A stretch of 64,000 bases of DNA from Dendrobates tinctorius (taxonomy: Eukaryota), in NCBI RefSeq assembly GCF_039654945.1, contig NW_027362050.1, forward strand, positions 1,984,001 through 2,048,000, given 5' to 3'. The notes beneath the pieces are model-generated. The model had not been told where the DNA came from, ran no database searches, and saw only the letters and a program-made list of their open reading frames with translations. Positions within the stretch are counted from its first letter, which is position 1. Every line of letters begins with the position of its first letter. This document shows positions 1 through 64,000 of the stretch, piece by piece. The translations under genes were made by a program, and so were the position numbers.

Positions 1-140
1 ATTCACATAGGAACCCTAATTTTCGGAATCAGCAAAAATCCCGACCGGCAGACCCCTACACTTATCGTCTGTCCTGTGACTATATAATTTATAAGGAGTG
101 CGTCTAGAATATTGCTTAATTGCTTATACACTTCACTCAC

Positions 141-374
141 CTACACAGGTGCCTAACCCTTGAGAGTCCGGTTGGTAACCATTTGGACATGGGTTTTCTC
201 TTTGATCAACTCCAGGACCTGGGTTTGGGTTTGGCGCTCCGGCAGTCCCAGGGTCCGTATTGGTGTCGCTTATCACCGAGGCTGAGCGAGGGAGACACAG
301 GTAACCTCCATAATGATTAATACATTTCATTTCACCCTTGCAGGCATCAGGAATGGTCAAGCACTCATTAATAT
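141..374 (-). CDS. EFEMP2: EFEMP2/fibulin-4 coding exon 3 (first, atypical cbEGF domain with Pro/Gly-rich insertion); gene continues beyond left edge
   Basis: Translates (D)[36 protein letters not shown]...[18 protein letters not shown], the fibulin-4 signature. Acceptor ctacag, donor G|gtgagt; 234 nt, phase 1-1. Confidence 0.95.
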
Positions 375-478
375 CTGTAGAAGATGCAAATAGAGGTAGG
401 AGGACATCATCAGGATGGTTGGTGCTCAATGGTATTTAGCTGCACACAACTCAGTATGACATACCGTATACACCGTAC

Positions 479-527
479 CTTTGCAGTGCTGCCTTTCTGC
501 ATCCCACTCATATCCATCCGTGCACTC
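479..527 (-). CDS. EFEMP2: EFEMP2 coding exon 2 (49 nt)
   Basis: ttttag|GAGTGCACGGATGGATATGAGTGGGATGCAGAAAGGCAGCACTGCAAAG|gtacgg = ECTDGYEWDAERQHCK, matching fibulin-4 ECTDGYEWD; joins in frame to exon 141-374. Confidence 0.95.
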
Positions 528-3170
528 CTAAAAGTTGTAGAAGGAAAAATTATAGCGAGTAACATATATGCGGGAGCAGAACTATGGTGGGTGCAGTCGC
601 ACCTGGCCCTGGAGAAAGACCGATACCACTTTCCATGATAGTTGAGGCCTGGTTTGAGATTTTGCGTAGGGGCCGCTGAGTTTCAGGTACATGTATGTTT
701 ATATAGCTTTATGCTTTAACAATTTATTTTCTCCTGCTATAGAGAGTGATTTGGGTAATATTATGTTACTGCTGTGACTCCTCTCACACTTTTTGTTCTC
801 TGCATGTGACTTTTCAGCAGTCTCATTATCATCACTGGCAGGGTTACAATAAAAAGTAACACGTTTGTATACAGTAGATAACACAGGATCCACCATTTAG
901 GGTCTGAATCGTTGGCACCCCAGGACCACTTTCATCCCTGACAGCCTCTATATAAAGGTGGCAAGTAAGCAGAAAAGGTGTACATGTTCCTTACATTATC
1001 CTTTGAAATTTTTATGGCAGCAGCTTGTACCCCAGGGCGAGAGGCTATAGAGCGTTATATTAGACCCGCCAGTCATACACATAAATACACCTGAATTTTC
1101 TTGCTCCTGTTTATTACTTTTATAGACACAACACTGCAACTTCTGTAACTACCAGGATTAAAATCTGGGTGGAAACCACCATTTTCGCTTGGGGTGTGTT
1201 CACAATGCGTCTTTTTGCTAAGTTTTTGGAGAGGAAACTTCAAGTTTTGGAAACGTTTTGCGGAGGTTTTTGGAGGGTTTCCACTCCCTTAGGGGTGTAT
1301 TCACACTGGGGGGGATTTTCTTTACTGAGTTTCTGGAGCAGAAACTCTCCAATTTTCACTAATCAAAACTGTTGGATTTTGGAGAGTTTCTGCTCCAAAA
1401 GCTCAGTAAAAAAAATCCCTCCACATGACAGTGCACACATACACCAATGGAGATGTGAATGCTAACTCTGATTGTTAGGAAGCGGGGAAGTAGAAAAGAT
1501 GGAAACGTTTAAAAAGACCTTTGCTAAGATACCAGTATTTTTTTTTTTACATGGCAACGACTGTTATGTCCTCACTGCCCTTATCACATAGACACCCGAA
1601 AAAAAATAACAGGAAGGACTGGGACCTGTTGTGTCAGATCTGAACAATGGATTGGAAATATTAGCAGGGTGGTTCTGTAAAAAACGTGTAAGATATTCCA
1701 GAAAAACACGAAAATGTTTCACGCTGATACATTTATTGTACAAACTATCCTGGCGGGCCCCCGGCGATCGGACATTGATCACATTTCCAATAAATATGTC
1801 ATGAGTGTATGAAGCCACCTTTTAAATCTGGGAAAAGGAAAGGAATAATATCTATTGATTTCCTGTCATTCTTACAGCGCCAGGACACGCCACGGCACTG
1901 TCATTACACTCATTACCTCCAATCCACAGTGGGGCTTACAAAATATGATAATTATGCTCCATAACTTGCCATACACTCTCTTTTGTAGACAATTCATTCT
2001 CATCAGCATTCTGCCAGCACTATAGGTGCTGGAACATCATTTTATTCACTTGTCAGCATATATTGGACCTTGTCCAATGGCTTGCCTTACTTAAACTATA
2101 TTCGCACGTATGAAAATTAAAATCTCATTGCTGTTGATCTACAGATCCGTCAGCAGAATACAGACTGCTATTTGTGACGGCTTATATTCTGCCTGGGGAG
2201 AAGTAGTCACTGACTTTAAATCACAAAAGCAATCAGAGTCGCATATAACTCACACACTGCCTCTGTTCTGTAGATAGACGGTATATAAAAAAATGTTGAT
2301 TATTGTATACTTTAAAATTGGACATCTAAGAAGCACCTCTCAACTCCATGCTCAATTCTCCCTTGATCATGAGATTGGCCTAGGTTTAAAGTAGTAATTT
2401 GGTAAAAAAAAAAAAAATGCAAAAATAAAAAATGAAGGCTTTTTTTTAATTGATAAACTGGTTGGCAGGAAACTGGGAAAAGATTATAACTAATGCATGT
2501 GTTTAAAATGGTAGGGTTGAGCAAAACATTTCGTAGTGACTGTGCCCGTACCCTGTAGCAGCCTGAGCAGAGCACTGCAAACCTTGTACTACCTGCCAAA
2601 ATCATGGGTGCCTCTTTTGATTAATATTCCCCACAATGTGATGACGTTGCGAGGGATAGAAAAAATCAGAAGGGTCGCACAGGATGCCAGCAGGTAGTGG
2701 GAGGCTAAGGGTGTGTGCACACGTTATGGATTTGTCTGTGGATCCGCAGCTGATTTAGCCCTGTGGATCCGCAGCACTTTTCCAAGTCACTGCCTGACAC
2801 TTATGGCAGCGATTTACTTTCCTAGAAATATAAAAAGAACAGAACGTTTGAATTTAAACTGCCCGATCCTTAACTGTTCCAACTGTCAACTGTCGCGTGA
2901 GAGTCGGATGGTCCGCATGAACATGAGATGGTCAGGGTGGTCCCACCGAAATCTTCGGGTTCAGCTCTTCGTTTCCTGGTCTGATTAGAGCTTCCCTTAC
3001 AGAACATTAAGGACCATGAGTGGTGGATTAAGCACCAGGAGCCATTGCTCCGATCCTGCCCTTCCACAAAGTGTAATTGGGAGAGGTCAGATATCTCCTG
3101 TACAACTGTCACCTAATGTAACCGTCATGTCATCAGCTCTATTATACAGGTATACGTGAAGGCAGATTAC

Positions 3171-3251
3171 CGTGAAGGTGTTTGCCTCGTCGGTTTCTTG
3201 TTGGATGCTGGGAACTAGAAGGACACCGAGTAGTAAAAAGAAATACATCAT
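3171..3251 (-). CDS. EFEMP2: EFEMP2 coding exon 1 (signal peptide)
   Basis: ttttctag|ATG ATG TAT... = MMYFFLLLGVLLVPSIQQETDEANTFT|gtaatc. Hydrophobic signal peptide; 81 nt, phase 0, joins ECTDGYEWD. Confidence 0.88.
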
Positions 3252-4105
3252 CTAGAAAATTGAAACAAAAAATGAAAATTAGTACAGAAACCCATATGTA
3301 GTCTTCCTGAACGTGACCACGCTCATTCTCAAGGAAGGCTTAGAACCAAAAGGATTTTGTGATATTTGTAGTTTTTCTGTAATTGGTAGAAGAAACATTT
3401 GTTCTCTTATCACCTATTTTCAGATTATTATATTTGGAAATGTCTTGAACTTCCATGGGACAAGAAGTTTTCTGTGGGAAACGTAACTTCCTGCGAGGTC
3501 ACAACTTTATCTGAATTATCTACCATTCAGAAAGTCTCCGTGAGACACGAGAACTTCTGTAGCCCTAATTATACTTTACTGTCTTTTTTTTATTTTCAGA
3601 AATAGAGAATATCAATTACGATAGTAGCTATCTATAAGACATTCAACCTCTCCTGACACTTCACCAAGGATGAAGCGAAATCTTGACAAGACCAACACAA
3701 GCACCACGTTCACCCCCATGACTTATCCTCATATAGGAAAGTGTATTAATAGGGAAAAAAATACAACAATGACCCCATACCTTCAATTCATCCATCTCTT
3801 GTTGGATGTCACTGAATCCCTTTGACACAATTTTCAAATTTTGCACTTGCTTACGACGTTGGGAATTTACCATGAAATTCTTAAAAGTTGTTTTAACACC
3901 AGCTAAACCCTTCACTTTATCAGTGCAGTCATACTCTTCACGAGACGTTTGACACCGCAGTTATCCCAGCTGTAATTCGCTCTCTTAAATCCGAGATTCT
4001 TAATTTTAGCCAATTTAATTACATTTGACAAGGTTCTACCAAATTTCACAATAGCGTTTCAAAAAAGTTCTATTACAGGTGAGGTGTGTGGACATGCGTA
4101 CTTAC

Positions 4106-4400
4106 AGGTCTTTATGATGAATGAGCGCAGCCTTCACTTTCTTGCTCAGTTTCTTCTTCGCTCTTGTTGAGTGACACTCCCCCCAGAACTAAATGTCTCC
4201 CTTGTTCACTTCCTCTTGGTGCGCCTGTCTCCCCTCCTTCTCTAACACTTTGCCAGGAGTTGTCTCTTTCTCCTTTCCCCCTTTCTCGCACAGTCTTACA
4301 CACTCTGACTCCTCACATCTACTCCCTCCCTGTGTGTGTTTAAGCTCTCACTACTTCTCTCTCTCTTTTCCCTTCTCTCCAAATTCCTGACTTTCTGCCA
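4106..4400 (-). other. EFEMP2: Probable EFEMP2 non-coding first exon / promoter-proximal region
   Basis: Consensus donor CCT|gtaagt (acttac at 4100-4105 on +). The ATG exon begins directly at an acceptor, so an upstream UTR exon is required. The 5' boundary is a guess. Confidence 0.45.
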
Positions 4401-4709
4401 ATCCCTCCCTACTTTCCAGTAAAAATCCCCCCCACACCTGGTTTTACTTAAACACAGACACACAGCTCTTTCATGTCCAGCTGTTCACCCCCATCTGGGT
4501 CCCCACCCCTTACACACCACCACTAGAGACCTTTGTCACAACTCCTTCCCTTAGAGATCCCCATGACTCTTATTCATTCCTAATATAGACCCCCCTCATA
4601 AGCCGGAGCCCCTCAGTTTACCAAAATCTGCGCTCCTCCTTCCACCCACACATTACTACAACTACTACTTATACTGGTGTTTCACACAATGGCCACCTTT
4701 CACCTAACC

Positions 4710-5465
4710 ACAATTCAAAACAATAGAACACAACACAGCTCACAGCACAACACAACAAACACAGCTCATAACACACCATACAGCACAACAAACAACACAA
4801 AACAACAAACACAGCTCACAGCACAACAAACAACACAAAACAAAAAACACAGCTCATAACACACCACACAACATACAGCACAACAAACAACACAAAACAA
4901 CAAACATAGCTCACAACACAACATACAGCACAACAAACACAACATGTAACAGAACACAGCACAGTACAACACACATCACATAACAAACAGCACAACACAT
5001 GACAGAACACAATACACAGAGAACACACAAAGCACAACACAACAAAACACAATACATGACAAACAGCACAACAAACAACACAGCATAAAACAACAAACGC
5101 AACATATAACAGAATACAGCACAGTACAACACACATGTAACATACACAACACACTTCACATGACAGAACACAATACACAAAGAACACACAAACACAGCAC
5201 AACAAAACACAATACATGACATATAACAGAACACGCCATATGACATAACACAGTATACAGCACTACACACAGCACTACATACAGCACAACAGAATACACA
5301 GTCCAACAACAGAGCACAACGCACAACATTCAGCACTACCCACAACACACCATACAACACGCACAGCACTACTTACAGCACAAGAAAACGCACAACAGAA
5401 CACAATACACAACAAACCACACGGCATGAAGAACAATCCAATATACAACATTCAACACAACAACA
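4710..5465. repeat. AC-rich low-complexity/degenerate tandem repeat
   Basis: Reiterated cacaacaaacaacacaaaac / acagcacaac motifs; produces spurious Cys/Val ORFs. Confidence 0.9.
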
Positions 5466-6404
5466 CTAATAAAAGCTGCCGTGTGGGAGCATCCGTCATC
5501 TTCTCTAAAAAACCTTCCATTATCCAAATTCATTATTCTCATTACAGTGTACAAATACAGATCCACATTAATGTCCTTATCTTATAGTGCCTAAACACAG
5601 GAGAGACTGTCACACAGGACAGGGGATATAATGTGGCTTTCTTCCCTGGAGTCCGATGTCTTTTTATCTTGGGGGGACGGTCAGGTGACAATGCACGTTT
5701 TATATTATACCTCAGTCCATTCCATCATTTCTGTAACTAACATGTGTATTCAAGGAGACAGCACCCCGGGCTCTGTATGTATGGAGCAAGTCCCACTGGA
5801 TATGAATTTTATTTCCTGCCCCAACCCAGGGCAACTTCCAACGTTAACCCCGTGTTCCACACTTCTACCTATAGATTGCCTTAGTGGAACATGTAACAAG
5901 TCACCTAACATTAAAGCCATAGTACAGGACATTCAACACGTGTTGCGCTAATCCGGAGTCCTCTCAATATCACCTCTACGTATCTTATTTTCTGACTCAA
6001 TATTCATGTATTCATACTGAGCAAATACATATCCAAAGCCAAGATATCCTATATTAATACCGCACGTCACAGCGGCACCGAATCTGTAAATGGTGAGCAT
6101 GCCCTCAGTCTCTGTCACTGACTTGAAATACCAAATCTCTTTTTTTTTCATCTGGTTTCCATTTTTCCTGTCCAGTTTATATGTTAATTGCACATTTCCT
6201 TCCTCTTTATAATAGACGACGAAAGGGGTAAATTGCATGTTCCCGTTGCCTGTTCCTTCTCCCCTACAAGTCATCCCATATTATACTGTATTGATGTCAT
6301 ATTAAGCAGTTTTTCTATCATAGCTCCAGAATACATAAATGATATACTTGCAGAAATTTATATGTAGGAAGCTTTCAGTTTTACCAATAAAATCAAGGAT
6401 GTAG

Positions 6405-9120
6405 CAGTATCATGGGTGAATTTAGGGAACGGTATTGTATTGGAGGGGTGGGGTTTTAGGCTATGGTAGTGTATCATGGGTGAATTTAGGGTACGGTATT
6501 GTATTGGAGGAATGGGGTTTTAGGCTATGGTAGTGTATCGCGGGTGAATTTAGGGTACGGTAGTGTATCATGGGTGAATTTAGGGTACGGTATTGTATTG
6601 GAGGGATGGGGTTTTAGGCTATGGTAGTGTATCATGGGTGAATTTAGGGTACAATATTGTATTGGAGGGATGGAGTTTTACGCTATGGTAGTGTATCGTG
6701 GGTGAATTTAGGGGTACGGTATTGTATTGGAGGGATGGGGTTTTACGCTATGGTAGTGTATCATGGGTGAATTTAGGGTATGGTATTGTATCATGGAAAG
6801 GAGGGATTTCGGGTACGGTAGTGTATTGTGGGTGAATTTAGGGTACGGTATTGTATTGGAGGGATGGGGTTTTAGGCTATGGTAGTGTATCATGGGTGAA
6901 TTTAGGGCACGGTATTGTATTGGAGGGATGGGGTTTTACGCTATGGTAGTGTATCATGGGTGAATTTAGGGTACGGTATTGTATTGGAGGGATGGGGTTT
7001 TACGCTATGGTAGTGTATCATGGGTGAATTTAGGGTACGGTATTGTATTGGAGGGATGGGGTTTTACGCTATGGTAGTGTATCATGGGTGAATTTAGTGT
7101 ACGGTATTGTATTGGAGGGATGGGGTTTTACGCTATGGTAGTGTATCATGGGTGAATTTAAGGTACGGTATTGTATTGGAGGGATGGGGTTTTAGGCTAT
7201 GGTAGTGTATCGTGGGTGAATTTAGGGTATGGTATTGTATCATGGAAAGGAGGGATTTAGGGTATGGCAGTGTATTGTTGGTGAATTTAGTGTACGGTAT
7301 TGTATTGGAGGGATGGGGTTTTAGGCTATGGTAGTGTATCATGGGTGAATTTAGGGTACGGTATTGTATTGGAGGGATGGGGTTTTACGCTATGGTAGTG
7401 TATCATGGGTGAATTTAAGGTACGGTATTGTATTGGAGGGATGGGGTTTTAGGCTATGGTAGTGTATCGTGGGTGAATTTAGGGTATGGTATTGTATCAT
7501 GGAAAGGAGGGATTTAGGGTATGGCAGTGTATTGTTGGTGAATTTAGTGTACGGTATTGTATTGGAGGGATGGGGTTTTAGGCTATGGTAGTGTATCATG
7601 GGTGAATTTAGGGTACGGTAGTGTATTGGAGGGATGGGGTTTTACGCTATGGTAGTGTATCATGGGTGAATTTAGGGTACGGTATTGTATTGGAGGGATG
7701 GGGTTTTACGCTATGGTAGTGTATCATGGGTGAATTTAGGGTACGGTATTGTATTGGATGGATGGGGTTTTACGCTATGGTAGTGTATCGTGGGTGAATT
7801 TAGGGTATGGTATTGTATCATGGAAAGGACGGATTTAGGGTACGGTAGTGTATTGTGGGTGAATTTAGTGTACGGTATTGTATTGGAGGGATGGGGTTTT
7901 AGGCTATGGTAGTGTATCGTGGGTGAATTTAGGGTATGGTATTGTATCATGGAAAGGAGGGATTTAGGGTATGGCAGTGTATTGTTGGTGAATTTAGTGT
8001 ACGGTATTGTATTGGAGGGATGGGGTTTTAGGCTATGGTAGTGTATCATGGGTGAATTTAGGGTACGGTAGTGTATTGGAGGGATGGGGTTTTACGCTAT
8101 GGTAGTGTATCATGGGTGAATTTAGGGTACGGTATTGTATTGGAGGGATGGGGTTTTACGCTATGGTAGTGTATCACGGGTGAATTTAGGGTACGGTATT
8201 GTATTGGATGGATGGGGTTTTACGCTATGGTAGTGTATCGTGGGTGAATTTAGGGTATGGTATTGTATCATGGAAAGGACGGATTTAGGGTACGGTAGTG
8301 TATTGTGGGTGAATTTAGTGTACGGTATTGTATTGGAGGGATGGGGTTTTAGGCTATGGTAGTGTATCATGGGTGAATTTAGGGTACGGTATTGTATTGG
8401 AGGGATGGGGTTTTAGGCTATGGTAGTGTATCGTGGGTGAATTTAGGGTACGGTATTGTATTGGAGGGATGGGGTTTTAGGCTATGGTAGTGTATCGTGG
8501 GTGAATTTAGGGTGCGGAATTGTATTGGAGGAATGGGGTTTTACGCTATGGTAGTGTATCGTGGGTGAATTTAGGGTACGGTATTGTATTGGAGAGATGG
8601 GTTTTTAGGCTATGGTAGTGTATCATGGGTGAATTTAGAGTACGGTATTGTATTGAGGATGTGTATTTAGGCTATGGTAGTGTATTGTGGACGAAATTAG
8701 GGCACGGTATTGTATTGGGAGATAAGGATTTAGAGTATCGTAGTGTATTGTGGGAAGGAAGGGTTTAGGGTATTGTAGCATATTGTGGGTTACTTTTGGT
8801 TACAGTATTGTATCGTGGAGGAGGAATGGTATGGTAGTGTATCTGGGTAGAGAAATTTAGGGTACATTAGTTTATAGCAGGTGAATTTAGGGTACAGTGG
8901 AGCATCATGGGATTTAGGATACAGTGGTATATCGTAGGATTATTTAGGGAAGCATAATGTATCATGGGGGAATTTATGGTATGGTGCGGTATAGTGGGGG
9001 GACTTTAGGGTATAATGTATCGTGGGGGGATTTAGGGTTCAGTAGCATATTGAGATGGGATTTAAAGTACAGTACACTATCATGGGTGGATTTAGGGTAC
9101 AGCAGTGTATCGGGGGGGGG
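6405..9120. repeat. Minisatellite, about 64-bp unit (30+34 bp subunits) with higher-order structure, decaying after about 8720
   Basis: Unit ggtagtgtatcatgggtgaatttagggtac ggtattgtattggagggatggggttttacgctat. Matching ORFs recur at offsets of 257 and 450 bp. Confidence 0.95.
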
Positions 9121-10447
9121 GGGGATTAAGAGAACAGTTGCGTAATTTCAGAGGCCGAAATTAATTTAATGGTTTAAATATTTCTGTACAAATTACGTAA
9201 ACATTGGCTCAAGTTTTTGAAATAAGCAGATCCTTCTTTCCAGTTCTGGACAGCCAGTATAAATCCCATTTCCCACATATGTCTCCCGGCCGATAACAGA
9301 ATACAGAATTTGTTACACCGGTCTGTTCAGATATTTAATCATGCTCCTATGAACTTGGCCTGAAGCAGATGAAAACTAAGGACATCTCCAACAGATGTTG
9401 GAATTACATGGAGATGAAGGAGCCTCAAGACATCCTGGCTTTGTGTTGCTGTAGATTCAGCTTCTCATCCCCTTACGCAAAAATATTTAAAAAACTCTGC
9501 AGAAATATAAGAAAATTGCACAAGTTACTGTACATACGTGTAAAAACTGGACACTAAGGAATCTGAAGCATTTGGGGTTCGCCACCAGAAGGTCTCATAG
9601 AACGGAAAATAAATAGAAGATTGATCTAGTGACACGTTCCGCATGGGGGAAGATGAAAGCAGGTGACCATAACAAATGTGCCGGCTTGGCTGGGTGGTCC
9701 GAGGAAGGGACAGCTGTCACTCTATAAAATCCTGCATTACATTCCTAGGGGTAAAGAAGAGCTTAAAGCCATGATAATCTGTTATCTACATTAGGAGGAG
9801 CAGAGAGGCCAAAACACTGGACTGACAAAAAAAAAAGACAACAAGAAGCCAGTGGGACACATCACCTCTGTCATTGTCACCCAGAGCCGTCCCATCTGCC
9901 GCTCACACTTTCCTAGGAAGGGGTCACCCTGACATCCACAACACAGGAGGTAATCACTCATTTTATGCTTAGTAGTCTGTAACAAGGCGATCTAAGTAAA
10001 AGGTTCTTAAAAAAAATAAAATAAAAATCAGCCATTGTTTTGATTTTTGTTCTTAAACTTCATGAGCCACAGTTCTGGCTTATTCCACAAAAACAACTGG
10101 GGATAGACGGTGACTTTTGCACGGCCAAAGACCCTACTATGCCACTGCTGGATCGCAACAGAGAGCGAGTTTTGTCGCATTGTGAGGCTTAAGGTACTGC
10201 ATCCATGAGTAGGAAACTGCAAAAAATCCATCTGGTTCCAACATTTTGTGACTTGCTTGTCTTTCAAAGTACCCTGCGGGGTCCATTGCAACTTGATTTA
10301 CCCGCATTACACAGCGGCACAAAAGTAATATTTGGCCGAGCCACACAGAGCTGAAGTCTGGAGAATATTATGGCAATATTAATTGAATGATGAATTGTAC
10401 AGGAGTGTCTTGATCTAGTGATGAGGTCTGTGCACCGCTATACAAGT

Positions 10448-10795
10448 TAGTGATGAGCGAACATGCTGGGATAAGGTGTTATCCGAGAATGCTCAGGTGC
10501 TAATAGAGTGGCTTCGGCGTGCGCGAAAAATCTGTTCGAGTCCCCGCGGCTGCATATCTCACGGCTGTTCGACAACTGCAAAACATACATGGATTTCCTG
10601 TTTGTTTGACAGCCGCAACACATGCAGGGATTGCCGAACAAACAGGAAATCCCTGCACCTGTTGTAACTGTCAAACAGCCACAAGACATCCAGGCGCAGG
10701 GACTAGAACATATTATTTGAGCACACCGAAAACCCTCGGTTAGCACCCGAGCATGCTCGTATAACACCTTATCCCAGCACGTTCGCTCATCACTA
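10448..10795. mobile_element. hAT-type MITE (TAGTGATGAGCG termini)
   Basis: TIRs tagtgatgagcgaac...gttcgctcatcacta. Same family as 15601-15868. TSD not clean. Confidence 0.75.
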
Positions 10796-10957
10796 AAGTT
10801 AGTACTCCCTGTAAACTTGTGTCTGGGCCAAACATACAGGTTTATTTCAATGTGGATAAAGAGATGCAAACTTGGAGGGAAAGTGGATATAAATCCACGC
10901 TGCCAGAGGTCCAATATACGATAGGAGACCAAGATTGTTTGGATGCGGTTTTTATTT

Positions 10958-10998
10958 GTCAACGCGTTTCGAAGCATTCCATATTGCTTCATCAGGGC
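10958..10998 (-). ncRNA. Degenerate minimal hammerhead-ribozyme motif (Penelope-like element remnant)
   Basis: Minus strand CCCTGATGAAGCAATATGGAATGCTTCGAAACGCGTTGAC has the CUGAUGA and GAAA boxes and a palindromic ACGCGT stem III; stems I and II are imperfect. Confidence 0.6.
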
Positions 10999-11396
10999 GA
11001 ACCACAATGTGGGTACAGAGACACACTTCTAGATGTAGGTTGTCTCCAGTGGAAAAAAAATGGATCAATATGATGGATATCCAACATACTTATTCTTCAT
11101 TTCTCATACATCTCAAGGTGCAATCAGACGAACATATGTTTGGTATGTATGAAGAATGGACAGCGTGTGGACCCAATTCACATGAGCTATTATTCACATG
11201 GACCTCAGCTTGCTCCTTTGACCAGACCAACGCATGTACACAGTAAGCAGCTCCCGCACCCCCATTTACAAATTGCAGATGTGTATTGTTGTTTAAATTC
11301 AGTGGGCCATGTGCATTTACAGCAAATATTAGTGTTCAGAGAAGAGAAGACCGTGCACCATTGTCAATTTTTAATTATACATTGAGATGTAATAAC

Positions 11397-11402
11397 TTTA
11401 TT
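11397..11402 (-). terminator. FIBP: Candidate FIBP polyadenylation signal AATAAA
   Basis: tttatt on +, about 140 nt downstream of the FIBP stop codon. Confidence 0.55.
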
Positions 11403-11538
11403 AGAAGGACGCCATCTTTATACACTCCATAAGTACATATATACAGAAAGTATTAAAGGAAGACTGAGAAGACCATCACAATGCTGTCATAAATGACGCA
11501 CAACAGCATCCGGCTTGGCCATGGAATAGGGACAACAA

Positions 11539-11608
11539 TCAGCTGTGATACATTTTCAGTAGACAGTTCCGTAAGGTGACCATGTATCTCTCCCAAAGAG
11601 ACTGCTGC
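11539..11608 (-). CDS. FIBP: FIBP coding exon 10 (last)
   Basis: tttatag|G CAG CAG TCT CTT TGG GAG AGA TAC ATG... = (K)QQSLWERYMVTLRNCLLKMYHS*, matching the FIBP C-terminus (LWDRYM..LR.CLL.LYH). Confidence 0.93.
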
Positions 11609-11814
11609 CTATAAAGAAGGACACAGTCAATATGGTGGCTGGTGATACCACATATGCATTTCAGAACAAGAATAAGTTTTGTAAATTAATCAGTGATGAA
11701 ACTTGAATCCAAAATTAAAACTGATAAACTTGTGTTTTTTTGTTTTGTTGCATACGTGACAATTCACAAACGTCTGAATGAGGCTCAACGTGGGCATACA
11801 ATGTAGCACAGTTA

Positions 11815-12044
11815 GGCCGGGATCACACTACCGTGCGTGATGCAAGAAACTCACACAAGTCTCTCGCATCAACACCCGCTGATGCCGCCAGCACTCAGGA
11901 CTGGCGCTGCGGCTGCATGTATTTCTATGCATGTATTTCTATGCAGCCGCAGCTCCGGTCCTGAGTGCTGGCGGCAGCAGCGGGTGTTGATGCGAGAGAC
12001 TTGTGTGAGTTTCTTGCATCACACACGGTAGTGTGATCCCGGCC
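11815..12044. mobile_element. PIF/Harbinger-type MITE, almost wholly palindromic
   Basis: ggccgggatcacac...gtgtgatcccggcc with TTA on both flanks; arms of about 100 bp. Confidence 0.85.
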
Positions 12045-13487
12045 TTAGGTGTAAAATACACATCAGATCGGTTGCGAAGTCTTCAAGTGTGTTTGCCAGC
12101 TTTAGACACTTGCCTTGGTTGAAAAGGATCTTACTGGATTTCTTTTTTTTTTACATTTGTTTTTATCGCATTTTTTTCTTTGCAGGTTTAGTCTCTTTTT
12201 GGTATGCTCTATTTTAAGTTAAGATGCTTTGGTTTGGATACTTTCTGTTACTTAAATGGAAACCCACCAGGTCCCCCTGTACCTCCCGATAATAAATCCC
12301 ATCCACTTTGCTGCAACTGTTCGATGCGCAGTGGAAATACGCGGCATCAAAATCTACCAAATACTCATTGTGGGAACTTCGCCTTACAGACTGTGATGTC
12401 CGAACAGCACACGGGTCTCCTGAACCAAACTCAACAACCCTTGTTGAGTTTGTGTCAGAAGATCTGCGCCTGGTCCAAACATCACAATCTAAAGTCGGCT
12501 GCTGAAAGACGGACACGTAATATGGGCCTGAAGACCGGGGTCAGAGCATATATAAAACCATTTATTTCTCTTTCAGAAAAGACAGAAGATTTTTCAACCA
12601 TATGGTCATCTGTCTGCCAGCCGTATGCAATCTGTATGTCCATTTTTGACATCGTATACCATCCGATTGTAAACATCGATCAAAAAAGTATTACAAGCCC
12701 AGGTACAGTTTCCTATGTTAAAGATTGAAATGGATCTGTTAGATGCTGACGCTGTATGGATTGCGTCTAGATCGCATTCATTTTTTTATGTGCTCGATGT
12801 TTAATAACTCGCTGACCGTGCTTCAAATGCGCGCAACAATCAGTGATCGATTGCTCAGCCAATTTTCTCGGCAGCACAGGTGCTGTTTACAAATGGCAAT
12901 GAGCTGCCGAGAATGATGATCTTTTATCAAACCAACAGATAATTTTACCTGACAAACAAGCGTTTTACTTAATTGATGGATGATCGGCGGCCTGTTTAGA
13001 CTGCACAATTAATGGGAAAGTTCCTAGGATAATCATGCGGTGTAAATTAACTTTAATATGTTACTTACCCCCAAGATTTCTTGCCTCAACCTAAACCACA
13101 TTGTATCCTGTAAAGCTCATATCATTTCTTCTACTTCTGTGAAGTCCATTGAGCACGACTATGGATCTGATTATTTGGGATCCATAGTGGCACAGACTGG
13201 GCTTTAATTAGGAGACACTGCAGATGATTGCTAATTGGACTCGCCCTACCCACAGTCACTACCTGAATAGTCCTATTAAATATCACCCATCAGGAAATGC
13301 GGCGCAGGAAGATTGACGAGAAACAACACAATTTTCTACGTAATAAAATACAGGAATTTGCTGCTGAAGAATTTAAGGGAAGAAGCGGTAGTAGGAAAAA
13401 GATGAAAATGTGCCGGAGGGGGAAAATAGGCTTAAGACAGGACAGGATGTGCTGCAGTTACATCAGTGAGACCTATAAAACACTCAC

Positions 13488-13585
13488 TTGAAGGCATCGA
13501 GAGCGCGAGCAGATGCCGTGTACTGAGTGAGAAACAGTTGAACGTCCGAAGACGACCAGTTACAAGCTTTACAAGGTTCTATAAA
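13488..13585 (-). CDS. FIBP: FIBP coding exon 9
   Basis: FIEPCKACNWSSSDVQLFLTQYTASARALDAF(K); ccag| ... |gtgagt; 98 nt. Confidence 0.93.
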
Positions 13586-14210
13586 CTGGAAGAGAAATAA
13601 AAAAAAGAAAACGGCATCTGTTACTTATTACATTGCCCCGTCAATAACACCTACCCATCCTAATAAAAGACCCATCCAAATTCAATGTGGGACTATGATT
13701 TAATCGCTCTTATGGTGACCAAAAAAGATTTAGTTTCGACCCAAAAAGAAACCATCACTGATAGTATCTGAAGGGATGTGGGCGCCCTCCTATCACTACA
13801 AGCGGCAGGTGCTTCTATAGTCTGATGGTGATGGCACTGCACACACATCCGTGCTGTATAGAATCTCTGTGAATAATGGAAAGAACAATACATGGAGTTG
13901 AGAAAAAACATTTGCATGATCGTGGTTCAGTGGTCCCATCAGTAGTCTGTGGCCACCAGAACAAAGAACGGCTAACCTCGTACTAGTTGCAGCATTATGT
14001 ATTGTGCCGAAACGGAATGAAGTCACAGCAGCCCACTAATCAAAATATATCGTACATAGGAGGCTCGCAGTACTCTAGTGTGGGGGCCACGCAATACCAA
14101 AATGTCTGCTGAACCAGGGTCTGCAAATATTTTTGCTCAACTCTAGTTATAAGGAATATTATTGAGCATTTCTGCGTAAGAAGGACTTGTCGGCATCGTT
14201 GTATTGCCAG

Positions 14211-14465
14211 TAGTGATGAGCAAGCGTGCTCGGATATGGTGTTATCTGAGCATGCTTGTGTGCCAACAGTGTCTTCGATGTGCTCGAATAATATGTTTGA
14301 GTCACCTCGGCTGCATGTCTCCCGGCTGTTCGACAGCCGCAACACATGCAAGTATTACCTGTTTATAAGGCAATCCCTGCAAGTGTTGCGGTCGTTCAAC
14401 AGCCACGAGATATACAGGCACGGGGACTAGAATATAGTATTCGAGCACGCCAAAGACAGCCCATT
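14211..14465. mobile_element. Partial copy of TAGTGATGAG hAT MITE
   Basis: Starts tagtgatgagcaagc; interior resembles 10448-10795; right TIR missing. Confidence 0.55.
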
Positions 14466-14759
14466 TCACAAGTCCGATTCTCTCGTACATGTTCCATGTT
14501 TTTTCATGTGTGTTACATGCATCTATTATAGTCTATGAGGAAGCCTCCATTTACTATGTTGTTTGATGCTGACCAATCAAAAAAAAAAATTAAAAGGTCA
14601 TGTCTGTTTTTCATCCTGGCCCCACACAGCAAACTCACCCATGATGGTAAAAACACTGATGAAAGCTACTCAGTTTTTCATATTAAAAAAAAGGACGCGT
14701 GAAACCGATCTAATTGATACAGAAGTCAACTAAACAGTTAGCCATCTTTACTTGAATAC

Positions 14760-14846
14760 CTTTTCCACAAGATCGATGAAGAAATCCCGCAAGTCTTTGT
14801 TATGGGTAAGGCTTGTTCCGATATTCACCAAGGCCCTAGAGAGCAT
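14760..14846 (-). CDS. FIBP: FIBP coding exon 8
   Basis: MLSRALVNIGTSLTHNKDLRDFFIDLVEK; acag| ... |gtattc; 87 nt. Confidence 0.95.
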
Positions 14847-14931
14847 CTGTAAGGAGGTAATGATGTCTGTGAGCTCATATACAAGCGCAGGGTCATACAT
14901 TTGTGCCATATAAAGATAACATAGGACAAAC

Positions 14932-14995
14932 CTTAAAATTTGCTTCCATCTCTTGGAACACTGCGATTTTTCCTCTAAGTGACGTACAGACCAAG
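14932..14995 (-). CDS. FIBP: FIBP coding exon 7
   Basis: (S)LVCTSLRGKIAVFQEMEANFK; ctag| ... |gtttgt; 64 nt. Confidence 0.94.
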
Positions 14996-15600
14996 CTAGA
15001 AAAAGAAAAAACGCAACCGCTTGTCTAAAATAGCCTGATGCTAAGAAGTCACTGCAATGGATAAGAACATAGTTCTGAAACTCGTTTGCGACTTTTATCT
15101 CCTGCATGATTTATTTCGAGTTGTTTTACTGATCTACAATAAAGAAGATGCATTTTAGCAAGGTAAGAACCCGACTGCTGGATGTTATCGTTTCCTACAG
15201 TTCGATTTGATCACGCTTCTGTCACAGACCGTAGGAATCAAAGGGTTAACCGCCAGGATCAGAGCCTTCTCCAATCCAAGATGTAGCGCAGAACTGTAGT
15301 AAAAGTTTATTTTGTCAGAGCGCAAATGCTCAGTGAGATGTTAACTCCCCCTCTTTCAGTGACGCCAAAAGATGCCACTACAAATGGAGGATCAGCATCA
15401 TCCGCCATCAGCTATTGTGTTTTCTCGTCCATTATTTTGAGTCCCATCAATGATGCAGCGCCTGAAGGTACAATAACTCTGCAAAACATTTTGGAAGCAG
15501 TTCAGTGTGAGGACAGCCGTCAGCTCTGCAGACAGCAGTGTTAATCACTATGAGAAGCTATGAAGGACCAGAACTATTGTACCAGCAGATCAATTTTAAC

Positions 15601-15868
15601 TAGTGATGAGCGAGTGTACTGGGATAAGGTGTTATCTGAGCATGCTCGAGTGCTAACAGAGTGTCTTCAGTGTGCTGAAATAATATGTTCGAGTCCCCGC
15701 AGCTGCATGTCTCACGGTTCTTTGTTGGGCAATCCCTGCATGTGTTGCGGCTGTCAAGACATGCAGCTGCAGGGACCAGAACATATTTTTCGAGCATGCC
15801 AAAGACACTCGGTTAGCACCTGAGCATGCTCAGATAACACTTTATCCGAACATGTTCGCTCATCACTA
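15601..15868. mobile_element. hAT-type MITE
   Basis: TIRs tagtgatgagcg/cgctcatcacta; 8-bp TSD attttaac/attgtaac (7 of 8 match). Confidence 0.85.
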
Positions 15869-15946
15869 ATTGTAACCCATCAGTCCTGCTGAAGGATGAC
15901 AGGCCATATGTATTCATCTCAAAAAGAACAGGTTCACATTTCTCAC

Positions 15947-16052
15947 CTCTTATGTTGGTCGAGAAGGTCTTTATCTGTTATCAGAATTTTCAGTTCTTTC
16001 AGATCTTGTAGAAACTCTTTATCCAAATCCATGTCCATGTCATCTGCTACAT
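15947..16052 (-). CDS. FIBP: FIBP coding exon 6
   Basis: (D)[34 protein letters not shown](S); ctgcag| ... |gtgaga; 106 nt. Confidence 0.93.
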
Positions 16053-16326
16053 CTGCAGGAAACAGTCTTGGAAGTAAGAACTGCCACGTGAATGAGGCCT
16101 TGTCCAATTGTAGTGGATACTATATTTTTTTCCTCCCCTATAAGTCCATTCTCCTCCTCATTGCTGAAAGGATGAATGGACGTCATCTTCCTGACTAATA
16201 GAGGACGGTCCCACCTGCAGGACTCTTCTCTGACATCCAAATGGCATATACAGGCAGGGCTTGTCCTCTCTGAGATAAGCGCATTAAAATTGACATTCTT
16301 CCCACTCATGTGCCCGGTTTACTCAC

Positions 16327-16460
16327 CCATTGCTCCTAAAGTCCAGTTCTGGATAAGATGCTCTGCACATGTTGCAAAATCCTCAAACGTCAAGTACTGG
16401 AGCTTTCTCTTGCCCGTTTCAAAGCGACTGTTTGCAAAAAAAACTATTGCAGCGTAATCT
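16327..16460 (-). CDS. FIBP: FIBP coding exon 5
   Basis: (R)[44 protein letters not shown]; tttag| ... |gtgagt; 134 nt. Confidence 0.95.
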
Positions 16461-17963
16461 CTAAAATGCAAACACAGAATATTTGTTTACAAAATATGAA
16501 ATAATCTCTCTTTTTTTTTTTATTTGGACCAAAGTCGGTATAAAAAAAAAAAAAAAAAAAGGGGGAATGCACAAGATTAGGAAAACATGTCTGCAGTTCC
16601 CAGATTGTACGGGGAATTTCAGGTGTTCATATTTATTTTTTTGCTGTATTTTTATAATTTTCATAGATCAGACATTTACAGATGTGACAATAGCAAATTA
16701 CTACTTTTTTATTTTATTTGGACTGGAAAAAGGAGCGGAGTGGATGGGGTAAAACGTTTCATATATATTAAATATATGTAAAAAAAAAATAAATAAATTA
16801 GGTTAGGCTTCATTTATATTTTTTTTTGCCTCCCTAGACAACTTTAACCTGCGATTATCTGATCACTTAGGTTATTTTCGCACGTTGCATTTTTGCTGCA
16901 TATTACAGTATCAGCAAAGTCTGAGATTTCAGAAGCCTCATGCACACACATTGTTTTTTTTTCCTGACTGATTTGGAAAACTGCAGCCTGTCACTTCTCT
17001 CAGCGTTTTGTATGCGTATTTGCACCAATTTCTTAATCGCCTCATTGGGGGACACAGAATACCATGGGTGTATGCTGCTGCTGCTGCTAGGAGGCTGACA
17101 CTATGCAAAACAAGAAAATTAGCTCCTCCCTGGCAGTATACACCCACCGACAGGCACCAAGTACCTCAGTTTGTGCTTAGTGTCTGTAGGAGGCGGACCG
17201 GGATCTCCCCAGATCCGCGTTTAACTTCCTTTTTTCCTTTTCAGGGTTTTGTTGTGTGTATTAATGTTTTCCATTTATTTTTCAAATTCAGCATCGGGAA
17301 ACCGGGTGTAAGTTCATCCTGCTTTCCCATATCAGGCGGCTGATCGAGCAGTGTGGTACTGCCCACATCGCAACTCTCAGGACCGCAGGCAGGACCTTTC
17401 CCCTATCACCCTCGGGTGCTAGGGCTGATGACAGGTGGCGTTCTAGCCGAGTCCCCTCCTCACCCCTCTCCCGGGACAGAGCTGAGAGGAAGACGGCGGT
17501 CACCAGCGGTGACGTTTCCCTTCCTAACAAGAGATTGGCGCCGTCTTCTGCACCATGCGGACATGGTGCGGGTACAGAGGATTCTCTCTCCCAGCGGCCT
17601 GCTCTCTACTCGTGGGCCCCTGTGGTCATCCTCTTCAGGGACATCAGGTAAGCTGTATGAATGTCCCCGCCAGCCCCGCATTCAAGCATGGACCAAATCT
17701 GAATCCCTGCAGCGTCCATAGGCGCCTCTAGTAGTCCCCCCCCCCGCATTCATTCCACTGGAAGCTATCATGGTCGGCGCATCGGGTACATCACCTCTGC
17801 CCGTTTGAATTTCCCGCCCCTTTTGCCTCAGACGCACGCCTCTCTCTCTCCATCGCTTCACTGGGGGGGGGGGGTTCAGCGGTGGTCCCGGTGTCTTTAT
17901 TAGCTCTGCGGCCTCGCGGGCCCCGGGTGCGTCGCCGGTTATTGGACTTGGGTAGGAGACGCG

Positions 17964-19704
17964 GTGTTCACTTCCTTTTTTAGCCCATCACAGGGCTGCT
18001 TTCTCCTTGGCGCCGTCAGGCTTTTCCTCCTAACCGAGCCTCCTCGGGCCTTCATCCAAACACGCAGCGCTGCCGCTAAGCCCCGCCCACCACTATCGGT
18101 AACCTGGCGTTCGGCAGATATCGCTCTCTCCCTTCTATGGATCTCTGCTTGGGGGACACAGCGGCGTCCTGCTGCACATCTGAACCTCGGTAGGCCCTGC
18201 TATTTTCCTGAGGCCACTATTAGCTCCCTGTGGCAGTTCCTTATCAGATTCTTGCGCACATACTGCCTCAGAGTACACATATGCCCAACCCTGCAAGGGC
18301 GCTCTATTCCAGACCCACCGCTATTCACTACGCCTGTGCGCGCTGTAAAAAGAAGTGGGCATCAGGTCAGTCGTCTCCCTTCTGTCCGTCCTGCAGCCCT
18401 TATATTATGTCTGCCCCTCAGGAGCACTCCGAACCCAGTAATGAGAGCACTCCCCCTCTCCCAGAGTGGGCCCGTTGCTATGTCTCAGTCGGTCTCTGAC
18501 CTGACTAAAGTTTCTCAGTCCCTGGTCCAGGTCTTAGAACGTTTACCTCAGCTATCTATTGCCACCTGTGCGCCGACCGCCTCTCACGGTGAGTCGCCCG
18601 CACCTGACCACGACCTTCAGACGGATAGATCGAGTAGGAGTTCAAGGAAGCGGGCTCTGGCTGGCTCTTCGTCCAGCTCACAAGGTCCTTCCGCTTCTCC
18701 CAGGCTACGTTCCTCGTCTCCTTCATCAGAAGACGACCTTAGGTCAGACGATGATTCCCAATCGGGATCTGACTCAGAGGCAGACAACATGTCTAAAACA
18801 CGAGACATGGTTGATAGTCTCATATCGGCTATTTTCCAAACCCTCAAAATAAAACAGGAAAAAGCACCGCTTCAGGAATGCTCTGTTTCCTTTAAGCGAG
18901 CGAATCCTCCCTCTCGAACACGTTTTTCAGGTCGCAAGTACTTGGATGTGCTATATCCTTTCGATGAGGATCTACTCACAAAATGGACTAAAGCTCCCGA
19001 AGTAGATCCACCAGTTTCCCGTCTCTCCTCTAAGACGGTTCTATCCCTTCTGGACGGGGCTTCACTTAAAGATCCAACAAACAGACAAATAGAATCACTG
19101 GCGAAATCAATTTTTGAGGCATCTGGCACCTCTCTGTCCTATTTTCGCCTCCGCCTAGGTGGCGAAAGTCATTTCAGCTTGGGCCAAAATTCTTCGCAAG
19201 GGTATCTTAGCTGCAGTCCCACAGGATGAGCTGGCAGATCTAGCAGACCAAATTAATCATGCGGGTAAATATCTTTTGGCCGCCTCCTTGGACGCGGCCG
19301 GGTACGTCGCAAGAGCTAACAGCAACATAGTAGCCATACGCCGCATCCTTTGGTTGAAGTCATGTAGTGTGGACACTACTTCTAAGAAGTCGCTCACCAA
19401 TCTGGCATTTCACGGCTCTAGGCTCTTTGGCACCAAGCTGGATCAGATTATTTCGGATGCCACTGGTGGTAAAAGTACCTCCCTTCCTCAGTCCCGGCCT
19501 AGAAGGTTTTTCAACAGGAAAGCTTCTCGGCCGTTTAGGTCCTTTAGCCCCTTCTCTTCCACAGAAGGTTCATCCCAGCAGGACCGGCCCTCCGCTTCCA
19601 GAGACTGGAGAAAACCATCATATAAACCCGCTCCCTGCTGGAGATCAAGAGGTCAGCCCTCAAGGTCTTTAGGCTCCCAGTCCGGCAGATTTTCATCCAA
19701 GTGA
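17964..19704 (+). pseudogene. DIRS copy 1 gag-like ORF (frameshifted near 19140)
   Basis: ORFs 17964-19229 and 19159-19704 align with the copy-2 gag (MSQSVSDLTKVSQSLVQVLERLP; WTKAPEVDPPVSRLS; DQIISDATGGKSTSLPQ). Confidence 0.85.
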
Positions 19705-21600
19705 CGGGTCACCCCCACCTGGAAATTCTTCCAGGGTGGGAGGCAGACTTTCCTCTTTCAGGGACGCATGGCTATCCGTGGTCGACGACGCTTGGGTCAG
19801 GGAAATTATCGTATCCGGTTACAAGATCGAATTTTCCTCCCCCCCAAACAGATGCTTCTTTCTGTCTCATCCCCCAAGACAGCGGTCCCAGATTCCAGGG
19901 TTCCTTCAGGCCGTCTCCTCCCTTCTTTCCGCCGGAGTTATCGTTCCCGTTCCTTCAAACGAACGGTTTTCAGGTTTTTACTCGAATCTCTTCCTAGTCC
20001 CGAAAAAAGACGGCTCCCTTGGACCTCAAGTTGCTCAATTGCCACGTGAGAATCCTCCACTTCAAAATGGAGTCCCTGCGCTCAGTGATAGCCTCAATGG
20101 AACCCGGAGAGTTCCTTTGCTCTGTGGACATTCAGGATGCCTATCTTCACATTCCTGTTTGTTTGCAACATCAAAGATTCCTCCGCTTCGCGATTCAGGA
20201 AAATCACTATCAGTTCACGGCCCTTCCTTTCGGCCTAGCCTTCGCTCCCCGGGTTTTCACGAAGGTGATGGTGACAGTCATGGCCATCCTTCGCTCCAGG
20301 GGGATCCTCATCATCCCTTATCTGGACGATCTCTTGATCAAGGGCTCGTCTCGCCAAGACTGCATGCAAAGTCTTCAGATAACCCTGGATACTCTCGACC
20401 GCCTTGGATGGATAGTCAACAAAGAGAAGTCCATCCTGCTCCCTACTCAGCGTCTGACCTTTTTGGGCATGGAATTCGACACGAATCTAGCCCGGGTGTT
20501 TCTACCGAGGGACAAAGTTTCAGCCCTTTGCAAGGGAATCCGATCTCTGAAACGCTCAAGGCCCATTCCCCTTTGGTCCTGCATGAGGACCCTGGGGAAG
20601 ATGATAGCCTCTATGGAAGCAGTGCCTTACGCACAATTTCACACTCGCCCTCTCCAGCTGTCCCTCCTTTCAACCTGGGACAAGACCTCTGCATCTCTGG
20701 ATCGCCCCATTCTCCTGCCTCTCAGAGTAAGGCAGTCCCTGACTTGGTGGACATTACCGATGTCAGTTCTCCAGGGAAGGTCCTTTCTACCGCCTCAGTG
20801 GCAAGTCATCACCACCGATGCTAGTCTCCTAGGATGGGGGGCGGTTTTCCATCGGAAAACGGCCCAAGGGCGCTGGGACGCCCAGGAGTCTCTGCTTCCC
20901 ATCAACCTTCTGGAGATCAGAGAGATCTTCCTTGCTCTACTCTGCTGGCTGCCTCTTCTCGTGGGCAAACCAGTCCGCATTCAATCGGACAACGCCACGG
21001 CCGTGGCGTACATAAACCATCAGGGCGGTACTCACAGCAGGCAAGTAATGACAGAAGTGGCGAAGATTCTGCGTTGGGCAGAGCATTATGTTCCGGCGAT
21101 CTCCGCCGTCCACATTCCAGGGGGTGGAAAATTGGGCAGCCGATTTTCTAAGTCGCCAGGGCCTAGCGTCAGGCGAGTGGTCCCTTCACCCCACAGTCTT
21201 CACTCAGATTTGCCAGTGTTGGGGCACCCCGGACGTCGACCTCATGGCATCGCGGATGAATCACAAAGTTCCTTGCTTCGTAGCCAGGTCCAGGGACCCT
21301 CTAGCCGTCGGTTGTGACGCCCTAGTAATTCCGTGGTCTCAGTTCCAATTCCCTTACCTGTTCCTGCCCCTTGCCTTGATCCCAAGGGTGGTCAAGAAGA
21401 TAAAATCAGAGGGCATCCCAGTAATTCTAGTGGCTCCAGACTGGCCAAGACAACCTTGGTACGCGGAACTGGTGAACATGCTCGCGGACGTCCCCTGGAG
21501 GCTTCCAGATCGTCCAGATCTTCTCTCTCAAGGCCCTCTTTTCCACCAGAATTCTCAGTCTCTAAGTTTAACGGCATGGCCGTTGAGGCCGCGATTCTGA
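19701..21600 (+). pseudogene. DIRS copy 1 reverse transcriptase/RNase H plus methyltransferase-like domain (frameshifts near 20019 and 21121)
   Basis: GFYSNLFLVPKKDG, DIQDAYLH, ALPFGL, PYLDD (RT); TTDASLLGWG, INLLE, SDNATAVAYINHQGG (RNase H); DVDLMASRMNHK...PYLFLP (MT-like). Confidence 0.92.
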
Positions 21601-22687
21601 GAGACTCAGGTTTTTCCAGCCAGGTTATCCAGACCATGATTAGAGCTAGGAAACCAGCCTCCTCTCGCATTTACCTTCGGTACAGGAAGGCTTTTTTCTG
21701 TTGGTGCGATGACAATAATGTTTTTCCTTTGTCTTTCTCCATTCCATCCATTCTTGGCTTCCTCCAGTCCGGCTTAGATGCGGGCCTGTCCCTCAGTACC
21801 CTCAAGGGCCAGGTATCAGCTCTGTCGATCGTTTTCCAGAGGGATCTGGCCCCCTTGCCGCAATTTAAAACCTTTCCATCGGCTCTGTCGATCCTTTTCA
21901 AGAGGGATCTGGCCCCCTTGCCGCAAGTTAAAACCTTTCTCCAGGGAGTCGCCCACGTGGCGCCTTCTCATCATTCTCCGATAGATCCGTGGGACCTCAA
22001 TCTCGTTCTTGGCGCTCTTTAAAAGGCGCCGTTCGAGCCTATTCAGGACATCCCTCTGTCCCTTCTCTCATGGAAGGTAACCTTTCTGATCGCCATTACA
22101 TCCATTAGGAGAGTTTCTGAGCTGGCGGCTCTGTCCTGTCGTTCCCCGTACCTAATCCTCCATCAGGATAAGGTCGTTCTCAGGCCAGTTCCTTCCTTCC
22201 TTCCAAAGGCGGTATCCCCTTTCCACATTAATGAGGATATTGTACTTCCTTCTTTTTGTCCTGCGCCGGTCCACCGTCTGGAAAAGTCGCTCCACAACCT
22301 GGATGTAGTGAGAGCCTTGCAGGTCTACCTTGCCAGGACTGCTTCGTTTCGTCAATCCGACTCCCTGCTTGTCATCTCTGAAGGTCGCCGAAAAGGGCTT
22401 CCGGCATCCAAATCCACAATTGCTCGCTGGATTCGTTCTACCATTCTGGAAGCTTACCGCCTTCAGGAGAAACTGCCCCCCCGGGAGTGAGAGCCCACTC
22501 CACCCGGGCTGTAGGGGCTTCTTGGGCGGTTCAACACCAGGCTTCGGCTTTACAAGTTTGCAGAGCCGCGATCTGGTCGTCTTTGCACACGTTTGCGAGG
22601 TTCTACAGGGTTCATACCCAGGCCTCGTCTGATGCAGCTCTTGGTAGGAAGGTGCTGCAGGCGGCGGTAGCTCGTCGGCCGACCTAA
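21576..22687 (+). pseudogene. DIRS copy 1 tyrosine recombinase (premature stop 22020-22022, frameshift near 22480)
   Basis: STLKGQVSALS, PWDLNLVL, RRVSELAAL, RAHSTRAVGASWA...WSSLHTFARFY: the R...HxxR...W...Y signature. Confidence 0.9.
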
Positions 22688-23967
22688 GCCCTTCCTTCTC
22701 GTTCCTTATTGCTGTTCCCACCCTCGGGACTGCTTTGGAACGTCCCATGGTAATCTGTGTCCCCCAATGAGGCGATAAAGAAAGAGGGATTTTTGGGTTC
22801 TTACTGTAAAATCTCTTTCTTGGAGCCTTCATTGGGGGGACACAGCACCCTCCGTGTTTAAGTTGTACCGTGTTGGGTCTTCGAGTCCCTTGTTGGGTTG
22901 GTACATATTTTGAGAGTTTTGGTTGCTTTTCCTACTGCTTTCTCACCAACTGAAGTACTTGGTGCCTGTCGGTGGGTGTATACTGCTGGGGAGGAGCTAA
23001 TTTTCTTGTTTTGCATAGTGTCAGCCTACTAGCAGCAGCAGCATACACTCATAGTAATCTGTGTCCCCCAATGAAGGCTCCAAGAAAGAGATTTTACGGC
23101 AAGAACCCAAAAATCCTTCTTTTTCACCCATAAGAAACAATGGGTAAGTGCAAAAACACAGCAAAAAAATGCAGCAATCATTTTTTGCTGAAAAAACCTA
23201 AGGAAGTTAAATTAGGCTTTTTTGGTGGGCGTTAAACTTTATCCACAGACAGTAAAAAAGCAGCACAAAAACGCAGGAAAAACTCAGCAAAACCTGCTTT
23301 TCATAAGCCGCTTCTTTACTGCCAAGAGAGCAGGTTTGGCCTGCAGAAAAAAATGCAGCAAAAATGCAATATGTGAACATAGCTTAATACTACAGTATAT
23401 ACTGTAGCACATTAGTATGGTAGTATATGGTAAAACATGATGCTACTCACTCATGGAAGCCCAAAGATGGTGGGAAAGGTTGCCCACAGCTGTCAAGGTA
23501 ACCCATCGGCTCACTGTGGGTGCTCAAATCGATTGCAACCATTCAGAAAGAAATTGACAGCAGCAATCAGAGCTAGAAGCTGGTGCAAGCTGTGTAGCTC
23601 CTGTCCTGTTTGGAGTGAGTTTAGCCTTCAAGTCACTGTTCGGTCACATTCAGACATTTGTTCCAATGCATGGAATGGCCGGTGACTCTCCCCACCCCTG
23701 CACGACGGCCTCATAGAAATACATGAAGTTGTCACGCTTGGTCAGGAGACCGCCGGCTAGTCCTCACACTTAAGTCTGATCTCTGACGAATTTACAAATG
23801 TCTGAATTCGCCCTTCACTGCAGACCAGCCGACAGGCTTCGTTTGCAGGACACAAAGCTATTTTGGACTTTTTTTTCATAGGAATGAACTAGAATTTTAC
23901 AGTCACTGAGCAATGGAATATATCACTTCTTATTAACGCACAGAACATGTAAGGTTGGATGACCTAC

Positions 23968-24068
23968 CTGGCGAGTTTGTCTGACAAAAGGAAATTCTGC
24001 TGAATATTTTCCACGAGAGCACCTCTCATTTCTTCTACTACCTTAAAGACTCGCTTAAAATTGTCAAA
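23968..24068 (-). CDS. FIBP: FIBP coding exon 4
   Basis: [33 protein letters not shown](R); ttcag| ... |gtaggt; 101 nt. Confidence 0.96.
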
Positions 24069-24175
24069 CTGAAAAGAAAATTTATTTATATATATACACA
24101 AACACACACTCAAAACAATACATGTAAATGAGAGGATGCAAGGTGACAGGACTGGGAAATAGAGTAGTCAGATAC

Positions 24176-24302
24176 CTGTCTCCTGCAGCTCTTCAGGGTC
24201 ACCCCAGTCTTCGCACTTATATCATCCAGATCTTTCTTGGTTCCTTTAGAGAGTTTCTTTCCAAGAACTTCCCGCACAAAAGCTTCATCAAAAGCATAGT
24301 AC
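24176..24302 (-). CDS. FIBP: FIBP coding exon 3
   Basis: (R)[42 protein letters not shown]; ctag| ... |gtatct; 127 nt. Confidence 0.96.
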
Positions 24303-24507
24303 CTAGAGCAAGACAGGCCTTAAAGGGATTGTCTGGACAGGTGATATTGATGATGCATCCCCAGCTTAGGTCACTAGTGTCCGAACAATGGGGGTCTGAC
24401 ACCCGGCACCCCACCGATCAGGGGGCTGTTAGCCCCAGAAGGATGTAAGTGTTCAGTATGTAGTGTCTGATGCCAGGAAGTACAAATAATCTTTTGTATA
24501 ATAAAAT

Positions 24508-24702
24508 AGCAGCTGATCCGCAGTGCAGACAGCAGCTGATTCGCAGTGCAGACAGCAGCTGATCCGCAGTGCAGACAGCAGCTGATGATCCGCAGTACAG
24601 ACAGCAGCTGATGATCCGCAGTACAGACAGCAGCTGATGATCCGCAGTACAGACAGCAGCTGATGATCCGCAGTACAGACAGCAGCTGATGATCCGCAGT
24701 AC
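24508..24702. repeat. 23/26-bp tandem repeat (left half)
   Basis: Unit gatgatccgcagtacagacagcagct. Confidence 0.92.
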
Positions 24703-24862
24703 AAAATAGAAAAAACACGGCACTCAGTGTGGAGGGAGGTGCACAAGTCGGGTATCCAGCCAACTAACAATGTAGTACAAAAACTTGGCACTCAAAAGAA
24801 AAATTGATTTGACAGTTCCTTTATTGTAAAAGGCATCCAGTTAAATATACTTCTTTTACTTC

Positions 24863-24902
24863 TTTAAACGTTTTCGGTCATAAAATTGACCTTCATCAGA
24901 AA
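24863..24902 (-). ncRNA. Minimal hammerhead-ribozyme motif (FIBP-sense)
   Basis: TTT CTGATGA A GGTCA ATTTTA TGACC GAAA ACGTTT AAA: 5-bp stem II and palindromic stem III. Confidence 0.75.
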
Positions 24903-25442
24903 CAGAATTTTTTCACAGTTGGTTTTAACTGAGAGGAACTGTAATGGACGCTGTCTCTCATACCAGCAGCACATGCATCCAGCCACAGACCAAGCGCTAT
25001 TCCTCTGCACCCTCAGTGCTTCTCCTGAACAGCGCGTTCACTCTCCCTGTGATACACTTGCCTCCCTGGGCAGGACAGGCCATTTGGAGAATCACAGCAC
25101 CCAGTTGTGGACATTCATGCCTGTCACAAACAATACAGGATAGTTTCCTGAATATATTACAGTACAAATTTCTGGACACCCACACCAATTATTGGATCTA
25201 CCGGTCCCTGTATAACCCAAGGTGTCAAACCCGTTGGTCTGGTGATTTCCTACATGAATGGTGTCCTTTCACCCTCAGTAGCTGCTGCTTCCCAGATGTC
25301 TGTTTCTCCACATTATTAATGAATATACCCAGTACTGAATAGTGCCTACTTATGACAGCGGTTCTTTAATAATAATAATAATAATATATGGAATTTTCCA
25401 TTACAGTTCCTCTCAGTTAAAACCAACTGTGAAAAAATTCTG

Positions 25443-25484
25443 TTTCTGATGAAGGTCAATTGTATGACCGAAAACGTTTAAAGA
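25443..25484 (+). ncRNA. Minimal hammerhead-ribozyme motif (inverted copy)
   Basis: TTT CTGATGA A GGTCA ATTGTA TGACC GAAA ACGTTT AAAG. Confidence 0.75.
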
Positions 25485-25575
25485 AGTAAAAGAAGTATAT
25501 TTAACTGAATGCTTTTTACAATAAAGGAACTGTCAAATCAATTTTTCTTTTGAGTGCCAAGTTTTTGTACTACAT

Positions 25576-25830
25576 TGATCCGCAGTACAGACAGCAGCTG
25601 ATGATCCGCAGTACAGACAGCAGCTGATGATCCGCAGTACAGACAGCAGCTGATGATCCGCAGTACAGACAGCAGCTGATGATCCACGGTACAGACAGCA
25701 GCAGATCCGCGGTACAGACAACAGCAGCAGATCCGCAGTACAAACAGCAGCTGTTCCACAGTACAGACAGCAGCTGATCCACAGTACAGACAGCAGCTGA
25801 TCCACAGTACAGACAGCAGCTGATCCACAG
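25576..25830. repeat. 23/26-bp tandem repeat (right half)
   Basis: Same unit and orientation as 24508-24702. Confidence 0.92.
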
Positions 25831-26037
25831 TGCTCGGCCGTAGCTAATGCACATTTAAAGGTGTTGAGCAGCTCAGCTCTATTCAATGTTTACTTTCAAT
25901 AAGTTAATAGCAGCTGATTGTTGGGGGTGCTGGAAAAACATGACCCACATTACATGTGTGTGATAACTTGCTGACCCCCGCTCTCTATATATATGCCCAT
26001 GTTGCATGCATATGCAGGATGATGTGAGTAGTAGTAC

Positions 26038-26236
26038 CTCTCAATCAGCATACTCTGCTTGTAAGGTGGGATCTGAAAAAGTAACTGCTGCACCAGTTTA
26101 GGTGGGTAATGGAGAAGCCTTTCGATCATCTGAAATGTTCTGTAATGGTCCATGGTGTCACTCTCCAGGACGTCAGGGCCAGCTCCGGTCTGGTCTAATA
26201 TGCCGCTCTTTAGACGCATATTCACCGCATCGCTCA
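26038..26236 (-). CDS. FIBP: FIBP coding exon 2
   Basis: (V)[65 protein letters not shown](R); ttgcag| ... |gtacta; 199 nt. Confidence 0.96.
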
Positions 26237-27426
26237 CTGCAAGAAAAAAACAACGAAATGAATAAATCCGGGACAACCCTTATACGAATGCAGCGTGTTT
26301 TTACGCTTGGACTGATGGTCAGGGTGTGAGAAAAGAAAAAGAGGGATTTTTTGGTACCGTAAAATCTCTTTCTTGGAGCCTTCATTGGGGGACACAGATT
26401 ACCATGCGTGTATGCTGCTGCTGCTGCTAGGAGGCTGACACTATGCAAAATAAGAAAATTAGCTCCTCCCCGGCAGTATACACCCACCGACAGGCACCAA
26501 GTACCTCAGTTGGTGAAAAAAGCAGTAGGAGAAGCAACAATAACCCTTAAAATATGTACCAACCCAACAAGGGGCTCGTAGGCCCAACATGGTACAACTG
26601 AAAAAGGGAGGGCGCTGTGTCCCCCAATGAAGGCTCCAAGAAAGAGATTTTACGGTAAGTACCCAAAAATCCCTCTTTCTTTATCGCTTCGTTGGGGGAC
26701 ACAGATTACCATGGGACGTCCCAAAGCAGTCCCAAGGGTGGGAAAAGGCCTTAGGGAACGTGAAGAAAGGACTTAGGTCGGCAGATGTGCTACCGCCGCC
26801 TGCAGAACCTTCCTACCCAAGCCTGCATCGGACGAGGCCTGGGTATGAACCTTGTAGAACCTCGCAAAAGTGTGTAAGGACGACCAGTTCGCGGCCTTGC
26901 AAAGCTGTAATGCCGAAGCCTGGTGTCGGACAGCCCAAGAAGCCCCTACCGCACGGGTGGAGTGGGCTCACACTCCCGGAGGGGGACGTTTTTCCTGGAG
27001 GCGGTAAGCTTCCAGTATAGTAGAGCGAATCCAGCGAGCGATTGTGGATTTGGATGCCGGGAGCCCTTTCCGGTGACCTTCAGAGATGACAAGCAGGGAA
27101 TCGGATTGACGAAGAGAAGCGGTCCTGGCAAGATAGACACGCAAGGCCCTCACCACATCCAGTTTGTGGAGCGACTTTTCCAGTGGGTGAACAGGCGAAG
27201 GACAAAAGGAGGGTAGGACAATGTCCTCATTGATGTGGAAAGAAGATACCACTTTGGGAAGGAAGGAGGGGATGGGCCTGAAAACAACCTTATCCTGATG
27301 GCGGATTAGGTAAGGGGAATGACAGGATAAAGCCGCCAGCTCAAAAACTCTCCTAATGGATGTAATGGCAATTAGAAAAGTTACCTTCCATGAGAGAAGG
27401 GAAAGAGGAATGTCCTGAATAGGCTC

Positions 27427-27836
27427 CTTATGGATATAATGTTATTCTCGGGCTTACTGTGCGCTGCTTGACCAGGATAAAATCACCACAACATGAGAAA
27501 TTTGACCATTTAATTCCCAACGCGTTTCAAAGTGTGAACCACTTCTTCTTCAGTGGTTCACACTTTGAAACGCGTTGGGAATTAAATGGTCAAATTTCTC
27601 ATGTTGTGGTGATTTTATCCTGGTCAAGCAGCGCACAGTAAGCCTGAGAATAACATTATATCCATAAGGATTCGTATTGGAGGTCACGCAGTGGACCTTC
27701 GGGCGTGCAGCAGGCTGACGGCGGGTTTATATGCTTATACCTCTCCTGGAAAGGGTGAGTAGACTTTTGTTATATCTATTCAATTGTCCACCAGATAAGA
27801 CCCTATTGCGCTTTTCTGTTTCCTAGTTTCAGTATA
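27427..27836. mobile_element. Penelope-like insertion with fold-back palindrome and 12-bp target-site duplication
   Basis: TSD ctgaataggctc at 27415-27426 and 27837-27848. Arms 27425-27543 and 27552-27670 with one mismatch seen; hammerhead motif at the apex. Confidence 0.88.
27516..27556 (-). ncRNA. Minimal hammerhead-ribozyme motif (FIBP-sense)
   Basis: CCA CTGAAGA A GAAGTG GTTCA CACTTT GAAA CGCG TT GGG. Confidence 0.7.
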
Positions 27837-28258
27837 CTGAATAGGCTCGAAAGGCGCACTCTGAAGAGCGCTGAGAACGAGATTAAGATCCCACGGATCT
27901 ATCGGAGAATGATGAGGAGGGGCCACGTGGGCGACTCCCTGGAGAAAGGTCTTAACTTGTGGCAAGGGAGCCAGATCCCTCTGGAAAAGAATCGACAGAG
28001 CCGAGACTTGGCCTTTGAGAGTACTGAGGGACAGGCCTGTATCTAGGCCGGATTGAAGGAAGTCAAGTATGGATGGAATGGAGAACGACATTGGAAAAAC
28101 ATCGCTGTCGTCGCACCAACGGAAAAAAGCCTTCCAGTACCTGTGGTAAATGCGGGAGGCGGATGGTTTTCTAGCCCTGATCATGGTCTGAATGACCTGG
28201 TTGGAAAAACCCGATTCTCTCAGAATCGCGGCCTCAGCCATGCCGTTAAACTCAGAGA

Positions 28259-30127
28259 CTAACTCTGGTGGTAAAGGGGGCCTTGTGAGAGAAGATCTGG
28301 ACGGTCTGGAAGCCTCCAGGGGACGTCCGCGAGCATGTTCACCAGCTCCGCATACCAAGGTCGCCTTTGCCAGTCTGGAGCTACAAGAATTACTGGGATG
28401 CCTTCTGTTTTTATCTTCTTGACCACCCTTGAGATCAAGGCAAGGGGAGGAAACAAGTAAGGGAGTCGGAACTGGGACCACGGGATTACCAGGGCGTCGC
28501 AACCGACGGCCAGAGGGTCCCTGGACCTGGCCACAAAGCGGGGAACTTTGTGGTTCATCCGAGACGCCATGAGGTCGACATCCGGAGTGCCCCAAAGCTG
28601 GCATATCTGACTGAAGATCGTGGGGTGGAGAGACCATTCACCTGATGCTAGGCCCTGGCGACTTAGGAAGTCGGCTGCCCAATTTTCCACCCCTGGAATG
28701 TGAACGGCGGAGATTGCCGGAACGTAACACTCTGCCCAACGCAGTATCTTTGCTACTTCTGCCATTACTTGTTTGCTGCTAGTACCGCCCTGGTGGTTTA
28801 TGTGCGCCACAGCCGTGGCGTTGTCTGATTGGATGCGGACTGGTTTGCCCGCGAGGAGAGGCTGCCAGTTGAGGAGAGCAAGGAAGATCGCTCTGATTTC
28901 CAGAAGGTTGATGGGGAGAAGAGTCTCTTGGGCGTTCCAGCGCCCTTGGGCAGTTTTCCGATGGAAAACTGCTCCCCACCCAAGAAGACTGGCATCGGTG
29001 GTGATGACGTGCCACTGGAGAGGGAGAAAGGACCTCCCCTGCAGGACTGAGGAAGGTATTGTCCACCAGGTCAGGGATTGCCTCACACTGAGAGGTAGGA
29101 GAATGGGGAGGTCCAGAGAGACCGAAGTCTTGTCCCAGGCTGACAGGAGGAACAGCTGAAGAGGACGAGTGTGGAATTGGGCAAAGGGAACAGCTTCCAT
29201 GGAGGCTATCATCTTCCCCAGGACCCTCATGCAGGACCGAAGGGGGATGGGGACTGTCCGCTTCAGGGATCGGATTCCCTTGCAGAGAGCTGAAAATTTG
29301 TCCCTCGGAAGGAACACCCGGGCCAGATTCGTGTCGAACTCCATGCCCAGGAATGTCAGTCGCTGGGTTGGGAGCAGGGTGGACTTCTCTCTGTTGATTA
29401 TCCAGCCGAGACGGATGAGAGTATCCAGAGTGATCTGAAGACTCTGAAGGCAGTCTCGGCATGACGAGCCCTTGATCAACAGATGGTCCAGGTAAGGGAT
29501 TATGAGGATCCCCCTGGAGCGAAGGATGGCCATGACGGCTGCCATGACCTTTGTAAAGACCTGGGTAGCCTAGGCTAGGCCAAAGGGAAGGGCTGTGAAT
29601 TGGTAGTGATCTTCCTGAATCGCAAAGCGAAGAAATCTCTGATTTCGCAAACAAACAGGGATGTGAAGGTAGGCATCCTGTATGTCTACAGAGCAGTGGA
29701 ACTCCCCAGGCTCCATTGAGGCGATCACCAAGCGAAAAGACTCCATCTTGAAGTGGAGGATCCGCACGTGGCGATTGAGTAGTTTGAGGTCCAAGATTGG
29801 GAGAAGCGAGCCGTCTTTTTTCGGGACTACGAAGAGATTCGAGTAGAACCCTGAAAACCGTTCGTTTGGAGACACAGGAACAATTACTCCAGCGGATTGG
29901 AGGGAAGAAACGGCCTGGAGGAACCCTGGGGTCTGGGACGGCTGTTTTGGTGGACGAGACTGAAAGAAGCATCTCTTTGGAAGGGAAGAAAATTCGATTT
30001 TGTAGCCGGATGTGATGATTTCCCTGACCCATGCGTCGTCGACAATGGACAGCCACGCGCCCCTGAAACAAGAAAGCCTGCCTCCCACCCACCCTGGAAG
30101 AACTTCCAGGTGGGGGTGACCCGTCAC
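28259..30127 (-). pseudogene. DIRS copy 2 RT/RNase H/MT-like (stop at 29570-29572; catalytic YLDD changed to YLDH)
   Basis: ORFs 29570-30127 and 28259-29545; DIQDAYLH, ALPFGL, PYLDH, TTDAS, DVDLMASRMN, PYLFPP. Confidence 0.92.
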
Positions 30128-31467
30128 TTGGAGGAAAATCTACCGGAGCGGGACCTTGAGGGCTTGGAGGGTCGGCCCTTTGGTCTCCAGTGGGGTGCGG
30201 GTTTATACGATGGTTTTGTCCGTTGCCCGGAGGTAGAGGGCCGGTCCTGCTGGGAGGAATTTTCCGAGGAAGGAAAGGGGCGAAAGGACCTAAACTGACA
30301 AGGAGCTTTCCTGTTGAAAAAACGTCTAGGCCGAGACTGAGGAAGGGAGGTACTTTTACCTCCAGTGGCATCAGAAATTATCTGGTCCAACCTGGCGCCA
30401 AAGAGCTTAGAACCCTGAAAGGCTAGGTTGGTAAGCGACTTCTTAGAGGTGGTGTCCGCACTCCATGAATACGGCGTATGGCCACTATGTTGCTGTTAGC
30501 TCTTGCTGAACACCGGGCTGCATCCAAAGAGGCGGCCAAGAGGTATTTACCAGCATGATTAATTTTGGTCAGCCAGCTCCGCTAGCTCGTCTTGAGGAGC
30601 TGAGGCTAAGACGCCCTTGCGAAGAATTTTTGCCCATGCTGAAATGGCTTTCGCCACCTAGGCGGAGGCGAAACTGGGACAGAGAGAGGCGCCAGTTGCC
30701 TCAAAAATCGATTTGGCCAGAGATTTGATCTGCCTGTCTGTTGAATCTTTAAGGGATGCCCCGTCTGGAAGAGAGAGAACCGTCTTCGAGGAAAGACGGG
30801 AAACTGGCGGATCCACCTCGAGAGCTTTGACCCATTTTGTGAGAAGGTCCGCACTAAAAGGATATAGCACGTCTAGTTGCCTGCGTCCTGAGAATCGCTT
30901 TTCAGGATGTTCCCAGTGTTTGGTTAGCGTAGCCTCGAACTCCTTGTGATTAGGGACGGTTCGGGAGGGAGGTCTCGCTCGTTTAAATGGGACAGGGCTT
31001 TCTTGAAGAGGCGTCTTGTCCTCTTTAATTTTGAGGGTTTGGATAATAGCTGCTACGAGACTATCCACGTCTACGACTATACGCGTCTTGTCCTCTTTAA
31101 TTTTGAGGGTTTGGATAATAGCTGCTACGAGACTATCCACCATGTCCTGAGTTTTGGACATGTGGTCCGTGTCTGAGTCAGACCCCGATTGGGAATCTAC
31201 GTTTGACACAAGGTCGTCGTCCGAGGAAGGGGACGAGGAAAGTAGCCTGGGAGATGCGGATCCTTGTGAGCTGGAAGAAGAGCCAGACAGAGCCTGCTTC
31301 CTAGAACTCCTACCCGGTCTATCCCTCTGGAGGTCGCGGTCAGGTGTAGGCGACTCACCGTGAGAGGCGGTCAGAGCACAGGTGGCTGTAGATAGCTGAG
31401 GTAATCGTTCTAAGACCTGGACCAGGGACTGAGACACTTTAGTCAGGTCAGAGACCGACTGTGACAT
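30124..31467 (-). pseudogene. DIRS copy 2 gag-like ORF (disrupted; internal tandem duplication)
   Basis: Homologous to the copy-1 gag; DSLVAAIIQTLKIKEDKT occurs twice. Confidence 0.85.
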
Positions 31468-33598
31468 TGCAACGGTCCTCTCTGGGGGAGGGGGAGTGCT
31501 CTCATCCCGGGGGCTCGGTGTGCTCCTGTGGGGCAGACATAGTGGAAGGACTGCAGGACGGGCAGAAAGGAGACGACTGACCTGACACCCACTTCTTTTT
31601 ACAGCGCGCGCAGGCGTAGTGAGTAGCGGTGGGTCTAGGATAGGGAGCCCTTGCAGGGTTGGGCATATGTGAAGACTACGGTATTATAGCAGAACGTATC
31701 TGAGAGGGTACTGCTGGGAGGGAGAGAGTACTGCCGAGGGAAGCTAATTAGAGCCTCAGGAATATAAGAAGAGCCTACCGTGTCCAGCTCCGCTAATCTG
31801 ATGCGCAGCAGACAGATGTGTCCCCCAAGCTGAGATCCGCCCTTAGCGGTGGGCGGTGCTTAGCGGCCGTGCTGCGCGATTGGCTGTAGACTGCGGGGGG
31901 GGGGGCGCGGTTAAGGAGGAGAACTGAGAGCTACGAAGATAAAGTAGCTCTGTGATGGAAAGAGCGCGCGCAAAGCGGGGGCGTGAACAGACGGGGCCTC
32001 CCTATGCGAAAGTGAAACTAAAAACGCTATGCCGGTTTCCACCCCCGAAGTCTGTCATACACAACTGATGCACTCAGTACCCGTGACGCCGCAGAAATAA
32101 GGCAGGTATGAGAATTGGGGACCAGCTGCCTGCGGGCTTCAATGCCGAACACCCGGCTGTGGGCGGAAAGCTGAATTTCAAAAGGAGAGTAGGCATTGTC
32201 AGCTATCAGCGGTGCCGACCTCGATGACTTCTATGTGGGGCGAGCGCGGGACTATTCAGACTGCTTACCTGACGCCCACATGCTTCCCTGAAGAGGATGA
32301 CCGCAGGGGCCCACGTTGAGGGGAGGCCGCTGGGAGTGAAGATCCTCTGTACCCGCACTGTGTCCGAGCAGTGCAGAAGACGGCGTCAACCCCTTGCTAG
32401 AAGGGGGGAGGTCACCGCCGGTGACCACCGTCTTCCTCTCAGCCCTCTCCCGGGAGAGGGGTGAGGAGGGGAATTGGCTAGGACCAGCCACCTGTCATCA
32501 GCCCGTAGCACCCAAAGGTGATAGGGATAAGGTCCTGCCTGCGGGCCTGAGAGTTGCGATGTGGATGACACCACATTGCTCGCTCAGCTGCCTGATATGG
32601 GAAGGCAGGGTGAGAATTTACACCGTTTCCTGACGCCGTATCTGGAAAATAAATGGAAAAGGTTAATACACACAACTAAAAACCTAAAAAGGAAAAAAAG
32701 AATGGTTAACTGCGGATCTGGCGAGAGCCCGGTCCGCCTCCTACAGACAATAAGCACTAACTGGGGTACTTGGTGCCTGTCGGTGGGTGTATACTGCCGG
32801 GGAGGAGCTAATTTTCTTGTTTTGCATAGTGTCAGCCTACTAGCAGCAGAAGTATACACCCATGGTAATCTGTGTCCCCCAATGAAGCAATAAAGAAAAA
32901 CAAAAAAAAAAGCAAACACTTCAGGCTTCCATTTTTGAGATCTGACTCGCTCATTAAATTCAAAGTGTTAAAGGAAAAAAAAATGGATGCAATGTTTTTT
33001 TTAATGGATCCATTGCAATTATTGACATAGGAAAGTGCGTTTTACCTTGTACTATTTTTTTTTAATTAATAAAGTGTAAAAATGGATGTCATATCATGGT
33101 ATATGGAGAACAACACAGGTGAATTTTTTTTTTTTTCTGGATGATACGCTACTCTCAACCCAGCCTGATTTATATAGGGTCAAGGCTACATACCTTATAC
33201 GCTGCACTACAGCATTTCTCAGACAACTAGCGAACGACTAACTTCAATTTTGCTGCAAACTAGTAATAGCCAAGTCGTAGATATGCCACACACATGTTGC
33301 AGTCGCCTATGAAGTCTATGGTAAAGTGAGTCGCGTTTGACTTGCGACCGGGGACAAGAAATCCAATAGATTTGGAAACATTTGCGACTCGGGTGCTGCA
33401 TGTCAGAATGCAACACCATAGCAAATCAATAGATGTGATATCACAAAGAAAGATGGATTTTTGCGTCACATGTTGCCCTAAGGCTAACCTCATCATATAA
33501 AGAAGATCCAGCCATCAGCCCCTTGTCTCGGCCATTTTTTTTTTCCTGTAAATAAACATGGCTGACAGAGGAAGGAGTTTTTCATGCGGCATTACTAC

Positions 33599-33683
33599 CT
33601 GTATATCCATCCAGCCAGAGCTGATAAACCTCTTCATCAATCAGGGTGGTATTTCCAACAAACACATCCAGTTCATTGGCCAT
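33599..33683 (-). CDS. FIBP: FIBP coding exon 1 (exon 33599-33695 including 12 nt of 5'UTR); acidic FGF intracellular-binding protein
   Basis: ctttacag|GAAACCATCATT ATG... = [28 protein letters not shown](V)|gtagta. The ten exons sum to 1071 nt, an open 356-aa ORF. Confidence 0.96.
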
Positions 33684-34315
33684 AATGATGGTTTCCTGTA
33701 AAGAGAAAACTGTGGATGAGAAATTCAGCTCGTGACTTTAAAATCTGACGCAACAATATGGATCAGTAATAAGATACGTAATACCTCACACAGGACTCCC
33801 CCCAATGCAACAGAAGAGGTGACCTCCGCACCAAATCAGCATGTAGCTCCTGTAGATACGCTGTGAACCAATCTGCACCAGTGACAATATAGTGATGGCT
33901 TGTTATGTATGGAAACATATAACTTAAAGCGATATTTTAGCATAAACAAATTGTCACTGAAACCACAGGATTGGCGCTGTTAGATTGGTGCTGATGTCCC
34001 CACCACTAGGGGTCTTTTCCCCCCTTTCTTACATAGCCATAAGCCCTGGAGTTAAATGGAGTGGCTGGTCTGGTTGCACGTGTTTTGCGGCTACATATAT
34101 GTCTATAAAAATAAAGATAGCCGGGCAAAGGGAAACAAGTAATAGCAAGAACTGTGGGAAGAGGTAGCAGAGGTGGAAGTCAGGAAAGATAAAAGTGAAA
34201 AAAGGAATGAGGCCAAGGTCATTATCTAAAGGGTTATTCCCATTTTCATACACAAATACTGTCGGATAGTGCTGGTAAGTAAATACAAGCTTGTTTGCAA
34301 TTTACGGCTTATTAA

Positions 34316-36542
34316 CCCCTTAGCGACAGAGCCAGTTTGCAGCTTAATGACCAGGCCAATTTTTACAATTCTGACCACTGTCCCTTTATGAGGTTATAAC
34401 TCTGGAACGCTTTAATGGATCCCGCTGATTCTAAGACTGTTTTTTCATGACATATTGTACTTCATATTAGTGGTAAAATTTCTTCGATAAGTCTTGTGTT
34501 TATTTATGAAAAAAATGGAAATATGGCGAAAATTTTGAAAATGTTGCAATTTTAAAACTTTAAATTTTTATGCCCTCAAATCAGAGAGATGTGTCACACA
34601 AATTTCTTAATAAATAACATTTCCCACATGTCTACTTTACATCAGCACAATTTTGGAAGCAAAATTTTTTTTTGTTAGGAAGTTATAAGGGTTAAAAGTT
34701 GACCAGCGATTTCTCATTTTTACAACAAAATTTACGAAACCATTTTTTTTAGGGACCACATCATATTTAAAGTCATTTTGAGGGGTGTACATAACAGAAA
34801 ATAACCAAAAGTGGCACCATTCTAAACACTAGACCCCTCAAGGTGCTCAAAACCACATTCAAGAAGTTTATTAACCCTTTAAGTGCTTCACAGGAACTAA
34901 AGCAATGTGGAAGGAAAAAATTAATATTTAACTTTTTTTTGCAAAAAATTTACTTCAGAACCAATTTTTTTTATTTTCACAAGTGTTAAAAGAGAAAATC
35001 AACCACAAAATTTGTTGTACAATTTCTCCTGAATACGCCGATACCCTATATGTGGGGGTAAACCACTATTTCAGCACACGGCAGAGCTCGCAAGGGATGG
35101 AGCGCCGTTTGACTTTTTCAACGCAGAATTGGCTGGAATTGAGATCGGATGCCATGTTGCGTTCGGAGAGCCGTTAATGTGCCTAAACAGTGGAAACCTC
35201 CAACAAGTGACCCCATTTTGGAAACTAGACCCATTAAGGAACTTATCTAGATGTGTGGTGAGCACTTTGAACCCCCAAGGGCTTCACAGAAGTTTATAAC
35301 GTAGAGCCGTGAAAATAAAAAATCCATTTTTTTTCCACAAAAATGATCTTTTCGCCCCCAAATTTTTATTTTTACAAGGGTAACGGGAGAAATCATACCC
35401 GCACAGTTGTTATGCGATTTGTCCTGAGTACGCCGATACCTCATATGTGGGGGGGAACCACTGTTTGGGCGCATGGGAGAGCTCGGAAGGGAAGGAGTGT
35501 CATTTTGGAATGCAGACTTTGATGGAATGGTCTGCGGGCATCATGTTGCGCTTGCAGAGCCCCTGATGGGCCTAAACAGTGGAAACCCCCCACAAGTGAC
35601 CCCATTTTGGAAACTAGACCCCCTAATGAACTTATCTAGATGTGTGGTGAGCACTTTGAACCCCCAAGCGCTTCACAAAAGTTTATAAACGCAGAGCCGT
35701 GAAAATAAAAAGTCTTTTTTTATTTCCACAAAAGTGATTTTTTAGACCCCAATTTTTAGACCCCCAAAGTTGGCAAATAGTGGAAACCCCTCAATTCTTG
35801 CTCCAACCCTAACCCCAACACACCCCTAACCCTAATCCCAAATCCTAATTCTAACCCTAATTCTAGTTCGCCCTAACCCTAATTCTAACCCTAGTCCTAA
35901 CCCTAGCCCAACCCTAACCCAACCCTAACCCTAGCCCTAACCCTAATGGAAAACTGAAAAAAAAAATATTTTCTTTATTCCATTATATTGACCTATATAA
36001 GGGAGTGATAGACGGGGGGGTTATGTACTATTTTTTTTATTTTGATCACTATGATCGTTTATCATAGTGATCAAAATAATGAATGGAATCTGCCAGCCGG
36101 AGCCGGCAGATTCCCGGCGGGCGCACTGCGCATGCGGCCGCCATTTTCAAGATGGCGGCGCCCATCGGAGGATGCCGGCGGGACGTGGGACCACCGGGAG
36201 GGGACGGAGGGCCATGGAGAGGTACCGGGGGGGGGGATCGGGGACCCTATTTCTCTCTCCTCTGATGTGCGATCACATCAGAGGAGAGAGAAATTAATTT
36301 TTTTTTTTTTTTTTGCGGTCGCCGTTATAGGGTTAATAACGGCGATCGCAAAAGCGGGGGTCGGTAAAAACCGACCGATTCATGTTCTCTGGGGTCTCGG
36401 CTACCCCTGGCAGCCGAGACCCTGGAGAAAATCCGACACTGGGGGGCGCTATTCACTTAAATCACAGCGCCGTGAATTAACGGCGCTGTGGTTTTAGTAC
36501 CCTTAATTACCGCCGTAAGGCGTATCGGCGGTCGTTAAGGGG
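34316..36542. mobile_element. Non-autonomous piggyBac-like DNA transposon
   Basis: TTAA on both flanks; TIR CCCCTTAGCGAC / GTCGTTAAGGGG; internal direct repeats of about 410 bp (about 34990-35760); no transposase. Confidence 0.82.
35806..35946. repeat. Degenerate (CCCTAA)n telomere-like tract inside the transposon
   Basis: ccctaaccctaa / ccctagccctaa / ttctaaccctaa hexamer variants. Confidence 0.85.
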
Positions 36543-36809
36543 TTAAAATTAGCAAAAGCTCGAGCTATTGACACTTGTTTACAGCTTGTTGCCTAGGAGA
36601 CCGACCGCCGCGTTGCTGTCCAGTTTGTAAGTACTGAACCTGGCCTCGGACTAGGTGGAAACAGCTCGCTCCAGTGATCCTGCCCAGCTTCCAAGCAGTG
36701 CTTACAAGCTCAATAGAAAACCTCTCTGCATGCTCTGCTGTCTATCAGCCATGGTCTCCAAGGCAACAAGATGTAAACAAAAGAAAAATGTTAATACCTC
36801 AAGAATAAA

Positions 36810-37215
36810 GAAAGAAGATCAAAGGAAAAACAACGAATAACAAAGGAAGAAGAAAAATGAGGGAGGAGGAAAAGAAAAAGGATGGAGGAGGAAAAGAAGA
36901 AAAAGGATGGAGGAGGAAAAGAAGAAAAAGAAGGGAAAGGAAAAAGATGGGAGGAGGAAAAGAGAAGAAAAAGGGAGGAGGAAAAGAGAAGAAAAAGGAT
37001 GGAGGAGAAAAAGATGGGAGGAGGAAAAGAGAAGGAAAAGGGAGGAGGAAAAGAGAAGAAAAAGGATGGAGGAGAAAAAGATGGGAGGAGAAAAAGAGAA
37101 GGAAAAGGGAGGAGGAAAAGAGAAGAAAAAGAAAGGGAGGAAGAAAAAGAACGGAGGAAAAAGGGAAGTGGAGGAAGAGAAAAAGAGGGGGTAGGAAGAG
37201 GAAAAATAAAGAGGA
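36810..37215. repeat. GA-rich polypurine repeat
   Basis: ggaggaggaaaagagaagaaaaagga reiterated; almost pyrimidine-free on +. Confidence 0.92.
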
Positions 37216-37689
37216 CGTGAAACAAGCATCTTACCCCTGAAATACGCCCTCTCCCAGCCCAGAGGAGATGACACGATCAGTTGCCCGCTGCGGACAATCA
37301 CTGTGCTCAGCGGTCATGTGCTGCAATTGTGGTGTCGCCACTGCAGCTTGTTAACAAAGACCAGAGACCGCAACGGATGAGTAGAGCTGTTTATTATGGT
37401 CACATCTATTCTATTATTATGCATCGCTTATATAGCGCCATCATATTCCGCAGCGCTTTACATTCATTATAACTGTCCCCATTGGGGCTCACACTCTACA
37501 TTCCCTATCAGTACGTAGTTTATAAATGGCCACTTGACGCTGACTGTCACTACAGGGTGCGCACACCGCCTGGCGTCAGGGGCTCACGGCTCCCCCATAT
37601 GCTGAAGGCTACATTTGGTCCAGGTGGAGTGTGGTGAGCTTCCTATTTGCGATGCATCAACAGAAATACAATTCATCACAATTACTGAG

Positions 37690-38030
37690 GAAACCGCAGC
37701 TCTTGTGTCCTGCACACGCCACACAGGGCTACAGGAAAATGGCCGCCGCCACTAGAGCGCAGGAAGATGAGGTTGAAATCTCCTGGTAAACAGGACGGAT
37801 ACGGCAGGGACTGACGAATGTACGGCCGGTGACGAAACCCGGAGCTTTTCCCCTTCACCTCATAGCCGCGCACAGAGCGACCACCCGCAGTCACTGCTCC
37901 CTCTAGTCTCTGCTGCCACTCACCTTCCCCGCGCTCGCAGCTCCGCGAAAGAGGATCTTGGTGACGTCACCGTCACGTGACCCTGCTGTCTATGGCACGT
38001 GACCGCCCATTGCGGCAACTAGTCCTATGT
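37690..38030 (-). promoter_or_regulatory. FIBP: CpG-rich FIBP promoter with probable non-coding first exon ending at 37924
   Basis: Donor GGAAG|gtgagt at 37924/37923; CRE TGACGTCA 37962-37969; GTCACGTGAC 37972-37981; CACGTGAC 37996-38003; YY1-like AAAATGGCCGCC near 37736; locally high CpG. Confidence 0.72.
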
Positions 38031-38113
38031 AATGTGTGCAGCTCCTGCCAGGCCATGTGCGCAGGAAGGACAAACCCGCTGCGGGAAACGCTCCTTTTTT
38101 ATTTCTATATTTA

Positions 38114-38414
38114 GGCTATGTGCACACGGAGCTTTTTTGCCTCTGCGGATTTTGTAGTGAAAACTGCAGATAAATCCACAGGACTAAAGTCCTGCGGTTT
38201 AACACCTCATAATGGATGAGGCTGCGGACCAAAGAATTGACATGCTGCGGATTGTAACCGCAACAAAACCGCGCGGAAAAATCTGCAGCATGTGCACAGC
38301 GTTTTCCAGTTTACCATTGAAAACAATGGTACTGTACTACGCAGCTAAATCTGCTGCCGCAGGGCCTGAATCACTGTGGATCCGCAGCAGAATCCGCACC
38401 GTGTGCACATGGCC
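38114..38414. mobile_element. PIF/Harbinger-type MITE
   Basis: ggctatgtgcacacg ... cgtgtgcacatggcc; TTA/ATA flanks. Confidence 0.65.
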
Positions 38415-38481
38415 ATATATAGTTTGCAGATTTCTGATTGGACAGTTACAAAACTAATGGGGTAAAAAAATATATATCTAA

Positions 38482-38897
38482 GGCCTGTTCCACACATCAG
38501 TTTTTCACCATCAGTCAAAATCTGCCGTTTTGGAAAAAAAAAACGGATCTGGCATTTTTCTTTGCGGATCCGTTTTTTTCCCCCATTGACTTTCATTATC
38601 GGCAGATTTTCACTGATGGCTGTCCGTAACATCCGCATTTTTGCGGATCCGCCAATATTTTGGCGCCTGCTGACCTGACCGAACGGAGCCTGTAACGTTT
38701 TTTCTCCCTCCGGATCCGCTATTCTGTGTTTTAACCCACAATTCTGTCTGGCTGCAACTCTCTCAATTTTCACCATCGGCGGATCCGTACATCCGCCAAT
38801 CCTCTGCCACACGTTTCTGTCACTCCGCCTGCGGATCCGTTTTCCGCTATTTTGGCGGATTTGGACTGACAGAAAAAACTGAAGTGTGAAACAGGCC
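38482..38897. mobile_element. PIF/Harbinger-type MITE
   Basis: TAA|ggcctgttccacac ... gtgtgaaacaggcc|TAA. Confidence 0.82.
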
Positions 38898-38959
38898 TAA
38901 GATATAAAGCTCAAGTGTATATGTTGCAAACCCCGCCGCTCACTATGATGTCAGAATGG

Positions 38960-39338
38960 TTGACTATGGGATGGCGGATATGTATGATGGGTATATGGGC
39001 ACGGGACTATGAGATGAAGGATGTGTGATGGGTATATGGGCACGGGACTATGGGATGGAGGATATGTATGATGGGTATATGGGCACGGGACTATGAGATG
39101 AAGGATGTGTGATGGGTATATGGGCACGGGACTATGAGATGAAGGATGTGTGATGGGTATATGGGCACTCGACTATGGGATGGGATGTATGATGGGTATA
39201 TGGGCACTCGACTATGGGATGGAGGATATGTATGATGGGTATATGGGCACGAGAATATGGGATGGAGGATAATTATAATTTGCTATTACTAACCACAGTT
39301 AGTTACTATGCCCGGGCATCGCCGGGCTCTTCAGCTAG
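38960..39338 (+). mobile_element. Helitron 3' portion with about 41-bp tandem repeats
   Basis: Repeats tgatgggtatatgggcacgggactatg; ends with hairpin gcccggg..ccgggc and CTAG (39335-39338). 5' end not identified. Confidence 0.65.
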
Positions 39339-40419
39339 TCTAATATATAAAGCTGGATGTGTGTGTATGTATGTATGTGTGTATGTGTGTGTATGTATGT
39401 CCGGGATTGGCATCTGCACCGTCGCAGATACAGCCACAAAATTTTGCACAGTCACACGTCTGGACCCCGAGAGCGTCATAGGCAATGTTGTGAGGCAACA
39501 TTTTAACCCCGCGTGTTCCAGTTCACCAATTTTGCATATTATCATTTCTATGCTGTTATCATCCTTCTGTAAAGCTGGAAATAACACAATTTATTACCGT
39601 GCCAACACAGACCACCCTCTGACACAGACTGCAGGGGGAGCCCAGTATCACACAGGATAGGATTAGATACATGGCTCAGCAGTCAGTATCAAACAGGATA
39701 GGATTAGATACACTGCTCAGCAGACAGTATCAAACAGGAGAGGATTAGATTCACGGCTCAGCAGACGGTATCACACAGGATAGGATTAGATGCACTGCTC
39801 AGCAGTCAGTATCACACAGGATAGGATTAGATACACTGCTCAGCAGTCAGTATCACACACGATAGTATTAGATACACGGCTCAGCAGAAAGTATCACACA
39901 GAAGAGGATTAGGTACACAGCTCAGCAGACATTATCACACAGGATAGGGTTAGATACACAGCTCAGAAAAAGCATGTGCCAAAGGAGAGGACATTTTCAT
40001 TCCAAGAATTCCACTCATTCCATCTGATTTGTTTTTTTATTTTAACCGTATCCAGTTTCCAGTTCAACTGCTATTTGCAATGTCCATTAACAATGCTCAG
40101 GGACAGTCCTTCAAAGTAGTAGGGATCGATTTGCAATCTCCATGCTTTTGTCATGGTCAACTTTACATGATCTGTTCAAGAGTTGGAACTGCCAAAAATC
40201 TGTTCATCTTTGCACCAAAAGGAAAAACCAAAAATCTTGAATAAGATGAAAATAAAATACTATCAATACTTGGGTAATCGTTTAGTTAATTTGTGTTGCA
40301 AATCTGTAGTGTTGAATATATGATGTGAAATGGTTTTATGTGCAATATAATCATTATAATTTGTTATAACTAACCACAGTTGGTTACTATGCCCAGGCAG
40401 CACCGGTCTCTTCAGCTAG
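39339..40419 (+). mobile_element. Non-autonomous Helitron retaining a Pif1-type helicase C-terminal fragment
   Basis: 5' TC, 3' CTAG|T with subterminal hairpin. About 39960-40244 encodes RIQFPVQLLFAMSINNAQGQS...HGQLYMICSRV (Pif1 motifs V-VI). Internal 41-bp repeats at 39640-39965. Confidence 0.88.
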
Positions 40420-42147
40420 TATATATATAAATATATATACAGTTGTGGCCAAAAGTATTGACACCCCTGCAATTCTGTCAGATAATACTCAGTTTCTTCC
40501 TGAAAATGATTGCAAACACAAATTCTTTGGTATTATTATCTTCATTTAATTTCTCTTAAATGAAAAAACACAAAAAGAATTGTCCTAAAGCCAAATTGGA
40601 TATAATTCCACACCAAACATAAAAAAAGAGGGTGGACAAAAGTATTGGCACTAGTGTTGAGCATTCCGATACCGCAAGTATCGGGTATCGGCCGATATTA
40701 GCGGTATCGGAATTCCGATACTGACTTCCGATACTTTTGTCATATCGGATTCCGGAAGCGGAATCGGAAGTTCCCATCATGCTATGAGCCTGCTTGCTTT
40801 GATTAAGCCAATGGGAATCCTCCGAAGTGTGGGCACATCCTGTTAGGCATGTAGGCATGTTATCTATTGGCATGGCTGTGATTGGCTGCCGAAATGATGT
40901 CATGATGCACTATAAAAGCCACCGCAGCCGCCATTTCTGGTCACTCTGCTGTGAATTCAGTTAGGGACAGGCTGCTGTAGAAGACTGTGAGGGACAGTTA
41001 GAAATAGCGATTCCACCAAACATCTAGTGCTTTACCCAGGCTACATAAACCACCACTGTAGCCTTCTTTGCCCTAGCAGCAGTGTTCACAGCTGTCTGCA
41101 AGGGCTGTGTGAGTGCAGCTCACGCTGTGGAGTGGGTCCTGCAGCCACGTCAGACTGTAGGCCACCCAGTGTGATCACTGCTGCCTCATACATCTTTTAA
41201 TTTTTGAGCTGCATTTTTTACATAATTTCAATCTAGTGTGCTTCCGTCCGTATCCATATACGTTGGTTGCAAACACTAGTAGTAGACAGCGGAGCCTTTC
41301 TGCAGCCTTTCAGTGCTAGTGTCCACTTTGCTGCACTGTTCACGGCTGTCTGAGAGGTCTCTGACTGTGTGTGAGTGCAGCTCACGCTGAGTAGTGTGTC
41401 CTGCAGCTACGTCTGGTTGTAGGACGCTCAGCGTGTCACTGCCTCACACATTTTTCTTTTATTGCAGCTCATTTTTTCTTCTATTAGTGTGCATCCATCC
41501 GTCTCCATCTACGGTGGTTGCAAACACTATATAGGAGTACACAGCGGAGCCTTTCTGCAGCCTGTCAGTGCCAGTGCCCACTTAGCTGCACTGTTCACGG
41601 CTGTCTGAGAGGTCTCTGACTGTGTGTGAGTGCAGCTCACGCATAGTAGAGTGTCCTGCAGCTACGTCTGGTTGTAGGACGCTCAACGTGCGTCACTGCC
41701 TCACACATATTTGTCTTTGAGTGCAGCTCATTTTTTCTTCTCCTATTAGTGTGCATCCATCCGTATCCATCAACATTGGTTGGTTGCAAACACTATATAG
41801 GAGTAGATAGAGGAGCCTTTTTTTCTGGCTTGTGCCCTGCCGGCACAGCCAGATTAGTATTACCCAATTTTTTTGGAGCCTCATCTTTTGCATTGTAGGT
41901 TACCTGCCTGCATTGTAATAGCTCCAAAAAGTTGGTGATACTATCAGTTTCAATTCTTTGTTCACATACTTTGAGTTTATTTCCAACAAAGAAACCACAA
42001 AAAAAGTTCACCAAACACTACATTTGGAACTTGTGTAGGCCACATCAGCTCCTATTAAAGTGTAGTCCACACACACACACTTGATAAAATTAGTGCTTCT
42101 TGTACCTTTAACCAGCTGTTCAGGAATAAGCACACTAAGGCCCCCCT

Positions 42148-43156
42148 TTGTACTTTTCTGCCTATCTTAAGCAGTCTGGCAAGATGAAGAAGGCAGGGAG
42201 TAAGGCGCGTGGGCGTGGAGTTTCAGCAGGGAGAGGACGTGGGGATTCTGCAGGGAGAGGACGTGGGGATTCTGCAGGTAGAGGACGTGGTGATTCTGGG
42301 CCTGCTGCGGGCACCAGTGGATCAGCATCCCCCAGTTTTAGCAGGCAACAGTCCTTTATGCGCAGCTTTGTAGGACCTCAACGTACCCCACTACTCCCCA
42401 CGGGAGGAACAAATTGAAGCCGTTGTCGGATGGATGGCAGCTAATGCATCGACTTCAATTACTTCCACAGCCTCTCAGGACCAGAGCACCGAAGAGCAAC
42501 CATCTGTCTCTTCACCACCTGCCAAAGTGCCCAGGCCGTCAGAGAGACATGGACAGGAGCCATCACAGTCTCTACTTCTGTTCTCGGAATCTGTTGGCTT
42601 GGAAAGAGGGGGCCAGCCAAGCAGCATTCCTGAATGTGAAGAAGAGGGAGTATGCAGTGATGCGCAACTTCTTTGTCCCTCTGAATCTGAAGAGGCGAGT
42701 GGGCCAGTGCCTATGGTCAGCACACCTCAGTACGCATCAGATGATGACGAGACTCAGTTGCCACTTTCTGGTGCGTACGGTGCTGGTGAGACAACCCCGG
42801 AGAAGCAGCTGTTTGAAGAGGGGAGGGAAGATTATGAGGTCCTTGACCCATCATGGCGTGAGGAACAGGAAGGTGGTGGGAGCAGCTCGGAGGAAGAGAT
42901 TCCCCTACCGGCCAAAACAGGAGGCAGAGGGAGGGGGAAGACTTGGTTGCCTGTACCCTCCACTTCGGCACCCGTTAGGAGCATTCCTCATTCCAAAGGC
43001 AAAACGGGCGCTCCCAAGAGTTGCAGTGCGTGGTCCTTTTTTGATACAGTTGCAGATGACATTTGCTTTGTCAAATGCAAGCTATGTCATCAGATAACTA
43101 GTTATGGGAATGTGGACAGAGCAGGCGACATTGCCGGACACACATCAGGGGATTAA
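42148..43156 (+). pseudogene. hAT transposase N-terminal remnant (RG repeats, acidic region, half BED zinc finger)
   Basis: SAGRGRGD repeats; CSAWSFFDTVADDICFVKCKLCHQ is the start of a BED finger; frameshift near 42400; no catalytic core seen. Confidence 0.72.
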
Positions 43157-44765
43157 CTGACCGGACTGAACACCTGTAACACAGGAACAAGTGTGGATTG
43201 TGCAGACGCCACTTCGGAGCTGTAACTGGCGGGGTTGGAGGACAGGGGAAATACGAAAATCAGTGCAGCCACAGGCCTAAGTGGAGCTTGGTTAAAATTA
43301 GTAGAAGTCTACAACCGATCTTAAAATTTCTTCAATGCAGCCTCAGCCTGCTCCGTGCTTGTCCCTGGGCTTCAACACAGCCAGTTGTTGCTCGGAAGTG
43401 CCGTCTTCACAGAGTAAAACACTAGCTCCTGTGTTTGTGGGGTTCAGTAACGTCAGCTGTTCCCCTGCTGTTTTGATGGCAATCTGTCCTGCTGCCTTCC
43501 AATTGACAGCACATCAGGCCTCAGCCTGCTAAGTGCTTGTCCCTGGGCTCCAACATCGCCAGTTGCTGCTCATAACTGACTTTGGCACGGGTACTCCCTC
43601 CTGCCCAGCTTGGTTCCAGCCCTGCCTGCTGTTTCCGGGAAGTGTCAATGTCAGTTTGCCACCCCAAGTTGCCATGTCGTGTTGCGGTTGGGTTAGCCGA
43701 GGCTAGGGTGCCAGCAGTTTAGGTGCTTCCTATGTGGACTGCGGGTTCTGGTAAGAAAGGCTTGTTCCGTAGTGCCAGTAGGACAAGCACCCCCTGTAGG
43801 ACTGTGTGATTCGGTAACTGCGGCCAGCTTGCGGCATGCCAACTTTGCTTTTCAGGGGTAACTTCTGCTACCCCTGCGGGTTCCAGCACCGTCAGCTGGT
43901 TCTCGTCAGAGCCTTTGGCCTAGGTGCCTCCATCTCGGTATCCGAGTTCCAGCAACGTCTGCTGGTCCTTGGTAGTGCTTTGTAGCACAGGTACCTCCTG
44001 CTTAGTAACCGGGTTCCAGCACTGTCAGCTGGTCCTCAGTTGTGCCATTGGCTCTTATTCCTTCTGCTGCCCCTCCGGGTGCCAGCACTGTCAGCTGGTC
44101 CTCGCTATTTCCATTTGCTCTTGCAGCTTATGCTACCCCTCCGGGTTCCAGCACCGTCAGCTGGTTCTCGTCAGAGCCTTTGGCCTAGGTGCCTCCATCT
44201 CGGTATCCGAGTTCCGGCAACGTCTGCTGGTCCTTGGTAGTGCTTTGTAGCACAGGTACCTCCTGCTTAGTAACCGGGTTCCAGCACCGTCAGCTGGTCC
44301 TCGGTAGTGCCATTGGCCCTTGTTCCTTCTGCTGCCCCTCCGGGTGCCAGTACCGTCAGCTGGTTCAAGAGGACAAAGAACAGGAAGACAACCACCACGA
44401 TGCAGAACAACAAGAGAGAGAAGACAAAGAAGCATAAAAAAACAAAGCAGAAGAACATTAAGCATAAGACTAATACTCTGAGCAAATGATATTATCTTAT
44501 TTATAAGCAGAAGAAGACTAAGCAGTGTATGGGGGTGAGTCCGTTCCTCCTCGTGGTGCCCCTGGAAAAGGCCTGCTGCTGCAGGCCAAACTGAACGCGG
44601 ACAAATCCTGTTGTAAATCTTTTGTGACAGGCAGAATGGAAGGTGTAAACTTCTAACTTTTCTAGATAACAACTACAGGAATGCCTGACACAAATAAGAA
44701 TATGATGAAGAAGAATAGGAAGATGATGAAGAAGTTGAATATGTAGAATAATAATTGTTGAATAA

Positions 44766-45280
44766 GGCCTCTTTCACACATCAGTTTTTTGCCTTCAGGC
44801 GCGATCCGGCTTTTTTTTGTAAAACCGGATCCGGCAAAATGCAATGCCGGATCCGGTTTTTCCCCATTGACTTGCATTAGCGCCGGATCGTGCCGGATGG
44901 CATTGCGTTTCATCCGTTTTTTGCCGGATCCGGCAACTTGTCTCATTCCGGCGTCTGGAAAAAACGGCTACTGTAACGTTTTTTGTCTCCGGCGAAAAAG
45001 CCGGAAGTGCCGGATCCGGCGCTTCCAGCTTTTTGCTACAATGAAAGTCTATGGGCGCCGGAATGCGCCGGATCCAGAAAAAGACGGATCCAGCCACCGG
45101 ATCCGGTTTTTTTAAGTCTGCGCATGCTCAGATCCAATTGGCCAGCCCCAAGGAACAGAGACGGATCCAGCAAAAAAACGGATCCGTTTCTACAGTTCTC
45201 CAAAATTTATGCCGGATCCGTTTTTTCTAAAAAAAGCCGGATCCTGCCTGACGGCAAAAAACTGATGTGTGAAAGTAGCC
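44766..45280. mobile_element. PIF/Harbinger-type MITE nested in the hAT element
   Basis: TAA|ggcctctttcacacatcagtttttt ... aaaaaactgatgtgtgaaagtagcc|TAA; many ccggatccgg motifs. Confidence 0.85.
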
Positions 45281-45283
45281 TAA

Positions 45284-45530
45284 GAAGAATATGAAGAATG
45301 TAAGAAAAGGAAGAAGAAGAAGAATGTAAAAAAAGGAAGTAGAAGAATTTAAAAAAAGGAAGAAGAAGAAGAAGAATGTAAAAAAAGGAATAAGAAGAAG
45401 AATGTAAAAAAAGGAAGTAGAAGAATGTAAAAAAAGGAAGAAGAAGAAGAATGTAAAATAAGGAATAAGAAGAAGAAGAAGGTAAAAAAAGGAAGAAGAA
45501 GAAGAAAGAAGAAGAAAGAAGAAGAAGACA
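45284..45530. repeat. (GAA)-rich repeat
   Basis: gaagaagaatgtaaaaaaaggaa units. Confidence 0.9.
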
Positions 45531-46055
45531 TACATGTCTGGCAAAATATAAATGAGGCTAACATAGTCAATATCTTTGTAACTCCTAACGTCTTTAAAAA
45601 AAAAGTTTAATTCCTGCTATTCCATTTGATTGGGCTAAACCTCTATGGCTTTAATGTCTCCTCCACCTCCCACAATACATTCTACATTATTCTTAGTTGT
45701 TTTTCTTCATGTAGAATTAACCTACAAGGAAAGAAAGGGTTTTTTTTAATTCCGATATTTTGGCCCCATTGACTTGCATTGGTTCCCGGTATCGGAATCG
45801 GCGATACCGATACTTTTTTTTAAGATCGGCCGATCCATTCCGATCCGATATTTTCAAGTATCGGCTGGTATCGCTCAACTCTAATTGGCACTGTTCAAAA
45901 AGTCATGTAATGCTTCTCTAATTTGTGTAAGTAGCTGCACCTGTAACTTACCTGTGGCACCTAACAGGTGTTGGCAATAACTAAATCACACTTGCAGCCA
46001 GTTGACATGGATTAAAGTTGACTCAACCTGTGTCCTTGTGTGTACCACATTGAGC

Positions 46056-47053
<998 letters not shown>

Positions 47054-48824
47054 GCTGAGGGTGCCAATACTTTTGTCTGGCCCATTTTTGGAGTTTTGTG
47101 TGAAATGATCAATGTTTTGCTTTTTGCTTCTTTCTCTTTTGTGTTTTTTCATTTAAGACAAATTAAATGAAGATAATAATACCAAAGAATTTGTGTTTGC
47201 AATCATTTTCAGGAAGAAACTGAGTATTATCTGACAAAATTGCAGGGGTGTCAATACTTTTGGCCACAACTGTACACACTAAAAACCCAATCAAAAACTC
47301 CTTATCTGAAAAGCAACGCAAGTCATATGAATAGAATAAACTTTCAGGCATATCATTTCAATAAAAAAATCCCTGTGAACAAGGGGAAAAAAATAATGTA
47401 AAAATAAGTTTGAAAAAATTGTGAAAATGTTAAAATTTCGATTCGACCCCCCCCCCCTTTTCCCAGTTTAAAAAATAAAGGAAAAAAATTAAACTTTGCT
47501 CCCGACTCATCCGTAAAAATTCAGTCTATCAAAACGTAAAGTACAATAAGTCGACAACACCATGAACAAAAAATAAAAGAAGGAAATGCAAGAATTACTG
47601 TTAAAGAATGCAATCAAAGTGATGATCAAATTGTAATATGCACCCCAGAATTGTATCAATGAAAGCATCAGCCCACCGTGTGAAAAACAAGCCCTCACAC
47701 CACTCCATTGCTGGAAAAACTAAAAAAAAAAAAAAGTTATTGGGCTTAGAAAATGGTGACGAAAACAATTTTCTTTTTTAAAAAAAGTCTGACTTTTAGG
47801 GATTGAACATATAAACAAGAGATCAAACTTGGAAGAAAGGGTAGAAAAAAAAATAAAGCTCAAAAATAAAAGAAAATGTCTGGTTGTTAAAGGGTTAAAG
47901 ACCGTTTCTACTGTGACATCATAACATTATCATACAGCCTATGCATTATATATAAACACGTATAACCGTCATACACAGCCAGTAAATAAACCCGCTGCTG
48001 TCACTTGGCGGTTGTAGGGAAACCGATATCCCATATATTCCATGAGTGTCCAGCAGAGGGAGTCTGTATAAGAATTTGAAGGCTGGTGTGACTCCTCTTT
48101 TTTAACATTGGCCTCATCCCATGACTAAACCTTTGTCATCTTCCGTTTCCTGTGCACCTGTGTGACCAGATTTGGAACAATGCTGCTAATTCCTTGAGTC
48201 TGTTTTACCATGGTTTGTATGTAGGCTGGTCAGTTTTTATGCGTGGCCCTTGACCACAAACACGGCTTGTTACATGAGGCAAACAAATATATACTGATGC
48301 CATGCAGCAGATCGATTACAGTCTCTCAGTGTTGACACAAACGGGACAGTTATACAATAAAAGCAAAAAACTTGATAGTTACACAACAGCGTTGGTATAG
48401 TGCTTGGTGGTTACACTTCAGTCCTGAGGCACAGAATGTGATGGTTACACAACAAGGTTCAGCTGACAGTCCAATGTGTACGGAGGCGCCATCCAACTGA
48501 TGGTCAGGAGAGATGTCAGTTGCGCATGTCTTATTTCAGACTTACGATCATGTTGTTCTTCCTGAGATAAGCCTCCAGTTGATGCCAGAACACAGGAGCT
48601 CGGTTGAGCGAGCGCTCTTCTGTATGGGAGCGTCGTCTCAGATGGCTGTCAGTTGAAGCATCCGCCGGCCGATAGCCATCTAATGTGTATGGTCAGCCTC
48701 CGCTGGTTCCTATGTATTCATAAACTTTCTTACTGATTTTGTGTCTGTCTACTACATGTTTAGAACTGGAAAAAGATATTCTAATTAGGTGATTAGTTTG
48801 TAAATCTACAGTAGTAGTGTTTCT

Positions 48825-49690
48825 TGTTACTCACCACTCCTGGCTCCCTGCCTTTCCTGCTGGCTCCATCCGTTCATCTGCATGTTGGATTGCTATAGTA
48901 AAAAAGCACACTCCAGAGATGTCTCGCTACCTGGCCTTATAGGGCAGCTCAGGCGGCTGAATGCTGACTGAGTATTCAGGTAGTTGACATCCACACTATT
49001 ACATTTCCTGCTGATTTCAGTGCCACGGTCCCTGTCTTTCTTCTGCCACGATTGTCTCCCACTGTTTTTCGCACATTGGGTTATTATAGTTACCATGTGC
49101 CCTCCAGTGATTTTTGCTACCTAGCCTTATAGTCTACCTCAGGTAGTTGGATGTTGCCTGAGTATTCAGGTAGTTGGCATATACATCACTACTTTTCATG
49201 CTTTCTCTGTCATAGCTCAGATACTGAGTCTCCTGACAAACTCAGACATTAGGCTCTGCTCCACCTGCCGTACTCTGCTACATCAGTATTGTGAGCCTTT
49301 TAATCAACCCAGCTCTGCTCCATCTGCTGGGCTTTGGTATATCCATAATGAGAGTCCTGTGATCAACTCAGTCCTGCTGTATCGCTGGGCTGTGCTGCAT
49401 TGCTCTACTTTGTTTATCTTGTCTCCATTCCACCTCTGGTCTCATGCCCGTCTGCTACATTGCTTGTTTACTCGGCCCTGCTGCTATCCTGACTCGGCCT
49501 CTTCAATCTGTCTGGGCTAAGTCTCTGACTTCGTCCTGGAATACTCCTAAATTCCTCCAGTTGCCATCCAGTTTCTTCAGCCTCCGTTGTTTCATCCGCA
49601 CCGCCTTGCTGCAGCAAGGTCATCTGTCTGTGCCTTACCACAACTGCTCAGTCGGGCAAAGGGCTTCAAGGATCCATGAGAGTCATAACA
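48825..49690. mobile_element. Probable solo LTR
   Basis: TGTTA...TAACA termini; flanks tttct/cttct (4 of 5 match); pyrimidine-rich repeats. Confidence 0.5.
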
Positions 49691-49908
49691 CTTCTGAAGA
49701 GGTTTTTTTTACCTGATGGAGTGCTTTCTACATGAAGTCAGACTTTTCCAGAATCAATTCACTAAATTCTTTGTTTATGTCTTCGATGAGTTACTGGTTA
49801 AGCTTCCAGTAATGACCATTTCTGCTACGGGTGCTGTGGGAGCCATCATACTATGTAATGGGGGATAAGGTGGACATCATACTGCATAGGGGGCTGTGTT
49901 GGACTTCA

Positions 49909-52124
49909 TCTATAATATAACGCTGTAAGCGTCACTCTGTCCGAAGCCTTTATAGACTACGCAAGCGCGACACGCCTGCGCAGTCTGGCTCCAGACAGAA
50001 TGAGGCATCTAGCGGTGAGGAGTGTGTATGGCGCCGGAGATGGCGGTACCGTACACACTGCATACAGTCAATCTCTGACGCCATACTTACATACCTGAGC
50101 GGGAGGAGCGTTGCCGCGGCGCTTCTCTTCGGCTGGAGACCGGGGTAGGAGTGCGGCCGGAATCGCGCATGCGCGATCCGGCGCCATTTTACTGAAGACA
50201 CGCTTGCAGTGTGTCTTCAGCAATATGGCACCGGACAGCGCTATGCGCATGCGCGATTCCGGCCTCACTCCTGCCCCGGCCTCCAGCAGAACGTGACAGT
50301 GCTGGAGCACAGGAAAGAAGGGTGAGTATAAATGTTTTTTTTTTTTTTTTGGATGTGTGTAGTTTTAATAGGAGTGAGGGGACCATGCATGCCAGGATAG
50401 GGGAGGTGAGGTAGCCATGCATACCAGGATTGGGGAGTGAGAGGGCCATGCATACCAGGATTGGGGGGTGAGGGGGCCATGCACGCCAGGATAGGGGAGG
50501 GGTGAGAGGACCATGCATACCAGGATTGGGGGGTGAGGGGGCCATGCATACCAGGATTGGGGGGGGTGAGAGGACCATGCATACCAGGATTGGGGGGTGA
50601 GGGGGCAATGCATACCAGGATAGGGGAGGTGAGAGGGCCATGCATACCAGGATTGGGGGGTGAGGGGGCCATGCATGCCAGGATAGGGGGATGAGGGGGA
50701 CCATGCATACCAGGATTGGGGGTGAGGGGGCCATGCATACCAGGATAGGGGAGGTGAGAGGGCCATGCATACCAGGATTGGGGGGTGAGGGGGCCATGCA
50801 TGCCAGGATAGGGGGGGTGAGAGGACCATGCATACCAGGATTGGGGGTGAGGGGGCCATGCATACCAGGATAGGGGAGGTGAGAGGGCCATGCATACCAG
50901 GATTGGGGGGTGAGGGGGCCATGCATGCCAGGATAGGGGGGGTGAGAGGACCATGCATACCAGGATTGGGGGGTGAGGGGGCCATGCATACCAGGATTGG
51001 GGGATGAGGGGTACCATGCATACCAGGATAGGGGGGTGAGGGGACCATGCATACCAGGATTGGGGGGTGAGGGGGCCATGCATACCAGGATTCGGGGATG
51101 AGGGCTACCATGCATACCAGGATAGGGAGGTGAGGGGACCATGCATACCAGGATAGGGGGGTGAGGGGGCCATGCACACCAGGATAGGGGGGGGTGAGAG
51201 GACCATGCATACCAGGATTGGGGGGTGAGGGGGCCATGCATACCAGGATTGGGGGGGGGTGAGAGGACCATGCATACCAGGATTGGGGGGTGAGAGGGCC
51301 ATGCATACCAGGATTGGGGGGTGAGGGGGCCATGCATGCCAGGATAGGGGGGGGGGTGAGAGGACCATGCATACCAGGATTGGGGGGTGAGGGGGCCATG
51401 CATACCAGGATAGGGGAGGTTAGAGGGCCATGCATACCAGGATTGGGGGGTGAGGGGCCCATGCATACCAGGATTGGGGGATGAGGGGTACCATGCATAC
51501 CAGGATAGGGGGGTGAGGGGACCATGCATACCAGGATTGGGGGATGAGGGGTACCATGCATGCCAGGATTGGGGGATGAGGGATACCATGCATACCAGGA
51601 TTGGGGGATGAGGGGTACCATGCATACCAGGATAGGGGGTGAGGAGACCATTCATACCAGGATTGGGGGATGAGGGGTACCATGCATGCCAGGATTGGGG
51701 GATGAGGGGTACCATGCATGCCAGGATTGGGGGATGAGGGATACCATGCATACCAGGATTGGGGGGTGAGGGGCCCATGCATACCAGGATAGGGGGTGAG
51801 GAGACCATTCATACCAGGATAGGGGGGTGAGAGGGCCATGCATACCAGGATTGGGGGATGAGGGGTACCATGCATGCCAGGATTGGGGGATGAGGGATAC
51901 CATGCATACCAGGATAGGGGGTGAGGGGACCATACATGCCAGGATAGGGATGAGGGAGTACCATGCATACCAGGATTGGGGGATGAGGGGTACCATGCAT
52001 ACCAGGATAGGAATGAGGGGTGCCATGCGTACCAGGATAGGAGGGTGGCAGCACATAGCAGGATTGGAGACCATATACCAATAAAAATGCTCGCCACCCA
52101 GGCGTAGAACGGGTTCATAGCTAG
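49909..52124 (+). mobile_element. Non-autonomous Helitron filled with a G-rich minisatellite
   Basis: A|TCTATAATATAA start, CTAG|T end, subterminal hairpin accc...gggt, no TSD. Confidence 0.85.
50370..52070. repeat. About 31-32-bp G-rich minisatellite
   Basis: Unit ccatgcataccaggattggggggtgaggggg. Confidence 0.96.
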
Positions 52125-53019
52125 TAACATATATTTGGGGCTGTTGAGAATATACTGTATGGGCGGCTCAGGGCTGTGGTGACCATCTTACTATGTAGGA
52201 GGACAGTGTGGGGAGGTGGTACAGTTTAGAGAGGACAACAATGGGGGCAGGATGAGGTCATAGTGTGAAAAAGGGACATAGTATGAATATGGAGAGGAGG
52301 GCAGTGTGAAATGGGGTCACAGTATGGAGAGAGATTACCATGGAGGGGGGACAGTGTGGAGCAATAGAGAATGTAAGGAAAAACAGTGGAGAACAGACAG
52401 CCATGGTATAGGCTGTGGATCATAAGGGCAGACAGTGTGGTGGTTATAGCTGATAAAGGCAGACAGTGGGGCGGTTATGGCTGATAATATCAGAAATTAG
52501 GGAGGGTATACCTCATTAAGGGGGACAGTGTGGCAGGTGGAACTCACAAGGGCAGACAGTGTGGAGGCCATATACCATAGGAGGCTAATTTAGGTCATAA
52601 TATGGACAGGTATTTTTATGTAGAGGGCATTTTAATAACACTCTTATTTTTAAGAGCACCGTGTCGGGATGTGCTGCATAAGACTAGAAAAGAAGAAAGT
52701 TTGCAGAAAAGAGCTGTGGATGCGAAAAGTCATCATAGCATCTGGACAAGATGGAGAAGAAAAGAAAGAAACTACTCAGAGAAGATGTCACATATAAAGT
52801 ACCTGGATGTAAATGCTTACTTGTTGATACGGACTACGTCTCATCAGTATTGTTTTTCTTGTATGGTTCACAGTCTGATAATGACTGATAGCAACAACTC
52901 CCAGCATCTCCTTAGTATTGTTAAGGAAATACTGAGAGTTGTAGGTTCATGTGATACAATTGTATATGGGCCTGACTTGACATTACAATTCATTGCTGTG
53001 CTAAGCTTGGTGATATATT

Positions 53020-53530
53020 CATGCACTGATGGTGGTTCTAGTGACGTATTCATGTACTGATGATGGTACTGGTGTTGTATTTATTTACTGACCGTGGTTC
53101 TTGTGATGTATTCATGTACTGATGGAGGTTCTGATGATGCATTAATATACCAATTGTGGTTCTGATGATGCATTTATCTACTGATGGAAGTTCTGGTGAT
53201 GTATTCCTGTACTGATGGTGGTTCTAGTGACCTATTAATTTACAGATGATGATTCTGGTGCTGTTTATGCACTGTTGATGGCTCTGGTGATGTATTCATG
53301 TATTGATGATGGTTCTGGTGATGAATACAGCACTCCAGAATCATCATCACTACGTGAATAAATCACCAGAGCCATCAATAGTACTTGAATTCAGCACCAG
53401 AACAACTATCACTACACGAATACCACCATCAGTACAGGAATACGAGACCAGAACAATCACTACACGAATACTTTACCAGAACCACTATCCATACAGGAAT
53501 ATGCACCAGAACCACCATCAGTGTTGTCAC
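53020..53530. repeat. Degenerate 31-bp tandem repeat that switches orientation near 53325
   Basis: gtactgatggtggttctggtgatgtattcat units, followed by accagaaccaccatcagt units. Confidence 0.7.
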
Positions 53531-54929
53531 AAACTGTATTTGTTGCATGACAGATATAAAAACTATCATACATATCCCTTTATAATGGTGTCTGTTTAGC
53601 TTCCACTGGGGTTTCTGCTAAATGCCACACCCCTTAATTGAAGCCAAATGGCACCCATTATAGTTAAGTAATATTAGTATCCATGACTGTGCGTCGGTAT
53701 GACATTTAAAATATAGGATGTCAGGGATTAATAGCGCTATTTTTCCTTGGTATTGTGTAAATGGTTTGAAAGCGATGAATGATTCCATAGCCATATAACG
53801 GAAACTCCCCAGTGTGCCTCACCTCTAAAGTACACAGCTTTTTTATTTATTTCTGGTATTTTTTGAAGATTTTTTTCACTTTTGGTGAAACGGGTAACAA
53901 TTCTAGTGGAAGTAGTCAGAGCTTGTTACCTGACTCATCGGGGGGGGAGGGGAGCGCGTTAGGGGTCCTTTTACCTTAGTCTCTGACCCATTCCTTACAT
54001 GGGGGCTGAGGGTTCATGTGAGTTGGCGCCATCGCCTTCATCTGCCTCGGGCACCAAAATACCTTGTCCCGGCCCTGGGTTGAAGGCATCGCAAAATGGC
54101 ATCTGGGGCCACAGATGTCCCCCTGAGCTTATGTATTATTATACTTTCTTTTTCGTTATACAGTACTTTCAGAATAACATAGAGGTTTTAATCCGAGAGC
54201 AAATATGTCTTCATAACTTCCGAAAATGTAACTTTGGGTGGTAGGGAATGCCTTTCATGTACTTCCCAACCTAAAATGTGAGTGTGCTTTTTCTGCTCAC
54301 CTTCCTGGCCTCGTAGAATACCAGTATATTTTACCTTTTTGAGCCGGATTTCTTCACTTCGCCCTCCTGGCCTCGTAGAATACTATTATATTTTACTTTT
54401 TCAGTCTGATTTCTTCAGCTCGCTCCTTGATTTCCCGGTTCCAACCAGAAAGGTCAACTTTCTTCTTACACATAGGGAAAACTTCTAATGTATAGCCTTC
54501 GTTTTACAAAAAAAATTGTCAGCCGACATCACTGCCTTAATTTCGCCACAATTCATCTGAATTCACACTCTGTTACTATAGTAACCGCACAAAGGGTTTT
54601 GATTAATTGCATACAGTCAGTGGATGAAGCTTTAACAGGCTTACCTTTCTATAATTTATGCCATGGCATGCCACAAGCGGGGAATTGTCTGCCATGCACA
54701 GCGTATGACAAAAGCAAACAAAAGCCGTGCAAACATAATGCCCCCGTCCAAGCAGGCGGCCTTGCTTCTGTATTAATATATTTTTGTGACAGCTACAATG
54801 AAGGAGATATTAATACAAAATTTCACATTTTCTGCTCAAAATCCCTTTATTTGCCCTCTCAGCGTCAAGTTCAGAGCCATAATATTAAAAAAGGACCAAG
54901 GACGTTCATTCCCACAGGGTCACGTTCTG

Positions 54930-55346
54930 TTAAGGGAATTTTTCAGTAGTTTTAATTTTTATATTTAATCTAAGAGGGGCATAATATAGAGATCCTGATT
55001 CCAGGGATGTGTCACTTATTAGTGTTTTATCAGCAGCAGGAGATTATCACTGCCTGACCAGGTCTCGCATGAAGGCCAGTCAGGGTCATCTGTGTAACCC
55101 CGCCCACACCACTCATTGGCAGCTTGCTGACTGTGTACAGGGGAAGCAGCCAATCAGGGGTGTGGGCAGGGTTATACAGAGCTCAGCTGATCACTGCTAC
55201 ATCTACAGCAGAGAAAACAAGGGATTCCATCAAACCTACAGCAAGCAGCCCAGTAAGTGATACATCCCTGGAATCATGATCTCTATCCCTACATCCTGCT
55301 GTTCTCAGATTAAATAGCAAAAATCCTGCTAACAAATTCACTTTAT
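54930..55346. mobile_element. Kolobok/T2-like MITE
   Basis: ttaagggaat...attcacttta ends; internal inverted segments (gattccagggatgtgtcactta / taagtgatacatccctggaatc). Confidence 0.55.
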
Positions 55347-55959
55347 TAGCATCATTAGGAGCAAATTAGTTCAGGCAATAAAAATATAATTATAAACGTA
55401 ACTATATAAATACATGTACTTGGGCTTATGTCTTTATTGAAATCTCAGTACTGTTTAGTACCTGTACATTCAATTTATTTATTTATTTCTTCCATCATCC
55501 ACAGCAGAGATTGCTAATTATTCCTCATCTATGAGGTTTCTTTAATAAGCTTGTCCAGCAAAAAAAATAAAAAAATAAAATATAAATTGGCCTTAAAAAG
55601 AAAGTTACTTTGGATGTGGGCCCCCTTATCTCTTGGGCCCCTGTGCAGTTGCATCAGTTTTATGTCTGATCATCAGATATTCCCTGAGGTCCTGTGTTCA
55701 AAATATCCAATTCCGGGCTTTCTTGTGCCCAGACCTATGAATAAAAGGGGCTGGCTGACTGACTGCTTATTTCTGTAGCCAATCCAACCCCCTTCTTTGC
55801 CTATGTATTTGGCTGAGACTGATGTAGCTACGGTATGTTATGCAGTGGAGCTGAGCTGCAATACTAGACACAGCCATTCAGCCATGCACACGTTTTAGAA
55901 ATAGCAGCCATATTTTTCTAATCTTCTGCAACCCTTTTAACACAGGAAGTTACTTGCTA

Positions 55960-56883
55960 TGTCCACCAAACTGGTTATTACGTCATCTGCACCTCAAAAA
56001 CATTTCTAGAATTCGACCTTTTCTTACTTTTGAGTCTGCAAAAACTCTTACTGTTTCTCTTATTCATTCTCGTCTCGACTATTGTAACTCTCTTCTAATC
56101 GGTCTCCCTCTTACCAAACTCTCCCCTCTCCAATCTGTCTTGAATGCTGCAGCCAGGAACATATTCCTCACCAATCGTTACACCGATGCCTCTACCTTGT
56201 GCCAGTCATTACACTGGCTACCCATCCACTCCAGAATTCAGTATAAACTTATTACCCTCACCCACAAAGCCCTCTATAGCTCAGTACCACCTTACATCTC
56301 CTCCCTTGTTTCAGTATACCACCCTACCCGCGCCCTCCGTTCTGCTGATGACCTGAGGTTAGCATCCTCAATAGTCAGAACCTCCCACTCCCGTCTCCAA
56401 GACTTTACACGTGCTGCGCCAATTCTTTGGAATGCACTTCCCAGGTCAATACGATTAGTCCCCAATCCCCACAATTTTAAGCGTGCCCTGAAAACGCATT
56501 TATTCAGACTGGCCTATCACCTCAACACATTAACCTAACCTATCCCTGTGTGGCACAGCCAAAGTTTTTACCATAACCAGGTTCCCCGCATCATGTTCCC
56601 ACATGCTTTAGGCATCCATTAGCCCTCTGTGTCTGTACTGTTACACACTTAACATTATGGCTGGTCCATACAATCAGGGCAACTGTTACCACCCACATTT
56701 CGTGTCTACCTCTTTCCTCATAGACTGTAAGCTTGTGAGCAGGGCCCTCATTCCTCTTGGTATTTGTTATGATCTATGTTATTATTGTTATGCTGTAATG
56801 TCTATAGTCTGTACAAGTCCCCTCTGAAATGTAAAGTGCTGCGGAATATGTCGGCGCTATAGAAATAAAATTTATTATTATTA
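55960..56883 (+). mobile_element. 5'-truncated L2/CR1-clade LINE (ORF2 C-terminus, 3'UTR and tail)
   Basis: HLKNISRIRPFLT...SRLDYCNSLLIGLP...LHWLPIHSRIQYK...FTRAAPILWNALP; ends aataaa plus (tta)n. Confidence 0.9.
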
Positions 56884-58314
56884 TGTGGGTAAACTCAAGC
56901 CAGATATTACATTTGCATGGAAGTTACATTTTCAAAGATGAAAAGAACAGGGTCTCTAATTCTACCTATTGGAGGTAGCAATCCTGAAAATCCATATTGA
57001 CTCCTTTAAAGCATAAAAATACGTTTTTTGTTTTTTTATTTTAGGCAGCTATCCTCCAGCCTTTGCAAAGTCAGGAATTTTTGTAGTATAATTCATTATC
57101 TTATTTTGCTTCCTTCTCTCCCAAACACTATGCTGCAGTGATGTTTCACATGACCACTTCATGCTTCTTTAGAAGCTGCTTTCACCTGCTGCTTAGCAAA
57201 GATCTCTATGCTATTTACAAAAAATCAGAGTAGTGGAATTTCCTTATCTGAACCTTTCCAGTCCAGTCCCCCTACCCAGACAGGAGAATTATTGTGCTGT
57301 TTAGAAAATAGGGTACATCTTTATTGAGCAGCAGCTAAAAGCAGCTTCTAAACACAAACTGACTATGTAATACATCACTGCATCATGGTGTAGTGTAGGA
57401 AGCAAAATAAGATAATGGAGTATATTATAAAAATGTATAACTTTGCAATGCCTGGAGGATAATTAAAAAAAAAAAAAAAAGTTATTTTGTAAGAGCCTTA
57501 TTGAATGATATAGCATAGAAAGACTATACCCAGTGCACAGTTCACAAAACGACCTACAGTCTCAGATATAAAAAAAACCCAAAAAACAACTTATCGTCAC
57601 TTCCAAACAGAAATCAGGTGTAAACAGGTGCTTAATAAGAGTAGCCCTCTCCATATATAACCAACAAATAAAGTAGCACTCTAGCACTATAGCATGCAAT
57701 GATGGGAAGAGAAGGATTCAGTCTGTTGATTTTCAGTGGTCAATCTTTTTGTTTGGCACAGAGATATACTGTGTCCAGAGGAATCTGACAGCAAGAGAAC
57801 AAAGGGCGTTTGGCCGAGCCAAGATGGCTATTTGCCAAACGATCGACAAGCTTTACCGCCATGTTTAACCCCACAGATTACTGCTGATCCCTGGAGAGTC
57901 TAAAAAGTTGGACACTTTTCAAGGACACTATCAAAGAAATAGGGATTGTCCTGGAGGCAAAGTGCTATTTTCATGGTAGATATAAGGATAGGTTAGAGTG
58001 CATGGTCACGGCTTAGCTTTTTTGTATATTCAGCTTTTTTGGAAGCAGAAATACATTGAGTGTTATGAATAGAAGCAAAAATAGTCGGTCACTTCTGAGA
58101 TGAATGCCATTAGCAGATATACAGAACCACGCACAGCGCTGTATACTTTTTTGCCCATGGTTGCGTATTCTGCTGGACATTTTGGTTCCACCAGCATGGA
58201 GGATTTGCTGGACCACATTTGTCGGGATGACAGGAGGTCACAGACGGACGTTGCTTCACCAACTTGTTTAGGAAATAAAAGGTGAGCTTTGATTGATTGC
58301 AGAGGGCAACAAGG

Positions 58315-58991
58315 TGTTAGCACCACGCCGGATCCCTGCTCCGACAGGCAGGGTCCCCAGCGTGGCATTTCTCTCACCCACGCTGCGGCCGGTTCCTCTC
58401 TTCTTCATGCTCTGCGTGCTCCCAGCAGCACTTCCAGCCAGACCTCTAACTGTGGCCTTGAGGCACGCGTGCGCGCTCCCGACCCTTACCTCTTAAAGGG
58501 CCAGCGCGTGCACTTGCTATTTCCTCCCCAGCCAATGGTTGAGAGGCATTATGTATATATTGCTTCCTCTCTACTGGGGAGGTGCCTGAGCAACCTTCCT
58601 GTTTTGCAGTTTAAGTTGTGTGAGGTTGCATGCCAGTCCCTGCTGCACTCTGGTGCAAATCCCGCCTGCTGCACTCTGGTGCAAATCCTGCCTGCTGCAC
58701 GCTGATGCAGATTCTGCCTCCTGCACTCTGATACAAACACTGCCTCCTGCACTCTGATACAAACTCTGCTGCACTCTGATGCGAAGTCTGTCTGCTGCGT
58801 TCTAATACAAACTCTGCCAGCTGCACCCTCCAGTCTGTACTCTGGGTCCAGCTGCTGCACGTCCGTTGGCGTTCATCGGGAGCCAAGTCTAACCTCACCA
58901 TCAGAGCCTCTAGTGAACAGTCAGGTGTTCGCTTAGTCACGCCCCTCCAGGCTCTCCACGGTCCGTGGTTCCACAAACCATGTCGATGACA
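58315..58991. mobile_element. Probable solo LTR with internal short repeats
   Basis: TG...CA; flanks caagg/aaagg; repeats ctgctgcactctg. Confidence 0.5.
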
Positions 58992-59309
58992 AAAGGACAG
59001 ATTTTCTGTTTGTTTTGGATGAATGAGACCCGGTGCGTCTGATCTATAGATGGCATTATTCTTCAATAAGAGCCGTCTCATTATCCCTGATGATTTTGTT
59101 ATATCAAAGATCATTTAAGTGTTTCTTGCAGACAAAAAAAAAAGACCGATCGATTTTCATCAGTGTTGTGCACCAGGTTCTCATCAGTGTTTTGTCCCTG
59201 TGTTGGTTTTAACGATCACTAATTTTTTTTCTCCTATGCCAAGAAAACAAGTGAAAAGCTAGTAGAAGCCATTATGATATTAAAAACGGACAGCGTGGAG
59301 ATTGCACAT

Positions 59310-60291
59310 TAGGGTGACCGCAAAAAATCGATGTCGGAATTTTGTCCGTCTGGACCCCACAAAACGATTCCCCTTTCCAGATATTGAGATAGCCAAAATT
59401 TGAGCTCGATCAAATGACGTTAACCCGTGCCGCTCGTCGCTCAAAGTTTGAAAAAATCCAAATTGAGGTATTTTAAGATTTAGGTATTTTGCATAGTCTG
59501 TTAGACTATAAAGAATGTGACAACAACATTGCAGAAATAGCCCTGACCAAATTTTCGAACCATTTGTGGTATTTGAATGCAGAGTTGGTGGGATTATCGT
59601 TTTTTGATCCCACCATTACAGACAATGAAAAGTTGTTAATGGCTAATAAATTGCTCAGTAGCACAGATGAACCATCAGAGCACGCTAGGGTTGTAAATCC
59701 AAAAGTTAGGAAAGAAAAATTAAAAGAGGTAGGAAGTAACCGACTTTAACGACCTTCTGACAAAAGATGAAGAACAAAAGCAATATGTCCTGCAAGTTGT
59801 AAGCAAATGCCGAGCATTATATTCTGACGTTTCAAAAACTACTTTAACAAAAGCTCTAGAATAGATTAGATAACTATGTAAAATTATCAACTCATGTAGG
59901 TTAGCGTGCTCTGATGGTTCATCTGTGCTACTGAGCAATTTATTAGCCATTAACAACTTTTCATTGTCTGTAATGGTGGGATCAAAAAACGATAATCCCA
60001 CCAACTCTGCATTCAAATACCACAAATGGTTCGAAAATTTGGTCAGGGATATTTCTGCAATGTTGTTGTCACATTCTTTATAGTCTAACAGACTATGCAA
60101 AATACCTAAATCTTAAAATACCTCAATTTGGATTTTTTCATACTTTGAGCGACGAGCGGCACGGGTTAACGTCGTTTGATCGAGCTCAAATTTTGGCTCT
60201 CTCAATATCTGGAAAGGGGAATCGTTTTGTGGGGTCCAGACGAACAAGATTCTGACATTTTTCCCCCCCCATATGAGATCCGGTCACCCTA
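59310..60291. mobile_element. Fold-back hAT-superfamily (hATm-like) element with transposase fragments in both arms
   Basis: TIR TAGGGTGACCG / CGGTCACCCTA; perfect 8-bp TSD TTGCACAT (59302-59309, 60292-60299); arms at about 59335-59688 and 59902-60262; peptides KFSNHLWYLNAELVGLSFFD and LTKDEEQKQYVLQVV. Confidence 0.85.
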
Positions 60292-60510
60292 TTGCACATG
60301 GATGACTTCTGTATGGGTGATTTTAATCCATGACTGGGATGACAATTTTTCTTTGAAGACACACAGTCCAGAAAAATACGTGGACATTACGTGGACATGT
60401 GAACAGCTTCTTAGACTACAAAGGGTACATGTTCTATCTGTGAAAAACATTATTCTATAGTGCCAAAATTAATAAGAAAAGTTAAAAAATGTCACATGAT
60501 TACAGCAAGT

Positions 60511-60553
60511 CTCTAACGCGTTTCGGGTGCAATAGGGTTCCCTTAGTAATAGA
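60511..60553 (-). other. Variant hammerhead-like motif in a probable Penelope-like remnant
   Basis: TCT ATTACTAA GGG...CCC GAAA CGCG TT AGA: stems and GAAACGCGT present, but the CUGANGA box is replaced. Confidence 0.4.
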
Positions 60554-62029
60554 ATTCATTGCACTGTGGTATTTGGTGACATGCTACATGGTGATGCTGG
60601 GAACTCGAAAACCTTCCTCACTCTATCTGTATGGTTTTACATTGGTATGTTGTTACTCTGGTTTAGTGCTTTTTGATCAACAGTTCTTATCTGTATTTGG
60701 TTTTCTCCTAAGGATAGGGAATTTTAGGGTATCCTAGGGGCATCCGTCGGTGAGCGGCGGCGCCATATTGCGTTCAAGTTATGGTGCCAGCCTCCGCAGA
60801 CAAGTAGGGGCTCCAATAGGGAGTTATAGGGCAAAATAGGGTGCTTAATGTTTTATGGTTAGTTATCATATTTTGACCACATGGTGGCCTGGAAAGGTGT
60901 TAATAGTTAGATTGTTTGCTGTGTTTAATTTTTAACAAATTTAAATAAAAGGTGATTTTAAGGTTTTTGTTTTTTCTTGTGAGCCAAATTTTTTTTTCTT
61001 AAACCTCCGAGTGTATTTGATGCCGGGGACTCGCCAACTTCCGTGCAGTATATAACCCCCTCTGTAATACACAGGTGCAGAGTCCAATCACCATGGATTA
61101 AATGATCGGGCCAAAAGTCGAAATTCTCTGTAATAAAGTTGAATGCAATATGTCGGTTTTGTGTGACCGTAACCGTACGGTGCCTCCAGATTTCATGCAG
61201 ATCACAGCATGCCAGATTGGCTCCGTAGTGCAGAGCCGCACGGAACACTGTGCAAATTTGCCATTCAAATCCTTAGCACACCTATGATTGATCCATTTCT
61301 TGTTGTGACTTGTGGAAAAGACAGAAGGAAGAAATTGTTTCACGTACGACTGGCCTGATAATAATTTAACCCTTTAAAGGAATTGCGTGGTTTAGAAAAT
61401 CAAGTTTTACGTTCTCCTATACAATATTTTATCTGTATAGATTAGTGTACCTAAATTAGCTAAAGCAGACTGAAAACGTACCTTCCAGTTTGAGGGAAGG
61501 TGGACACATCAATAGACAAGTTCAAATAAGCAGTATGCAATACTTCCTTTTCCCTGTGGTGGCGCTGCAAGCAAATTGAACAGCTGCTGTCAGGTTCCCT
61601 CGCAGAGCTGATTGATGATTGAGACAACCCGCCATCATCTTTGGGCTTATCAGTCGTGTATGTGCTCATATAAACAGTTATTTTGTTTGTATTTATATAG
61701 CGACAACTTATTCCATAGCACTGTACAATACGTAGGAAACATGTACATATTAACCTATAAGAAGTGATAAAAAAGGCAAGAAGTTCCATTCCATGGTCTG
61801 GTCATATTTTATAAAACTGCATCAGCTGGTCACTAGTTGGTATCTGTGTATATAGAGACAGAAGTGCTACTGAATGCCTTGAAGGTGTAGGACACTTCAA
61901 AAAAAGGACCATATGTTGAGAAAAAAATTTGGAAAGGTGGAAATGGAAAAGAGATAGGTCGAGGCCTGAAAAGATTTCTATTTAGGGCACTTTTTTAAAA
62001 CTGTGGCTGTGGGAACTTAACCAAATTAG

Positions 62030-62330
62030 CTAAGGTAGTACATTCTAGAGAACTGGTGCAGCACGAGAAAAGTCTTAGATGTTAGTCATAGATCATTAGT
62101 TGAATGGAGAGCACAAGTAGGGTGGTAGAGAGAGAAGAGGGAGGAGCTCTAAGTAGGCGCAACACTGGAGAGCTTTGTGTGATAAGTTTAGTGGTGGGTA
62201 ACCAGTGAAATGACTGGACAGGTTGAAAGCATTGGTGTAGTGGCTGGACTGAAATACGAGCCTGACTGCTGCATTCAGGATAGTTTGGAAGGGGGAGAGT
62301 TTACTGATGGGAAGAATTGTTTTACATCTG
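62030..62330 (-). mobile_element. Old L2-type LINE fragment
   Basis: LPISKLSPFQTILNAAVRLVF resembles LPLTKLSPLQSVLNAAARNIF of 55954-56538. Confidence 0.7.
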
Positions 62331-64000
62331 ATAAGTATTAGTGTTAAAATTTTAAAAAGAACAGAAATAATGTGTGTCACGTTCTGCATTGTATATGTAA
62401 GATTATTGAATAAGCTTCTAACGAGATTCTACTGGATTGGTTTTATGCAACATGTGGCACTAGTTTTCCTGTGGTAGCTAGTATATAATATAATTTATGT
62501 ATAAGTACCAAAGGACACAAACGTATGTCCACACAGTATCTTTTTCAGGTGGTTTTGCTCCAAAAACCTCCTGAAAAACTGCTAACTGATCGCTCAAAAG
62601 AATGAACATATGCAATTATATTTGAAAGCTCCTTGCTGTTTATATGTTCAACCTTTCAATTCAATTATTTACGTAATTCAGTTTTCCAAAGATGCTGAGT
62701 GGTTAAGTGAAATGAGCTGACCATTCTTCCAACGGTTTCTGGTCTTTTTTTTTTTTTTTTACAATAGAAGTCAATGGCAAAGCTCAAAAGGCTGCCGGGC
62801 TTCTTTTTGAGCGGTTTGCTAAAAAAAAACCAATGCCTGGAAAACACCAGTGCAAAGGACAATTCAAAAACCTTGAAAAAATGCTAAAAAAAAAACGCCA
62901 TTGGTGCAAAAAATTACAAAAAAATCCTTAAAATGACACTTTAAGAAAACAAAAAACAGTATCTTTTTCTAGAAAAACAGGGCAGAGAAATAACGTTGTG
63001 CGCACACATACCCCAACATCAGACTGGCAGGTTAGCGATATTCCGTCTGATGGGCTATTATTTGTGAAGCATATTGTTGGATTTATGTGTTTTTTAGGGT
63101 GATGTTTGGTATAAAATTTTTTACGTGGTGCAGACATTACGCAAAATACTGTATCAGAAGAACCTTTCCCATCATGATATGGTCACTAAACACTTTTTCC
63201 CATCTTATAATGAATCCAATGAGCCTTTATTATTAGGGTGCCACTTCTATGTTTCCCATTCGCATCCCTAGACTTTCCCTAAATCCATGCCCGGTGTGTG
63301 TGGTGTTCGTTATATGGGTCTTGTACACAGGATTTCCTGAGCTCCTGAGCCTGTGACGTAGCACACCTCCCATTATCTCCATTCTTTCCCCCTCCCCCAG
63401 TTCTCTTTCTCCCACTCTCTCCCCATCAGCTGCAGGAGCAGGTTAGTCGTGTCTTTATATTGATCCTCTTTCCTTCGTATCCTCCGTTTTGCCATGAAGC
63501 CATCATTTCGATACCATGTCTGGTTTTCTAGATGTGATCCTTCTGCTTTCCTCCGCTTTTCCTTCTCTTCTCCATACCTCCCTTCTCCTCCTCCTATATC
63601 TGCATCTGCCTTTCTCTTTGTATTTCTCCATTTCCTCCACCTTGCGTCTGTATGGTGTAGATATATATATATCCTCTGCATGCCGTCTGCTTTGTGTCAT
63701 TGGCAGGTTTTTAGCAATCCTGTGGCCCTGCGATCACAACGCTGGCTCTGCGTCTATGTGTTGGATTCCTTCTCTTTTTTTATTCCGCTCTGCTTCTTCC
63801 ATTTTAGCGGATTACTTTCATGCCTCACTTGCCATTTGCTTGTTCCTTGCATGATTAAGCCTTTCTCAGGTCTTTTCGCAATTGCTCGTTCTTAGCGTTT
63901 CCAGATTTCCTTTTTGCATCCTTCCTATCTACCATGTCTCTTCCCCCATTCCCTCTGTCATTCTTCCTCCATCCCTGTCTATCAGCCCACTGTATACCCT

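Follow-up and report, generated by a model that had tools for sequence, protein, structure and literature searches.

When two retrotransposons of one family lie in opposite orientation in different introns of the same gene, can their transcripts pair across the intervening exons and alter how these exons are spliced? The question arises for FIBP in Dendrobates tinctorius, which we analysed within a window of 64,000 nucleotides (contig NW_027362050.1, positions 1,984,001 to 2,048,000). An earlier note on this DNA had described exons 2-4 as clamped between two inverted DIRS elements and had predicted that they could be looped out, and the clamp is indeed present, with copy 1 in intron 4 and copy 2 in intron 1 (Table 1). 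For the locus as a whole we think it rather likely that two decayed DIRS insertions are a neutral chance arrangement in a genome rich in DIRS elements, with linear splicing as the main outcome and a circular or skipped product being minor at most.

Table 1. Features of the FIBP locus and its two DIRS copies; positions are those of the window.
Feature	Position	Strand	Remarks
DIRS copy 1	17029..23125	+	6,097 nt; in FIBP intron 4, antisense to FIBP; degenerate, frames broken at several points
DIRS copy 2	26335..32898	-	6,564 nt; in FIBP intron 1, sense to FIBP; degenerate; holds 422-nt foreign insert
FIBP exon 1, coding part	33599..33683	-	Start codon to donor ACAG/GT; ORF piece of 28 protein letters; contig loose ends at 26237/26239 enter exon 1
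FIBP exon 2	26038..26236	-	199 nt; Pfam FIBP E=1.9e-23; RNA contig pieces
FIBP exon 3	24176..24302	-	127 nt; Pfam FIBP E=3.8e-16; RNA contig pieces
FIBP exon 4	23968..24068	-	101 nt; Pfam FIBP E=1.9e-13; RNA contig pieces
FIBP exon 5	16322..16460	-	Start exact, end approximate; ORF piece; acceptor located; contig loose end at 23968 enters exon 5
Fold-back insert in intron 2	24704..25575	.	181-nt arms, 98% inverted; inside 26-nt minisatellite
Copy 1 left inverted terminal repeat	17029..17215	+	17039-17175 complementary to 22944-23078, 91%
Copy 1 right (3') inverted terminal repeat, inner arm	22939..23125	+	843 nt downstream of exon-4 donor
Copy 1 internal complementary region	22744..22845	+	Reverse-complementary to the element's two outer ends
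Copy 2 right (3') inverted terminal repeat, inner arm	26335..26520	-	99 nt upstream of exon-2 acceptor
Copy 2 internal complementary region	26615..26715	-	Complementary to own outer ends
Copy 2 left inverted terminal repeat	32713..32898	-	26380-26515 vs 32755-32887, 93%
422-nt insert in copy 2 recombinase region	27427..27848	.	Palindrome with 119-nt arms; gap in global alignment

FIBP exons 1-10 follow one another in order on the minus strand. Matching to the Pfam FIBP family was done exon by exon, and the matches of exons 2, 3 and 4 to PF05427 all pass the cut-off and cover profile positions 28-92, 94-135 and 136-168, respectively; exons 1 and 5-10 were identified by eye from their ORF pieces. 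Exons 2-4 have AG/GT boundaries and their spliced blocks were confirmed by RNA contigs, which place the intron 2 joint at 24296>26032 (cut +6) with CT..AC ends. The exon lengths proposed earlier (199+127+101) were thus borne out by boundaries, Pfam and RNA contigs alike, and the junction letters quoted for the circle, CTCGCCAG and TGAGCGAT, are the true end of exon 4 and the true start of exon 2. Since 427 = 3x142+1, the predicted skip of exons 2-4 would shift the reading frame, as the note had said. The inner ends of the elements lie 843 nt from the exon-4 donor (23968-23125) and 99 nt from the exon-2 acceptor (26335-26236), in agreement with the distances of about 850 and 100 nt first given. 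The complementarity comes as near to the splice sites as it does in loci that form circRNAs efficiently. The fold-back insert of intron 2 would be internal to the precursor of the predicted circle.

As read from their sequence, both copies are DIRS1-type tyrosine-recombinase retrotransposons, now broken and non-autonomous relics. Copy 1 holds a Pfam RVT_1 match at 20019-21317 (E=4e-18) and a LAP2alpha/gag-like match at 19159-19704, and copy 2 holds RVT_1 and RT_RNaseH matches at 28259-29545, that to RT_RNaseH with an E-value of 7.5e-6, above the cut-off. The recombinase assignment is putative and fits language-model features together with motif reading: in a language-model search the piece 26971-27441 of copy 2 lay nearest to Tyr recombinase / Phage_integrase clusters (20/30 hits, 0.94-0.97), and the letters ...SIRRVSEL..., ...HSTR... 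and ...FARFYRVH..., read by eye, are consistent with the R / HxxR / Y pattern. Searches of Pfam and PDB sequences gave no match for the recombinase domain beyond a weak Phage_int_SAM_4 match in Pfam (E=0.17). A profile search for an integrase (rve) gave zero matches anywhere, and an Rfam scan of positions 16000-34000 at the gathering threshold gave none either.

The two copies show reverse-complementary, colinear homology (17029-23125 vs 32898-26335) which, according to both the repeat search and blastn, ends exactly at the element boundaries. A global MAFFT alignment, the check suggested in the earlier note, gave 85.0% identity across 5,844 aligned pairs, so that the claim of two inverted copies of one family holds, with DIRS1-type elements on both sides that are 85% identical over 5.8 kb. 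The homology far exceeds what chance would give. The largest indel between the copies is the 422-nt insert of copy 2, with a palindrome of 99% complementary arms (27425-27543 and 27552-27670), and the longest exact block that they have in common is 46 nt. Identity rises to 88.6% in the inner 1.1 kb (22035-23125 vs 26335-27426) and the terminal repeat arms 22939-23043 and 26416-26520 are 95% complementary, as expected from the claim that the inner 3' repeats are reverse-complementary. In both copies the order of gag, RT, RNase H and recombinase makes the 3' ends point inward, and therefore the copies do face each other tail-to-tail, copy 1 on the plus and copy 2 on the minus strand, as had been proposed. 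Their inverted orientation by itself would be expected for 1 in 2 pairs of insertions. Copy 2 makes up 89% of intron 1 and copy 1 makes up 81% of intron 4.

Both copies end in inverted terminal repeats (91-95% complementary) and not in direct LTRs; the repeat core of copy 1 (17076-17175 vs 22944-23043) is 95% complementary. The internal complementary region of each copy mirrors 40 nt at the left end and 64 nt at the right end of that copy, with 17029-17068 pairing with 22744-22783 and 22781-22845 with 23059-23122 in copy 1, and 26338-26397 with 26615-26678 and 26676-26715 with 32859-32898 in copy 2. No target-site duplication was found, the flanks of both copies having no common direct repeat. 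In these respects the copies resemble Dictyostelium DIRS-1 and its vertebrate relatives, which likewise have inverted terminal repeats, an internal complementary region mirroring both outer ends, a gag / RT / RNase H / methyltransferase-like / tyrosine-recombinase order (the recombinase being putative here) and no target-site duplication; they differ in that both FIBP copies are broken and that copy 2 carries a nested insert. Dating of the insertions by the divergence of their terminal repeats was dropped because a single template does not regenerate DIRS terminal repeats in the way it does LTRs.

Intron 1 and intron 4 share 5,704 nt of inverted matches, and the complementarity within each intron amounts to about 240 nt, so that the cross-intron match is about 24x longer than any same-intron pairing. 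The terminal repeats of each element compete for pairing inside their own intron, where the element's own pairs measure 136-138 nt (91-93%), with further pairs of 64 and 40 nt between terminal repeats and internal region. A duplex of the inner arms across introns is predicted to be stronger than the pairs within one intron (predicted dG of -324 kcal/mol vs -247 and -253), and for the 1.1-kb arms a dG of -1,867 is predicted, against about -510 for shuffles.

The RNA evidence consists of assembled Logan contigs of four RNA-like runs, none of which is recorded as RNA, and such contigs drop rare forms. In the stretch around exons 2-4 they hold linear exon 1-2-3-4-5 joins only. Over exons 2-4 the runs under one organism label do not differ from the window in any letter. 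Two contigs of 1,202 and 1,312 nt (runs X1 and X19) match exons 4, 3 and 2 without a differing letter and run into exon 5 and exon 1 at their loose ends; run X5, which carries a second organism label, has the same exon blocks and enters exon 1, and in X23, the deepest run, there is no contig break at the exon-2 acceptor or at the exon-4 donor. Thus, the main product of FIBP is spliced linearly. The back-splice joint 23968/26236 was absent from the contigs of the four runs, in which rare junctions are invisible, and A>G or T>C clusters were likewise missing from the DIRS arms in these contigs, in which rare forms are dropped. A few letters do differ on these arms and on the intron-2 insert; they are of mixed types, as other genomic copies of these repeats would produce. 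We counted them as evidence neither way. One joint between opposite strands (22637/26744, depth 2, X5) lies wholly inside multicopy DIRS sequence.

Would the long duplex nevertheless loop out exons 2-4, giving the 427-nt circRNA in appreciable amounts, an exon 1-5 skip with a shifted frame, ADAR editing and less FIBP output? We consider this unlikely. The 5.7 kb of cross-intron complementarity, the predicted energies of the inner-arm duplex and of the 1.1-kb arms, and the short distances from both arms to the splice sites all speak for it, and the polymerase passes the exon-4 donor 7.5 kb before it reaches the exon 5 acceptor, which would leave a time window. Furthermore, TE dimers in flanking introns are an accepted driver of back-splicing (PMC8516420), and amphibian circRNAs are flanked by inverted TE pairs (PMC11872487). 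However, the contigs of the four runs contain neither the back-splice joint nor an A>G / T>C cluster, and they assemble the linear message through exons 1-5. Timing may also work against the duplex, as transcription finishes intron 1 about 3 kb before it reaches the complementary arm, by which point the intron may be spliced already. ADAR and RNA helicases, moreover, are known to counteract circle formation on long duplexes. A quite unlikely alternative is that each DIRS copy folds on itself during transcription and loops out of its own intron, with no effect across introns and perhaps some help to linear splicing. This would agree with the linear RNA that alone is seen in the contigs, with the element's own complementary pairs in each intron and their predicted energies, and with the fact that both terminal repeats of copy 2 are transcribed before any copy 1 sequence, but the inner-arm cross pair is predicted to be more stable, and the element bodies are able to pair across introns only.

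At the DNA level, the pair had also been called a substrate for an inversion that would break FIBP. The part of this claim that stands is the inverted homology of about 6 kb, whereas the copies are 15% diverged and match exactly over no more than 46 nt, which tells against it. Efficient recombination in vertebrate cells usually needs uninterrupted identity well over 46 nt, and an inversion by homologous recombination is therefore unlikely. The exon order is uninverted in the RNA contigs, and the opposite-strands joint falls, as noted, within multicopy sequence. That the pair is an active substrate for inverting the 3.2-kb exon 2-4 segment, breaking FIBP in some germ lines or cells, thus appears extremely improbable.

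We return to the reading of a neutral pair of decayed insertions. Two separate insertions of one DIRS1-type family would have entered a working FIBP gene, sense in intron 1 and antisense in intron 4, and both copies would have decayed afterwards. In the FIBP pre-mRNA the copies would be complementary over about 5.7 kb, with their inner arms 99 and 843 nt from splice sites, so that the two introns could physically pair and exons 2-4 could undergo some back-splicing. Linear splicing would nevertheless be the main route, with a circular or skipped product at most minor. We infer that the arrangement is most likely neutral and that the level of back-splicing is most likely low. In minigene work, as few as 30-40 nt of complementarity suffice for back-splicing, and given the long cross-intron complementarity and its closeness to the splice sites, a sizeable circRNA might still be made.

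Inverted TE pairs in flanking introns are known to promote back-splicing (PMC8516420). The FIBP locus resembles mammalian inverted pairs of Alu / SINE and other TEs (PMC8516420) in having same-family TE copies of opposite orientation in flanking introns, about 85% complementarity near splice sites and competing pairs inside each intron. It differs from them in its arms, which are 300 nt long in Alu / SINE pairs and here are 6-kb autonomous-type DIRS elements with terminal inverted repeats of their own, and in that the back-splice product known from such loci was not observed in the FIBP contigs. Among amphibians, inverted hAT / LTR / nMITE pairs flank circRNAs in the newt Pleurodeles waltl (PMC11872487). 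There too the genome is rich in repeats and the flanking introns carry inverted TE pairs. That study has circRNA calls, which the FIBP locus lacks, and its text does not contain the word DIRS (PMC11872487). Our literature search found no mention of a FIBP circRNA and no paper tying DIRS pairs to circRNAs.

If the pair drives back-splicing, the rule relating circRNAs to inverted TEs would be widened beyond short SINEs to full-length DIRS elements of 6 kb in amphibians, and the locus would provide a natural test of long, 85%-matched intronic duplexes against same-intron pairing and co-transcriptional splicing. It is very doubtful that exons 2-4 form an abundant, lineage-specific 427-nt circRNA together with a hyper-edited or diced kilobase dsRNA, the DIRS insertions thereby tuning the output of a conserved gene; if true, this would make tyrosine-recombinase retrotransposons drivers of circRNAs for the first time. 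As found, the locus represents a conserved, expressed gene that tolerates 12.7 kb of inverted retrotransposon sequence less than 100 nt from an acceptor. The inverted DIRS pair is probably a by-product of a repeat-rich genome, and tolerance of this kind is expected in a DIRS-rich frog genome.

The inverted pair of DIRS elements around exons 2-4 of the minus-strand gene FIBP is real and was accurately described in the earlier note. Copy 1, in intron 4, and copy 2, in intron 1, gave a colinear series of inverted matches in a repeat search of the window, which holds no N (17076-23043 against 32852-26416; complementarity 81-95%), and blastn widened the homology to 17029-23125 against 32898-26335, with ends exactly at 17029, 23125, 26335 and 32898. 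Aligning the copies for identity, a check that the earlier note had proposed, gave 85.0% over 5,844 aligned pairs in a global alignment (553 transitions, 325 transversions), with identity climbing from about 70-77% around the leader and the start of gag to 93% at the 3' end. Domain order puts both 3' ends inward, and the description of the two as same-family and tail-to-tail is therefore correct. The biggest indel in this alignment is a 422-nt insert at 27427-27848 of copy 2. This insert in the recombinase region contains a palindrome (119-nt arms at 99%, 8-nt loop; noted within 27425-27848), is missing from copy 1 and matched no Rfam family at the gathering threshold. No further copies of the family were found elsewhere in the 64-kb window.

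Positions of FIBP exons 2-4 and of the repeats within the two DIRS copies
Feature	Position	Strand	Remark
FIBP exon 2	26236-26038	-	AG/GT borders
FIBP exon 3	24302-24176	-	AG/GT borders
FIBP exon 4	24068-23968	-	AG/GT borders
Copy 1 inverted terminal repeats	17039-17175 / 22944-23078
Copy 2 inverted terminal repeats	26380-26515 / 32755-32887
Copy 1 internal complementary region	22744-22845		mirrors both its own outer ends
Copy 2 internal complementary region	26615-26715		mirrors both its own outer ends

Pfam matched RVT_1 and RT_RNaseH in the elements, and a gag-like piece of copy 1 (19159-19704, +) matched LAP2alpha (PF11560; E=9.5e-9, above the cut-off). This match fits the reported origin of LAP2alpha, a mammalian nuclear-lamina domain, from a DIRS gag. 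The 3' coding part reads as tyrosine-recombinase-like (R...HxxR...Y), and a language-model search places it nearest to the 'Tyr recombinase' and Phage_integrase clusters; sequence searches against Pfam and PDB failed to reach it. Between RNase H and recombinase lies the stretch 'DVDLMASRMNHKVP...APDW..PWY', which is probably the DIRS methyltransferase-like domain. Neither copy is flanked by a target-site duplication, and both carry several frame breaks and are therefore relics. A long stop-free alternative frame over the RT region is kept in both (19673-20821, +, 383 codons; 30377-28782, -, 532 codons) where the main frames are broken.

Searched one by one, exons 2-4 each gave a Pfam FIBP match, and these matches run consecutively through profile positions 28-168. 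Exon 1 ends at 33599 (ACAG/GTAG), exon 5 starts at 16460 and exons 6-10 continue to about 11542. Copy 2, in sense orientation to FIBP, takes up 6,564 of the 7,362 nt of intron 1, and copy 1, antisense, 6,097 of the 7,507 nt of intron 4. In the direction of FIBP transcription, copy 2 stops 99 nt short of the exon-2 acceptor and copy 1 begins 843 nt past the exon-4 donor, in agreement with the roughly 100 and 850 nt claimed, and the polypyrimidine tract and likely branch region of exon 2 fall outside copy 2. The right end of copy 2 (26335-26360, -) reads ...TTTTACG/GTACC... in FIBP sense, a donor-like site preceding the exon-2 acceptor by about 120 nt, of which no use was seen in the contigs. 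Intron 2 contains a 26-nt minisatellite (24514-24703, 25576-25824) split by an inserted sequence of about 870 nt whose 181-nt ends are in 98% inverted repeat (24768-24948 / 25397-25577); the many substitutions in the contigs over this insert mark it as a multicopy repeat, and 24514-25824 matched no Rfam family at the gathering threshold. Downstream of FIBP, ORF pieces at 136-530 (-), including CTDGYEWDAERQHCK, encode EGF-like exons that look like EFEMP2 / fibulin-4, the FIBP neighbour in mammals. The stretch of about 4700-9150 is taken up by long tandem arrays whose GC skew is extreme (-0.44, then +0.59), with a low-complexity frame rich in Cys/Val at about 4700-5450 and a period of about 64 nt at about 6360-9150, where the minus strand repeats 'NPIPPIQYRTLNSPMIHYHS...'.

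The earlier note had proposed that the pair may loop out exons 2-4, giving a 427-nt circRNA and a skip isoform. The exons do sum to 427 nt (3x142+1), and therefore their skipping would shift the frame. Inverted matches between introns 1 and 4 total 5,704 nt, against about 240 nt within each intron. With RNAduplex and 186-nt terminal arms, the inner and outer cross pairs reached -324 and -336 kcal/mol and the within-element pairs -247 and -253 kcal/mol; the inner 1.1-kb arms reached -1,867 kcal/mol, against about -510 kcal/mol for shuffled controls. These modelled energies make the cross-intron duplex thermodynamically credible. By the time transcription reaches the copy 1 arm, intron 1, with the two terminal repeats of copy 2, has been complete for about 3 kb, and therefore self-pairing and ordinary intron 1 splicing would get a head start; conversely, 7.5 kb must be transcribed between the exon-4 donor and the exon-5 acceptor. 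The accepted route to back-splicing runs through reverse-complementary TE dimers in flanking introns, which are usually young and lineage-specific (PMC8516420). In a newt, most circRNAs have repeats in the introns on either side, and the inverted pairs found most often there are hAT, LTR and nMITE (PMC11872487). The proposed circRNA and skipping would follow a known mechanism; our literature search turned up nothing on DIRS pairs or a FIBP circRNA.

Logan contigs from four runs under two organism labels (A, B) allowed us to look at the transcripts; in all four, unique intron stretches have no coverage, and the runs therefore behave as RNA. FIBP is normally spliced in them. Two organism A contigs (1,202 and 1,312 nt) span exons 4, 3 and 2 without a letter difference, their loose ends (minus strand) running into exon 5 ('AGATTACGCTGCAATAG...') and exon 1 ('...CTGGCTGGATGGATATA'). 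Organism B has the same exon blocks apart from one substitution, and its contig runs into an exon 1 end that differs slightly, which marks it as a close relative. The contigs join across intron 2 with CT..AC ends, which read GT..AG in gene orientation. The contigs of the four runs, which can miss rare forms, hold no back-splice joint, at 23968/26236 or otherwise, and no T>C or A>G cluster on the DIRS arms that would indicate editing. In the deepest run they are unbroken at the exon-2 acceptor and exon-4 donor, which weakly suggests that alternative junctions there are minor. Summed depth is high over the DIRS arms and comes from the multicopy family, not from the FIBP locus. A joint from 26397 to 26708, bridged by 'GA', recurs in contigs of each of the four runs; it lies inside the right terminal repeat and internal complementary region of copy 2 and may reflect variation within the family or a rearrangement. 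One depth-2 contig from X5, a source labelled organism B, joins arms on opposite strands at 22637 / 26744, wholly within multicopy sequence, and probably originates at a different locus or in an error of assembly.

The suggestion that the pair is a substrate for inversion is weak: with 15% divergence and a longest exact common block of 46 nt, the two copies should seldom undergo homologous recombination with each other, and the RNA contigs show the reference exon order. On balance, we lean towards a neutral pair of old DIRS insertions in FIBP introns, from which circular RNA of exons 2-4 would be at most a minor by-product.
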